A stretch of 64,000 bases of DNA from Chloroflexia bacterium (lineage in GTDB: Bacteria > Chloroflexota > Chloroflexia > Thermomicrobiales > CFX8). Below the pieces are notes generated by a model. It was not told the DNA's origin and ran no database searches. It saw only the letters and a list, made by a program, of their open reading frames with translations. Shown in pieces: positions 1 through 64,000 of this stretch. The translations under genes were made by a program, and so were the position numbers. The first letter of the stretch is position 1; the number at the start of each line of letters is the position of its first letter. The stretch is taken from assembly GCA_030431755.1 (NCBI GenBank), contig JAUIIK010000007.1, positions 2,400-66,399 on the forward strand, in the 5' to 3' direction.

Positions 1-1
1 C

Positions 2-187
2 GCCAGCTACTACACCGGCGCGCTGCGCTGGCTGTCAACCGGCTTGTGTACAAGCGGCGAGCTGACCCATGTCGTGCCGAGCGACGGCCCGCTCGACTAC
101 TGCGAGAGCCGCTGGACCGGCAAGCTGCGCCATAGCCGCGACGGGCAGTGTTTGGCGCACGAGGTCGCCGGTGTGATCCCCGGTTGA
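2..187 (+). CDS. 3' end of a gene truncated by the window edge; Cys-rich C-terminal domain paralogous to that of 5026..8079
   Basis: Frame 2 reads ASYYTGALRWLSTGLCTSGELTHVVPSDGPLDYCESRWTGKLRHSRDGQCLAHEVAGVIPG* (TGA 185-187). By manual alignment 38 of 61 residues match the C-terminus of 5026..8079. Not in the ORF track. Confidence 0.9.
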   Translation, partial: ASYYTGALRWLSTGLCTSGELTHVVPSDGPLDYCESRWTGKLRHSRDGQCLAHEVAGVIPG

Positions 188-200
188 ACGCAGCCGGCGG

Positions 201-1538
201 TCAGGCGCGGCCGCGCGGCCGGAGTGGATTCTCCGGGAGCGCGGCTTGCGCCGGCTGGCTGTCGGATTCAGCGGTCTGCTCGACCGGCGCGATGTGGGCG
301 AAGTAGCCGTAGAAGAGCCCCATCGCCAGCAGCATGAAGAATGCGTAGATCGCGAAGGTCGGATCATACCCCCAGCGCACGATCAGCGCGCCGCCGACCA
401 GACTGGAGATCGAGTAGCCGATGTTCCAGGTGCCGCTGCGGTAGCCGAAGATCGAACGCCGCGCCCGTCCTCGCAACGCGGTCGACATCATCGTGCTCTC
501 CATCGACCAGCCCAAGCCCTGTGACGCCGTCCGCACCATATGGGCCAGCGCAGCCACGCCGAGCGACGGCGCGACGATCAGGAGCAGCATCAGCGGCACC
601 GGCGAAAGGCGTCCGACTGTAATCGCCCGCTCCTGGCCCAGCGCCGCCACGAAGCGCGGCCCGAACAGCGTCGTCCCGGCGGCAAAGATCGACGCGCCGG
701 CAAAGATCAAGCCAATCTGACTGGGCGACGCCCCGACCGAATCGAGGTAGACATTGAAGAAGGGGAAGGTCATCCCCGCGCCGAGGCTCATCAACCCGCC
801 GACTGCCGTGAAAACCACCAGCCGCCGGCGTTGTGTTGGCCCCGGAGGCCGCGGCAATCCACGCCGCTCGCCCGGTTGTCGCGGCGCGACCGGTTCGTCG
901 TCCTCATCCGGGTCGACCATTGGGGCGCGGCGCTCACGCGACATCAGCAGCAGCGGGATCAGCCCGAAGGCTGCCAGGACAATGCCGGCAAAGAGCGCGC
1001 CGCGAAATGCCGTGACGCTATCCCGCTCGACACCGAGCAGCACCCCGGTCAAACGTGGGACCCAACCGCCGATCAGGCTGCCGATCGTCGTCGCGACCAT
1101 CGAGGTCGAGACCGTGAGCGACGCGACCCGCGAGCGGCGGCTCTCATCACTCAACTCGACGACAAATGGCATGACCGTCGAAAAGAGAAACGAGGTGTTC
1201 GCGCCCCAGAGTATCGCGACCGGCAGGATCATCCAGGCCTGGTGCGCCAGCGAAATGACGGCTGAGAGCAGGACAAACGCTATGAGGCTCAGCACGACGA
1301 CACGCCAGACGCCGAAGCGCCCGAGCATCCCGCCCAGCATGAACGCCGTAACGGCCATCGCGAAGGTCTGGAGCGCGCTCGCGAGGCCGATGAAATCCTC
1401 GCGGAAGTCGAGCGCCAGCAGATAGAGGTTGAAGTCAAGGGTAAAGGTCCCGAGGGCGATGTTCGCGCACAGGGTATAGATCAGGAAGAGCCGGGTATCG
1501 CGAGGCACGCCATGCAGGCGCGCGAGCAACGATGCCAT
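201..1538 (-). CDS. Major facilitator superfamily transporter
   Basis: About 12 hydrophobic segments in a 6+6 arrangement with a central hydrophilic loop; motif A-like GGMLGRFGVWR. Confidence 0.88.
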   Translation of the reverse strand: MASLLARLHGVPRDTRLFLIYTLCANIALGTFTLDFNLYLLALDFREDFIGLASALQTFAMAVTAFMLGGMLGRFGVWRVVVLSLIAFVLLSAVISLAHQAWMILPVAILWGANTSFLFSTVMPFVVELSDESRRSRVASLTVSTSMVATTIGSLIGGWVPRLTGVLLGVERDSVTAFRGALFAGIVLAAFGLIPLLLMSRERRAPMVDPDEDDEPVAPRQPGERRGLPRPPGPTQRRRLVVFTAVGGLMSLGAGMTFPFFNVYLDSVGASPSQIGLIFAGASIFAAGTTLFGPRFVAALGQERAITVGRLSPVPLMLLLIVAPSLGVAALAHMVRTASQGLGWSMESTMMSTALRGRARRSIFGYRSGTWNIGYSISSLVGGALIVRWGYDPTFAIYAFFMLLAMGLFYGYFAHIAPVEQTAESDSQPAQAALPENPLRPRGRA

Positions 1539-1602
1539 CCTGGGCTGTCAGCGTCCGATCCGTGCCCAAGCCTCGCCCTGCGCCCGCAGGTGCGGCGGAC
1601 GG

Positions 1603-1611
1603 AGTGTAGCA
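1603..1611 (-). promoter_or_regulatory. Candidate extended -10 promoter of the MFS gene
   Basis: Minus strand TG-C-TACACT about 65 nt upstream of the ATG at 1538. Confidence 0.4.
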
Positions 1612-1679
1612 CGGAGGACCACCGTCCGGTTCATCTCGCGCCCTGCATGTCTATCACCCGCGGCAGGCTAACTGCCTGC

Positions 1680-1688
1680 TGCTATGCT
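1680..1688 (+). promoter_or_regulatory. Candidate extended -10 promoter of the STAND-LuxR gene
   Basis: TG-C-TATGCT about 50 nt upstream of ATG 1741. Confidence 0.4.
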
Positions 1689-1740
1689 GGTCGTATGTCA
1701 TAGGCGCATCGCCCTACTCCATCCGTGCCAGGGGTTCTCT

Positions 1741-4713
1741 ATGTCAGCTCCTCCACCATTCGCCGGTCGGGACCGTGAGATCGGACTTATGAACGCCGCG
1801 CTCGACGCGGCGCTCGGCGGCGAAGGCAGTCTCGCGCTCATCAGCGGGACGGCAGGTATCGGCAAGACGACGCTGGCCGAGCGCATCTGTAGCGCGGCCA
1901 GGGAACACGGCGCGCTGGTGCTTGCCGGCAGATGCTACGACCTGACCGAGACCGCCCCGTTTGGCCCCTGGATCGAGCTCTTCAGCGACTATCCGTCGGA
2001 CAGCGGCCTACCGGACATGCCGAACCACATCGCCGCTTGCGAGATCGACGGCGACATCACCAGCCAGGCCGAGCTCTTCACCAGCATTCATAGCTTGCTG
2101 GCAGAGATCGGGGCCGCGCGCCCGCTCGTGCTCCTGCTCGATGATCAACATTGGGCGGACGACGCAAGTCTGGACCTCTTGCGCTTTCTGGCACGCCAGG
2201 CGCCTGCGTTGCCGCTGCTCATCATCGCCACCTATCGCGCTGACGAGGTCGCGCCGGGGAGTCACCTGGGCCAGCTCCTGCCGCTCCTCGCGCGGGAGGC
2301 GCATCCGTTGCGACTGAACCTTCAGCCGCTCACCTTCGACGAGCTGTGGGCAATTGTCCGGCCGCGCTACCAGCTCGAGCCGGCGGACGAGCGCCGCCTG
2401 GTCGCCTATCTCCAAGCCCGCACCGAAGGCAACCCCTTCTACGCCGTCGAGCTGCTCCAGATGCTCGAAGAAGAAGCGGTTCTCCGCGCTTATGAAACCG
2501 GCTGGACACTCGGCGATCTCGCGAATACGGGCATCCCGCTGCTCCTCGAACAGATCATCAGCGGACGCCTGGCGCAACTGCGTCCGGCTGACCGCCAGCT
2601 GGTCGACATCGCCGCGGTGCTCGGGCAAGCGCCGTCCCGGCCACTCTGGGCAGCGGTCGCAGATGTCACTGAGGGCGAGCTGCTCGAATTGCTCGGCCGC
2701 CCGGAAACCACACGCTTGATCACGGAGACAGACGACGGCACAAGCGCGCGTTTTGTCCACGCCCTGGTCCGCCAGGTCGTCTACGGGCAGCTATCGCCGG
2801 CGCGCCGCAGGCAATGGCACCAGCGTGCGGGAGAGCTCCTCGCCGCAGCTCCGCAGCCTGACCCGGACGCCGTTGCCAACCACTTCCGCCGCGCCGGGGA
2901 TCAGCGCGCGAGCGCCTGGCTGCTGCGGGCCGGGCTGCGGGCCGAACGCGCCTACAGCTGGCGCGCGGCGGCCGAGCGCTTCGAACACAGCATCGCAATG
3001 ACCGACGAGTCAGCAGCGACGCTCGCGCAGCGCGGCTGGCTGCTCATCCGCATCGCCAGAACGTTGCGCTACTCGACGCCGGAGATCGGAATTGAGCGGC
3101 TTGAGGAGGCTCGCGCCATAGCGCGCACAACCGCGAACCGACCGCTGGCCGCAATGGCGCTGGTTCAATTCGGATTGCTCAACTGCCTGCACGGGAACTA
3201 CCGGCGCGGAATCGCAGCGCTGGCAGGTGGCGTCAGCGCGTTCGACGCGCTCCAACCTGGCGACCTGGAACGTGCGCGCGCCGCCGAACCCGTCCTGAGC
3301 TACGCGCCCGGCCCCGATCACGGCCGGGGCATACTGGCAATGTGGCTCACGTTCGCCGGAAGCTTCCAGCAAGCCCTGGCACATGCCCGGTCGCATACCG
3401 TCGAGGCGACTGGCGCAGAGCGCATACGAGGAGAAGGCGGCGACGCATCCGGCGCGGTTGCCTACGCCCAGGCGTTTCTCGGCAATATCGAGGCCGCACG
3501 CGGGGCATTTGCCGGCGCCTACGTCGCGTACCGGGAACAACAGCACCATACGCAGCTGGCGCGCACGCTCATGCACGAGCTGCACCTGGTTGTCCTGACA
3601 TACGAAACCGATGACCTCGCCGGCCGCCGGCACATTGAGAACGAAGCCGAGGCCGCCTGGCAACGTGGCAGCGGCGCATACGCCGAAAGCTTCGCGGGCG
3701 CGATGCGCATGCCACGCCAGTTCATCGAAGGCAACTGGGCGCAGCTCGAGGCCACGGCAATCTCCTTGCGCGCGAACAGCATTGACTCGATGCGCGCCGA
3801 TGCAGTCTGCTGGTTGTGCCCGCTCGCCCGCGCCCAGGGCAATAGTCAGCTCGCCTGGGAACTCGTTGCCGAGTGCCTCCCAGGCGGACCGGCGACAGCG
3901 CCGGGCGACACCAACTTCCGCGCCGCGCGGAGCGCACAACGGACAGCTGCCGAGCTAGCGCTTGACGCGGGCGATCTTCCGACGGCGCGCCGCTGGCTGG
4001 AGGCGGGCGACCGGTGGCTTGCCTGGAGCGGCGCGCTCATCGGGCAGGCTGAGAACGCGCTCCTCTGGGCCGCATACCAACGGGCCAGCGGAGATCCAGC
4101 CGCGGCGACGCTTCACGTCGAAGCAGCGCTGCGCCTGGCCGGCAAGCCACGCCAGCCACTCGCGCTCATCGCGGCCCAACGCCTGGCTGGCGAGCTCGCC
4201 ACTGCCGGCGGGCGCTATGACGATGCGGCAGCTCACATCGAGTCCGCGCTCGCGCTGGCGGAAGCCTGCGCCGCCGCATTCGAACGTGGACTGACACTCC
4301 TTGCCTTGACCGAGCTCGAGCTGGCGCGCGACAACCAGGGCGCAGCCGCCGTCGCCCTGGCCACAGCCAGGGACATCTTCGCGAAGCTTGGCGCGCAGCC
4401 TGCGCTGACCCGCACGGCCGCGCTTGCCGCACGCCTCGACATCGACGGGTCGCCAGCCAGTTCAACAACGCATGACACACAGTTTAAGGCCCCCATCGCA
4501 GCCGTGGACCGCCGCTTGATCGAGGTGCTCTCGCCACGCGAGCTCGACGTGGCGCGGCTGCTTCCGGCAGGTCGCACCAACCAGGAGATCGCGAACCTGC
4601 TCTTCCTGAGCCCCAAGACAGTCGAAGTGCATGTCAGCCGCATCCTTTCCAAGACCGGCTTGCCGAATCGCACGGCCGCGGCCGCCCTCGCCGAGCGCAC
4701 CGGGCTGGCCTGA
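1741..4713 (+). CDS. Large ATP-binding LuxR-family regulator (STAND/AAA_16 ATPase, helical repeats, LuxR HTH)
   Basis: FAGRDRE N-terminal motif, Walker A GTAGIGKT, Walker B LLLDDQHWAD, EGNPF motif, C-terminal LSPRELDV...GRTNQEIA..LFLSPKTVEVHV. Start moved from 1684 to ATG 1741, just before the conserved motif. Confidence 0.93.
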   Translation: MSAPPPFAGRDREIGLMNAALDAALGGEGSLALISGTAGIGKTTLAERICSAAREHGALVLAGRCYDLTETAPFGPWIELFSDYPSDSGLPDMPNHIAACEIDGDITSQAELFTSIHSLLAEIGAARPLVLLLDDQHWADDASLDLLRFLARQAPALPLLIIATYRADEVAPGSHLGQLLPLLAREAHPLRLNLQPLTFDELWAIVRPRYQLEPADERRLVAYLQARTEGNPFYAVELLQMLEEEAVLRAYETGWTLGDLANTGIPLLLEQIISGRLAQLRPADRQLVDIAAVLGQAPSRPLWAAVADVTEGELLELLGRPETTRLITETDDGTSARFVHALVRQVVYGQLSPARRRQWHQRAGELLAAAPQPDPDAVANHFRRAGDQRASAWLLRAGLRAERAYSWRAAAERFEHSIAMTDESAATLAQRGWLLIRIARTLRYSTPEIGIERLEEARAIARTTANRPLAAMALVQFGLLNCLHGNYRRGIAALAGGVSAFDALQPGDLERARAAEPVLSYAPGPDHGRGILAMWLTFAGSFQQALAHARSHTVEATGAERIRGEGGDASGAVAYAQAFLGNIEAARGAFAGAYVAYREQQHHTQLARTLMHELHLVVLTYETDDLAGRRHIENEAEAAWQRGSGAYAESFAGAMRMPRQFIEGNWAQLEATAISLRANSIDSMRADAVCWLCPLARAQGNSQLAWELVAECLPGGPATAPGDTNFRAARSAQRTAAELALDAGDLPTARRWLEAGDRWLAWSGALIGQAENALLWAAYQRASGDPAAATLHVEAALRLAGKPRQPLALIAAQRLAGELATAGGRYDDAAAHIESALALAEACAAAFERGLTLLALTELELARDNQGAAAVALATARDIFAKLGAQPALTRTAALAARLDIDGSPASSTTHDTQFKAPIAAVDRRLIEVLSPRELDVARLLPAGRTNQEIANLLFLSPKTVEVHVSRILSKTGLPNRTAAAALAERTGLA

Positions 4714-4744
4714 ATCCAGGCGACACCGCCACAACACGCAGGCC

Positions 4745-4828
4745 ATTAAGGGGAATCCCTTAATCGCGGACGCCCACGCGCATCCCGTGGGTTTCCCCGA
4801 TGCGCCTACGGCCCCGACTGCCTACGCT
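4745..4828 (+). promoter_or_regulatory. Two operator-like GGG-N4-CCC sites plus a -10 candidate upstream of the secreted protein gene
   Basis: Inverted repeat with perfect 8-bp arms ATTAAGGG-gaat-CCCTTAAT (4745-4764); related site GGG-tttc-CCC (4789-4798); TACGCT at 4823-4828. Confidence 0.55.
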
Positions 4829-5025
4829 GACGGTATGACGAAATCTACCCGGCCATGTCGACGCCGGGCGGGGTGGCGCGAGGGCCCAAGCGACCCGTGC
4901 CGTGTCGTTTTATGCACGCCACCATCATCCGGCATTCATCCAGGTAGATCCGTCTCGATGACTGCGCGGCAGGGCAGCTCCGATCGCTGGCCAATTGCCG
5001 CGAATGAGCTTGAGAGGGAGCACCC

Positions 5026-8000
5026 ATGCGACGCATATCTCACTACGCCCTGGCCTGTTTGCTGGCGCTGGCAGGCGCTACGCTGACGTTGGGAGCCACA
5101 ATCAGCCCCGCCGTCGCCGCGAACGCGACCGTGACGGCCTGCGACGAAGCCGGCTTCGATGCCGCGTTGCAAACAGTGCAGGCGAGCGGCGGCGGCACGC
5201 TCAGCTTCACCTGTAGCGGCACGCTCACCTTCACCGCGGAGAAGACGATCACCTCGCATGTGATCATCGAGGGCGCGGGCCAGGTCACCATCGACGGCAA
5301 TGGCACAACCCGCCTGTTCTACGTGAACTCCGGAGCAACGCTGGATCTGCGCGAGCTGTCGCTCCAGAACGGCAGCGCCGACGAGGGCGGGGCGATCTTG
5401 AACGCCAATGGCACGCTCCGCGTCACCGGCAGTGTCCTGGACAACAACAGCGCGAGCGTAGGCGGGGCCATCGGCAGCGTTGGCAAGGCCACCATCGTCG
5501 GCAGCACACTTCGGGGCAATCAAGCGAACATAGGCGGGGCCGTTATAGCCATCGGAACCCCCACCTTCATAGGCAGCACATTCCAGGGTAATCATGCGAG
5601 CGAGCGCGGCGGGGCGCTCACGCTTGCAGGCATCGTCACCATCGCAACTTCTACCTTCATCGACAACAGCGCGGACACCTTCGGCGGGGCGCTCGAACTT
5701 AACGGCGCCGGCGTCGAAAACGTCGCCACCATTGCAGCGTCGACCTTCGCCGGCAACCGCGCAAACACAGCCGGCGGCGCGATCTCCAATGCGGCATATA
5801 CGTCGATCAACGCAAGCACATTTAGCGGCAACAACGCCGAACACGGCGGCGCGATTGAGAATCGCGCGGGGCTCAACATTGCAAACAGCACATTGAGCGC
5901 CAATAACGGCACGACTGGTGGCGGAATTCTTACGTCCAGCGACCTCGCTATCACCCGCAGCACGCTCAGTGGCAATAGCGCTCAGTTTGGCGCGGCGGTC
6001 ATGCAAGTATCCGGCAGCATTGCCTTCAACCGGACGATCATCGCCAACAGCGCCATGAGCGCAAGCTGCTTTAGTGTGGATGGGTCGATTCTCGGTACCG
6101 ATGTGAATCTCAGCGACGACGCCAGCTGCCCGTTCTCGCTAGTCGGCAGCACAAGCGTCAACCTGGGCCCGCTGCAGGACAACGGCGGCCCGACGCAGAC
6201 AATGCTGCCGCTGGCCGGCTCAGACGCCATCGACAGCGCCAGCTGCACAACGTCCTATCCACTGGACCAGCGCGGAGCCCCACGCCCCCTGCCGCCCGCG
6301 TCAACCTGTGACATCGGCGCAGTCGAAGTCGGCGCGGTCGTGCCCGGCATCCAGATCCTCTTGACCGAGCACGACGGTCCAGTCTCCGAGGGCAGCTCGC
6401 CTGCGATCACGGTCTACACCTACAGCGCAACCGGCGGGAACCTGAGCTATCGCTTCGACTGTGACAACGATGGAAGTTACGAAACACCCGGCAGCGGTGT
6501 CGGCAATACCGGTATCGGGCACTGCACGTTGCTCGACGACGCCAGGTACCCGCTTGGCATCCAGGTCTGCGACGCCAACAATGGCAATGACTGCGTCACC
6601 GCGCTCCACACGATCGTGACTCACAACGTCCGGCCAACAGTCGATAGTCCGATCATCAGCCCGGAGACCTCGAACGAGGGCCAGAGCGTCGCCGTCAGCG
6701 CCACCTTCACCGACCCCGGAACGGACGATACCCACACCTGCACCATCGACTATGGCGATGGCACCGGCGCGCAAGCAGGCACGGTTGAGGCGAACACCTG
6801 CATCGGCCCGAGCTTCACCTACGTTGACGACAACCCGAGCGGCACGCCAGCCGATAGCTACGTCGTCACGGTAACGGTCATCGACGACGATGGCGGCATC
6901 GGTAGAGCCACCGCCGATCACACGGTGAACAACCTCGCGCCCAGTATCAGCGGCGTCTCCAATGATGGCCCGGCCAACGAAGGTTTCCCTGTCACCATCA
7001 CCGTCGCCGCCACCGATCCCGGCAACGCAGACACGCTCTCCTATACATTCGACTGCGATAACGATGGCAGCTACGAGACACAGGGCGCGGGGCATCAAAG
7101 ACAGTGCGTCTTCGGCAATGATGGAAGCTATCTCGTTCCATTCCAGGTCACTGACGACGACACGGGTAGCGTAGGCGGCAACACGACGGTCCAGGTGCTG
7201 AACGCGCCACCAGCTGTTGATCCAGCGCTTGTCGCGCCGGAGGAATCGAACGAAGGCGACAGCGTCACCGCCACGGCCAGCTTCACCGACCCTGGCACCG
7301 ACGATACCCACACCTGCACCATCGACTATGGAGACGGCTCAGGCGCGCAACCGGGAACGGTCGACGGCTATACTTGCACCGGCCCAGCGCACACGTATCT
7401 CGACGATGACCCCACCGGCACCCCGAGCGACGAATACACGGTGACAGTGATGGTCACGGACAGCGACGGCGCAAGCGGCGAGAGCAACCTCCAGCACACC
7501 GTCAACAACGTCGCTCCGGAAATCGAAGGCGTGTCGAGCGCGGGCCCGGTCTCACAGGGGCAGCCGGCAACGGTCAGCGTCGAAGCCAGCGACGTTGGGA
7601 TCAATGACCAGCTCAGCTACAGCTTCGATTGCGACGGCGACAGCAGCTACGAGACCGGCCCGCAGGCCGCGCCTGTGGCCGACTGCCCGCTCGACCCCGC
7701 CACGGCCACGACAACGATCGGCGTCATGGTGGTCGATGACGACGGCGGCACGGCAACGAGCGCCATCGACGTCCACCAGACCCTGACGCTCTGCGGCAGC
7801 TATTACACCGGCGGGCTCACGGGACCGACCGCAGGCGGCTGCGCCAACGGGGCAGTTGCGCTCACGCTCCCGGCCGCGACCGCCACGACGGTCTGCGTCA
7901 ACACGTACACCGGCGCACTTACATGGTCGTCGCAGCCGACCTGCCCCGGCGGCCGGCCCCATGTCGTGCCGGACAACGGACCCTTGCGCTACTGTGAAAG

Positions 8001-8079
8001 CCTCTGGACCGGCGCGCTACGGTACAGCCACAACGGCCAGTGCGCGGCCCATGAATTCGCCGGCGTCATTCCCGGATAG
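5026..8079 (+). CDS. Secreted surface protein: Pmp-like beta-helix repeats, choice-of-anchor Q domain, five PKD/Ig-like modules, Cys-rich C-terminal domain
   Basis: RBS GAGGGAG; Sec-type signal peptide (MRR...AVAA); repeated N.A..GGAI/F.GN motifs; LGPLQDNGGPTQT...DQRG.PR...CDIGAVE; repeated TFTDPGTDDTHTCTIDYGDG and FDCD.DGSYET modules. Confidence 0.9.
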   Translation: MRRISHYALACLLALAGATLTLGATISPAVAANATVTACDEAGFDAALQTVQASGGGTLSFTCSGTLTFTAEKTITSHVIIEGAGQVTIDGNGTTRLFYVNSGATLDLRELSLQNGSADEGGAILNANGTLRVTGSVLDNNSASVGGAIGSVGKATIVGSTLRGNQANIGGAVIAIGTPTFIGSTFQGNHASERGGALTLAGIVTIATSTFIDNSADTFGGALELNGAGVENVATIAASTFAGNRANTAGGAISNAAYTSINASTFSGNNAEHGGAIENRAGLNIANSTLSANNGTTGGGILTSSDLAITRSTLSGNSAQFGAAVMQVSGSIAFNRTIIANSAMSASCFSVDGSILGTDVNLSDDASCPFSLVGSTSVNLGPLQDNGGPTQTMLPLAGSDAIDSASCTTSYPLDQRGAPRPLPPASTCDIGAVEVGAVVPGIQILLTEHDGPVSEGSSPAITVYTYSATGGNLSYRFDCDNDGSYETPGSGVGNTGIGHCTLLDDARYPLGIQVCDANNGNDCVTALHTIVTHNVRPTVDSPIISPETSNEGQSVAVSATFTDPGTDDTHTCTIDYGDGTGAQAGTVEANTCIGPSFTYVDDNPSGTPADSYVVTVTVIDDDGGIGRATADHTVNNLAPSISGVSNDGPANEGFPVTITVAATDPGNADTLSYTFDCDNDGSYETQGAGHQRQCVFGNDGSYLVPFQVTDDDTGSVGGNTTVQVLNAPPAVDPALVAPEESNEGDSVTATASFTDPGTDDTHTCTIDYGDGSGAQPGTVDGYTCTGPAHTYLDDDPTGTPSDEYTVTVMVTDSDGASGESNLQHTVNNVAPEIEGVSSAGPVSQGQPATVSVEASDVGINDQLSYSFDCDGDSSYETGPQAAPVADCPLDPATATTTIGVMVVDDDGGTATSAIDVHQTLTLCGSYYTGGLTGPTAGGCANGAVALTLPAATATTVCVNTYTGALTWSSQPTCPGGRPHVVPDNGPLRYCESLWTGALRYSHNGQCAAHEFAGVIPG
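6625..7509 (+). repeat. Intragenic duplicated PKD-like module (about 6625-6933 and 7201-7509)
   Basis: SNEG.SV...A.FTDPGTDDTHTCTIDYGDG.GAQ.GTV...TC.GP..TY.DD.P.GTP.D.Y.VTV.V.D.DG occurs twice, with near-identical DNA in the core. Confidence 0.85.
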
Positions 8080-8098
8080 ACGCCGACGATCCGACCCC

Positions 8099-8131
8099 GC
8101 CCCGCCCCCGGCAGACGTCCGGGGGCGGGGC
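8099..8131 (+). terminator. GC-rich hairpin, probable terminator of the secreted protein gene
   Basis: Perfect 13-bp stem GCCCCGCCCCCGG/CCGGGGGCGGGGC with a 7-nt loop, 19 nt after the stop; no U-tract. Confidence 0.65.
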
Positions 8132-8210
8132 TCGTGCGTCGCGCAGCGCTACGCTGATCCAGAGACAGGATCACGCAGCGGAGCGGAAATGTTCGTCGTA
8201 CTCTCTGTCT

Positions 8211-8470
8211 ATGGATAGCGATGGACGCCCCGCCGCGCAACCACTGCTGGTTGGCCGACAAGCCGAGCTTGACCGGCTGGCCTACCTGTGGGATCTGGCA
8301 CAACAGGGCACGTGCCGTCTCGTGCTCGTCAGTGGTGCGGCGGGCGTAGGCAAGACGGCGCTGGTTGGCGCATTCGCGCACCAGGTCGCAGCGCAGGCGC
8401 GCAAGTCCACACCGGCGCACACGGCCGGGCAGCCATCACCGCCTACATCCTCAGCAACAATCTGATCTGA
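8211..8470 (+). pseudogene. Internally deleted, frameshifted STAND-LuxR regulator remnant
   Basis: LLVGRQAEL...LVLVSGAAGVGKTAL is the ATPase N-terminus. After a frameshift near 8396 the other frame reads GAQVHTGAHGRAAITAYILSNNLI*, resembling the ATPase continuation fused to the last LuxR helix. Confidence 0.8.
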
Positions 8471-8495
8471 CATCCAACCCGCCAAATAGCGCCGG

Positions 8496-10466
8496 CTAGC
8501 TGCCCAGCGCGGGCGACCAATAGAGCCGCGCGTCTCGAAACTCAACAGTGCCGACACCGGCATTGCGGAGATCGAGACGCGCATGCGTCGTTCCGGCTGG
8601 GCAGATCGTAGCGATCCGGAGGGTGCGCCACTCGCCGTCGTTCGGAACCGTCGCCCCAGCGCCGTCCGGAGCGATCTGGGTCCATGTGCCGTACTCGTCT
8701 TGACAGATCAGGAAGGCGCGCAGCTCTCCGCTCGACAGCGTGCTTCTGGCATCGACCTCGAAGTAGCCCAGCCCTTCGCCAACCTCGACGACAGTCCGCA
8801 GCGTGCTCTCACCTTCGGCATCGCGACTGATGGCGATGCCGTCAGCTAGCGGCTCGACGCGGCCGCCGGCTAGGTCCGAGCGCCAAGTGGCGCTATCTCC
8901 ATCAACGACCGCGAAATCGCCATCGAGCTGCTTCTGATCTCCTGGCGGCTCTCCGGGCCGCACCAGCAGCTCCAGCAGCAGCCGGTCCCGATGACGGCTG
9001 ACGATTACCGGCGCGAAGCCTTCAGCCATGAGCTGGTCGCGCGCGAACGCGCTTTCAGGCGACTCGACATGCACGAACCAGAGCGCTTCCGCTCCGTCGA
9101 TCAGATCCGCTGCGCCGGGCGGCAACTCACCGAAGCCGCCCATCGTGACCTGCTCGGCCTCCTCCAGCTCCGGCGCGTAGAGCTCGATCAGCGTCTCGGT
9201 CACCGCCGGGGCCATCACGACCGGCCAGCCGTAGTCGCCCGTGCGCCCGGCATCCTCGGCCAGGGCGTCCCAGTGTTGCTTGTCGCCTTCGCGGACAGCC
9301 TGCAACGTCACCAGCGACAGTCCGAACCAGGTCACCACGGCGATCGTCGCGACGGCCCTGCCAAGCCGGGTGGTGGTGACGAATGGCGCGCAAGCCACAA
9401 GGGCGCACCAGCCCAGCGTCGCCGGCAGAATCGTTCGCTCAGCGTAGGCCGGACTCAGCAGGCTGAGCGCCGCCGCGATGACGACCGTCCCGCCCGCCAG
9501 TCCGACAGCGACACCAGCGCCCAACAGCGACCTTCTCGCGAGCGCGAGCAACCCCAGGACTGCCACCAGTAGTAGCAGTCCAGTCAGCGCCAGATGCAGT
9601 CCGGTCCAGCGCTCCCACGGCGCAGGCTCACCCCAGTAATAGAGCCCGCGGCCATGCAGCCCGGCGACCGAGAGCAGGGAGCTCTGGATCCGGTCGAGCG
9701 ACACGCCCAGATACCAGGCCCGGTCAGTGCCTTCGCGTTCGGCGCTCGCCAACGCCTGCGGGAGCCAAGGCAGGAACCCGACTACCGCCAGGACGCCCGC
9801 GACAATCAGCGGGACGGCTTCTCGCCGGCGCGTGATGACGATCCAGAGCGCGACGCCAGCTGTCGGTAACAGCGCAAAGATCGCGCTGTAATCGATGTAA
9901 ACGGCGGCCAGAAGCGCGCCGCCGTAGAGTCCCGCCCAGCGCCAGCGCCGGTCGCGCTCGTACTCAATCAACGCCAGGTAGGCCAGCGCAATCGCCAGCG
10001 TCATTGGCGCATATTGCCGCGCCTCCTGGCTGTACCAGAGGTGCAGCGGCGACAATGCCAACAGAAACGCCGCGAGGAGCCCGGCTGCCGGCCGCAGCAA
10101 CCGCGCCACGATGAGATAGAGAACGGCGATCGTCGCCGTCCCGGTCAGGACGCTCAGCAGGCGGCCGGCTTGCAGGTCCGGGACGAACAGTGCCGTCAGT
10201 TTCACCAGCACGTAGTAGAGCGGCGGGTGCGGGTCATACTCGCCGCGCAAGCCCAGCACCTCAACCCACGGCAGCCGAGAAAAGCGCACAGTGAAACCCT
10301 CATCAAGCCAGAGGCTGAGATGATCGAAGCGATAGAGCCGCAGCAGACCGCCGAGCAGCACGCTGCAGACGACGGCTACGCGCATCGCTCCCCGGCTTGT
10401 CCGTAGCTGCGCCAGCCGGCCGCGCCTCAACCCGGCCTTCGACGTTGGAACCTGGCTCAGATCCAA
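8496..10466 (-). CDS. GT-C (family 39/PMT-ArnT-like) membrane glycosyltransferase with a C-terminal beta-sandwich domain
   Basis: LRLY....SLWLDEGF, HPPLYY, SP.H.WYSQEARQY motifs; many TM segments; C-terminal W....V.F.DARL pattern resembling carbohydrate-binding modules. Confidence 0.88.
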   Translation of the reverse strand: MDLSQVPTSKAGLRRGRLAQLRTSRGAMRVAVVCSVLLGGLLRLYRFDHLSLWLDEGFTVRFSRLPWVEVLGLRGEYDPHPPLYYVLVKLTALFVPDLQAGRLLSVLTGTATIAVLYLIVARLLRPAAGLLAAFLLALSPLHLWYSQEARQYAPMTLAIALAYLALIEYERDRRWRWAGLYGGALLAAVYIDYSAIFALLPTAGVALWIVITRRREAVPLIVAGVLAVVGFLPWLPQALASAEREGTDRAWYLGVSLDRIQSSLLSVAGLHGRGLYYWGEPAPWERWTGLHLALTGLLLLVAVLGLLALARRSLLGAGVAVGLAGGTVVIAAALSLLSPAYAERTILPATLGWCALVACAPFVTTTRLGRAVATIAVVTWFGLSLVTLQAVREGDKQHWDALAEDAGRTGDYGWPVVMAPAVTETLIELYAPELEEAEQVTMGGFGELPPGAADLIDGAEALWFVHVESPESAFARDQLMAEGFAPVIVSRHRDRLLLELLVRPGEPPGDQKQLDGDFAVVDGDSATWRSDLAGGRVEPLADGIAISRDAEGESTLRTVVEVGEGLGYFEVDARSTLSSGELRAFLICQDEYGTWTQIAPDGAGATVPNDGEWRTLRIATICPAGTTHARLDLRNAGVGTVEFRDARLYWSPALGS

Positions 10467-10575
10467 TTGACGCCCCCGCTTCCCCGCAGATCATAATAGG
10501 AAGGGCTCAGCCTCGCGCAGGGTCGCGCGGTTGAGCCGGGCGCTGGTCGGAACATGCACGCAATAGGAGGCACGC

Positions 10576-10863
10576 ATGACACTGCAAGCACAGTCAACGG
10601 TCCAGGCGGACAATGAGCGGGTGCGCGTTACCCGCTGGAGCTTCGGGATCGAGGCTGAGACCGGTTACCACCGGCACGAGTACGACTACGTCGTCGTCCC
10701 GCTCGCAACCGGCCGGCTGAAGCTCATCGGCCCCGAGGGCGAGGAGACGTTCAGCGAGCTCGAAGCGGGCGTCTCTTACTACCGCGAGGCCGGCGTCGAG
10801 CACAACGTCATCAACGCCACCGCCGGCCCATTTGCCTTCGTTGAGATCGAGCTGAAGGCGTAG
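10576..10863 (+). CDS. Cupin domain protein (BauB-like)
   Basis: RBS AGGAGG; DNERVRVT, G.H.H..DYVVVP, GVEHNV.N, F.FVEIE.K. Confidence 0.85.
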   Translation: MTLQAQSTVQADNERVRVTRWSFGIEAETGYHRHEYDYVVVPLATGRLKLIGPEGEETFSELEAGVSYYREAGVEHNVINATAGPFAFVEIELKA

Positions 10864-11046
10864 CGGTCAAACGACCTTATGTCATTCTGACCGGGGCGAT
10901 CAACATCCACCGTTCCTCACTGATCGACGAGGATTTCACGGCAAACACGCGACACGTCGGCTAGATCCTTCAGCTCCGCGGAGCCGGAGCCTGCCCTGAG
11001 CGCAGTCGAAGGGGTCAGGATGACTCCAATGGTTGTTTGGCCCCTC
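10861..11046. repeat. REP/MITE-like palindromic element (GTCAT...ATGAC family) containing a GAGCCTGCCCTGAGCG.AGTCG.AGGG unit
   Basis: Arms GTCATTCTGACC / GGTCAGGATGAC extended by imperfect outer arms; the same internal unit recurs near 48100. Confidence 0.65.
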
Positions 11047-11193
11047 AGAAATAGAGTCGAATGCCGATCCAAATTCAATCCGTGCCGTCGGATTGTGCAG
11101 CGGCACATCCGAGGTCGGCCCCACTCTCGATATACTGGATTCAAAGGGAAAGCACAGCCCGGGAGCGGTAGGGAGCCGGGCGGACGGAGGGAC

Positions 11194-13185
<1,992 letters not shown>

Positions 13186-13197
13186 GGGATTGGGGAA

Positions 13198-13280
13198 GGG
13201 AAGAGGTAACAGGAAACAGGTAACAGGGAAACAGCCGTTTCTGGATCTTCCCTCTTCCCTCTTGCCTGTTACCTCTTCCC
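13198..13280. repeat. Intergenic hairpin built from short (about 7-nt) purine/pyrimidine repeats
   Basis: Perfect 16-bp arms GGGAAGAGGTAACAGG / CCTGTTACCTCTTCCC enclosing AACAGG and CTTCCCT units. Confidence 0.75.
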
Positions 13281-13307
13281 TACACAGGGGAGGAATGAAC
13301 GCAGCAC

Positions 13308-16660
<3,353 letters not shown>

Positions 16661-16664
<4 letters not shown>

Positions 16665-18736
16665 GCATTCGTCGTGATTCGGTTGACGCGCTACGACAAC
16701 TGGCCGAGCGCTACGGCATCGCGTCTGTCTACCAGGGCATGGACCGCGCGACGGTCCGAGCCCCGCAGGAGTCAGTCTTCGCGGCGCTCCAGGCGCTTGG
16801 CGCGGACGTCGCGACACTGGACGACGTAGCCGACGCCTACGAACGCCGGCGCGCCGAAGCGTGGGCAACGATATGTGACCCCACCGCGACGATCTGGGAC
16901 GGCCAGGGGCACGTCCGCGTGCGGCTACCCTCGCGCCACTCCACAACCGAGCTCCACCTGAGACTATTGCAGGAAGATGGCGAGGCGCTGGAGGAAAACG
17001 TTTCAGTCCGCGACTACAAAGTTGTTGGCAGCGCCCGTCTCGTTCCGACATCGAGCATCCTCGAACGAGCGGTCGAACTGCCCTGGGAGATCCCAGCCGG
17101 CTACCACCAGCTGGAGATGCAGTCCGGAGAGCTCAGTGCTTCGGTGATCCTGATTTCAGCACCGAGCAGGGCCTTCCGGCACGACCGCTCCCGCAGCTGG
17201 GGGACGTTCCTGCCGCTCTATAGTCTCACCACGGGCCAGAGCTGGGGGGCCGGAAACATCGGCGATCTCGGTCGCTTGCTCGACTGGACTGCCGAACGGG
17301 GCGGGAGCTACACCGGCACGCTGCCGCTGCTCCCGGCATTTCTCGACGAACCCTTCGAAGCCGGCCCCTATTCGCCGGTATCACGCCTCTTCTGGAACGA
17401 GTTCTATCTCGATATCCCGGCCATTCCGGAGTTCGAGCACTCGTCCGACGCCCGGTCACTCGTCGAGTCCGCCGATTTCAAGCGCGATCTCGCTAACCTA
17501 CGCGCCAACGAGCTAGTCGACTACCGCGAGGGCATACGGCTACGACGCACCGTGCTCGAGAAGCTGTCCGCGACCTTGATCGACCGAGGCGGAGACCGCT
17601 ACGACAAGTTCCAGGCCTGGCTCGGCGACCACCTGCACGCGCGGCTCTATGCAGCATTCCGAGCGCTTGTCGAGCAGCATGGCTCAGGTCCATCCGGTTG
17701 GCCGGTAGAGATCAGACCCGAAGACGTCACCGAGGCCGAGTACGACCAGGATGCCTTCAACTACCACGCCTACGTCCAGTGGATCGCCGAGCAACAGCTT
17801 GACGCGCTACCGCGCCGTCCGAAGTCCAACTCCGGGCTCTACCTCGATCTGCCAATCGGCGTGAACGGCGAGGGCTACGACGTTTGGCGGGAGCGAGAAT
17901 CATTTGCAGCGGGCTTCACCGTCGGCGCGCCACCCGATCTGCTCGGCCCCGAAGGCCAGAATTGGGGCTTCCCGCCGCTCAACCCACTGGTGCTGCGCGA
18001 GCACGGCTATCGCCATTTCATCGAGGTTATCCAGCATCACATGCGGCACGCCTCGCTGCTGCGCATCGATCACATCATGGGGCTGCACCGGCAATTCTGG
18101 ATTCCGGAAGGGGCCGAGGCGAAGGATGGGCTCTACGTCCATTATCCGGCCGACGACCTCTACGCCATCCTGTCACTGGAGTCGCACCGCAACCAGACCG
18201 AATTGATCGGCGAAGATCTAGGCACCGTGCCGCCGGCAGTGCGCCCGGCGATGGAAAAGCATGACATCAGCCGCATGATCATCGTGCCGTTCGAGGTGTG
18301 GGAAGATTCAACCTCGCTGAACGAGATCCCAGAGGGCAGCCTGACGGCGCTCAACACCCATGACATGCCACCGGTCGCCGGGCTCTGGCAGGACTGGTTC
18401 AACAGCGACCGACAGGCGACCCTGGTAGCGTTGCTACAGGGGCATGACTTGCTCGCCGCTGATGTCGAACCCGACGATCTGGAAGCCGTCATCCCTGCGA
18501 CGCTCGAGTTTCTCGGGCGAAGCGATGCACGCGCGGTCCTGGTAAATCTCGAAGATCTCTGGTTCGAAACACGATCCCAGAACATCCCCGGAACAACCGA
18601 TGACGAACACGACAACTGGCGGCGCATAGCCACCCGGACGTTCGAGGAGTTTTCGAACTCTGAAGCCGTCCTGAGACAGCTAACGCGTCTGGATAGCGCT
18701 CGTCGCCAAACTGAACATGATGACGAGGAGCTATGA
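16661..18736 (+). CDS. malQ: 4-alpha-glucanotransferase (GH77)
   Basis: [20 protein letters not shown]...[29 protein letters not shown]; ATGA overlap with treS. Confidence 0.95.
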
Positions 18737-20634
18737 CAGCGACAGCCACAATCTCCGATCAGGACATCTACCTATTCAACGAAGGCAGCCACCTCGAGCT
18801 GGCATCCCGGCTGGGGGCGCACATGGAGGAGCGTGACGGCTGGCCCGGAACGGCCTTCGCCGTCTGGGCGCCCAACGCCGAGTACGTCTCGGTCGTCGGT
18901 GATTTCAACGGCTGGGACCAGCAAGCCGCGCCGCTGGAGCCGCAAGGCAACTCAGGCATCTGGGGCGGTTTCCTGCGTGATGTCGGCCAGGGAGCGCGCT
19001 ATAAATATCACATTCGCTCCCGCCACGACGGCTACCGAGTCAACAAGGCCGATCCGATGGCCTTCCACGCCGAGACGCCGCCGGCGACCGCTTCGATCGT
19101 CTGGCCGCTCGACTACGAGTGGGGTGACGACGATTGGATGGCGAACCGCGCCGACCGCAATGGCGCCGAGGCGCCGCAAGCGATCTACGAGGTGCATCTC
19201 GGCTCATGGATGCGGGTGCCAGAAGAGGACAACCGCTCGCTGAGCTACCGCGAGATCGCGCCGAAGCTGGCAGACTACGCCGTCGAGATGGGCTTCACGC
19301 ACGTCGAGCTGCTGCCGATCATGGAACACCCCTTCTACGGCTCCTGGGGCTACCAGACGACCGGCTACTTCGCGCCAACGAGCCGCTACGGTACGCCGCA
19401 GGACTTCATGTATCTCGTCGATCACCTGCATCAGCGCGGCATAGGCGTCATCCTTGACTGGGTTCCGTCGCACTTCCCGTCCGACGAGCACGGCCTGGCC
19501 TACTTCGACGGCACTCATCTCTACGAGCACTCCGACCCGCGCCAGGGCTACCACCCAGACTGGAACAGCTACATCTTCAACTATGGGCGCAACGAGGTCC
19601 GCAGCTTCCTGCTGAGTAGCGCCCTCTTTTGGCTCGACACGTACCACGTCGATGGCCTGCGGGTGGACGCCGTCGCCTCGATGCTCTACCTCGACTACTC
19701 CCGCAAGGAGGGCGAGTGGATCCCGAATGAGCACGGCGGCCGCGAGAACCTCGAAGCGATTGACTTCCTGCGTCGCCTCAACACCGAGGTCTACGACCGC
19801 TTCCCGGACACTCAGACGACGGCTGAGGAATCGACGGCCTGGCCGATGGTCTCGCGTCCGACCTACCTCGGCGGGCTCGGCTTCGGCCAGAAATGGGACA
19901 TGGGCTGGATGCACGACACGCTCGAATACTTCGGGCATGAGCCGGTCCACCGCAAGTACCACCACAACGAGCTGACCTTCCGGATGGTCTACGCCTTCAA
20001 CGAGAGCTTCGTGCTGCCGCTCTCGCACGACGAGGTCGTCCACGGCAAGGGCTCGCTGCTGGACAGGATGCCCGGCGACGACTGGCAGAAGTTCGCCAAC
20101 TTGCGGCTGCTCTTCAGCTATATGACGGCCCAGCCCGGCAAGAAGCTGCTCTTCATGGGCGGCGAGTTCGGCCAGGGCCGCGAGTGGAACCACGACCGCA
20201 GTCTCGATTGGGATCTGCTCGAGAACGGCTGGCACCGGGGCGTCCAGAAACTCGTCAGCCAGCTCAACCGCCTCTACGGCGAACGGGCCGCGCTGCACCA
20301 GACCGACTTCAACCCCGCCGGCTTCGAGTGGATCGACGGCGGCGACGCCGAACAGAGCGTGCTGACCTTCATGCGACGGGATGCCAATGGCGAAAACCCG
20401 ATCATCGCCGCCTTCAACCTGACGCCGGTCCCGCGGCACAACTACCGCATCGGCGTCCCGCAGGACGGCACCTGGCACGAGATCCTCAATAGCGACGCAA
20501 AAGAGTTCGGTGGCAGCGGCCAGGGCAACATGGGCGCGGTCGAGTCGACGCCGGTCCCCTGGCACGGCCGGCCGACCTCGATCATCGTGACCCTGCCCCC
20601 GCTCGGCGCGATCTTCTTCGAGAACGGCAGCTAG
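18733..20634 (+). CDS. glgB: 1,4-alpha-glucan branching enzyme (GH13)
   Basis: [64 protein letters not shown]. Confidence 0.97.
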
Positions 20635-20713
20635 TGCTGGATTCCGTTCGTAGCCAGATGATCCACGACAAGGAACCGTCTTTGAACATCTCTACGTGTG
20701 GGAATCGGCAGCT

Positions 20714-22570
20714 ATGATCCACCAACCATCGCGTCTGGGCGCGACACCGCTCCCCGACAGCCGCTGCTGCTTCATCGTCTGGGCGCCATTCGTCGACAAG
20801 ATCGATGTCCACCTGCTCGGCAGGAACGAGCGCTACGAGCCGCTCGAACGCGACGCGCGCGGCTATCACTCGGCGACGCTGGAGGGAGTCCCGGCCGGGA
20901 CGAACTATCTCTACCGGCTTGACGGCGGCCAGGAGCGGCCAGACCCGACGTCACGCTATCAGCCCGAGGGCGTCCACGGTCCATCGCAGGTCGTCGATCC
21001 CGAAGCGTTCGACTGGACCGACGACGGCTGGCCGGGGTTGGCGCGGAAGAACCTCGTCTTCTATGAACTGCACGCCGGTGCCTTCACCGACGAAGGCGCC
21101 TTCGACGCCGTCATACCGCATCTCGACGGGCTCAAGGATCTCGGGATCACCTGCATCGAGCTGATGCCGGTCAACCAGTTCCCGGGAGCGCGCAACTGGG
21201 GCTATGACGGCGTCCAGATCTTCGCCGTCCAGAACTCATACGGCGGTCCGGAGGGCCTGCGGCGGCTGGTCGACGCCTGTCACGCGCGCGGCATGGCGGT
21301 CATCCTCGACGTCGTCTACAACCACCTCGGGCCGGAGGGCAACTACCTGGGCGAGTACGGCCCCTACTTCACCGACAAGTACTCGACGCCCTGGGGCTCG
21401 GCCCTAAACTTCGACGACGTCGACAGCGACGAAGTCCAGCGCTTCTACATCGAGAACGCGCTGCAGTGGATTCGCGACTACCACCTCGACGGCTTCCGGC
21501 TCGACGCGATCCATGCCATCTATGACCAGCGGCCGCGACCATTTCTGCGTGAGATGGCCAGCGCCATCCACGATCTGGCAGCAGACCTCGGACGCCGGGT
21601 ACACGTCATCGCCGAGAGCAATATGAACGACCCACGCGTCGTCAACCCCGGCAAGTTCGGCGGTCTCGGGCTCGACGCCGAGTGGAACGACGACTTCCAC
21701 CATGCAGTCCACGCCCTGCTGACCGGCGAGGACACCGGCTACTACCACGACTACGGCAGCTTTGAAGATCTCGTCAAAGCTATGCGGGCAGGCTTCGTCT
21801 ACACCGGCCAGCACATGAGCTTCCGTGGGCGCGGCCACGGCGATGTACCGTGGCTCTACGACGGCAATAACTTCGTCGTCTTCGCCCAGAACCACGACCA
21901 GATCGGTAACCGCGCACGCGGCGACCGGCTGAGCACGCTAATTCCGTTTGAGCTGCAGAAGACCGTCGCGGCGCTAGTGACGCTCTCGCCCTATCTGCCG
22001 CTCTTCTTCATGGGCGAGGAGTATGGCGAGACGAACCCGTTCCCCTACTTCGTCGATCACGGCGATCCGGATCTGATCGAAGCCGTCCGCAAAGGCCGCG
22101 CGGCGGAGTTCGAGAGCTTCGCCTGGCAGGGCGAGATCCTCGATCCCGCAGCGTCCGAAACCTTCGAGATGGCGAAGCTGGACCGCGAGAAACTGGACAA
22201 TCCAAAGCATCGCGCGCTCTACGAACTGCACCGCGAGCTATTGCGCTTGCGGCGGGAGACACCGGCACTGGCGAACCTCAAGCTGCGCGACATGACCGTC
22301 AACGGCATTGACGCGCAACGTATCCTCCAGATGTGCCGGTTACACGCAACCGGCGATGTCAATTGCGCGTTCAATCTCGGCCAGGACGAAGCCTCCATCC
22401 GGTTGCCCTGCGCTTCCGGCCGCTGGCGTCTCGTCCTCAACACGGCAGACACTGACTGGGTCGGTCCCGGTTCGGATCTGCCCACGATTTTGGAATCGGA
22501 CGGCAGTATCGAGATGGCCCTCCCGGCCATGAGCTGCGCCGTCTACGTGCTTGACAATGGCTCCGCTTGA
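20714..22570 (+). CDS. treZ: Malto-oligosyltrehalose trehalohydrolase
   Basis: DP.SRYQPEGVHGPS, RNWGYDGV, VYNHLGPEGNY, RLDAIHAI, QNHDQIGNRA.GDRL, FMGEEYG. Start at ATG 20714; GTG 20696 is an alternative. Confidence 0.96.
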   Translation: MIHQPSRLGATPLPDSRCCFIVWAPFVDKIDVHLLGRNERYEPLERDARGYHSATLEGVPAGTNYLYRLDGGQERPDPTSRYQPEGVHGPSQVVDPEAFDWTDDGWPGLARKNLVFYELHAGAFTDEGAFDAVIPHLDGLKDLGITCIELMPVNQFPGARNWGYDGVQIFAVQNSYGGPEGLRRLVDACHARGMAVILDVVYNHLGPEGNYLGEYGPYFTDKYSTPWGSALNFDDVDSDEVQRFYIENALQWIRDYHLDGFRLDAIHAIYDQRPRPFLREMASAIHDLAADLGRRVHVIAESNMNDPRVVNPGKFGGLGLDAEWNDDFHHAVHALLTGEDTGYYHDYGSFEDLVKAMRAGFVYTGQHMSFRGRGHGDVPWLYDGNNFVVFAQNHDQIGNRARGDRLSTLIPFELQKTVAALVTLSPYLPLFFMGEEYGETNPFPYFVDHGDPDLIEAVRKGRAAEFESFAWQGEILDPAASETFEMAKLDREKLDNPKHRALYELHRELLRLRRETPALANLKLRDMTVNGIDAQRILQMCRLHATGDVNCAFNLGQDEASIRLPCASGRWRLVLNTADTDWVGPGSDLPTILESDGSIEMALPAMSCAVYVLDNGSA

Positions 22571-22595
22571 CACGGCAGGCGCAAACGCTGAAACA

Positions 22596-22756
22596 CGTAG
22601 GGATGAGGCTCGTCCCCATCCGGTCGTCGGTCACGACGACACATTCGCGCCGCCATTGTGTACGCCGGGACGCCAACACGTCCCATGTCACCTCTCGACA
22701 AACCAAGACGTGTTGCCGTGACCGGCAACCGGGCGGGGACGAGCCCCGCCCCTACG
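22596..22756. repeat. GTAG-type REP doublet (REPIN-like) with about 50-bp imperfect arms
   Basis: CGTAGGGATGAGGCTCGTCCCCATCCGGT... pairs with ...ACCGGGCGGGGACGAGCCCCGCCCCTACG; each arm is itself palindromic. Confidence 0.8.
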
Positions 22757-22825
22757 ACCGCGAAGCATTGACTGTTCCAGACAGCTCATTTTCTTGATTG
22801 CCGAAGATACTGGAGAGAATCAACC

Positions 22826-25249
22826 TTGAATCGCTACGTCTGTGTCCACGGGCACTTCTACCAACCGCCGCGCGAGAATCCCTGGCTCGAATCGATCGAG
22901 GTCCAGGACTCGGCCTACCCGTACCACGACTGGAACGCGCGCATTGCACATGAGAGCTACGGACCAAACGCCACGGCGCGGATCCTCGACGGCGAAGGCC
23001 GCATTCTTGAGATCGTCAACAACTATGCCCGAATCAGCTTCAACTTCGGGCCGACCCTGCTGGCCTGGATGGAGACCTTCGACCCCGAAACCTACGAGGC
23101 GATCCTGGCCGCCGACAAAGAGAGCATCGAGCGCTACGCCGGCCACGGCTCGGCCATCGCCCAGGTCTACAACCACCTGATCATGCCGCTCGCCAACCGA
23201 CGGGATAAGGAAACCCAGATCATCTGGGGCATTGTCGACTTCGAGCACCGCTTCGGCCGCAAGCCCGAGGGCATGTGGCTGGCCGAGACCGCCGTCGATC
23301 TCGAGACACTTGATCTCCTGGCACAGCACGGCATCGTTTACACGATCCTCGCGCCGCACCAGGCCGGCCAGGTGCGCGAAATCGGCGAGGAAGAGTGGAC
23401 CGATGTCGGCGGAGGCCGGGTCGACCCGACCAGGCCCTACCGGGTCAACGTGCCATCCGGCGGATCGATCGATGTCTTTTTCTACGATGGGCCCGTCTCC
23501 CAGGCCGTCGCCTTCGAAGGCCTGCTCCAACAGGGTGAGCGGCTGGCCAACCGCATGGTCGGAACCTTCTCCGACGACCGCGATTGGCCGCAGATCGTCC
23601 ATATCGCGACTGATGGCGAGACCTACGGCCACCACCACGAGCATGGCGAGATGGCGCTAGCCTACGCGCTCCACTTCATCGAACAACAAGAGCTGGCGGA
23701 GCTTACGAACTACGGCGAGTATCTCGAACACTACCCGCCCACGCACGAAGCCGAGATCATTGACGACACCTCGTGGAGCTGCATTCACGGCATTGAGCGC
23801 TGGCGCTCCGATTGCGGCTGCAACACCGGTGGCCGGCCCGGCTGGAACCAGGCCTGGCGCGCGCCACTGCGGGACGCCCTCGACTGGCTGCGCGACGAGA
23901 TGAGCGCGATCTACGAGGCACAGGCCGGCCCGCTCTTCAGCGATCCCTGGGCCGCCCGCGATAGCTACATCAACGTCGTGCTCGACCGCTCTAACGCCGC
24001 GCTCGACCGCTTCTTCATGAACCAGACGCAGCGGCCGCTCTCGGACGACGAGCGGCAACTGGCCCTGAAACTCCTCGAGATGCAGCGCCATGAGCTGCTG
24101 ATGTACACGAGCTGCGGCTGGTTCTTTGACGAGCTCTCCGGCATCGAGACGGTCCAGGTGATTCAGTACGCCTCCCGCGCCGTCCAGCTTGCCGATGAGC
24201 TGGCCGGCGGCGACCTGGAAACCGGGTTCGTCGAGCGGCTGGCGCTGGCCCCGAGCAACCTGCCGCGCTTCAACAACGGCGCGGTCATCTACGACCTGCT
24301 CGTGCGGCCGGCTGCCGTCGATCTGCCCAAGGTCGCGGCGCACTACGCGATGAGCACGCTCTTCGAGGAGGAGCCGCCCGCCTCCGTCTACGCTTTCGAC
24401 GCCGAGCCTGTCTCCTTCAGCCGCCAGGAGACCGGACGGGCGCGGCTGGCGCTCGGCCGGGTCACACTGCGGTCGCGGATTACCCACGACGAGGACACCT
24501 TCACCTTCGGCGTCCTCCACCTGGGCGACCACAATCTCGATGGCGGCGTCAGGCCCTTCATGGGCAACGGCGACTTCGACGCGATGAAAGCTGAGGTTAC
24601 CGCCGCATTCGACCGCGCCGACTACCCGCAGACGATCCGGCTGATCGACCATCACTTCGGCGACCACGCCTACTCGCTTGGCTCGCTCTTCCGGGACGAG
24701 CAGCGCAACATCACCGACGTCATCCTCGACGGCACGCTAGCCGAGGCCGAGTCGGTCTACCGCCATCTCTACGAGGACAACGCCCCGCTGATGCGTTACC
24801 TCGATAGCGTCTCGATTCCGCTGCCGAACGGGTTGCGGACAGCCGCGGAGTTCACAATGAATGTCGATATCCGCCGAGCGCTCGGCGAGCCCGAGATCGA
24901 CTTCGAGTACATCGACAGCTACTTCGAGGAGACCAGCACCTGGGATCTGCACCTGGACGTGCCGGGAATTAGCTTCGCGATGGAAGCGGCGCTCGAGTAC
25001 CGGGCGGACCACCTGGAGGACGACGCTTCCGGACCGGAGGAGTTCGATGAGCTCACCCGGCTGATCGAGCTGATTCGCCGCCTGCCCTTCGGCTGCGACT
25101 ACGGAACCGCCCAGAACCACTACTATGCCCTGCTGCAAGCGCGCTATCCAACGATGAAGGAGCTAGCGGAGAGCGGCAACGCCGATGCAAGCGCCTGGGT
25201 CGCTTCGTTCGAGCGCCTCGGGCAGGCGCTGGCGGTCTACGTCGCGTGA
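22826..25249 (+). CDS. GH57 glycoside hydrolase with DUF3536 domain
   Basis: HGHFYQPPRENPW, SFNFGPTL, QVYNHLIMPL, GMWLAET, ATDGETYGHH, SWSC.HG.ERW..DCGC, MYTSCGWFF; TTG start. Confidence 0.93.
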   Translation: MNRYVCVHGHFYQPPRENPWLESIEVQDSAYPYHDWNARIAHESYGPNATARILDGEGRILEIVNNYARISFNFGPTLLAWMETFDPETYEAILAADKESIERYAGHGSAIAQVYNHLIMPLANRRDKETQIIWGIVDFEHRFGRKPEGMWLAETAVDLETLDLLAQHGIVYTILAPHQAGQVREIGEEEWTDVGGGRVDPTRPYRVNVPSGGSIDVFFYDGPVSQAVAFEGLLQQGERLANRMVGTFSDDRDWPQIVHIATDGETYGHHHEHGEMALAYALHFIEQQELAELTNYGEYLEHYPPTHEAEIIDDTSWSCIHGIERWRSDCGCNTGGRPGWNQAWRAPLRDALDWLRDEMSAIYEAQAGPLFSDPWAARDSYINVVLDRSNAALDRFFMNQTQRPLSDDERQLALKLLEMQRHELLMYTSCGWFFDELSGIETVQVIQYASRAVQLADELAGGDLETGFVERLALAPSNLPRFNNGAVIYDLLVRPAAVDLPKVAAHYAMSTLFEEEPPASVYAFDAEPVSFSRQETGRARLALGRVTLRSRITHDEDTFTFGVLHLGDHNLDGGVRPFMGNGDFDAMKAEVTAAFDRADYPQTIRLIDHHFGDHAYSLGSLFRDEQRNITDVILDGTLAEAESVYRHLYEDNAPLMRYLDSVSIPLPNGLRTAAEFTMNVDIRRALGEPEIDFEYIDSYFEETSTWDLHLDVPGISFAMEAALEYRADHLEDDASGPEEFDELTRLIELIRRLPFGCDYGTAQNHYYALLQARYPTMKELAESGNADASAWVASFERLGQALAVYVA

Positions 25250-27840
25250 CCAGCTACCGGCGCGTACCGCTTGCGACCTACCGCTTGCAGCTGAACGCGG
25301 ATTTCACCTTCGATGATGCCCGCGCACAGCTCGACTATCTTGCCGCGCTCGGCGTCAGCGAGATCTACCTGTCGCCGATCATGGAGGCCGTGGCCGGCAG
25401 CAGCCATGGCTACGACGTGATCGACCCGACCCGTATCAGCGCGGCGCTCGGCGGAGCTGATGGTTTTGAGCAGCTGGCGACGGAGGCTCGCGACCGGGAC
25501 ATCGGCATTTTGCTCGACATCGTCCCCAACCACCTCGCAGCGTCGCCCGACAACCCATCCTGGCGGGCGCTCCTCGCGGAAGGACCGGAGTCCGACGCTG
25601 CCGCGATCTTCGATGTCACCTGGGACGAGGACGGCAAGCTGACCCTGCCAATCCTCGGCGAGCACTACCCGCAGGTGCTCCAACGCGACGAGCTCGGCGT
25701 TGCGGCAGGCAGTGATGGACACGAGGTCACCTACTACGATCACCGTTTCCCGCTCAACGCCAGCGACGCATCGCGCGCGGCGCTCGCAGCCTGGGAGAGT
25801 GCCGTCTCCGGCGACGAGCGCCGGGCCGCGCTCGACCGTCTGCTGGCGGCGCAGCACTACCGCCTGATGTACTGGCGCACCGGCAGCCGGGAGATCAACT
25901 ACCGTCGGTTCTTCGACATCAACGACCTGGCGGCTGTCACCGGCGACGGCGCGGCCTTCGAGCTGATTCACGCGCGCGTGCGGCGGCTGGTGGAAGCGGG
26001 CCAGGTCACCGGCCTCCGTATCGACCACATCGACGGACTACGCGATCCCGCCGGCTACCTCCATCGCTTGCAGGAGTATCTGCGCCAATCGCCAGCGGAC
26101 GATGCGGTCTACACCGTTGTGGAGAAGATTCTCTCGGGTGACGAGGAGCTGCGCGCGAGCTGGGAGACGGCCGGCACAACCGGCTACGACTTTCTGAACA
26201 TGTCCAGCGGCGTGCTGACCAGCAGCGCAGGTTTGCAGCAGCTAGTCGCGATGACGCGCCACTACGCCGCCGAGGTCGCGGACTTCAGCGGCCTGCTCTA
26301 CCGGGCCAAGCACGAGGTCATCGAACAGCTCTTCGCCGCCGACAGCGCCCGGTTGACCCGGAGTCTCCGGCAGATTGCCCGGCATGACCGGTACGGCCGC
26401 GATCTGATCGACGCCGAGTTGGACGCCGCAATCCGCGAGCTGACCGTTTGCCTGCCGGTCTACCGGACCTATATCGCCGGCAGTCCACTCACCCACACCG
26501 ACCGCAACCTCGTTGAAAACGCCATTGCTGAAGCGGTCGCCCACCGGCCCGACCTGGAGGTCGCGTTGGATTTTCTGCGGCGCGTGATCCTGCTGGATGG
26601 CGGCGAGGGTCTCGAAGAGCCAGCGTTGCACCGGCGGCTTGACTTCACCGCTGCCTGGCAGCAGTTCAGCGGCCCGGTCATGGCCAAGGGACTGGAAGAC
26701 ACGACCCTCTACCGCGATCCGACGCTGCTCTCGGCCAATGCCGTCGGCGGCGAACGCGAGATCGCCGAGACTACCGTTGCCGATTTCCACGCCTGGGCAG
26801 CCCGGCGCGCCGAACATTGGCCGCTGGCGATGAACGCCACCTCCACCCACGACTCCAAGCGCAGCGAGGATGTCCGTACCCGGATCGCCGTCCTGTCGGA
26901 GATCCCCGACGAGTGGGATACGGAATTCGAGCGGCTGCGCGAAGCGAGCGCCGCCGATGTACGCTCCGTCGACGGTCAGCCGGCCCCGGATGGCCGCGCC
27001 GCGCTGATGCTCTTCCAGACATTGATCGGCTCCTGGCCGCTCGACCCGGGCGAACTGAGCGAGTACCCCGGCCGGGTCCAGGCCTACGCCGTCAAAGCGG
27101 AGCGCGAAGCGAAGCTGCGGACAAGCTGGATCGATCAGCATGCGGTCTACGAGGAGGCGCTGCAAGCGTTCGTCGCCGGCCTCTTCCGCAATGAGCGCTT
27201 CCTGGAACAGTTGCAGCCATTCCGCGAACAGATTGCGGTCCACGGCATGTTGAACTCGCTCAGCGCAACGCTCCTGAAGATCACCGCGCCGGGCATTCCG
27301 GACACCTACCAAGGCGCGGAGTGCTGGGACTTCAGCCTGGTTGACCCAGACAATCGCCGCCCGGTTGACTACGCTGCCCGACACGCCCTCTTACGCCAGA
27401 TCGACGCAGACGCCACGCCAGGCCGGTTGCTCCAGGATTGGCAATCTGGGGCAGTGAAGCTCTTCCTGCTACGTCAAGCGCTCAAGATGCGTTCAGCACG
27501 CCGCGACCTGTTCGAGCACGGCAGCTACATCCCATTGGAAGTTGCGGGGGAACGGTCCGACCACATCCTCGCCTTCGCCCGTCAGCGAGAGAGCGCCTGG
27601 GCGCTCGTCATCGTCCCGCGGCTAACGGCGCGGCTGACCCAAGCCAACGGGCGGGAGCTAGGCCGGATCCCGCTGGGCGATGAATCCTGGCACGACACGG
27701 CCATCCGTCTCCCGGCCAATGCGCCTTCAATATGGCAGGACGCGCTTGCCAACAACCGCATCGAGTCGGCGGCGAACCGGCTCCGGATTGCCGACGCGCT
27801 CGCTGATTTCCCGGTGGCGCTACTGACTGGCGAAGCGTAG
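25246..27840 (+). CDS. treY: Malto-oligosyltrehalose synthase
   Basis: ATYRLQ, GSSHGYDV.DP, DIVPNH, NYRRFFDI, GLRIDHIDGL, VEKIL, AKGLEDT, STHDSKRSEDVR, LVDPDNRRPVDY. Confidence 0.97.
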   Translation: MTSYRRVPLATYRLQLNADFTFDDARAQLDYLAALGVSEIYLSPIMEAVAGSSHGYDVIDPTRISAALGGADGFEQLATEARDRDIGILLDIVPNHLAASPDNPSWRALLAEGPESDAAAIFDVTWDEDGKLTLPILGEHYPQVLQRDELGVAAGSDGHEVTYYDHRFPLNASDASRAALAAWESAVSGDERRAALDRLLAAQHYRLMYWRTGSREINYRRFFDINDLAAVTGDGAAFELIHARVRRLVEAGQVTGLRIDHIDGLRDPAGYLHRLQEYLRQSPADDAVYTVVEKILSGDEELRASWETAGTTGYDFLNMSSGVLTSSAGLQQLVAMTRHYAAEVADFSGLLYRAKHEVIEQLFAADSARLTRSLRQIARHDRYGRDLIDAELDAAIRELTVCLPVYRTYIAGSPLTHTDRNLVENAIAEAVAHRPDLEVALDFLRRVILLDGGEGLEEPALHRRLDFTAAWQQFSGPVMAKGLEDTTLYRDPTLLSANAVGGEREIAETTVADFHAWAARRAEHWPLAMNATSTHDSKRSEDVRTRIAVLSEIPDEWDTEFERLREASAADVRSVDGQPAPDGRAALMLFQTLIGSWPLDPGELSEYPGRVQAYAVKAEREAKLRTSWIDQHAVYEEALQAFVAGLFRNERFLEQLQPFREQIAVHGMLNSLSATLLKITAPGIPDTYQGAECWDFSLVDPDNRRPVDYAARHALLRQIDADATPGRLLQDWQSGAVKLFLLRQALKMRSARRDLFEHGSYIPLEVAGERSDHILAFARQRESAWALVIVPRLTARLTQANGRELGRIPLGDESWHDTAIRLPANAPSIWQDALANNRIESAANRLRIADALADFPVALLTGEA

Positions 27841-27907
27841 GCCCCCACTGCACAACGATGGGCGACCGATCGCGAAGAGATCGCGTACGACATCGTAGAA
27901 GCGGAGT

Positions 27908-28286
27908 TCATCTCCACCCCTCATGTATCAAGTCAAGGCGTTCGTCAGGGATGGGCCCGAAATCGGTTGGTACGCAGCGCCATGCCGCAGACGCCAGAGC
28001 AACAACATGGTCATCCCGAGGAGGGCTTTGCGCCCGAGGGATCTTGTTGCGTGCGTGCCAACCGCCGGTGCAGGGGCGGGTGATCGGCCGCGCTGTAGCG
28101 ACTGTGGCAGTCTTCGTCGGAGCGCGGCGTTGTTGGTCGGAGATCTATCAGGCGCAAAGCCTTCCTCAGGATGCCAGGTTCGGAGCGGGAAGTGTGTCAT
28201 GGAAGTTGCTTGGCGGCGCGCGGCTGCGCGAACGAGCACGAGCTTCCTGTCCCACACCGAACTTGCCACATGAAGGGTGGAAATCA
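27908..28286. mobile_element. MITE-like element with 26-bp imperfect terminal inverted repeats enclosing a GTCATCC-type palindrome (28010-28175)
   Basis: TCATCTCCACCCCTCATGTATCAAGT versus the reverse complement of ACTTGCCACATGAAGGGTGGAAATCA, 21/26 by eye; inner arms 29/35. Confidence 0.55.
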
Positions 28287-28306
28287 TCTCCACCCACGCC
28301 AAGGTC

Positions 28307-28450
28307 GGCATCCTGGGGCAACGAAGGATCTGCGACCGACGGCGTTGCGTGCCGGGCAAGCTCATCATGCCCCAACGTCGTCGCCGATGACTTTCCGCGT
28401 CGTCGACATGCGGCACGCCTGTGACAAGGTCCCGCATTCTTCGGGATGAC
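28307..28450. repeat. Degenerate GTCATCC...GAAGGATCT-family palindromic element
   Basis: GGCATCCTGGGGCAACGAAGGATCT ... TCGGGATGAC; similar to the element at 35570. Confidence 0.5.
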
Positions 28451-28501
28451 CGTGTTCTTATACTGTTTCATTTTGTAGATGGCATGAACTGACAGACGTC
28501 G

Positions 28502-28601
28502 GTAGGGGCGTGGACCCAAGGGGTGCCCCTCACGCCCGGCAGTCGCATCCCTCGAACGTACGCATGGATCGCAGCGCTGGCGTGATGAATCACGCCCCTA
28601 C
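28502..28601. repeat. GTAG-type REP doublet
   Basis: GTAGGGGCGTG...CACGCCC and GGCGTGATGAATCACGCCCCTAC. Confidence 0.75.
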
Positions 28602-28753
28602 ATCGATCGCGACAACCTCACCGTGAATCGGTATTAGTGTGAAGTGTCCTGCGAGAGGCGGTAGACGAGCGAGCTACAGACATCTGCCTGCACGACAGAG
28701 CCCCGGCAACAATGTTGGATTGCTGGTTAAGCGTGGACGGGAGGCGTTGCGCC

Positions 28754-29011
28754 TTACTCCTGGCCGCCGTCCGCGGCGCGGTCGAACTGGTCGAGAATCC
28801 AGTGCCGCGCGCCGGCGGGATCGGAAGCGCCGAGGAAGAGATAGATATCGGAGATCATCGCCCGCACGCTCATCGGCGTCAGGCCGGTATCGTCACAGAT
28901 CGATTGGATCGAGGAGCCGCGGGCGAGGCCCATCATGATGCGTTGCTGGCGCAAGGTGAAATCGTTGAGCCCCGGCCTGTAGCCATGTACCGCTGCGTTG
29001 TAGCCAATCAT
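28754..29011 (-). CDS. Small stand-alone LuxR/GerE-like HTH protein (divergent)
   Basis: RBS AGAGG; FTLRQQRIMMGLARGSSIQSICDDTGLTPMSVRAMISDIYLFLGA follows the LT.RE..V...LA.G....EIA..L..S..TV......I..KLG pattern. Confidence 0.7.
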   Translation of the reverse strand: MIGYNAAVHGYRPGLNDFTLRQQRIMMGLARGSSIQSICDDTGLTPMSVRAMISDIYLFLGASDPAGARHWILDQFDRAADGGQE

Positions 29012-29054
29012 CGTCGTCCTCTTATCGTTGTAACTTCTCGTAGCACTATCATCG

Positions 29055-29070
29055 ACCGGGATATCCCGGT
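29055..29070. promoter_or_regulatory. Perfect 16-bp palindrome upstream of the solo HTH gene
   Basis: ACCGGGATATCCCGGT; related CCGGG-N5-CCCGG at 29088-29102. Confidence 0.5.
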
Positions 29071-29201
29071 GTTTAGCGTCGGAAGTACCGGGTCCAGCCC
29101 GGATGCTGATTCACCGCACACTGCCGTGCGGCGCTTACGTAGCTTGTACTGGATATACGTGCGAACGCCCGGTTTGGTTCCGCTCCGGGGCCGCCGAGCG
29201 C

Positions 29202-29648
29202 CTATACCGCCTCATCGCGCGCATAGCGCATGACCGTCACCCCGGGCGCGATCTCCGTTTCGCCCAACGGCTGGAAACCGAGCTTCTCGTAGAGCCGCCT
29301 GGCCGGGACGTTCGCCGTCCCGGTCGAGACCGTGATCCTGGGGAAATCGAGCAGCGCCGCAACCAGCGCGGAACCATGTCCCTGTCCAAAGTGCGCTGGA
29401 TCGACGACCAGCCGGTCGATGTCGCAGACAGTGTCGTCAACGGTGTAGCCAAGCGCCGCGACGATATCGCCGCCAGCGCGCACTCCCAGCCAGCGCAGTT
29501 GTCGAGCTTTGAGCTCTGCCAGCGACTCGTGCAGCGGCGGGATACCGTCGAACCCAATGAGATCTGCCTCAACCTGATAGGCCAGGCGCTGAATCTCCAG
29601 CACACGCTCGGCGACACCGGGCTGCCTGAGATCCAGCGCCTCGACCAT
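29202..29648 (-). CDS. GNAT family N-acetyltransferase
   Basis: IDRLVVDPAHFGQGHGSAL (motif A), NVPARRLYEKLGF (motif B). Confidence 0.92.
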   Translation of the reverse strand: MVEALDLRQPGVAERVLEIQRLAYQVEADLIGFDGIPPLHESLAELKARQLRWLGVRAGGDIVAALGYTVDDTVCDIDRLVVDPAHFGQGHGSALVAALLDFPRITVSTGTANVPARRLYEKLGFQPLGETEIAPGVTVMRYARDEAV

Positions 29649-29673
29649 TTCGCCGCTATCCGGCAGCCGGCTG

Positions 29674-30033
29674 CTAGTCCTCAGGCGCTTCGTACCAGGT
29701 CGGCGGGCCGGCGGTGGTGATGCTCAGGTGGGTCATCGACTGCCCGGCGACCGCGCCATGCCAGTGACGTTGTCCCGCCGGCAGATGGACGACATCGCCG
29801 GGACTGGCGCGCAGTTCCTCGTCGGCAGTCCCAATGCGCGCTTCGCCTGCCACGATGTAGAGCACCTGCTCGCCGGGATGATCGTGCCAGTTGGTGCGCG
29901 CGCCGTCCTCGAAGTGGACCGAAGAGACGCCAATATCACCCTCCGCGCCGGCCAGCAGCCGGGTGAGTGTCACGTCTCCGGTGAAGGTCGTGCCCTTGCT
30001 GGCGGGCGCGTCGGAAGCCTTATAGAGTTGCAT
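29674..30033 (-). CDS. Cupin domain protein
   Basis: VHFEDGARTNWHDHPGEQVL and PGDVV..PAGQRHWHGA; RBS GAGAGG before ATG 30033. Confidence 0.9.
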   Translation of the reverse strand: MQLYKASDAPASKGTTFTGDVTLTRLLAGAEGDIGVSSVHFEDGARTNWHDHPGEQVLYIVAGEARIGTADEELRASPGDVVHLPAGQRHWHGAVAGQSMTHLSITTAGPPTWYEAPED

Positions 30034-30177
30034 CGCAGTTCCTCTCTCAGTGCGTGTGGCTTGCGTCGTCACGCGAACTACTATAGCGCCGTTGACGGAT
30101 CATCCCGCAACGATGCGACATCGTGTGTAATGCTCTACGCCGGCATTGAGCAACGCCCAGACAGGGGGACCGGGGAG

Positions 30178-31056
30178 ATGTCGAGATTCAGAAACAGAGC
30201 CAAGCTGGACACCTCCCAGGTCGAGGACCGGCGCGGCAAAGGCGCGGTGGCCATCGGCGGTGTTGGCGGCGGGCTCGGGATCATCATCTTGATTGCCGTG
30301 GTGTTGCTGGGCGGCGACCCCGGCGATCTCTCGGGCATCACCGGCGACTCCGGGCAAAGCGCACCGAGCGGCACCGCCGCCGGCAGCATCGACGAGGAGT
30401 GCCAGACCGGGGAGGACGCCAACGAGCAGCAAGATTGTCGCATCGTCGGCTATGTCAACAGCATTCAGGCTTACTGGACCGACGCCTATGCCGACCGCGG
30501 CGCGAACTACCAGGACGCGCGGACGGTGCTCTTCACCAGCTCAGTTCAGACCGCCTGCGGCCAGGCCAGCTCGCAGGTCGGCCCCTTCTACTGCCCCGGC
30601 GACCAGCAGATCTACCTTGACCTCGGCTTCTTCGATGACCTCCGCTCGCGCTTCGGCGCGGAGGGCGGGCCCTTCGCCGAGGCCTACGTCCTGGCTCACG
30701 AGTACGGCCACCACATCCAGAATCTCCAGGGCACGCTGAACATGGCCAACAGCAACGACCAGGGCGCTGGCGGGAATGCCGTCCGCATCGAGCTCCAGGC
30801 GGATTGCTTCGCCGGTGTCTGGGCCAATAACGCCGCCGAGACGGGCTTCCTGAACCCACTCAGCGATGCTGACATCCGCGTGGGCCTGGACGCCGCGGCA
30901 GCCGTCGGCGACGACCGCATCCAGGAGCGCTTGCAGGGCCAGGTCAACCCGGAGAGCTGGACCCACGGCTCATCGGACCAACGCCAGGAGTGGTTCCTCA
31001 TTGGCTACCAATCCGGCCAGATGGAGTCTTGCGACACCTTCAACGCCGACCTGTAG
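30178..31056 (+). CDS. Neutral zinc metallopeptidase (YpfJ-like)
   Basis: VEDRRG plus TM anchor, TACG.A..VGPFYCPGD..IYLDL.FF, HEYGHH, ELQADCFAG, THGSSDQR; start ATG 30178. Confidence 0.93.
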   Translation: MSRFRNRAKLDTSQVEDRRGKGAVAIGGVGGGLGIIILIAVVLLGGDPGDLSGITGDSGQSAPSGTAAGSIDEECQTGEDANEQQDCRIVGYVNSIQAYWTDAYADRGANYQDARTVLFTSSVQTACGQASSQVGPFYCPGDQQIYLDLGFFDDLRSRFGAEGGPFAEAYVLAHEYGHHIQNLQGTLNMANSNDQGAGGNAVRIELQADCFAGVWANNAAETGFLNPLSDADIRVGLDAAAAVGDDRIQERLQGQVNPESWTHGSSDQRQEWFLIGYQSGQMESCDTFNADL

Positions 31057-31075
31057 AGAGCGTCAGGTACGACAG

Positions 31076-31173
31076 GTAGAGACGTGCCGTGGCGCGTCTC
31101 GGCAGCCTGCTCGATGCCTTCCGGGGCAGAGTGATGGGTTTCTTACAAAGGCACACCAGCGGCACGTCTCTAC
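31076..31173. repeat. GTAG-type REP doublet between convergent genes
   Basis: GTAGAGACGTGCCG ... CGGCACGTCTCTAC (14-bp perfect arms). Confidence 0.75.
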
Positions 31174-31299
31174 GCTGTGCGGCTGGTTGATGTCCCGTCA
31201 CGATTGCGCGCTCCTCAGTACGCTGCCAACCACCATCCACGATGTCGGCACGGCCCCTGCCTCATTGCATGCCACACAAAGAGGAACAACGCTCCTGCG

Positions 31300-32820
31300 T
31301 CAGGCGAACTGGGCAGCGAGGTGCTCGGCGATGGTGATGGCCGGGAGGTTGGTGTTGGCCCGCATCAGCGTCGGCGAGATCGAGACGTCGCAGACATAGA
31401 GCCCGTCAAGACCGTGGATCTTGCCGCTGGCATCGACGACGGCGTCGGGGTCGTGCGACGGCCCCATCCGACAGCTACAGGCAGGGTGGTAGTTGATCCG
31501 CACCGTCTCCTCGGCGAAGGCCTCGAGCTGGCCACGGGTCCGCGCCTCCGGGCCCGGACGCAGCTCTCCACGCACGAGCCCGGCGCGCTCCAGATTGCCG
31601 GCGATCTCGCGCGCCAGCTCCAGACCATCGACAAGCACGGCGCGGTCGTTGTCCTCCGCGTCGGTGAAGTAGCCATGGTCGATAGCGAGCGGGGCGTCGG
31701 GGTCGGCGGATGTTACCCGCACGTGTCCAGCGGACTGGACCGCGACGGTTGACGATGGGATCGAGTAGCGCCAGCCGCTCTCCGCAGCCAGATCGCGTCG
31801 GAGGATGCCATAGAGGTGCAAGTCAAACGCCTCGGTGCAACGTGGACTCTGTGTCTTGAGGATCGTCTGCTCGTCGGGCGTCCAGCGGTCGCGGCTGAAG
31901 AGCTCCATCTGCCTGGCCAGCTTGTCGGTTGCCCGCAGCTCAATTGACGTCAACGGGTGATCGGTCAACGCTCTGCCAACACCGGGTAGCTCGTGCCGGG
32001 GCTCGACGCCGGCCGCGCGTAGCTCATCCGGAGCGCCGATCCCGGAACGCTGGAGAATCGCCGGCGAACCATAAGCGCCGGCCGCGAGGACGATCCGGCC
32101 GGCAGCGATACGTCGCCACCCGCCATCGATGCGAGCATTGACGGCGACCGCCCGCCCCTGGTCGAGCTCAACTCGGTCGACGAGAGCATTGGCAATGATC
32201 GTCAGGTTTCCAGACTCGCGCACTGGATCGAGGTACGCAAACGCCGTGTTCCAGCGCACGCCGTCGATGATGTTAACCGGCGAGATGCCGGTTGCAGAGA
32301 CATCGTCCGGGTCGTCGAGGTCATGCACGCGGGGTATGCCGGCGGCGACCGCGCCCTCCATGAATGCGCCGTGGAAAGGCGTCAGCTCATCATCGTCCGG
32401 AATACGCACCCGCAGCGCCCGTTTGGCGCGCTCCCAGGCCGGCTCCAGATCATCCCAGCCCCAGCCGGCGTTACCCAGCTCGGCCCAACCGTCGTAGTCG
32501 CGGCGGTGGCCGATGACCTCAACACAGCCGTTGTGGGATGAACAGCCGCCGATGACTCTGGCACGGTCATAGGGTGAATGGAAGCGATGGCCAGGACGGT
32601 TGAGGCCGCTATAGCCCCAGTCATGCGTCTCCGGAAAGCGCAGCGCGTCGAGCAGATCCGCCGGCCAGCCGCCGCCACTAGACGGCCCGTAGTCCGGCCC
32701 CGCCTCCAGCAGCACGACGTTGAGATCCGTATCGCGGGCGACGATCCCGGCCAGGGCCGCCCCGGCCGAGCCTGCGCCGACGATCAACAGGTCGATTGAG
32801 GCCGGCAGCGTCGTGCTCAT
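31300..32820 (-). CDS. GMC family FAD-dependent oxidoreductase (choline dehydrogenase-like)
   Basis: IVGAGSAG, LLEAG, GGCSSHN, LAAGAYGSP.IL.RSGIG, YHPACSCRMG, NTNLPAI.IAE; RBS before ATG 32820. Confidence 0.93.
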   Translation of the reverse strand: MSTTLPASIDLLIVGAGSAGAALAGIVARDTDLNVVLLEAGPDYGPSSGGGWPADLLDALRFPETHDWGYSGLNRPGHRFHSPYDRARVIGGCSSHNGCVEVIGHRRDYDGWAELGNAGWGWDDLEPAWERAKRALRVRIPDDDELTPFHGAFMEGAVAAGIPRVHDLDDPDDVSATGISPVNIIDGVRWNTAFAYLDPVRESGNLTIIANALVDRVELDQGRAVAVNARIDGGWRRIAAGRIVLAAGAYGSPAILQRSGIGAPDELRAAGVEPRHELPGVGRALTDHPLTSIELRATDKLARQMELFSRDRWTPDEQTILKTQSPRCTEAFDLHLYGILRRDLAAESGWRYSIPSSTVAVQSAGHVRVTSADPDAPLAIDHGYFTDAEDNDRAVLVDGLELAREIAGNLERAGLVRGELRPGPEARTRGQLEAFAEETVRINYHPACSCRMGPSHDPDAVVDASGKIHGLDGLYVCDVSISPTLMRANTNLPAITIAEHLAAQFA

Positions 32821-33036
32821 GCGAGTTCCTTCCAATGGCGCGCGATGGCGCAGGCAAGTGCAACGCATCATAGCCTCCAGCACGGACACAGCAGTATCAA
32901 CCGACGCCGACCGGCCAAGCCCCTGTCGGTAGGTGTACGGACAAAAAGGGTGACTTAACTCGGATGGTCTGTATTATGTGGGAGAAGTCGTGGGGGCTTC
33001 AACAAGTGAATCTTTCGACCCGAACCACCCGGAAAG

Positions 33037-34155
33037 GTGGGCGTTTTGGGGAACGCAGGGCGAAGAGTCGCGGGACGACTGCGTCCAGCCGGACTTGTGT
33101 CATCCGGCTGGCATCAGCGTTTGACGGTGACGCCGGTTCGGCGTGCCGAGATCGTTGACAGTCTCGACGACTCCGCGAAACTCGATTCCGACTACATATT
33201 GCTCGCAGTGCTTGCCTGTCTGATCGCCAGCTTCGGGCTGGTCGTCAACAGCACGGCGGTCACCATCGGCGCAATGCTCATCGCGCCGCTGATGGGCCCG
33301 ATTCTCGGGATGTCGCTGGCGCTTGTGCGTGGCGACCTGCACCGGCTGTCGCAGGCGGTCACGACACTGCTCATCGGCGTCGCCATCGCTATCGTAATGA
33401 GCGCGGTCATCGGCAACATCGTCTCGCGCAGCAAGGCCAGCGGCTTTCTGGCCGAGCTGCCGCGCGAGATGATGAACCGCACCGAACCGACGCTCTTCGA
33501 TCTGGTCGTCGCGATGGCCGGCGGCTTCCTGGCGGCCTACGCGCTGACCCAGCCGCGGCTCTCGCCTGCGTTGCCGGGCGTCGCTATCGCGACATCGCTG
33601 ATGCCGCCACTCTGCGTCGTCGGGCTCGGCATCTCCCAGGGCGAGACGGGGGTATCCAATGGCGCGCTGCTGCTCTTCCTGGCCAACTTCGTCGCGATCG
33701 TCTTCAGCAGCGCGGTCGTCTTCGTGCTGGCCGGCTTTGGCCCGCTGGCCTTTCACGAACGGCGGCAAGTCATCTCGCGGACGTTCTTCGTCTCCAGCAT
33801 CTCGCTAGTGCTGATCACGATCCCGCTGGCGAACTTCATGGTCCGGATCGCCGACGACGCCCGCACAAGTCAGATCATCGACCAGACGCTGACCGACCAG
33901 ATCGAACAGGTGAGCGCCGACGCGCGGCTGGTCGAGTTCACCCGCGAGAGCCGCGACGGCCACATCCACGTCAACGCCACGGTGCGGACGCCGCGCGAGC
34001 TCTCGTCGAATGAGACGACGCGCATCCAGCGCACGCTCGCGTCGCGCCTGGACAAGCCGGTTTCCCTGGAGCTTCTGATCGTGCCGATCACTCTGCTCGA
34101 CGTGATGCCACCGGAGCCCGATACCAACACAGCACCGAGAATGCCGGAGTCGTGA
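33037..34155 (+). CDS. DUF389 / TIGR00341-type membrane protein
   Basis: NSTAVTIGAMLIAPLMGPI, RT.PTLFDL, LPGVAIATSLMPPL. Start uncertain. Confidence 0.88.
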   Translation: MGVLGNAGRRVAGRLRPAGLVSSGWHQRLTVTPVRRAEIVDSLDDSAKLDSDYILLAVLACLIASFGLVVNSTAVTIGAMLIAPLMGPILGMSLALVRGDLHRLSQAVTTLLIGVAIAIVMSAVIGNIVSRSKASGFLAELPREMMNRTEPTLFDLVVAMAGGFLAAYALTQPRLSPALPGVAIATSLMPPLCVVGLGISQGETGVSNGALLLFLANFVAIVFSSAVVFVLAGFGPLAFHERRQVISRTFFVSSISLVLITIPLANFMVRIADDARTSQIIDQTLTDQIEQVSADARLVEFTRESRDGHIHVNATVRTPRELSSNETTRIQRTLASRLDKPVSLELLIVPITLLDVMPPEPDTNTAPRMPES

Positions 34156-34236
34156 CCGCGGCGCGCAAGCACTCCCTTGCGGCGGCAGCTCATGCTATAG
34201 ATGGGCGAACAGCTCGCACGCATTCGAGGAGGGGCA

Positions 34237-35439
34237 ATGAGCGCGCCGGAACGAGTTGATCTGCTGATTCGTGGGGGCCGGGTGATCGATCCGGCGTCGG
34301 ATTTCGATGGTAGCGCTGATGTTGCCGTCAGTGGCACACACATCGTCGAGGTTGGCCCGGACCTGAGCCACCTGAGTCCGGCGCGCACACTGGACGCTAC
34401 CGGCCTGCTCGTTGTGCCGGGGTTGATCGACATCCACGCCCATACCTACACGCACATCAGCCACAGCATCGATCCGGATCTGATCGGCGTGCAGTCCGGC
34501 GTCACGACGGTCATTGATGCCGGTTCAGCCGGGCCGTGCACCTGGGGGCCGTTCTATCACCACGTCATCAAACAGGCGAAGACCCGCAATCTCGCGTTTC
34601 TCCACCTTGCCCGCAACGGCCAGGCCTTCATCCCGGCGATCCGCATCGACGACGACATCGACCTGGAAGCGACGGTCGAGACGGCGCGGGCCTACCCGGA
34701 CGCGATCATCGGCATCAAGCTCCGCGCAGTCGGCCCAGCGGTGATAACGATGGGCGCGCGGATGGTCGAGCTCACCCGGCAGGCGGCGCGTGAGTCGGGC
34801 GGCATGCAGATGATCCACATCGGCGACCCCGACGCTGAAGCCGACGGTCCAACGTTGACCGAAGCGGTGTTGACGAATCTCGAACAGGGCGACATCCTGG
34901 CTCATATCTACACCCATCAGCCGGGGAGCCTGCTGAACGCGGACGGCACCGCGATGCCGGAGGTCTTCGAAGCGCGTGACCGGGGCGTCGTCATGGAGAG
35001 CTCGCCGGGCGGCAGCAATTTCAGCTTCGAGGTCGCCAAGCGCCTGATGGACCAGGGCTTGCTACCGGACGTCATCGGCACCGACCTGACCGGCCGGGGG
35101 CGCGGCGTGCTCGTCCACAGCCTGACCGAGATCATGGCCAAGTACATGGCGCTCGGGCTGAGCCTGCACGACGTCGTCCGCATGACGACCTCGGCCTCTG
35201 CCGGCGTGCTGGGCCTGGATGACCAGATCGGCCGGCTCGCGCCTGGCTACGAGGCTGACATCACGCTACTGAAGCTCGAAACCGGCAAGTGGATCTTCCG
35301 CGACCTGCCCGGCGAGACGCTGACGGGCGACACCGCCCTCGTGCCGGTCCAGACGGTCCGTGCCGGCGAGCTCTTCTCCCCGGAGTGGGGCCCGCGTCCC
35401 TGGGGCTGGCTACCGGAGTCCGAGGACCTGCCGGGCTAG
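34237..35439 (+). CDS. Amidohydrolase superfamily metallohydrolase (dihydroorotase/deacetylase-like)
   Basis: PGLIDIHAH, GVTTVIDAGSAG, GIKLR, MIHIG, GTD, G.L..G..AD; RBS GAGGAGG. Confidence 0.9.
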   Translation: MSAPERVDLLIRGGRVIDPASDFDGSADVAVSGTHIVEVGPDLSHLSPARTLDATGLLVVPGLIDIHAHTYTHISHSIDPDLIGVQSGVTTVIDAGSAGPCTWGPFYHHVIKQAKTRNLAFLHLARNGQAFIPAIRIDDDIDLEATVETARAYPDAIIGIKLRAVGPAVITMGARMVELTRQAARESGGMQMIHIGDPDAEADGPTLTEAVLTNLEQGDILAHIYTHQPGSLLNADGTAMPEVFEARDRGVVMESSPGGSNFSFEVAKRLMDQGLLPDVIGTDLTGRGRGVLVHSLTEIMAKYMALGLSLHDVVRMTTSASAGVLGLDDQIGRLAPGYEADITLLKLETGKWIFRDLPGETLTGDTALVPVQTVRAGELFSPEWGPRPWGWLPESEDLPG

Positions 35440-35569
35440 GCGACGGCGCGCGCCGCTCTGCGCCGAGATTGATCACCCGGCAGGCATCGCATGGGTCGGG
35501 TTGATCTCAGTTGTTCCTCTTAAATCATTGAGAGATCGTGTTCCATCGCGAGCCGATGTCCGAAAGGAC

Positions 35570-35692
35570 GTCATCCTGAGCGAAACGGAGTGCAGCCGAA
35601 GGATCTTTTCGCCAGTCCGAAGCTTCGATGGAATGACTAGATCCTTCGGCTCCCACCCGTTCCACGGGTACCCGGCCTGCGCTCGGGATGCC
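35570..35692. repeat. GTCATCCTGAG...GAAGGATCT-family palindromic element
   Basis: GTCATCCTGAGCG...GCCGAAGGATCT / AGATCCTTCGGC...CGCTCGGGATGCC. Confidence 0.7.
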
Positions 35693-35830
35693 AATCTTGA
35701 AGCGGGACGCGCCTCATGGCTGATAGTTGGTGGCGCACGACGTTGCGAACAAGCGTCATCACCCTATCCGACGCCGATCTTGAAGTACGGGCGTTGGAAA
35801 TGACCTCGATACCAGCGTGGTAGCACGGGC

Positions 35831-38800
35831 CTAATCGGCGTCTGGGACGAAGAAGCCGAGCAGGAGGTCGATGTGTTCGGGCTGGATCAGTCCGGCCGCG
35901 AGCGCTGGCGAGACCGAGCCGACGACGCGCGCCCGGATCTCGCCGGTGTCCAGCGGCTCCTCTGGATCGAGGTAGCCCGCGTCGCTCAAGTAGGACCGGA
36001 AACTCTCCACGTAGTCGGTACGCATACGAGGAACCGCGCCGGAATCCAGCCGGCGCAGCAGCGCCTCGGCATCGCCACGGGCACGGTCCGCCTGCTCGAT
36101 GACGCGCTCGACAAAGGTCTCAGTAAAGGCCCCAGAGTCAAGCACCGCCGCGCGGTCGACCGGGCGGCCGTGACCGACGCGGCGAGCGCTGATCCCGGCC
36201 GCGACGACGTCGGCCCGCGCTTGCGCCACCTCAAAGACTTCGTACTCGATGAATTCAGCGCCGCCGTAGGCCATCAAGGTCTTCAGCTGACCCCAGGTCG
36301 AGATACCGTGCGTGAGCAGGCGGTGGAGCTGATCGACGTCTCGGACGAGATACCAGAGGTGGACGCTCTCGACATCGTTGCGCGGGTCGATCAGCGGCAC
36401 ACCAAGCAGCTCGCGGTAGGCGCGATGGCTTGAGCCATTCGGAGCGGCGACGCTTGGCGCGGGCAGCGGCAGCTCTTCGAGCGCCGAGCGCTGCTCGGAT
36501 TCCGCCAGCTGCCGGACCTCGGCGAGGCTAATGACTCCGTAGTCGAGGTCGTCCTGTTCGGCCAGCATCCGCCGCCACTTGCCGACTTCATCGTGCTGAG
36601 CAGTGAAGTAGAAGACCTGGCGGCCGCTGCGGCTGATCTCGCAGACGGCCCGGATGATCGCCTCCGCCCGGTGCTCGTCGGCATTGCCCAGCGTCTCGTC
36701 CAGGATCAGCGGCAGCTTGGGGCCGTGCTCCATCTCCTCGACGAAGGCAATCCGCACCGCCATAAGCAGCTGGACGCGCGTTGCGCTCGACAGCTCGGAG
36801 AGGCTGTGGTTGATGTTCGTCGTGGTGTCGAGAGCGCGGAAGGCGGGCTCTGGGTCGTCGTCGAACTCGAGCAAGTAGCGGCCCTGGGTCATCCGGACAA
36901 AGAGATCCCGGGCACGGTGGAAGACCTGTGGCCGGTCGTTGTCGCGGGTCTGCTGCCGGACGTGCTCCGCCAGTGACCAGCCGGCCGCGAGCCGGTAGCC
37001 TTCGTCGCGGTTCGAGCGCAGGGTATCACGGGCAAGCTCCTCGTCAACGAGCGCCTGTTCGAGGTTGCGTTCGCGCTTGGCGTCGGCGACGTGCGTTTCG
37101 ATCTCGACGATCCGCCGGTGGAGCTCTTCGGCCTGTGCCGCATCCAGCCGGCGCGTCTCAAGCTCCGCCTCTAGCGCGGCGGCCGGACGCTCGGCCAGCT
37201 GCCGCTCGTCACCGAGCTCAATGAGCGCCTGACGGGCGGTGACGTCAGCTTCCTCGACCGTCTTCCGGGCATGCAGGTAGGCGTCGCGCTGTTCGAGCCA
37301 GTCAGCCAGCCTGCGCTCGTCGCCCTCGTCAAGATCAAGGTCCTTGAAGATCGCAGCACGCTCTGCGGCGATACGCGCCAGCTCCGGCGCAGTCTGGTCA
37401 CGGGCGCTCTCCGCGTTACGGCGCTTGATCCGGGCTGACTCTAGCTGCTGGAGACGTTCGTCGAGATTATCGACGTAGCCCATGATTGGCGCGTGCGCCT
37501 CCGACGGCGCGTAGCCGACGGCCGCAAGGCTGTTGTTCAGGGCGTCGAGGAGCACGGCGTGCCGCTGGTCTAGCTCCATGACCCGTTGTTCCGCCGCCGC
37601 GAACCGGGTGTCGGCCTCCTGCCAGCGGTCGAGCTGCTGGGCCAGGGTATGGAGCTCGGTGGAAGCGATCTCGTTCAACCCCTGCGCGGTCAGCGCCTCG
37701 CCCCAGACACGCTCGCTCTCAGCGTGCGCCGCCGCTGCTTGCTGCCAGCGCTCTTCGAGGTCAGACCACCGTTCGGCGCGCACCCGCGCCAGCTGCTGCT
37801 GGTGGAGCTGCCGGCCAAGCTCCTCACCCAGCCGTTCGACGTGCTCAACGGTCCAGCCCGGCGGCTGTGACAGCCCGAGGCGCAGGTACTCATCCTGGAA
37901 GTGTGAAGCCCGGCTCGTCGTGGTTGCCGGCTTGGGCCGGAAGATCCAGCCGAGGACAAGCGGGGCGGGCGCGAGGAGGATCAACCCCAGCAACACCGGG
38001 TGTCCGGCGATCCCGGCCACCAGCGCCAACAGCGCGATCAGACCGGCCGCGACAATGAGCGGAACCCAGGCGACCGGCGCGCTGGTTGCGGTGGCCGGCG
38101 CGCCGCTGGAGCGCAGCCAGCCATTGAGCTGCGAGATACCACGCTGCAAGCGTTCGATGTCGCCATAGTCAGCCGGTGCGCCAAGCCAGCCGCGCAGTGC
38201 CTCGGCCGCGTCGAGCTGCGCCTGCGTTTGCTCGAATTGCCGGGCAAGCGTCACAAGCTCGCGCAAGCCTCCGGCTTCGAGCCGCCGTAGCTGCGCCTCG
38301 TCAATCTGCTGGCCGAGCTGCCGGGCGGCACGGTCCCGGAGCAGGCCCTGCTCGTTGCGCTCGTCTTCGGCACGGGCCAGACTACCGCCGAGCTCTTGCA
38401 GCTGCCGGGACTGCTCTTTGAGCGCCGCCAGGGAGCCCGCCGGTAACTCAGCGCCTTCCAGGCCGCTCCGCGCGATCTCGGCGGTAGCAGCCTCGATCTC
38501 GGTGTCGTGCTGGCGCGCACGCTGTTCATATTCGAGACGGCGCGCATCCAGCTCCGCGAGCCTCTCCAGCTCGTCGCCGAAGAGCAGCGCGATACTCTCC
38601 GGCAGTGCCGCCAGAGTATCCTTCGCAACTTCAAGCTCCTGCTGGCGCTGCCGGGCGACAAGCGCCCGCTCCAGCAACGCGACGCGCGCGCCTGACTCCC
38701 GTGCCTGCTCGTACTGGCCTCTCAGATCGTCCAGATCACGCTGCTCGCGCAGTAGCGCGTCTTGCGTCTGTCGAGCGTTCTGCGTCTTCGCGCGGGCCTC

Positions 38801-39289
38801 ATTTAGCCGGCCGATGTTGCCCCTGGGCTGCGTTGGGCGCTGACGGTAGCCAAGCTCATCGCGGGCAGCAGTAACGTCGTACCCGCCGGCGGATTCACGC
38901 AGGATCACGCCGGCGAAGTCGGCGTTGTCAGCCTGCAGGAGGTCGTGCAACGTCAGCACGTAGCGGTCGCGGAAGTCGCTGGCGTCGAGCGGCAGGCTGG
39001 CCGCCTCGCTGCCGTCCTGTCGGGCACGGCTGACGCCGGCGTCGACCTCGACATCCCAGGCCGAGCCATCGAGGTCGATCTGGGCGGCCAGCGAAGCGCG
39101 GGACCAATCGGGCAGGTCGTTCCAGAGCAACATCTGCAAAACCAGCGCCGTCGTCGACTTGCCGGAGGCGTTCGGCCCGTAGGTGATGTTGATCCCGGCG
39201 GTCAGATTCTCGATTACGAATGGCGTCTCGATACCGGGCGTTCGCCGGACGTCGAGCCGGCGGAAGACCAGCGCGGATCTGCCGCTCAT
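35831..39289 (-). CDS. YhaN-like SMC/Rad50-type ATPase with coiled coils and a central hydrophobic hairpin
   Basis: Walker A GPNASGKST, long heptad regions, signature ELSSATR, Walker B LILDE; ATGA overlap with the upstream nuclease gene. Confidence 0.88.
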   Translation of the reverse strand: MSGRSALVFRRLDVRRTPGIETPFVIENLTAGINITYGPNASGKSTTALVLQMLLWNDLPDWSRASLAAQIDLDGSAWDVEVDAGVSRARQDGSEAASLPLDASDFRDRYVLTLHDLLQADNADFAGVILRESAGGYDVTAARDELGYRQRPTQPRGNIGRLNEARAKTQNARQTQDALLREQRDLDDLRGQYEQARESGARVALLERALVARQRQQELEVAKDTLAALPESIALLFGDELERLAELDARRLEYEQRARQHDTEIEAATAEIARSGLEGAELPAGSLAALKEQSRQLQELGGSLARAEDERNEQGLLRDRAARQLGQQIDEAQLRRLEAGGLRELVTLARQFEQTQAQLDAAEALRGWLGAPADYGDIERLQRGISQLNGWLRSSGAPATATSAPVAWVPLIVAAGLIALLALVAGIAGHPVLLGLILLAPAPLVLGWIFRPKPATTTSRASHFQDEYLRLGLSQPPGWTVEHVERLGEELGRQLHQQQLARVRAERWSDLEERWQQAAAAHAESERVWGEALTAQGLNEIASTELHTLAQQLDRWQEADTRFAAAEQRVMELDQRHAVLLDALNNSLAAVGYAPSEAHAPIMGYVDNLDERLQQLESARIKRRNAESARDQTAPELARIAAERAAIFKDLDLDEGDERRLADWLEQRDAYLHARKTVEEADVTARQALIELGDERQLAERPAAALEAELETRRLDAAQAEELHRRIVEIETHVADAKRERNLEQALVDEELARDTLRSNRDEGYRLAAGWSLAEHVRQQTRDNDRPQVFHRARDLFVRMTQGRYLLEFDDDPEPAFRALDTTTNINHSLSELSSATRVQLLMAVRIAFVEEMEHGPKLPLILDETLGNADEHRAEAIIRAVCEISRSGRQVFYFTAQHDEVGKWRRMLAEQDDLDYGVISLAEVRQLAESEQRSALEELPLPAPSVAAPNGSSHRAYRELLGVPLIDPRNDVESVHLWYLVRDVDQLHRLLTHGISTWGQLKTLMAYGGAEFIEYEVFEVAQARADVVAAGISARRVGHGRPVDRAAVLDSGAFTETFVERVIEQADRARGDAEALLRRLDSGAVPRMRTDYVESFRSYLSDAGYLDPEEPLDTGEIRARVVGSVSPALAAGLIQPEHIDLLLGFFVPDAD

Positions 39290-40608
39290 CGCGCCGCCTC
39301 CTTCTGGGCCACAAGCGTGTCGAGCAATGTCCGCGCTTCGGCCAGCAGCAGCCGCTCGGCATCGGCCCGCCCGGGCTCAGCGTCCGGCGAGATCCTGGCG
39401 AACGAGGTCGAGCCATGGATCGTGCGGAGCTCGCGCGCCGTCACCGTAATCAGACCGGCGTACTCGGCGTCCGGATCGCCGGCTTCGAGCGCCTGAATGA
39501 TTCGGGCCACCTCGCCTGGCGGGTCGTTGCGCCGGGCCAGCGCGTCGAGATCGAGCGCCGGCTGGGTGGCGATCTCGATACGCTCGATGACCGCCTCAGC
39601 GCCGCCCGCGCCGGGCACCCGCAGGTCTTCCTCAGCCAGCCGGGCGATAGCCTGTAACTCGCGGTGAAGTGGCGTCCGACCGATCAATCGCAAGCGGCAT
39701 GACAGGCAAGCCAGGCGGTCATAGCGGTGCGCTTCCTCGGCCAGCGCCTCCCGCAACGCCCCAACAATCTTCGAGCGCACAGCGTCGGCATCGGCGCAAT
39801 CCGAAACGTCGATGTCGTGGGCGAGGTAGCAGGCGGTCGAGAGCGGCACGCGGCGCGTCGCGACCCGTCCAGAGCCGTCGATCGTCGCGATGACCGCGCC
39901 GTGGACGCCCGGCTCGCCGGGATCCATGGCCTGGGGCGTGCCAGGGTACATCACGACCAGCGCGCCGTCGTCGACGAGTATCGACTGACCGTGGATATGC
40001 CCAAGCAACCAAAGGGCAACCGGTTGCCGGCGCAATTCAGCGAGTGTGACCGGACCGTACTGGCTGCCGGGTTGGTCCAGATCAGCGTGGAGCAAGCCGA
40101 GCACCGGAGCCGTACCGGCCGGCAGATCGTAGCTATCAAGGGCGCAGTCGGGCACATGCTCGCGCGGGAAGGACCAGCCGTCGATGTGGAGCACGGGCTG
40201 TCCCTCGCGCTCCAGCGTATGGCGCTCCCACCGGCCACCCCCGCCGAGAAGATGGAAGCCGTCGAGGTCGAGCGCCGCGGACAGTTGCGGCAAGACATCG
40301 TAATCGTGGTTGCCGGCGACGGCGAAGGTCGCGATGCCGGCGGCGGAGAGCTGCCGCAACCCGCGTTCAAGCGGCCCGACCGCCTCGAAGTAGCGGTTGG
40401 AGCGGTCCACCAGATCGCCGCTCAGGGCGACGATGTCGACGCGCTCGCCGATGGCCGTCTCGACGATGGCATCCCACGCGCCCGCGCCCGAGTGCTCCGG
40501 GCCGCTGTAGGCGTCCGTCAGGCGGCTGGAGCGCCGGCCGATATGGAGATCGCCGGCACAGAGTATTCGGATCGCATTACCTGACATTATCCCCACATTC
40601 CCGGTCAT
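39286..40608 (-). CDS. YhaO-like Mre11/SbcD metallophosphoesterase DNA exonuclease
   Basis: GDLHIG, SGDLVD, GNHD, LLHAD, LGHIH, YPG.PQ..D.GE.G. Alternative start 40587. Confidence 0.92.
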   Translation of the reverse strand: MTGNVGIMSGNAIRILCAGDLHIGRRSSRLTDAYSGPEHSGAGAWDAIVETAIGERVDIVALSGDLVDRSNRYFEAVGPLERGLRQLSAAGIATFAVAGNHDYDVLPQLSAALDLDGFHLLGGGGRWERHTLEREGQPVLHIDGWSFPREHVPDCALDSYDLPAGTAPVLGLLHADLDQPGSQYGPVTLAELRRQPVALWLLGHIHGQSILVDDGALVVMYPGTPQAMDPGEPGVHGAVIATIDGSGRVATRRVPLSTACYLAHDIDVSDCADADAVRSKIVGALREALAEEAHRYDRLACLSCRLRLIGRTPLHRELQAIARLAEEDLRVPGAGGAEAVIERIEIATQPALDLDALARRNDPPGEVARIIQALEAGDPDAEYAGLITVTARELRTIHGSTSFARISPDAEPGRADAERLLLAEARTLLDTLVAQKEAAR

Positions 40609-40822
40609 GCCTTAGCGCATAACTGGCCGTTCTTGCTGAATTGCTTTACTATAACCGACAACGCCGTGCGGGGCTGCTCCGGTTGCGATCAATCCGCACG
40701 GCGATCCAAGCTTCCAGTGTCGCGTGCCGATTGGAACCATCCCGGAGCAACCCGCTTGCCGGGCCGTATATGGGAACATCTCGACTAGACTCGTCAGCAG
40801 ATCGACAGGATCCCCGGATACC

Positions 40823-43777
40823 ATGAGCGTACTCGTTCGCGACCAACTCAACGCCGAACAGCTCCGGGCGGTTCGGCATCGTGGCGCGCCGCTGCGGATC
40901 ATCGCCGGAGCCGGCACGGGCAAGACGGCGACCCTGACGGCGCGTTTCGTTGACCTCGTCGAACGCGGCGACGCCGGCATCGACGAGATCCTCGCCCTCA
41001 CCTTCACGCGCAAAGCCGCCGACGAAATGCGGCAGCGCATCGAGAACGAGCTGGACCGCAGCTTCGGAACGATCTGGGTGCGTACCTTCCATTCCTTCTG
41101 CCAGGTCGCGTTGCGACTGGAGCTGACACGTCTCGGCCAGTCCGCGCCCCAGGTCATTGAGGACGACGAGCGCCTACTGCTCCTGAGCGCCGCTCTCGAC
41201 GGCATCGAGTTCCCAGGTTACGTCAACCGGCGCGATGAGCTCTTCCGCCAGGCGCTGCTCTTCATCGACCGCGTGAAGGACGAGTGCCTGACGCCCTCGG
41301 AGGCGCTGGCGCTCGCGCAGCGGCGCGGCCACCGGCAGATGGCGGAGCTAGCCGAGGTCTACAACCGCTACCAGCGGCAGCTGCGGGCTGAACAAGCATT
41401 CGATTTCGGGGAGCTACAGATGCGCTTCATCGACATCCTCGAACGTGATGAGCGGGCGCTGGCACGCTGGCAGGGGCGCTTCGAGCACATCCTGATCGAC
41501 GAGTACCAGGATGTGAACCGCGCCCAGGCTCGGGTCATCAAGCTGCTCGCAGGGGACGGCGAGCGCCTCACCGTCGTCGGCGACCGGGACCAGGCCATCT
41601 ACGCCTTTCGCGGCGCGAGCCACGAATTTATCGAGGATATGCCGCAAGACTATCCCGGCACGAAGACGATCCGGCTCGAACGCAACTACCGCTCGCACCA
41701 GGCGATCCTCGACGCCGCCAACGCCCTGATCGCCCACAACCGGCACGACGACGACGCCCGGGCGGTCCTGACGGCGGAGACGCAGGGCGCCGGACCGAAG
41801 CCGGTCGTCTACCGCGCTGAATCCGAGATGGACGAAGCCGCGATGATCGCGCGCCAGATCGCCCGCTTGCACTGGCTCGACGGCGTCCGCTTCCAGGATG
41901 TGGCCGTACTGCTGCGTAGCGTCGCGGTGGCCGGCGGGGCGGTCGCCCAGGCCATCCGCGAGTACGACATCCCGGTCGTCTTCGCCGGCCGCGACTACGA
42001 GACCACCCGCGCTCAGACCGACGTTGCCGCCACCTTGCGCCTGCTCGACGCCGAGGAGATCGACGACCTCTGCCACATCCTCGCCTCGCACGACGTCGAC
42101 CGCCTACAGCTGCTGCGGGCCCAGGCCGAGGGCGAGCAGGCAAGCGCTTTCATCGAGGAGTGGATGCGTAGTGACGAAGACGCCCGGCGAGCGATTAGCC
42201 ATATCCGCGGCGAGGTCGCGCAACTCCGCGACAACACGCTCCCGGAGCAAGTCTATGGCGCGCTACGCATCTGCAAGCGGCTGCCGCCGCCGGACCAACC
42301 GACGCACCAGGACATCGCCTACATGCGCGCCTTCCGCCAGATCCTCAGCCGCGCGACCCGGCTGGCCGAGCGCGGCGAGGGACGCCAAACGCTGCTGCGG
42401 GTCATCGACGACGCGTTGGGCGCTGACGTTCAGGAGACTGAGTCGAGCGGCGACGCCGTCCAGCTGATGACCGTCCACGCCGCCAAGGGGCTGGAGTTCG
42501 ACCACGTCTTCGTGGCCGGGCTGGCCGATGGCCGCTTCCCGCTCACCCGCCGCCTCGACCGCGGTCTCGATCTCCAGGACCCGGCCAGCTGGCGCATCGA
42601 CGATACAGGAACGAGCGACGGCGCGAAGCGAGAGGCGTTTCTCGAGGAGGAGCGCCGCCTGGGCTATGTCGCGCTCACCAGATCCCGCAAGTCGCTCTTC
42701 CTGAGCTATGCCCAGAGCTACGGCCAGGAATTCGAGTCCGAACCGACCTTCCTCACCAACATCCGCGCCACCAACGAACAGGCCCTCGCGCCGCTGGACC
42801 GCTCGACCGAGCGCCGCTCCTGGAGCGCGACCGAGTACGCGCGGGCGCAGCGCGAGCTGCTCAACGGCGCGCTGGCCGCTCCCGAGGTCAGCGGCGACGC
42901 AATTGGCGATCTGCTCTTGAGCCAGTGGACGCTGGCGCAGCTCCCGGATAGCAGCGTCTGGACGCCGCCGGTCGCGCCCCGCGCCTTTAACGGCGACGAG
43001 GAGCTGCGGCTCTCCTACACGACATTCTCAGCCTGGGAGAAGTGCCGGCGCCAGTACTACTACAACTATGTCCTGCGGCTGGACGGCGACCAGCACTCGC
43101 CCCAGATGACGCTCGGCACGGCGGTCCATGACACGATCGAGTGGATGAATAAGGAGCGGCAAGGAGGTCATCTACCCAGCGAGGGGCGCTTGATCGAGAC
43201 CTTTCGCGACGCCTGGGACGGCGACGGCTTCGAAGCGCCGGCCCAGGAACGCCAGAACCGCGAGCGCGGCGAACAGCTGCTGCGGCGCTTCTACCGCTGG
43301 GAGATCCACCAGCAGCGCGAGATCCTCGAAACCGAGCTCTCCTTCGAGATCCCCTTCGGCCGGCACACCTTGCTCGGCAGGATCGACTGCGTGAGCCGCG
43401 ACCGCGACGGCCGGCTCGAGATCATCGACTACAAGAGCGGCCGAAAGGGCGGTACGTCCAAGAACGACGCCATCCCGCAGCTCGCGCTCTACCGCATGGC
43501 CTGGGAGCTATCGCACCCGGAGGACAGCCCGCGCACATCGCTCTACTTCCTCCGCAGTAACGGCGACAAGGGCCTGAACTACGTCCCGGAGTTCAAATTC
43601 AACACCCACTCCTGGGCGCTCGACCTGGAGCCGGAGCAGATCGACGAGGTGCGCGGCAGGCTGGCAGCCTTTGCCAACGGCGTCCTCAACAACGACTTCA
43701 CGCCGATCAGCGATCCACAAGTCTGTCGCAATTGCCCGTTCACCTCGATCTGCGAAGGAGCCGCCTCCAATGATTGA
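40823..43777 (+). CDS. UvrD-like SF1A helicase fused to a PD-(D/E)XK nuclease (AdnA-like)
   Basis: AGAGTGKT, LTFTRKAA, DEYQD, GD.DQAIY.FRGA, NYRS, TVHAAKGLEF, EERRL.YVALTR; GRID...IIDYK; C...CxxCx5C. Confidence 0.9.
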   Translation: MSVLVRDQLNAEQLRAVRHRGAPLRIIAGAGTGKTATLTARFVDLVERGDAGIDEILALTFTRKAADEMRQRIENELDRSFGTIWVRTFHSFCQVALRLELTRLGQSAPQVIEDDERLLLLSAALDGIEFPGYVNRRDELFRQALLFIDRVKDECLTPSEALALAQRRGHRQMAELAEVYNRYQRQLRAEQAFDFGELQMRFIDILERDERALARWQGRFEHILIDEYQDVNRAQARVIKLLAGDGERLTVVGDRDQAIYAFRGASHEFIEDMPQDYPGTKTIRLERNYRSHQAILDAANALIAHNRHDDDARAVLTAETQGAGPKPVVYRAESEMDEAAMIARQIARLHWLDGVRFQDVAVLLRSVAVAGGAVAQAIREYDIPVVFAGRDYETTRAQTDVAATLRLLDAEEIDDLCHILASHDVDRLQLLRAQAEGEQASAFIEEWMRSDEDARRAISHIRGEVAQLRDNTLPEQVYGALRICKRLPPPDQPTHQDIAYMRAFRQILSRATRLAERGEGRQTLLRVIDDALGADVQETESSGDAVQLMTVHAAKGLEFDHVFVAGLADGRFPLTRRLDRGLDLQDPASWRIDDTGTSDGAKREAFLEEERRLGYVALTRSRKSLFLSYAQSYGQEFESEPTFLTNIRATNEQALAPLDRSTERRSWSATEYARAQRELLNGALAAPEVSGDAIGDLLLSQWTLAQLPDSSVWTPPVAPRAFNGDEELRLSYTTFSAWEKCRRQYYYNYVLRLDGDQHSPQMTLGTAVHDTIEWMNKERQGGHLPSEGRLIETFRDAWDGDGFEAPAQERQNRERGEQLLRRFYRWEIHQQREILETELSFEIPFGRHTLLGRIDCVSRDRDGRLEIIDYKSGRKGGTSKNDAIPQLALYRMAWELSHPEDSPRTSLYFLRSNGDKGLNYVPEFKFNTHSWALDLEPEQIDEVRGRLAAFANGVLNNDFTPISDPQVCRNCPFTSICEGAASND

Positions 43778-46700
43778 GATCCGCTGGACCGAGGAGCAAC
43801 AACAGGCCATCGACCACCGCCAGGGACCGCTCCGGATCATCGCCGGCGCCGGCTCGGGCAAGACGGCGACGATGACCGAGCACATCGTCTCGATGATCCG
43901 GGCAGACTACGCCAGCGCCGACCAGATCGTCGCCCTGACCTTCACCAACGCGGCGGCCGACGAGCTGACCCAACGCATCCGGGCCGCGCTCGACGACCAG
44001 AGCGTCTCAGTCTGGAGCGGCACCTACCACTCCTTCGGGATGCAAATCGTCCGCGACGGCGCGGCGGCGCTCGGCCTGCCGGCGGACCCGCGCCTCTTCT
44101 CGCCGGCCGAGTCCTGGTTGATCATCCGTGACATCTTGCGCGCGGGCGCGGAGTTGGAGTTTCTCGATGTCTCCTACGGCTTGAGCACGGCCATCAACGC
44201 CGTGCGCGACTTCATCAGCCGCTGCAAGGACGAGCTCGCCACGCCGGAGGACGTCGCCAGCTACGTCGCGACGATCCCGGCCGACGACACCGACCATGCC
44301 GCCCAGATGCGCGACTACCAGCGCCTGTACGCGGCCTACGAGCAACGCTGCCGGGAGCTTGGCGGCGTCGACTTCGGCGACCAGATCGCGCTCGCCGTCG
44401 ACGCATTGCAGCAGGACGAAGAGCTGCGCGCCGAGTACGGCAAGCGCTACCGCGTCTTCGTCGTCGACGAGTATCAGGACACCAACTACGCCCAGTCGGT
44501 GCTGGTCGAGCTCCTGGCCGCGCCCGCCTACGAGCTGCGCATCGTCGGCGACCCGAACCAGTCGATCTACCGCTTTCGCGGCGCGGCCGTCGACAACATC
44601 CAGCGCTTCTCGGAAGAGATCGAGGGCGTCGCCGATGTCGGCCTGACGACCAACTTCCGGTCGCACCAGCAGATCCTGGATACTGCCAATCACCTGGTCC
44701 AGGCCTATGAGTCGCTCTCCGGTGAGCTGCGGGCATTCAACGGCCGCACCGGACGCGAGCCGCTGCTGGCGAGCGGCCTGAGCTACGGCGACGAGGCCAC
44801 CTGGATCGCCGAAACGCTGGCGGCGCACTACGTACCAGACGAAGACAGTGGAAGCAGTCCGAGCCTCGGCGTGCTCGTCCGCAAGCGAAAACTGCTGCCG
44901 GATATCGCGCAGGCGCTCGCCGATCTCGGCGTGCCCTATCAGGTCTACGGCGACCGGACGATCTTCGACTCGGAAGCCTGCCAGGATGTCATCGCGACGC
45001 TCGAGATCGTCGCCGCGCCCAAGCGTCAGCTGAGCATCGTACGTGTGCTCGGCAGCCCGCGCTACGGCCTGAGCCAGCGCGACATCTTCAGGGTCAAGCG
45101 GCTGTTGCGGGAGCGCGATCTGCTGGATGCCGTCGCGGCGCTCATCGGGGCCCCGCCGGAGGAGCTTGATGACGAAGTCGTCGGCGCGTTGCAGCGCTTC
45201 TGCGACGATCTGCGCCGGCTGATCCACCGGACGACCGGGCTGCCGCTCGAAGCACGGGTGCGCGAGATCCGCAGCCAAAGGGCCGGGGAGCTGACCGGCT
45301 TCGATATCGAGGCTCTGCGCCAGCTCGAACAGATGGCCAGCAGCTTCTCCGACAATGTCATCGACCGCTCCGTCGCCGCCTTCGTCGACTACCTGCGGGC
45401 TATCGAAGAGCTGGACGGCGACGAAGCCTCGGTCAACACCCCGGTCGAGGAAGGCGCGGTCGCCTTGCTGACCGTCCACGGCGCGAAGGGTCTCGAGTTC
45501 GACGTCGTCGTCATAGCCGGCGCGAATGAGAACGACTTCGCGACACTGCGTGTCAGCATCAACGACATCCGCGTGCCACCGCCGCTGCTCCACAATGCCG
45601 CTGAGTATCCCGACCGCGCAGACTTCGCCGATCGCACGGCTTATGAGAACGCCCTCAAGGAGACCGAGAAACGCTTTGTCTCCGACGAGGAGCGCAGGTT
45701 GTTCTATGTCGCGATCACCCGCGCCCGCGACCGGCTCTATTTCAGCTGGTCGAAGCACCACCCGACGCGCAAGAGAGAGACATCGATCTACGAATTGCTC
45801 GCAGAGATCGAACACCTCACCGAGCCGCTCGACATTCCGGTGCGGGAGATTGCATCGGAAGCCGCGCCGCTGCTCGACTTCTTCACGGCAACCGGCACGC
45901 CATTGCGGCCGGCAGACGACTTCTCCGCCTTCGCCAACGCCTGGCGCGAACACTGGCGTGGCGACGACCAGGAGGCCATGGCGCTGGCGGCGCTGGAGAG
46001 CGGCTTCGAGCGCTTCTTGAGTGAGCGCGAGGACCGCGCCGAGGTCGCCGCCCGCTTGCGCGCGGTGCGTCGCAGCCGCCAGTACCGGCCGCTGCCGCCG
46101 GACCTTTATTCCTATAGCCTGCTCGACACCTACGAACGCTGCCCGCGGCTCTACCTGCACCGCTATGTCATCGGCGTCCCAGCCCCGCCGGTTGAGGCGA
46201 GCTACACCGACCTCGGGCGGCGCTTCCACGAGGCGCTGCACCAGGCGCATATCGCGCGCAGTGACGATGCCCGCTCCGACTTCCTGCGCTTCTTCGACGA
46301 CAACGAGACGGAGCCTGCCCCGGAGCACAACGGCCAGCCGACAGTGACGGCCATGGTGCGCGAGGGCTTCCTCGACAGCGGCGATGCCGACGCCGAGGCG
46401 CTGGCCGTCGAGCCGGAGTTCTTTCTGAAGCTCGGGAGCGGACCGAGCGCCCCGGTGATCTACGGGTTGATCGACCGCATCCAGCGCCGCCCGGATGGCG
46501 CAATCGAGATCGTCGATTACAAGACCCACCGCGATCTGAAGTCGCGCGAAGAGGTGCTGAGCGACCTGCAGCTCCCGATCTACACGCTGGCCGCCCGCGA
46601 GGCGCTGGGCTATGACCCGACCTACACGACGATGGCCTTCGTCCGGCACGGCGCATGGCTGCGCTTCCGGTCCAACGAGCTCGACCTCGACGGCGCGCGG

Positions 46701-46781
46701 GAGCGCATCGAGCGCGCCGTCGCCGGCATCCTGGCCCACGACTACGCTTGCCGCTGCGGTGGCGCGCACTGCGGCTCCTGA
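43770..46781 (+). CDS. UvrD-like SF1A helicase fused to a PD-(D/E)XK nuclease (AdnB-like)
   Basis: AGAGSGKT, DEYQD, GDPNQSIY.FRGA, TVHGAKGLEF, EERRLFYVAITR; GLID...IVDYK, QL.IY; 8-nt overlap with the partner gene, RBS AAGGAG. Confidence 0.9.
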   Translation: MIEIRWTEEQQQAIDHRQGPLRIIAGAGSGKTATMTEHIVSMIRADYASADQIVALTFTNAAADELTQRIRAALDDQSVSVWSGTYHSFGMQIVRDGAAALGLPADPRLFSPAESWLIIRDILRAGAELEFLDVSYGLSTAINAVRDFISRCKDELATPEDVASYVATIPADDTDHAAQMRDYQRLYAAYEQRCRELGGVDFGDQIALAVDALQQDEELRAEYGKRYRVFVVDEYQDTNYAQSVLVELLAAPAYELRIVGDPNQSIYRFRGAAVDNIQRFSEEIEGVADVGLTTNFRSHQQILDTANHLVQAYESLSGELRAFNGRTGREPLLASGLSYGDEATWIAETLAAHYVPDEDSGSSPSLGVLVRKRKLLPDIAQALADLGVPYQVYGDRTIFDSEACQDVIATLEIVAAPKRQLSIVRVLGSPRYGLSQRDIFRVKRLLRERDLLDAVAALIGAPPEELDDEVVGALQRFCDDLRRLIHRTTGLPLEARVREIRSQRAGELTGFDIEALRQLEQMASSFSDNVIDRSVAAFVDYLRAIEELDGDEASVNTPVEEGAVALLTVHGAKGLEFDVVVIAGANENDFATLRVSINDIRVPPPLLHNAAEYPDRADFADRTAYENALKETEKRFVSDEERRLFYVAITRARDRLYFSWSKHHPTRKRETSIYELLAEIEHLTEPLDIPVREIASEAAPLLDFFTATGTPLRPADDFSAFANAWREHWRGDDQEAMALAALESGFERFLSEREDRAEVAARLRAVRRSRQYRPLPPDLYSYSLLDTYERCPRLYLHRYVIGVPAPPVEASYTDLGRRFHEALHQAHIARSDDARSDFLRFFDDNETEPAPEHNGQPTVTAMVREGFLDSGDADAEALAVEPEFFLKLGSGPSAPVIYGLIDRIQRRPDGAIEIVDYKTHRDLKSREEVLSDLQLPIYTLAAREALGYDPTYTTMAFVRHGAWLRFRSNELDLDGARERIERAVAGILAHDYACRCGGAHCGS

Positions 46782-46837
46782 GCGCCGGAGCGGACTATGA
46801 TCGTGGCTGCGAATCGGGCCAACGAAAGTAGCGACAG

Positions 46838-47959
46838 ATGCGGGACGGCGATGAACTCTACCGGCTAGTGGAAGAATACGCGGCGCTCGGCGAACACCGC
46901 GCCGGCACCCCGCCCGACGCCGACACCATCGAGTGGCTGGCCCGGCTGCTGGCGCAATCCGCGACCAGCGTCGAACGCCAACCATTCCAGTTCGACCGCT
47001 ATGACGCCAGCTGGGCGGTGCGCTTCGACGGCGAACCGGTCCAAGCGATCCCGCTCTTCTACGAGGGCGTCGGCAAGGTGACGACAACGCAGCCCGCGAC
47101 GATGGTCTGGGAACCGGGCCTCTCCAACACCGGCTTCGACGCCACGCTGGCGGACTTCACCAGCAGCGCCCTGGCCGCCGGCGCGACCGCCGCCGTCATT
47201 GCAACCGGCGGACCGACCGGCCTGCTCCACGCCGTCAACCGCCAGCCGGAGCTCGGCAGTGGGCTGCCGTCGCTGCTGGTGCCAGGTAGGCTGTCGGGGC
47301 GACTGGAGTCCGCTGAGATCGCCGTCGAGCTCGACGCTCAGCTCGTGCCCGGCGCATCAGCCAACGTCGTTGCTCATTACGGCGACGATCCAATCGAGGA
47401 GACGCTCGTTATCACGACGCCGATTTCGGGCTGGTTCCAATGCGCCGGCGAGCGCGGCACCGGCATTGCCGTCGCCGTCGAAGCCGCTGAGCGATTGGCG
47501 GCGGACTATCCGGTGCTCTTCATCGGTGCGAGCGGCCACGAGCTCTATCACCAGGGCGCGCAGCTGGCGGTCCGGGAGCTGTCGGGAACGCCACGCGCCA
47601 TCGTCCACATCGGCGCGAGCGTGGCCGCCGCGGCAGAGCCGCCGGTCGCGGGCAAGGCCACGCTGACGCCAAACATCAACGCGCGGGTCGCTGCTGGCGA
47701 GCAACAGCTAGCGCGGGTAGCGGAAGCGTTCGCGACGGTTGGGATAGAGACCATCGCGCCGGAGCGGCCAACCGAACCCGATGAGTGGGTCGGCGAGTCC
47801 ATGAACTGGGCGCGTTTCGGGCGGCCGATGATCTCGCTCGTCGGCGGCTTCCCGCTCTTCCACGCGCCGGAGGACACGCCGGAACGAGCCACGACGCCGA
47901 CGCTGCTGGCGTCAGTCGCTGATGCCGTCGACGAGGCCATCCGGCAGCTGGTCAGCTGA
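46838..47959 (+). CDS. Hypothetical protein with an M28 peptidase/PA-domain-like layout
   Basis: HR.GT, ANVVA, ITTPISGW...ERGTG, SGHE, FHAPED follow M28 motif order but with altered metal ligands. Confidence 0.6.
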   Translation: MRDGDELYRLVEEYAALGEHRAGTPPDADTIEWLARLLAQSATSVERQPFQFDRYDASWAVRFDGEPVQAIPLFYEGVGKVTTTQPATMVWEPGLSNTGFDATLADFTSSALAAGATAAVIATGGPTGLLHAVNRQPELGSGLPSLLVPGRLSGRLESAEIAVELDAQLVPGASANVVAHYGDDPIEETLVITTPISGWFQCAGERGTGIAVAVEAAERLAADYPVLFIGASGHELYHQGAQLAVRELSGTPRAIVHIGASVAAAAEPPVAGKATLTPNINARVAAGEQQLARVAEAFATVGIETIAPERPTEPDEWVGESMNWARFGRPMISLVGGFPLFHAPEDTPERATTPTLLASVADAVDEAIRQLVS

Positions 47960-47963
47960 CGCG

Positions 47964-48208
47964 CTAGTGCTCTGTTACTTATGAAGTGAAGAGATTATCC
48001 TACCTCGCCGGGTAACTCAATCGTAACGACCTTGTCATTTCGACCAGCGGGAGAAATCTCGGTGCAGCACGTCACTGGTGTTCGACTGAGATTTCTCACG
48101 AGCCTGCCCTGAGCGTAGTCGTAGGGCTCGAAATGACAAGCTTGGTGCTTGTTGAGTCATCCGAGAAGCACCAGATTGTCAAACAAATCATGTGTCACAG
48201 AACACTAG
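47964..48208. mobile_element. MITE-like element bounded by CTAG, with 20-bp imperfect terminal inverted repeats and a nested palindrome (48031-48140)
   Basis: CTAGTGCTCTGTTACTTATG versus the reverse complement of CATGTGTCACAGAACACTAG (16/20); inner CTTGTCATTTCGA/TCGAAATGACAAG and GAGAAATCTC/GAGATTTCTC. Confidence 0.65.
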
Positions 48209-48597
48209 CCCTCTTCGTCCGATGTCACCAGGATGTTGAGGAAGAACGAGATCACGCTGACGATGATCGCGCCGAAGATCGCCGGGAAGATGCCGTCGAT
48301 GGTAAAGCCGGCACTCAGCCAGTTCTCCGAGATCCAGGCTGATAACCAGAGCGTAACGCCGTTGATGACAAAGAGAAAGAGCCCCATCGTCAGGATCACG
48401 ACGCCGCATGATAACAGCGTCAGGATCGGCCGGATGATCGCGTTGACCAGACCCAGCACCGCCGCCATGATCAGCACAGCGAGCGTCCCGTCCGAGTCCG
48501 TTATGTCGATCCCCGGCATGATCCAGGCGGTCAACGCCAGCGCCGCCGCAGCGATCAACCAGCGCACGATGAAGGCCGGAATCGGAACTTGAATCAT
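48205..48597 (-). CDS. YvlD / phage holin family 4 membrane protein
   Basis: Four TM segments; A.VLGLVNAIIRPIL, LT.GLF.FVIN; RBS AGGAGG. Confidence 0.88.
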   Translation of the reverse strand: MIQVPIPAFIVRWLIAAAALALTAWIMPGIDITDSDGTLAVLIMAAVLGLVNAIIRPILTLLSCGVVILTMGLFLFVINGVTLWLSAWISENWLSAGFTIDGIFPAIFGAIIVSVISFFLNILVTSDEEG

Positions 48598-48661
48598 CGC
48601 CTCCTCCTTTCGGTATCAAGCGCGCCAGCGGCCCGCGAGCGCTGACGACAATTCAGCGCGT

Positions 48662-48958
48662 TCAACCCCGGTAGCGGGTTGCGTAGCGCATGCCCCGCTC
48701 ACGGTTGTACGCATTGCTGCTGTAGGAGCTCAGGTCCATCAGGACGGCGATACCCATCCAGATCCAGTCGAAGCCGGAGAGGCCGCCGATGCCGACAACC
48801 ACATACATGAGCGTCGTCCACGGCAGGAAGATGAACCCGAGCAGCGGCCAGGCAAACGAGTCGAACGCGCGCTCCCAGCGCTGCTGATCGAGCAGCCACC
48901 AGACGAGAATGCCCATGCGTGGCCCGAGAAAAACGATGACAGAGAGCAGACAGCACAT
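48662..48958 (-). CDS. Small membrane protein of unknown function
   Basis: Three hydrophobic segments, LG.IFLPWTTL.Y motif; co-oriented 12 nt after the upstream gene. Confidence 0.75.
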   Translation of the reverse strand: MCCLLSVIVFLGPRMGILVWWLLDQQRWERAFDSFAWPLLGFIFLPWTTLMYVVVGIGGLSGFDWIWMGIAVLMDLSSYSSNAYNRERGMRYATRYRG

Positions 48959-48970
48959 ACCGGCGCTTTC

Positions 48971-50911
48971 CTAGCTAGGCGACGCAGCGTCGCTACCGGA
49001 ATCGAACCATTGATCGTTCCGCGATCTGAGATCATGGTAGAGCAAGGTCATCCCGATTGCGCCAATTGGATAGAGCAGCGCGAAGATCAGGCTACTCACG
49101 AAATTCACCAGGCCGAGCGGGCGGCTGGGAATCGCCAGCAGTAGGAAGATCGCAAACAGCGGCCCGGTCAGGAGCACGATCACGTAGAGCACGACGCTCG
49201 TGACGGCCGACCGCACTGGTTCCATCTCGGCGACGTCGGCGCTCTCGCGGATTGCCCGTTCAGACTCCGCATCTTCGACAATGACAGTCTGGCCGATATA
49301 GAGCACACCCACAAGACGCCGCGCGGCCCGGGGAATCCCGACGATCGTCAGGGCCTGGGCAAGCGCGCGCACGACGGCCTTCAGCCGGGTATAGAGAATC
49401 CGCCAGACGACCTCGGTTCCGTGCCGGTACGACTCAACCACTCCAGGGCGCGCGCCATCGCGGATGCGAGTCATCGCGTAGATCACCGCCGGCGACACGA
49501 AGATCACGGCTATTGCCACCTGAAAACTGCCGAGCAGCAGCAGCAAGAACACCCGCACGCCTGGAAAGCGCTCCATCATCCCGAGCAGGGGCTCGACCGG
49601 CGGGATCGTGAAGAGCAGCGTCTGAATGAGCGCAACCACGAAGCCGACCGGCAGGAGCATCAACCCGATCAAGCCGAAGGTCCGGGCGTTGGCGCGGTAG
49701 TAGCCGAAGGTCCGCCGGATCGTGCCGAGCGCGTAGCTAACGAACCAGGAGGTCGCGACGAAGATGACGCCGAAGATCCCAATTACCAGCGCCGGCGTCG
49801 AGTTGAAGGCAACCAGCACCCCCGACCCGGCAGCAACGACGCCGCAGAAGAGATCGATCGGCCCCTGGCCAAAGCCCTCGTACTCCGGCACGACCAGACT
49901 CGAATCGCGCACGTTCTCGGACCAGGTCACCGGCTCGTTCCAGGACGCCTTCGTGTTCGGCCCGGTTGGCCCGTTCCACTCCGACCTCTTCAGCTCGCCC
50001 CAGCGTCCGGTGTAGCCGAGCCAGGCGTAGGGGTCATCGGGCCCGGAAGGCTCGTGCGGCACAACCAGCGCTTCGAGCGCAATCCGCCGGTGCGGGCCTT
50101 TCGAGTTCTCGCAGCCGAAGCCTGTGCCGTTCTCGGCCAGACCAAGATAGATCGCCGGCTTGTACTCGCTGGCGTGGGCCCCGCGCGCCGTGTAGATCAC
50201 CGGATGTCCGTCTTCGAGCGCCAGCTTGTCGTCGCCCCAATCCGCGCTCTCGCCGCCGCCATGCTGGGCGTAGACCACCCGCTCAGGGTCGCTCAACAGA
50301 GCCTCTTCGGCGCTCGTCGCGTCGAAGAAGAGCATGATCATCTCCCAGTCGCCCTCGTGGGTGTTGTTCCAGTCGTTCAGATAGAAGTAGAGCCAGTACT
50401 GAAGCACGAGCGTATCTGTGCCCGGCTCCAGATAGATGTGGGCATAGGCGACATTGCGGGCCTCGCCGCGATGCTCGGCGAAATACTGCCGATAGGTGCA
50501 ACCAGGCGCGACCGGCGAGCCGGGGTAGTTGAGGAAGTCCGGCGGCTCGCGGCCATAGAGGTCCGCCGCCAGCGGAGCGTCGGCAACCGTCGACCATTCC
50601 CCGGAAGGTTCGCCATTGTCCGAGGTCAGCAGCGGGATCTCCTCGCGCCCGAGCACGAAGTCGACTGCAACGGGGTCAAAGCCCTCGTTCTCCTCGTCAC
50701 AGATGTTGCTGTTGACCTCGCGCAGGTAGACCACCGGCGCATAGCGGTCAGCCAGCTCTTGATCGGCGCTGCTTGCGGCCTCTTGCGCTGCCCGCGCGAT
50801 GGCGGGGGAGAAGCCATGCACGCCAACCGGCAAGCTCGCTAACCATGGCGCTGTGATGAGAACAAGTCCGACGATCGCTCCGCGTCGCATATAGCTCCCG
50901 TGCCTATGCAT
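48971..50911 (-). CDS. Exported Vps62/NPP1-like domain fused to a multi-pass membrane domain
   Basis: Signal peptide; LADRYAP, LQYWLYF..ND..N.HEGDWE, YAQH, HP.IY.A.G.HA, W..Y.GRWG, GP.GP; five to six C-terminal TM segments. Confidence 0.75.
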   Translation of the reverse strand: MHRHGSYMRRGAIVGLVLITAPWLASLPVGVHGFSPAIARAAQEAASSADQELADRYAPVVYLREVNSNICDEENEGFDPVAVDFVLGREEIPLLTSDNGEPSGEWSTVADAPLAADLYGREPPDFLNYPGSPVAPGCTYRQYFAEHRGEARNVAYAHIYLEPGTDTLVLQYWLYFYLNDWNNTHEGDWEMIMLFFDATSAEEALLSDPERVVYAQHGGGESADWGDDKLALEDGHPVIYTARGAHASEYKPAIYLGLAENGTGFGCENSKGPHRRIALEALVVPHEPSGPDDPYAWLGYTGRWGELKRSEWNGPTGPNTKASWNEPVTWSENVRDSSLVVPEYEGFGQGPIDLFCGVVAAGSGVLVAFNSTPALVIGIFGVIFVATSWFVSYALGTIRRTFGYYRANARTFGLIGLMLLPVGFVVALIQTLLFTIPPVEPLLGMMERFPGVRVFLLLLLGSFQVAIAVIFVSPAVIYAMTRIRDGARPGVVESYRHGTEVVWRILYTRLKAVVRALAQALTIVGIPRAARRLVGVLYIGQTVIVEDAESERAIRESADVAEMEPVRSAVTSVVLYVIVLLTGPLFAIFLLLAIPSRPLGLVNFVSSLIFALLYPIGAIGMTLLYHDLRSRNDQWFDSGSDAASPS

Positions 50912-50937
50912 TCAGCGCAACACGTCCGAAGAGCTCC

Positions 50938-52371
50938 TCATTGCTGGACGATGTCGCCGGCGTCGTCGAGGGCGAGACTCTCCGCCGCGACGGCGGCGGC
51001 GAACTCCTGATAGTCGCGCTCATTCTGGTCCGCATAGGCTACCGCAAAGTCCGCGAGCGCGTCGATGAGCGTGTCGCCCGCGCCGAAGTACCCGGCAATG
51101 GCCGCCGGGCTGGCGCTGCGCCCGTGCGCGTAGGCGAGCGTCAGCCCACAGAGCCGGGCGTAGCCTTCCATCTGCCGGGGCGCGTATGTCTCGATTGGCG
51201 CGGATGATTTCATATCCCGGAGCTGACGCCAGTAGAAGTCGCGGTGCGTGCCCTCCAGCGTTGGCACACGCGTCCAGCCCAGGAAGCTGTCGCTGGCAGC
51301 CTGCATCAGGCGCTGCCCTTCCACGACCCGCTGCCCCTGGTTGTCGTAGGCGCTCGGAGCCAGGAACTCCGCAAGCACAGATGGACCTGCTTCCTTTGCC
51401 TGGAGGATCAACGGATCTCCCGCGTCGCGGCCCACGAAGAGCCCGATGAAGCAGCGCGTGCCGACGCTGCCGACGCCGACGACCTTGAGGGCCATATGTT
51501 GTAGCTCGTAGCGCTCAAGCAGGTGGCGGCGCGCATCGGGCAGCGACATGCGGTAGCCGTCAAAGGCAACCTGGACAGCTTCACGCAAGTGCTCGGGGTG
51601 CAGATCGGCACGCAGCTCTGATAGCGGCACGACGAAGGGTGGGTCGGAGATGAACGTGTATCTGCCGTCCACGATGATCGCCAGTTTGGCAAGCGCCTGG
51701 TGGCTATCCCGCGTGCGCGCCTTCGCAAAGAACTTCTCCTGGCGCCGCGTCATGCGTTTCGACTCGGCCTTTGACAGGCTCAGGTTCTCCGACAGGAACG
51801 CCGGAATGTCCTCGGCGCGTACATGGGCGTACCAATTATCGAGCGCTGAACGCCCGGCCAGCTGCACCATCGTATCGCGGTAGAAGCGCACTGCGGTCCT
51901 GGCAATCGCCCAGGCCTGCTTGCGTTTGAAACCGTTATGCCTGGAGGCGATCACGAAGCTCGCCGCAAGGCGCTTGACATCCCATTCCCACGGGCCGGCC
52001 AGTGTTTCATCGAAGTCATTCAGGTCAAAGATCAGATTGCGCTCCGGCGAACCGAAGAGCCCAAAGTTCGCCAGGTGCGCGTCGCCGCAGATCTGCGCCT
52101 GCAAGCCGGTCGCCGGAGTCGTGACGAGGTCCGCCGCCATGATCCGCGCGCTACCCCGAAAGAAGGCAAAGGGCGACTCGCTCATGCGCTGATGCCGATA
52201 CGGCACCAACCAGTCCAGCCGCGTGGCATTCTGACTGAGAATCATCTCAACCGGGCTACGGCGGTTCGGCGCGGGCTGCCATTCAGCATGGCTCGAACGG
52301 GGCGTCAGCTTCCGCAGCAATTTCCCCTCGGCCCGGCCCTGGCCTGGAGAGGTAGCAACGATCACGCTCAC
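50938..52371 (-). CDS. DUF2252 family protein (kinase-like fold)
   Basis: RM..SPFAFFRG, CGDAHLANFG, FDLNDFDE, PWEWDVKRL, KVVGVGSVG, LQAKEA, RQLRDMK. Confidence 0.92.
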   Translation of the reverse strand: MSVIVATSPGQGRAEGKLLRKLTPRSSHAEWQPAPNRRSPVEMILSQNATRLDWLVPYRHQRMSESPFAFFRGSARIMAADLVTTPATGLQAQICGDAHLANFGLFGSPERNLIFDLNDFDETLAGPWEWDVKRLAASFVIASRHNGFKRKQAWAIARTAVRFYRDTMVQLAGRSALDNWYAHVRAEDIPAFLSENLSLSKAESKRMTRRQEKFFAKARTRDSHQALAKLAIIVDGRYTFISDPPFVVPLSELRADLHPEHLREAVQVAFDGYRMSLPDARRHLLERYELQHMALKVVGVGSVGTRCFIGLFVGRDAGDPLILQAKEAGPSVLAEFLAPSAYDNQGQRVVEGQRLMQAASDSFLGWTRVPTLEGTHRDFYWRQLRDMKSSAPIETYAPRQMEGYARLCGLTLAYAHGRSASPAAIAGYFGAGDTLIDALADFAVAYADQNERDYQEFAAAVAAESLALDDAGDIVQQ

Positions 52372-52392
52372 GGCAAGCGCCTTTCTCGGCCG

Positions 52393-53544
52393 CTAGTCGC
52401 GGTCCGTGGTTGACCGCGCGCGACCTGCCCGGGCCGCGCTAAAGCGCTGCTCGTTGAAGGGCCGGTAACGGTCATAGAGGGTGACGATAAGGGTCAGCAG
52501 CAACACGAAGAAGATGACGACACGAATTGAATCCTCGGCATCCGGATTGTCGGACACAAGCGCCAGCCAGACCATGGCCAACCCGAAGTTGATGACGGCC
52601 ATCACGCCAAACTGCCGGGGCATCGAGGCCCAGCTGTGGCCGCGCCGCGCCAGCCAGACGCCGACGAAGGCGTTGGCCGCGACGATGACGGCGATGTTGA
52701 TGAAGAACCAGACGCTGCTGGCTTGAATATTCGGAAGGATCTGGGAGAAGATGATGCCGATCAAACCGACGAGCACGACCTTCTCAACGAGTGCTGGCAG
52801 GCTGATTCGCTCGGCGGGCGGGGGTGTCACCGTGACATCGACATCGTTGTGCACGTTGGCGTCCCACGTCAGCGCCCAATTCTCCCTGGGCAATCGCTTT
52901 CGGATTGCCCGGTAGAGCGCGACAGCAACACCGGCAATGACAACGACAACCGGAATCGCCCAGAGATTGTCGCTGATTGCAGATATCCAGCCCGTGTCGG
53001 TCGGCACGCCGAGAATGTCTTTCTTAATGACGTCGGTGGTATCGAGCTCGGCGACGTGCAGCCAGTACTCCTGCGGCAGCTTGATGAAGATCCAGATGAA
53101 GGCCGCGGCGCCGATGACTGCCCGTGTCGTCAGCCGCAACGGATTCCAGCGCGTGCAGGCCGCCTCATAGAAGTCAAAGAAGTACTCGAAGGTGTTGGGG
53201 AAGACCAGCAGCAGCGGCCGCCATTGGGAGATTTCGAAGGCGGCAACGCCAACCAGGCGGTAGTACCAGAGAAAGCGCGCCGTCTGGAAGGCGCTGAGGT
53301 TGGCCCAGTTGCGGAAGGTCGAGACATAGGCGATGGCCAGGTAATAGATATCGAGCGCCTTGTCGTAGGACTCGTAGCCATCGAGGTTCAGCGTTGTAAA
53401 AGTCTGGTAGATCGTCTGGTCGACGGCATCGAGCACCAGCGAGGCAATCATCGCCGGCAGCGGATAGCGCGGGATCCAGAGTGGCACGCCGATACGCAGG
53501 CCAACAACCAGCAGGAAGACAAGTATGTTGGTGAAATCGGTCAT
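52393..53544 (-). CDS. Polytopic membrane protein with a CDP-alcohol phosphotransferase-like N-terminus
   Basis: About 9-10 hydrophobic segments; D39xxD42...D61xxxD65 motif. The CDS is secure; the function is speculative. Confidence 0.7.
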   Translation of the reverse strand: MTDFTNILVFLLVVGLRIGVPLWIPRYPLPAMIASLVLDAVDQTIYQTFTTLNLDGYESYDKALDIYYLAIAYVSTFRNWANLSAFQTARFLWYYRLVGVAAFEISQWRPLLLVFPNTFEYFFDFYEAACTRWNPLRLTTRAVIGAAAFIWIFIKLPQEYWLHVAELDTTDVIKKDILGVPTDTGWISAISDNLWAIPVVVVIAGVAVALYRAIRKRLPRENWALTWDANVHNDVDVTVTPPPAERISLPALVEKVVLVGLIGIIFSQILPNIQASSVWFFINIAVIVAANAFVGVWLARRGHSWASMPRQFGVMAVINFGLAMVWLALVSDNPDAEDSIRVVIFFVLLLTLIVTLYDRYRPFNEQRFSAARAGRARSTTDRD

Positions 53545-53751
53545 AGCTGGCTTCCCGTCCCGCCGCGACGGGCCAAGGCTCCGGGAGCCGGGGCACCCCG
53601 TTCGTGACGCGTTCTCGAATCAGGACCAATGGCACGGCCTGCAGCATAGCCAACAAGCAGCCCGCTGCATTTAGATAGTGATGCGCGAGCAAACGCCTCG
53701 CGCGCTCTCCGGCCGGCAGGATGCCAGTCTAGTTCAGATAAAGGACGTGTA

Positions 53752-54387
53752 GTGTCCAGTTTCGTCGAATGGTTGCTGGTGGCCACGCTGGCCGTCGTCT
53801 TCAATATCACTCCACTCTTCGCTCCGCCAACCGCCGGCTTGCTCGCCTATTTCCACATCAACAACGACATGGGCGTTATTCCACTGGCGCTCGTCGGCGG
53901 GTTGAGCGCCGCGGCGGGCCGTTTGGCCCTGGGGCTGGCGGGCCGCAGGTTCGGTCACCGTCTGATCCCCGCAAAGCGCCGTGCAGCCATCGAGCAGACT
54001 GTGGCGACGCTGGCCCGGAAACGCGCGTCCGGGGTCACTTACCTGGCGCTCTTCGCGGTTGGCCCAATCCCCAAAGGCACGCTCTTCGTCGCCGCCGGCA
54101 TGGCCAACCTGCCGCTGCTCCCCGGCGCGCTCGTTTTCGCCATCTCGCGCTCGGCGATCTACCTCGGCACACTGCTCGTCGCCACGACGGCGGTTGGCTC
54201 GCTGGAGAGTCTCTTCGGCCTGTCCGCGGTCGGCCCGCTCGGCATCGGCGTACAACTCCTGAGCCTCGTCGCGATGATCGTGCTCTTCCGCGCCGACTGG
54301 GGCCGCCTGCCGCAGCGCATCGAGGGGCTGCGTGAGCTCTACGGGACCCTGCGCGCCCGCGGCCGGCCTGCGGAGCTTGCCGAATAG
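53752..54387 (+). CDS. DedA/VTT-like membrane protein
   Basis: Hydrophobic; P.F.PP, G.....GR...GR.FG, PIP...LF.AAG motifs. Confidence 0.65.
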   Translation: MSSFVEWLLVATLAVVFNITPLFAPPTAGLLAYFHINNDMGVIPLALVGGLSAAAGRLALGLAGRRFGHRLIPAKRRAAIEQTVATLARKRASGVTYLALFAVGPIPKGTLFVAAGMANLPLLPGALVFAISRSAIYLGTLLVATTAVGSLESLFGLSAVGPLGIGVQLLSLVAMIVLFRADWGRLPQRIEGLRELYGTLRARGRPAELAE

Positions 54388-54391
54388 ACAG

Positions 54392-54757
54392 CTAGAACAA
54401 GCTCACGAGCAGCAGCCCGGCGAAGACGACGGCGCTCGCGATGCCGGTCAACCAGAACTTCAGCCGTGTCGTCTTGTGACGCAGGAGGACCATCGCGGCG
54501 AGCGCCCCGGCAAAGCCCCCGGCGGCCGACACCAACAGCAGGCTGATCTCCGGCACTCGCAGCCCGTTGCGTTTGGCCTGGGCTTTGTCGTAGCCATACA
54601 GCAGAAAGCTCGGCACGGCCCAGGCAAGCACCCAGGCCAGGACCAGATTCAAGCCCGTCGCGATCACCAGCAGCACAAACAGCGCCAGTGAGGCGCCGCC
54701 CCCGATCACGCTATAGCGCCGCTGGAGTGACGGACGCGCTCTGCCCCGCGCTGCCAC
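54392..54757 (-). CDS. DUF1294 family membrane protein
   Basis: FLLYGYDKAQA....RVPE..L.....GG..GA..AM...RHKT. Confidence 0.9.
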   Translation of the reverse strand: MAARGRARPSLQRRYSVIGGGASLALFVLLVIATGLNLVLAWVLAWAVPSFLLYGYDKAQAKRNGLRVPEISLLLVSAAGGFAGALAAMVLLRHKTTRLKFWLTGIASAVVFAGLLLVSLF

Positions 54758-54793
54758 TACGAGCTCCCTCCGGCATCCACGTCCAGGCCCACG

Positions 54794-55300
54794 CTACCCG
54801 GCGTCTTCCTGCGCCAGGGCGTCGACGTCGGCTGAAGTCTCCGGGCCGAGCTCGTGGGACTCGAGCTGTCCTTCAAGGCGTTCCAATGTGTCCTCGACCA
54901 GCTCCCGCGAGCCCGCCTTGGAGAGCACGACGACGGCAGCCTTGCCCGGTTCCAGCTCATCGGCGATGCGCTGAATCTGCTCTTTCTTTATTCCGGTGTC
55001 ACGAATACGCCCGGCAAGCGCGCCGATGCCGCCGCCGGCGATGACAGAAGCAATCAGGCTCGGCGGGTAAATCAGGCCGACAACGCCGAGCACGAGCGCG
55101 CCGCGCCGCGCGCCTTTGCCGGCGGTCAGCTCGCGCGTCTCCTCGACTTTGAGCTTGCCGTCGTCCGACTTCGTCAGCATCGCCATATCGACGATGTCGA
55201 TAGTCGTTGCCTTGTGCATCGACTGCAACGTGTCGAGGATCACCTTGCTCGACTCCGTGTCATCGTAGAACCCCACGGTGAAATTGATCGTCTCGGCCAT
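54794..55300 (-). CDS. DUF1269 family membrane protein
   Basis: I.I.D.A...K..DGK.KV.ET, glycine-rich hydrophobic hairpin, D.GI......I...L.PG.AAV; RBS AAGGAG. Confidence 0.85.
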   Translation of the reverse strand: MAETINFTVGFYDDTESSKVILDTLQSMHKATTIDIVDMAMLTKSDDGKLKVEETRELTAGKGARRGALVLGVVGLIYPPSLIASVIAGGGIGALAGRIRDTGIKKEQIQRIADELEPGKAAVVVLSKAGSRELVEDTLERLEGQLESHELGPETSADVDALAQEDAG

Positions 55301-55545
55301 TGTGCTCCTTCATCCCTCGTCAACACGTAGCGGAGCGGCCAGCCCGTTCCGTTTCCCAGATTCGTGGTTACCGTCCCGGCGCGCGTCAACCGGATGGTCG
55401 TAGTTTGCGGTAGCAGTACCTGGCCAGCGCGCGCTAGCCGCCGGACGGCATTGGGACGTTTATTCACAGACTACACGCGCAGGAACTGCTACGATGCCAA
55501 CATCGCTCCTGCTCTAGGCAACGCCGCATCACAAATGGGAGAACT

Positions 55546-58500
55546 ATGTCTGAAGCGCCACCCGAACCAACCACGCTGGAGCCGCCCGCCGCGCCCTCCT
55601 CGCTTGCCGGCGCGCGCCAGGAACTGCTGGACCTCGGGCTACGCAACACGCTCATCAACTACCGGACGCTCACATCCCGCGGCGTCGACGTTGTCGATGA
55701 GCGCCCGCCAGAGATCTTCAAGATCCTCGTCAGCGACGGCAAGAATATGTCCTTCGAGGCCGCGCCGGATGAGGTTGAGCGTGCCGAGGCAGGGCCGGAA
55801 CAGCCCGAGGACCGGCCGACCGGCAAGCTGGCGGCCCGTCACACCGACCGGCTGCTCCAGACCGGCGTCAACTCCGCCGAGCTGCAGAAGCGGCTGCTCA
55901 ACTCCTATCACTGGGCGCGGACGTCGCTCGAAGAGCAGGGCGTCAGTGTCCTCTACATCGCGCTCGGGATGCTCGAATGGTACGAGGATAAGAACGCCGA
56001 CAGGCTCCGGCGCGCGCCGCTGCTGCTCGTGCCGGTTGAGCTGGAGCGCTCGAACGCCCGCGACCGCTTCCACGTCCAGTACACCGGCGAGGATATTGGC
56101 GAGAACCTCTCGCTCGCGGAGAAGCTGGCCAGCGAGTACGGCGTCACCGCGCCAGCCTTCCCGGAGATCGACGACCTTGATGTCGACGCCTACCTGGCGG
56201 CCTGGGCGCAAGCGATCGCCGAACAGCCGCGTTGGCGCGTCAACAGCGACGCGGTAGCGCTCGGCTTCTTCTCCTTCGGCAAGTTTCTGATGTACCGCGA
56301 TCTCGATGAAGAGGTCTGGCCGGAAGAGCTCAAACCCGCCGACCACGAGGTCGTTGGCGCGCTGCTCGGCGATGGCTTCGAGAACACCGCGCCGGCCTAC
56401 CCGGACGACACCTTTGTCGACCGCGTCGTCCAACCGGATGAGATCCACCAGGTCGTTGACGCCGACAGCTCCCAGACGATGGCGATCCTTGAGGCCAACT
56501 CAGGCCGCAACCTCGTCATCCAGGGGCCGCCCGGCACCGGCAAGTCGCAGACGATCACCAACATCATTGCCGAGTCCCTGGCTGCGGGGAAGACGGTGCT
56601 CTTCGTCTCCGAGAAGATGGCGGCGCTCGATGTCGTCAAGCGGCGGCTCGACGCCGTCGGCATCGGCGACGCCTGCCTCGAGCTCCACAGCCACCGCACC
56701 AACAAGCGCAGCCTGCTCAACGAGCTGCAACGCACGCTCGAGCTCGGCTCCCCAGTCACCCAGAACCTGCAGACCGAGATGCAGCTACTGGAAGATGCCC
56801 AGCAACGGCTCAATGCCTACTGCACGGCGGTCAATCTGGCGGTCGGCGAGACCGGGATCACCCCGAGTCAGGCCTATGGCCGGCTGCTCCAGCGGACAGC
56901 CGCCGTCTCAGACATCGTTTGGCCGAAGATCGAGATCGAGAGTCTGCGCGAGTGGCAGGAGATCGAGTTCGAGCGCCGCGCTGGCATCGTGGTCGAGCTG
57001 CAAGCCCGCGTCGCCGCGATGGGCCCGCCGCAGGCGCACCCATACTACGGGCTGACGAAGACGGTGCTGTTGCCCTCCGATAAGGACCGCATCTTCGCCG
57101 CGCTCGACGCCAGTCGCGAGCAGCTCGCCGGGCTCGACCGTCAGCTGCGTGAACTCGCCGAGGCTCTAGGGCTGCCGGAAGCGCAAGCGCTCGACGAGGG
57201 CCGGCGGCTGGTCGAAGCAGCCCGCGCCTATGTGGACGCCCCACAGGCACGGCCCGACAACCTCGCCGACGAGCGCTGGCGCACTGCCGGCGATGAGCTC
57301 CGCACAGCCTTGACCGAAGGCCGCGCCCTCACCGAGATCCGGGAGCGTTGGGACGAGCCGCTCATCCCGGAAATCTGGGATCGCGATCTGCTGGAGATAC
57401 GCCAGACGCTGGTCAACTACGAGTCGAAATGGTGGCGCTTCCTCTCCGGCGACTATCGCTCGGCGAAGAAGCAGCTCGCCGGCTTCGGACGCGGAGAGCT
57501 TCCAACGGAGATTGGCGAACAGGTCGGCATGATCGACCAGATCATGGAGTGGCAGCGGCTCAACCGGGACGCCGGCAACCGCGACGCGCTCGGTACGGCG
57601 CTGTTCGGCAGCGACTGGCGCGGCGCGCGGTCGAACTGGGACGACCTCGACCAACAGGCGAAGTGGGCTCAGTCGTTGCACGCGGGCATCGACCAGCAGG
57701 CGCTGCCCGCGGCGACGGTCACTGTCTTCGACCGCGCGCCCGAGCCGGCGTCGCTCACGGCCGCGGCGGAAGCGGCCGCAACGGGGATCGCAGCCTATAC
57801 AGCCCAGCTCCAGGAGCTTCTCCGGATGCTTGAGATCGACCCGCAGGTCGCCGGTTGGGATACACCCGCGATCGAAACCTGGGCGCTCCCCGCCCAGCGC
57901 GACCTCCTAGACGGCTGGTCTACCGGCCGGGGCGAGATCGACCAGGTCGTCGCGCTCAACGTCGCCCTCAACCGCTGCCGGGAGGAAGGCATCGCCGCCG
58001 TCGCCGAGCTGGCGGTCGCCTGGCCACACGCTTCGGAACGCCTCGCCGATGCCTTCCATGTCGCCCGCAACGAAGCCGTGATAGAACGTGCGCTGACCGA
58101 GCGGTCGGCCCTGCGCGATTTCGATGGCGCGGCGCACACGAGCGTTGCCGAACGCTTCCAGCAGCTTGACGAGACGCTGCTGCGCCACAATCGCCACCGG
58201 CTGGCGGAGACGCACTGGAAGCGGCTGCCCCGCCATCAGGGCGGCGGCCAGCTCGCCACATTGCGGCGCGAGTTCGAGAAGAAATCGCGACACCTGCCGA
58301 TTCGCAGGCTCATCGAGAACTGCGGCAACGCGGTCCAGGCGATCAAGCCCGTCTTCATGATGAGCCCGATGTCGATCGCCACCTACCTGCCGCCGGGCAG
58401 CGTGACCTTCGACGTTGTGATCTTCGACGAAGCCAGCCAGGTCCGGCCGGCCGAGGCGCTGGGCGCGTTGCTGCGGGGTCAGCAAGCCATCGTCGTTGGC

Positions 58501-60270
58501 GATAGCAAGCAACTGCCACCGACGAGCTTCTTCGACACGCTCACCCACGGCGACGACATTAGCGACGAGGACCCGGTGACACGCGACATCGAGAGCATTC
58601 TCGGTCTCTTTGCGGCCCAGAACACGCTCCAGAAGATGCTCCGCTGGCACTACCGCAGCCGCCACGAGTCGCTCATCACCGTTTCGAACTACGAGTTCTA
58701 CGACAGCCGGCTGGTGGTCTTCCCCAGTCCGGACGCTGGTCGCGCCCAGCTTGGCCTGGTTTACCACCACCTGTCCGAGACCGCCTACGAACGCGGCAGA
58801 TCCCGCTCGAACCCCGGCGAGGCCCGCGCCGTCGCTGAGGCGGTCATTGCCCACGCCAAGCGAACGCCGGATCTAACGCTGGGAGTGGCCGCGTTCAGCA
58901 CAGCCCAGGCCCAGGCGATCATCGACGAGCTCGAACTTCTGCGGCGCAACCACCCGGAAACCGAGCACTTCTTCAGTCGCCACGAGTACGAGCCCTTCTT
59001 CGTCAAGAACCTGGAGAACGTTCAGGGCGACGAGCGCGATGTCATCTTCATCAGCGTCGGCTACGGGCGGGATGAGCAGGGCAAGCTCACGATGAACTTC
59101 GGGCCGCTAAACAACGACGGCGGCGAGCGGCGGCTCAACGTCCTCATCACCCGCGCCCGCCAGCGCTGCGAGATCTTCACCAATCTGCACGCCGACGACA
59201 TCGACCTGAGCCGCACGCAAGCGCGCGGCGTCGCCGCCTTCAAACGCTACCTGAAGTACGCCGCAACGGGGGATTTGGAGCTGCCGGAGATCACCGGTCG
59301 CGATATGGACTCCCCTTTCGAGGTCGCCGTCTACAACGCGCTCGTCAAATCAGGCTATGAGGTGCAGCCGCAGGTCGGAAGCGCCGGCTTCTACATCGAC
59401 CTCGCCGTCGTCGACCCCGAACGCCCGGGCCGCTTCCTGCTTGGCATCGAGTGCGATGGCGCGACGTATCACAGCGCGCGGTCGGCGCGGGACCGTGACC
59501 GGCTGCGCCAGCAGGTGCTGGAAGGACTGGGCTGGACGATCCACCGCATCTGGTCGACCGACTGGTTCCGCAATCCGGAGGGCGAGCTACGCAAGGTCAT
59601 CGCAGCCATCGAGCGCGCCCGTGCGGCGGGCGTCGAATCTGCCCCGCCGGTGCGCTCGGTCGCCCAGGACACCTCGGAGATCAGACGGCAGGGTAACGGC
59701 GCGGCAGACATCCACGAGCAAACGACTGAGGAGTACCAGCTGGCGGACATCCGCGTTCGCTCGGGTGGTCGCGACATTCACGAGATCCCGGCACCGGACC
59801 TGGCCCGGGCCCTTGTCGCCATCGTGCAGGTCGAGGGTCCGATCCACATCGAGGACGCGGGCCGGAGGATTCTGGAGGCTGAAGGCGTCGGACGCATGGG
59901 GAGCCGCATTCGCGACGCGATCGACGCGGCGGCCCGGCTCGCCGTGCGGCAGGGCGAGATCGAGCAGCGCAACGGCTTCCTCTGGCCGCCGGGCATGGAA
60001 ACGCCGCCGGTGCGTGATCGCTCGGGCCAGGATGGGACGACGCGCCGGATCGACCTGATCGCGCCGGAGGAGATCGCGGCGGCGATTCTCCAGATCGTCC
60101 GCGAGAGCTACGGCATCAACCACGATGACATTGCCCAGCACGTTGGCCGCCTGCTCGGCTTCCAGCGCGTCACTGCCAACATCCGCGACCACATCGAACC
60201 GGTCATCGAAAGGCTAATTGCCGACGAAAGCCTCGCCGAGAACGCAGGCTTCCTCACCGTGACCGATTGA
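55546..60270 (+). CDS. DUF4011 - SF1B (Upf1-like) helicase - Vsr-like nuclease - DUF3320 protein (Hhe-type putative antiphage protein)
   Basis: LLDL.LRN.LIN, EEQG...LY.A.G.L.W, QGPPGTGKSQTI, FDEASQ, GD.KQLPP, WHYRS, VQGDERD, RRLNV.ITRA, IECDGATYHS..SARDRDRLRQ, V.VEGPIH. Confidence 0.9.
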   Translation: MSEAPPEPTTLEPPAAPSSLAGARQELLDLGLRNTLINYRTLTSRGVDVVDERPPEIFKILVSDGKNMSFEAAPDEVERAEAGPEQPEDRPTGKLAARHTDRLLQTGVNSAELQKRLLNSYHWARTSLEEQGVSVLYIALGMLEWYEDKNADRLRRAPLLLVPVELERSNARDRFHVQYTGEDIGENLSLAEKLASEYGVTAPAFPEIDDLDVDAYLAAWAQAIAEQPRWRVNSDAVALGFFSFGKFLMYRDLDEEVWPEELKPADHEVVGALLGDGFENTAPAYPDDTFVDRVVQPDEIHQVVDADSSQTMAILEANSGRNLVIQGPPGTGKSQTITNIIAESLAAGKTVLFVSEKMAALDVVKRRLDAVGIGDACLELHSHRTNKRSLLNELQRTLELGSPVTQNLQTEMQLLEDAQQRLNAYCTAVNLAVGETGITPSQAYGRLLQRTAAVSDIVWPKIEIESLREWQEIEFERRAGIVVELQARVAAMGPPQAHPYYGLTKTVLLPSDKDRIFAALDASREQLAGLDRQLRELAEALGLPEAQALDEGRRLVEAARAYVDAPQARPDNLADERWRTAGDELRTALTEGRALTEIRERWDEPLIPEIWDRDLLEIRQTLVNYESKWWRFLSGDYRSAKKQLAGFGRGELPTEIGEQVGMIDQIMEWQRLNRDAGNRDALGTALFGSDWRGARSNWDDLDQQAKWAQSLHAGIDQQALPAATVTVFDRAPEPASLTAAAEAAATGIAAYTAQLQELLRMLEIDPQVAGWDTPAIETWALPAQRDLLDGWSTGRGEIDQVVALNVALNRCREEGIAAVAELAVAWPHASERLADAFHVARNEAVIERALTERSALRDFDGAAHTSVAERFQQLDETLLRHNRHRLAETHWKRLPRHQGGGQLATLRREFEKKSRHLPIRRLIENCGNAVQAIKPVFMMSPMSIATYLPPGSVTFDVVIFDEASQVRPAEALGALLRGQQAIVVGDSKQLPPTSFFDTLTHGDDISDEDPVTRDIESILGLFAAQNTLQKMLRWHYRSRHESLITVSNYEFYDSRLVVFPSPDAGRAQLGLVYHHLSETAYERGRSRSNPGEARAVAEAVIAHAKRTPDLTLGVAAFSTAQAQAIIDELELLRRNHPETEHFFSRHEYEPFFVKNLENVQGDERDVIFISVGYGRDEQGKLTMNFGPLNNDGGERRLNVLITRARQRCEIFTNLHADDIDLSRTQARGVAAFKRYLKYAATGDLELPEITGRDMDSPFEVAVYNALVKSGYEVQPQVGSAGFYIDLAVVDPERPGRFLLGIECDGATYHSARSARDRDRLRQQVLEGLGWTIHRIWSTDWFRNPEGELRKVIAAIERARAAGVESAPPVRSVAQDTSEIRRQGNGAADIHEQTTEEYQLADIRVRSGGRDIHEIPAPDLARALVAIVQVEGPIHIEDAGRRILEAEGVGRMGSRIRDAIDAAARLAVRQGEIEQRNGFLWPPGMETPPVRDRSGQDGTTRRIDLIAPEEIAAAILQIVRESYGINHDDIAQHVGRLLGFQRVTANIRDHIEPVIERLIADESLAENAGFLTVTD

Positions 60271-60315
60271 CAGGGCAAACGGAAGCGCATAATCCGGCGC
60301 GTTCCGGTACCGCGA

Positions 60316-63300
60316 CTACGCCAGCCCATTCCGGAAGGCCCAGGCGGCGGCTTGGGTGCGTGATTCGGCATCAATCTTGTTAAAGATGTTGGTCAAGTGG
60401 CGGGCGACGGTCTTTTCGGAGATGTAGAGCTCGTCGGAGATCTCGCGGTTGGTGCGGCCGGCGGCGACGAGGGTCAGGACCTCCAGCTCACGCGGCGTCA
60501 GGCCCGCCAGCCGGTCGGCGGTCTCCGCAGGGGGCAATGCGCCGCGCCCAAGCCCGTAACGTGCGGCCGCTTCGCGAATCTCCGCGACACAGAATCCGTG
60601 TTCGATGTACGCATCACGCAAGCCGTCCGCAGTGAGATGCTCGGCCGTGTTCTCGACATGCTCGTAGGCGCGTTCGAACCAGCTGCGGGCGTCGTCGCGG
60701 TTGCCGGTCGCTTCCAGCGCGCGCGCCTGCACCCAGGCGGCATAGGTGACCAACCAGACCAGCGGCGTCTCACGCGCCTCGATCCGACTGACGGCAGTGG
60801 AGACATGGTCGAGCGCCTGCTCGCCGTCACCAGCCTGCAACGCCAGCTCCGCGAGCACCAGCGACGCCCGAATATCCCAGACGATTGTGCCCGGCAAGCC
60901 CGCGCTGAGACGCAAGGTCTCGCGCGCGTGCCGGCCGGCCTCCTCCGGCCCGCAATCGCTGTGGAAAAGGGCCTCGGCCAGGCTGACCGTGGCCTCTATC
61001 TGCGCCGTGCCACCGGAACGCGCGGCCGCCGCCTCTAGCCGCTCACAGGCGAACTCCACGGCGCGCTCCGGCTGTTTGAGCGCCAGATAGGCGCTGGCCA
61101 GCGCGCCAAGCACCTCCTCGCGCTGGCTCTCCCGCAACCCGCCGGCCTGGGAGCGTTGTGCTTGGGCGGTCTCGAACACGGCAACGGCGCGGTTGGCATG
61201 ATCGAGCGCCCGGCCGGGCCGCCCGAGCAGGCGCTCAGTCTCCGAAAGCCCCAGATGCGCCAGCAGCGCGATGCGCGTGTTGCGGGCCGAGTTCGCCCAC
61301 TCCAATGCTTCATGAGCCCGCTCCAGCGCCGTCTCATACCAGCCGTGGGTGCGGGCATAGAGGTGAATCGACATACGCGACAGCGCTTCGAGCCGGGGCC
61401 GGTCGCCTTCGCGCGCCAGCAAGTGCTCGGTCTGGCGCAAGCGCCGGATCTCCTCCAGGAAGGCGACGTAGCTGCCCTGGAGCGGCTTTCCAGCCGCCGA
61501 CGCCGAGACCGGACGGCGGTAGGCCAAGGCGATCAGCGCGGTGATCTCGCCCTTGCGATCGTTGGTCTCGCGAAACTTCTCAAGCGCGTCGATCAGAAAA
61601 CTGCGAGCGCGAGCACGGGCGTCTTCGTCGCTCGCGTCGGCCAGCCGCCAGAGGACGACGCCCATGTCCTGCGTGACCCAGGCTACGCCGCGCTGCCAGC
61701 CCAGCTCCTCACACTGCTCGCGCGCCGCCGTCAGATGCTGGACGGCCGCGATGAGCTTCTCCTTCGGGCGGTACAGCCGCGACGGTTCGCCGAGAATGCG
61801 GCCAATCGCCGCCTGGGCGCTCGATAGCGACGCCCGTGCCTGGTCTTCCAAACTCCCCCCGGCGGCAATCTCACGCGCCCTGGCGGCGTGGTTCTCGGCG
61901 CGGTCGGGGTCGCCGATGCGCACGCAGTAGCGGGCCGACCGGAGTAATCCGCTAAGGCGCCAATCGTCGCGCTCCTGAGCGTCCGCCAGACGCATAATCT
62001 CCGCCAGGCCTGCCTCCTGTGGCGCCAGCGCGTGGACATACTCGTACTGCGTGTCGCGCGAGAGCAGTATCCGCATCCGCAGCTCCGCGTCGGTCTCGTC
62101 CGAATTCGGGCCCGGATGGTCCGCCAGAACCTCCAGCGCCGCGTCGTAATAGCGAATGGCTTGTTCAGTGGCGCGCACGCGCACCGCGTCCTCAGCCGCG
62201 AGATAGAGATAGTGAGCGGCTTTGCCCAGATCCTCGCCGTGGCTAAAGTGATAGGCCAGCCGGGCGGCCACGCGCTCCGGCGTGGGCTCAAGCTGCTCGA
62301 TCATTGCGCCGACTGCCTGGTGGAGCGAGCGCCGTCGAATCGCGTTCATGCTCCAGTAGAGAACGCTCTGAATCTGCTCGTGGGCGAAGGCATAGAGCGC
62401 TTCGCCGCCGATGATGCCGCGTTCCTGGATCAACCGCCGGACGGTCGCTTCCTCGATAAACCCAACCAGCTCGTCCGACACCGCCGCGCCGCGCTGGCGC
62501 AGCACCTCCTGGAGCAGATCGAACGAGAACTCTTTCCCGATCACTGCTGCGACCGCCAGCGCTTCCTGCGCGCCGGGTGAAATCGTCTCCAGGCGGTGGC
62601 CGACAACACTCCGCACGCTCTGCGGGACGGCTGTCGCGGCATCGGCGCTCAAACCCCAGCGTCCATCGGATTGCGGGCCGAGCAGATCGACCTCGCGCAG
62701 GTGCAATACCAGTTCTTCTATGAAGAACGGCACGCCTTCCGACTCATGTTGGAGCGTCGCGAGGAAGTCGGGGGAGAGCGCCGGCACGTCGACATCGAGA
62801 ATCTCCGCGACGATCTGCGCCGTCTGCGCCTGATCGAGGCGCCGTAGCGCCAGCCGGGACGCCAGCCGTTCCCGCTGGAGATCGCGCAATACGCCTTCGA
62901 ATGGCTTGCGGCTATCGAGGTCCGTATCGCGGTACGCGCCGACGAGCAGCAGCGGCGATGTGCGGACCACGCGCGCGATGTAACGCAACAGGAGCGCCGT
63001 CGGCTCATCCGCCCAGTGGAGGTCATCGAGCAGCAAGACGACGGGCTGATCCGCCGCCGCGTCATTGAGCCGGCGCGCCACAGCATCGAAGAGCCGCAAG
63101 CGTTCGTCGGAATCGCGGACGATATCCGGAATGCCTTGGTCCGACTCGAGCCGCGCGGGCTCTACTCCAGGTAGGACGCCGGCCAGGCCGCTTGTGCGCG
63201 GACTGCCGGCAGCGCCGAGCAGCGGCCGCAACGCTTCCACAAAGGGCGCATAGGGCGCCATAGCGGCGTCCTCGTAGCAGTTCCCGCGGAGCGCCATGCC

Positions 63301-63495
63301 CCCGGCCGCATGGACGGCCCCGACGAAGTGGCCGAGCAGATGCGTCTTGCCAATACCGGGCTCGCCGCTGACGAAGACAACCCGCGACGCGCCCTGCTCG
63401 ATCTCGCGATAGGCGTCGAGCAACGCGGTTAGCTCGGCGTCACGGCCCACGAGCGTGGCAGAGCTGGGTGGCTGGGTGGCGCTACCGACCGTCAT
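60316..63495 (-). CDS. Large ATP-binding LuxR-family regulator (STAND ATPase, TPR-like repeats, LuxR HTH)
   Basis: [67 protein letters not shown]. Confidence 0.94.
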
Positions 63496-63701
63496 GGATA
63501 GGTCTGTTCACCTTCGTCGGTTTCCAGGACGATTGCCTCGGTCGGGCAGAGCTCGGCGGCTACCCGCAACGTGTCCTCGTCCACGGTCGCAACGTCCAGC
63601 AATGTCGCCTTCTCATCATCATCGAGAATGAAGACAGTCGGCGCGGTCACGACACAGTTGCCGGCCGAGACGCACTTCTCGCGATCAATCCGCACACGCA
63701 T
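63492..63701 (-). CDS. Small ferredoxin, probably [3Fe-4S]
   Basis: CVSAGNC...AP.VF...CP..AI (CxxAxxC...CP); RBS GGAGGT before ATG 63701; ATGA overlap with the regulator. Confidence 0.9.
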
Positions 63702-63858
63702 CGACACCTCCATATACCCACGGTCAGATAGTTCGACCGGCGCAGTCTAATTTTCGTCCAGGTGGGACCGCATCGGAAGCATTAACCATTTTTGCGAGAT
63801 GCACTGTACTTATGCTCTACGGAATTGTACTCCGGAAGGCTGTAGCCGCTATGAAATC

Positions 63859-63888
63859 TTGACCGTGCACGGGTCGCATTCCTACAAT
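63859..63888 (+). promoter_or_regulatory. Sigma70-type promoter for a gene beyond the window
   Basis: TTGACC-N18-TACAAT. Confidence 0.55.
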
Positions 63889-64000
63889 GCCCGTGCCCGG
63901 TAGAGTACACAAGGGGGAAGCCCGACCGGAGCGTTGCCAGCTACAGAATCACTCGCAGTGTCGGCCCGCTGGACATCCATTGCTGCGGCCACCGCCGCGG

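Follow-up and report, generated by a model that had tools for sequence, protein, structure and literature searches.

A cysteine-repeat domain of three homologous units on about 50 exported proteins of a Thermomicrobiales genome

The window, by which we mean the whole stretch of DNA analysed, comprises 64,000 nucleotides of a Thermomicrobiales genome (contig JAUIIK010000007.1). Two genes at its start encode proteins that end in the same cysteine-rich domain, and a regulator gene sits between them. The features are:

2..187, forward strand: 3' end of an upstream paralog (the last 61 codons plus the stop codon), which takes in unit 3 of the Cys-repeat domain in full and unit 2 for the most part
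1684..4713, forward strand: LuxR-family STAND ATPase regulator (Pfam AAA_16, E 7e-28; GerE, E 5e-16)
5026..8079, forward strand: gene for a 1017-aa exported protein with a signal peptide, a PMP-like beta-helix, a choice-of-anchor Q domain, a PKD region and the Cys-repeat domain
5026..5118, forward strand: signal-peptide-like N-terminus, residues 1-31 (basic start, hydrophobic core and A-V-A, from direct reading and a heuristic)
5122..6159, forward strand: PMP-repeat / right-handed beta-helix-like passenger region (Chlam_PMP, E 1.5e-4, residues 239-255)
6160..6330, forward strand: choice-of-anchor Q domain, residues 379-435 (NF041518, 66.5 bits, E 1.8e-18)
6331..7770, forward strand: PKD-repeat spacer region (PKD_4, E 2.9e-19; three stretches, the best at residues 726-826)
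7783..7884, forward strand: Cys-repeat unit 1, residues 920-953 (Cys 923 and 939)
7885..7983, forward strand: Cys-repeat unit 2, residues 954-986 (Cys 957 and 973)
7984..8076, forward strand: Cys-repeat unit 3, residues 987-1017 (Cys 990 and 1006), followed directly by the stop codon at 8077..8079

The frame at 2..184 encodes 61 amino acids, with its stop codon at 185..187. The first-pass annotation took it for a separate small frame; it is instead the 3' end of a longer gene that runs upstream out of the window (C145:28-2586, at least 852 aa, cut at the contig edge) and encodes a paralog of the 1017-aa protein (48% identity over 597 aa). The 1017-aa protein also has a partial NCBIfam match to rhombotarget A at residues 80-198. 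Its NF041518 score of 66.5 bits is above the curated cut-off of 25 bits, a score that belongs to the protein as a whole and is not a test of the Cys-repeat domain.

The Cys-repeat domain, of about 100 residues with six cysteines in three units, closes the 1017-aa protein as its final 98 residues (7783..8076). The two copies in the window do share it, as first noticed by eye: the frame at 2..187 matches the end of the 1017-aa ORF with 38 identities over 58 positions (E 1e-25). The 57 aligned codons comprise 18 identical ones, 20 with a synonymous and 19 with a non-synonymous difference, and the nucleotide identity is 115/171; on these figures the copies are old and the protein sequence is conserved, which upholds the earlier view that they are not a fresh duplication. 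The domain is built of three homologous units of ∼32 residues with two conserved cysteines each: comparison of the unit alignments by hhalign gave probabilities of 98.2, 96.7 and 96.3% (E 5e-14 to 2e-9), and on direct reading each of the three units in the 1017-aa protein has the pattern proposed for the triple, C-x3-[YW]-T-G-x-L-x7-C, with a conserved aromatic residue ahead of T-G in every unit. In the variant found in genus g6, N-Q-W precedes [TN]-G in every unit, which is merely QxW-like. Direct reading of the C-terminus, which ends 11 residues past the last cysteine, bears out that the 1017-aa protein lacks an LPXTG motif, a transmembrane helix and a basic tail, and the C-termini of the domain proteins in general lack the layout of LPXTG substrates (motif, hydrophobic segment, basic tail). 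All six cysteines are kept in 163 out of 171 distinct domain sequences, and in two of the 171 both cysteines of unit 2 are lost together. The cysteine spacing and these two cases of joint loss suggest that a separate disulfide closes each unit once the protein is exported; a VKOR homologue is encoded in the genome.

A search of the genome found the domain in 52 frames, as expected if it belongs to a genome-level family: the upstream gene is indeed a paralog, yet ∼50 other proteins carry the domain as well. A 2931-aa protein with 22 matched stretches (P0131) is an unrelated Cys-containing protein with a different repeat and was dropped from the counts. Export had been supposed for the family, and by our own heuristic a signal-peptide-like start is present in 39 of the 43 frames whose 5' end is intact. 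Among the 52 frames, 43 have the domain at their extreme C-terminus; in the other nine it lies directly behind the signal peptide. The passengers are less variable than had been suggested: 35 (out of 52) belong to the same choice-of-anchor Q / PMP-like beta-helix class, a large paralogous family matching the Chlam_PMP / POMP repeat models, but other types do exist (an M66-like protease and two unknown passenger types), and some copies follow PKD spacers of 190-480 residues. In a tree of the domains, drawn without support values, the domains of non-beta-helix passengers branch within the beta-helix ones, and N-terminal forms appear at three distinct positions. The domain is thus an autonomous module of Sec-type exported, adhesin-like proteins, mostly C-terminal and sometimes right after the signal peptide. 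Its mean pairwise identity is 0.52, only slightly above that of the beta-helix (0.43). Many of its genes are clustered, 24 of the 52 being within 3 kb of another one.

Outside this genome the domain is rare, with 278 cluster representatives among 1.84 billion proteins, and within the genomes searched only three genera of a single Thermomicrobiales family have it. Out of 150 database relatives, 144 carry the domain at the C-terminus, in line with the placement first proposed, and four behind an N-terminal signal peptide; their passengers include an X25 pullulanase domain, PI-PLC-X, crystallin and Ig-like domains. A search with a 10-sequence profile recovered 10 good loci, spread over three Thermomicrobiales/Chloroflexia MAG records (a 20-residue match in Microbacterium, E 5e-4, was dismissed). 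No Pfam model covers the domain in the two window copies (E<=1), in all 52 proteins (E<=0.01) or in 76 database relatives, nor does any NCBIfam model (E<=1 and E<=0.001); a 41-sequence profile had no match in the PDB at E<=10, and the ESM Atlas gave no usable match. These searches returned no described domain, and the impression that the family has no name holds. One relative is annotated only as 'choice-of-anchor Q domain-containing protein', and literature searches on choice-of-anchor proteins, Thermomicrobiales/Chloroflexi envelopes, sortases, PMP proteins and cysteine-rich C-termini returned no account of the domain. The feature is a previously unmodelled, lineage-restricted extracytoplasmic domain of ∼100 residues with a narrow distribution.

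In the fold search suggested at the outset, AlphaFold2 confidently predicts a compact all-beta domain of nine strands, three per unit (pLDDT 87.1, pTM 0.73), but Foldseek found nothing in the PDB at E<=0.001 (best E 1.3). The structural neighbours are nearly all beta-trefoil lectin-type folds, at weak scores: the best is 3q7y_A (Z 4.8, rmsd 3.6 A, 84 residues aligned), followed further down by actinohivin (3a07_A, Z 4.1) and a CBM13 module (1knl_A, Z 3.8). Designed trefoils reach Z 4.8 and 4.7 against the nine-strand model, where the noise level of the aligner is Z under 5; a beta-trefoil proper has 12 strands forming a barrel plus a cap. The ricin-type sequence model with its (QxW)3 signature had no Pfam match in the 52 proteins or the database relatives.

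Genomic contexts bear on the likely role of the domain. Out of 36 choice_anch_Q matches in the genome 35 are in domain-bearing frames, and in 28 of these 35 the domain starts at most 10 residues from the end of the match. A choice_anch_Q protein of a sister genome (G014) has a different ending: a Pro/Thr-rich linker is followed by LPATG, a hydrophobic stretch and a basic tail, and a sortase gene adjoins. 'Choice-of-anchor' proteins, according to a passage on the A type, are surface proteins ending in alternative anchors (10.1101/2023.03.06.531300). None of the 52 proteins has a wall-binding domain by Pfam or NCBIfam: with accessions from a list of wall-binding models given in PMC3415414, CWB2 (PF04122), CWB1/choline-binding (PF01473), LysM (PF01476) and PG_binding_1 (PF01471) had no match in the 52 proteins or 76 relatives, and SLH (PF00395) had none in the 52 proteins (E<=0.01) and was not found in any of the 20 family genomes searched. 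By a crude pattern, the genome has only about one LPXTG-like tail. Dockerin (PF00404) likewise had no Pfam match in the 52 proteins or 76 database relatives.

The reading that we prefer, and put forward tentatively, is that the domain is a binding module keeping ∼50 cargo proteins on the cell surface by binding non-covalently to the envelope, probably to a glycopolymer. The cargo would be exported by a Sec-type route, one disulfide would then close in each unit, and the folded domain would bind its envelope component and so hold the adhesin-like cargo on the surface, working like the SLH or CWB2 triple repeats of other monoderm bacteria and filling the slot behind choice-of-anchor domains that LPXTG or other anchors hold in other lineages. 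A more specific form of this reading is speculative: the domain may be the cargo tag of an undescribed surface-display system of a few Thermomicrobiales genera, a minimal trefoil-like lectin, stapled by disulfides and made of three 32-residue units, by which ∼50 adhesin-like proteins per cell would dock on a lineage-specific envelope glycopolymer. We found no envelope-polymer gene co-occurring with the domain; its sole recurrent neighbours are paralogs and LuxR-type regulators. A simple replacement of sortase anchoring was considered and rejected, because this genome has three sortases, and sortases, present in 17 of 20 family genomes including this one, show no anticorrelation with the domain.

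A lectin-like module on adhesin-like passengers could equally bind foreign surfaces. Under this account the domain is an outward lectin or carbohydrate-binding module that recognises a polysaccharide or glycoprotein of other cells, of flocs or of substrates, serving adhesion or substrate targeting with no self-anchoring, which we think rather unlikely. The dominance of beta-trefoil lectins and CBM13/CBM92 modules among the structural neighbours would fit it, as would the three-fold layout with its aromatic residue in each unit, the enzyme or starch-binding passengers of some database relatives (PI-PLC-X, X25) and the placement at either terminus, which is typical for CBMs. But every fold match is below Z 5, no Pfam lectin or CBM model matches, and most passengers are non-enzymatic beta-helix or PKD proteins that would then be without a means of cell retention, with the domain sitting just where relatives have their cell anchor.

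It is improbable that the domain serves in oligomerisation, cross-linking or structural capping, either tying the beta-helix proteins together in a surface layer or matrix (possibly by disulfide exchange) or simply stabilising the passenger. The many clustered paralogs, the six conserved cysteines and the close junction with the choice_anch_Q / beta-helix end would all suit such a role. However, the even, unit-wise pattern of the cysteines fits internal disulfides, and the domain is not a helix cap, because it also stands behind PKD spacers, on non-beta-helix proteins and at N-termini.

The nine N-terminal copies bear on the original analogy with T9SS C-terminal domains: they speak against a sorting signal of the T9SS-CTD or LPXTG kind and favour a binding module that stands by itself. 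No NCBIfam or Pfam sorting-domain model (T9SS CTD, PEP-CTERM, GlyGly-CTERM etc.) matches the 52 proteins, the nearest being partial, sub-threshold rhombotarget A matches in the beta-helix. Omp85 was not found in this 97%-complete genome (it was detected in the seven diderm controls), and an outer-membrane translocation step is seemingly not needed. When 145 ORFs lying no more than 5 kb from a domain gene were compared with 20 loci of other genomes, no conserved partner gene emerged, the recurrent matches being only antisense shadows or paralog fragments; Pfam assigns 27 neighbours to regulators, FG-GAP proteins and MFS and ABC transporters, with no candidate sorting enzyme among them. A sorting or secretion signal read, and perhaps removed, by a dedicated machine (as for T9SS CTDs, PEP-CTERM/exosortase or LPXTG/sortase) is very improbable: the mostly terminal position, the place behind a choice-of-anchor Q domain (named for preceding sorting signals) and the restriction to a few genera, frequent among sorting systems, speak for it, but the domain folds as a unit of 100 residues and lacks both a transmembrane segment and a tail, it occurs at N-termini here and among the database relatives, Omp85 was not found in the genome, and the clusters of this and other genomes have no conserved candidate for a processing gene nearby. 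We infer a position-independent, disulfide-stapled binding module rather than a cleaved C-terminal signal.

Three tandem SLH repeats form one module that is found at the N- or C-terminus of many exported proteins and anchors them non-covalently to the envelope; the present domain is like it in being a three-repeat module at either terminus of many exported proteins per genome. SLH units, however, have ∼55 residues, are helical and contain no cysteine, whereas the units here have ∼32 residues, are all-beta with two cysteines each, and share no sequence match with them. In Clostridioides difficile, according to PMC4973711, three tandem, non-identical CWB2 motifs are needed together and anchor the Cwp wall proteins to the polymer PSII. 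The genome-level logic of the present domain would be the same as that of CWB2 (PF04122), but size and predicted fold differ and Pfam gives no match. With beta-trefoil lectins and CBM13 modules (ricin-B type, actinohivin, Symfoil/ThreeFoil) it shares a compact all-beta architecture with three-fold internal repeats, and theirs is the sole fold class that recurs among the neighbours, at scores below the noise level of the tool; trefoil units, however, have ∼40 residues and four strands, against ∼32 residues and three strands here, and no Ricin-type Pfam model matches. To our knowledge, trefoils are not marked by having a disulfide in each unit. Behind choice-of-anchor Q, the domain takes the place that the LPATG tail has in the sister genus, but it is a folded domain that also occurs N-terminally and has no motif, membrane-spanning segment or charged tail. 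The likeness to chlamydial Pmp proteins concerns the passenger only (Chlam_PMP / POMP matches and a large paralogous family in both): Pmps end in an autotransporter beta-barrel, whereas the proteins here end in the Cys-repeat domain, with no barrel and in a genome without Omp85.

Little is known about the envelopes of Chloroflexota, and the surface-anchoring modules recognised so far were defined in Firmicutes, Actinobacteria and diderms. About 1% of the genes of this lineage bear one unnamed terminal domain, a region that annotation pipelines leave without a name, and a domain model with a name would improve the annotation of these MAGs; the narrow distribution limits the impact. If the cargo-tag reading is true, SLH and CWB2 would be joined by a fourth kind of triple-repeat wall anchor, from a phylum with a poorly understood envelope. 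A labelled domain could serve as a probe for the envelope component bound, and a three-fold all-beta scaffold of such small size, with a disulfide in each unit, may also be of interest to protein engineers. Regulators like the one at 1684..4713 are also found near other domain-gene clusters, on contigs C29, C219 (two regulators), C65 and C222.

The 1017-aa protein of the window ends in a cysteine-rich domain of about 100 residues (the Cys domain), a second copy of which closes a frame at the window's edge.

Features of the window around the two domain copies
2..184, stop codon 185..187, + strand: 61-codon frame, tail of an upstream paralog (direct reading)
201..1538, - strand: MFS transporter, between the two domain genes
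1684..4713, + strand: LuxR-family STAND ATPase (AAA_16 and GerE), between the two domain genes
5026..8079, + strand: 1017-aa ORF (direct reading)
its residues 1-31, + strand: signal-peptide-like start (our own heuristic)
after the signal peptide, + strand: PMP-repeat (polymorphic membrane protein), beta-helix-like region (Chlam_PMP match)
residues 379-435, + strand: choice-of-anchor Q domain (NCBIfam NF041518; 66.5 bits, cut-off 25)
after choice-of-anchor Q, + strand: PKD-repeat region (Pfam match)
residues 920-1017, + strand: Cys-repeat terminal domain, three units
7783..7884, + strand: Cys-repeat unit 1
7885..7983, + strand: Cys-repeat unit 2
7984..8076, + strand: Cys-repeat unit 3
8496..10466, - strand: membrane protein of 656 aa with a PMT_2 / GT-C glycosyltransferase domain (E 3.6e-14)

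The motif C-x3-[YW]-T-G-x-L-x7-C, read by eye in the first-pass annotation, is matched by all three units of the 1017-aa protein. The units are mutually homologous: when each unit of 41 genomic copies was aligned separately, hhalign gave probabilities of 98.2, 96.7 and 96.3% (E 5e-14 to 2e-9). Eleven residues separate the sixth cysteine from the stop codon, and the C-terminus has no LPXTG motif, hydrophobic (transmembrane) segment or basic tail, as had been noted. Both frames are present as first described, with 38 identities over 58 positions between 2..184 and the end of the 1017-aa ORF (pairwise alignment, E 1e-25). Among 57 codons compared, 18 are identical, 20 differ synonymously and 19 are replacements (nucleotide identity 115/171); the similarity is therefore old and maintained at the protein level, in agreement with the earlier view that this is no fresh duplication. 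The frame at 2..187 closes a longer gene whose beginning lies outside the window, upstream (contig C145 of this genome, 28-2586; at least 852 aa, truncated by the contig edge); across the PKD region and the terminal domain, 597 aa in all, its product is 48% identical to the 1017-aa protein. The concern that the domain might be restricted to such a pair of paralogs is not borne out: the upstream gene is a paralog, but 52 frames of the genome carry the domain.

These frames, on 27 contigs, contain the 56 matches (E<=0.01) found when the genome (5.15 Mb, 272 contigs, 97% complete) was searched with the last 99 residues. The carriers bear export signals, a signal-peptide-like start (our own heuristic) being present in 39 of the 43 frames with an uncut 5' end, and the proposed genome-level family of exported proteins is supported. 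The domain is mostly terminal but position-independent: it ends the frame in 43/52 (including a 53-aa remnant and one frame running off its contig), as the notion of a common C-terminal module predicted, but lies near the N-terminus, right after the signal-peptide-like segment, in the other nine (four large proteins on C12, and carriers on C232, C228, C263, C137 and C19). Nearly half of the frames (24/52) are within 3 kb of another copy, with clusters of ten on C219, five each on C218 and C272, and four on C12. The 53-aa remnant (C209:43977-44138) has only the third unit followed by an unrelated tail, and is probably a decayed copy. On C272, a PMP-like ORF (6057-7232) overlaps a short domain-bearing ORF (7213-7917) in a different frame; the pair looks like a single paralog split by a frameshift or an assembly error.

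The domain appears to be unmodelled, in line with the initial failure to recognise a named family. Neither Pfam nor NCBIfam has a model that covers it, whether in the window proteins (E<=1), in the 52 carriers of the genome or in 76 relatives taken from databases, all of them outside this genome; a PDB sequence search with a 41-copy profile is empty up to E 10, no usable match came from the ESM Atlas, and no description was found in the literature searched. It is outside all known anchor families tested. The source name of one close relative is 'choice-of-anchor Q domain-containing protein [Thermomicrobiales bacterium]', and nothing more. Of 1.84 billion cluster representatives, 278 match the 41-sequence profile at E<=0.001 (178 at 1e-10, 17 at 1e-30). 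Among 150 of these matches re-found by local hmmsearch, the domain lies within 25 residues of the end in 144 and near the N-terminus in four; the other two are short fragments. One candidate relative, P0131, was left out of the counts as an unrelated repeat protein.

Within the 20 genomes of the Thermomicrobiales family studied, the domain occurs in each of the four further genomes of this genus (12 to 55 matches each, E<=0.001), in one genome of a second genus (35 matches) and, as one degenerate copy, in a third genus (one genome out of three). The other 13 family genomes lack it, as do 21 from four further families of the order, and 400 other genomes sampled across the phylum gave no match at E<=1e-5 (with only 12 candidates scored per genome). 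This is a massive lineage-specific expansion, and the narrow range limits the wider interest of the domain. The second-genus variant keeps the six cysteines and the terminal position, with N-Q-W-[TN]-G in every unit; in L088, a carrier from that genus, this stands in place of x-[YW]-T-G, a faint echo of the QxW of ricin-type trefoils.

Variable passengers had been proposed, and the diversity is real but more modest than implied, as choice-of-anchor Q is present in 35/52 domain frames (NCBIfam). Of its 36 matches genome-wide, 35 are within domain-bearing frames, and the remaining protein stops directly after it. The Cys domain begins within 10 residues of its end in 28/35; the other seven, the window protein among them, have a PKD-containing spacer of 190-480 residues in between. 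Elsewhere in this genome the carrier is an M66/reprolysin-like metalloprotease with PKD, an FG-GAP/PKD protein or one of three small proteins that match no Pfam model (341, 341 and 380 aa); the N-terminal type occurs on Big_9/cadherin-like plus beta-helix proteins and on a collagen-repeat protein. The 76 relatives have mostly PMP-like beta-helix and PKD passengers, along with X25 pullulanase, PI-PLC-X, beta/gamma-crystallin and Ig-like domains. In a tree of 48 own-genome domain sequences (FastTree, ~100 columns, midpoint-rooted, no support values, so suggestive only), the protease and unknown-passenger domains are nested among beta-helix ones and the N-terminal forms occupy three distinct parts of the tree. 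Passenger range and tree placement, taken together, show a mobile, autonomous module.

The recommended structural check gave a confident AlphaFold2 model (41-row alignment; mean pLDDT 87.1, pTM 0.73, every residue >=70) of nine strands, three per unit, and no significant Foldseek match in the PDB (best E 1.3). The domain is thus a new three-repeat, six-cysteine module, all-beta by prediction. An exhaustive VIA-align search reached Z 4.8 (3q7y_A, rmsd 3.6 A, 84 residues) and a second look Z 4.7, both in the tool's noise (Z<5). Most of the 50 structural matches listed, all at Z<5, are beta-trefoil proteins by their titles (designed Symfoil/ThreeFoil, actinohivin, ricin-B-type lectins, CBM13, CBM92, fascin, FGF and MIR domains), an assignment we partly presume; the claim is therefore limited to the three-fold beta-trefoil as the nearest known architecture, from which the Cys domain differs in being smaller, with 32-residue units of three strands. 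All six cysteines are kept in 163 of 171 distinct full-length domain sequences; both unit-2 cysteines are missing together in two, and a single aligned cysteine in six (at least one being a small alignment shift). From this co-loss and the regular 16-residue spacing inside each unit, we infer one internal disulfide per unit. The genome encodes a VKOR homologue (extracytoplasmic disulfide formation).

Omp85/BamA was not found in this genome by a search that detects seven diderm control genomes, so that a role in outer-membrane secretion is unlikely; this fits a single-membrane envelope. A search of the 20 family genomes for SLH domains found none. Sortase is present in 17/20 (three copies here, with about one convincing LPXTG-type tail by a crude pattern search), and the domain is therefore not a sortase replacement. 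Sister genomes without the Cys domain have fewer choice-of-anchor Q matches (0 to 9) and different protein ends: one such protein, in G014, closes with a Pro/Thr-rich linker followed by LPATG, a hydrophobic stretch and a basic tail, and its gene adjoins one for a sortase. Choice-of-anchor domains are named for a pattern of alternative anchors, in a passage concerning the A type (10.1101/2023.03.06.531300); we would extend it to the Q type by analogy. This pattern, including the LPATG end, assigns the anchor slot behind choice-of-anchor Q to the Cys domain, which fills it.

SLH triplets retain their carriers by non-covalent binding to the envelope, and CWB2 triplets do likewise (for CWB2, PMC4973711). 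By likeness to both, we tentatively favour, at somewhat under an even chance, a putative disulfide-stabilised binding module that would bind an envelope component non-covalently and so hold its carriers on the cell surface; binding and retention is the most economical mechanism, and we class the domain with modular surface-binding domains. An outward-facing role, as a lectin or CBM, is unlikely though a serious competitor to retention; oligomerisation or capping is improbable. Least probable is a true sorting signal: some copies are N-terminal, the domain is folded, and no dedicated machinery was found. A small share of the probability is given to none of these readings. The first interpretation is thus supported as to the family, its terminal module and its lack of a name, and is to be qualified as to the breadth of passengers, the C-terminal placement and the secretion-targeting option.

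Among 27 neighbours examined with Pfam are LuxR-type STAND/TPR regulators by several clusters, FG-GAP proteins, and MFS and ABC transporters; when 145 neighbouring ORFs were compared with 20 loci of other genomes, the only recurrent matches were paralog shadows or fragments. In the window, the 656-aa PMT_2 / GT-C protein has a long C-terminal extracytoplasmic part, and its gene is convergent with that of the 1017-aa protein. Large STAND regulators adjoin many clusters, five of the six listed (including window 1684..4713) being LuxR-type, a hint of a separate switch for every cluster.

STAND ATPase regulators beside domain clusters elsewhere in the genome
C29:1406-4375: AAA_16 and GerE (LuxR-type)
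C219:3230-5635: AAA/NB-ARC, TPR and GerE (LuxR-type)
C219:24755-27124: AAA/NB-ARC, TPR and GerE (LuxR-type)
C65:12853-15210: AAA/NB-ARC, TPR and GerE (LuxR-type)
C222:21880-25212: BTAD type with TPR

Four tandem or nearby secreted FG-GAP proteins of ~790 aa (C219:7222-14415 and 37570-39945), interleaved with Cys-repeat genes, share a conserved C-terminal end with two cysteines. Three signal-peptide proteins on the same contig without any Pfam match (6190-7203, 36605-37558 and 14452-17301; 337, 317 and 949 aa), two of them encoded directly upstream of an FG-GAP gene, share a C-terminal module of ~90 residues that is distinct from the Cys domain; it appears to be this genome's second shared terminal module without a name.
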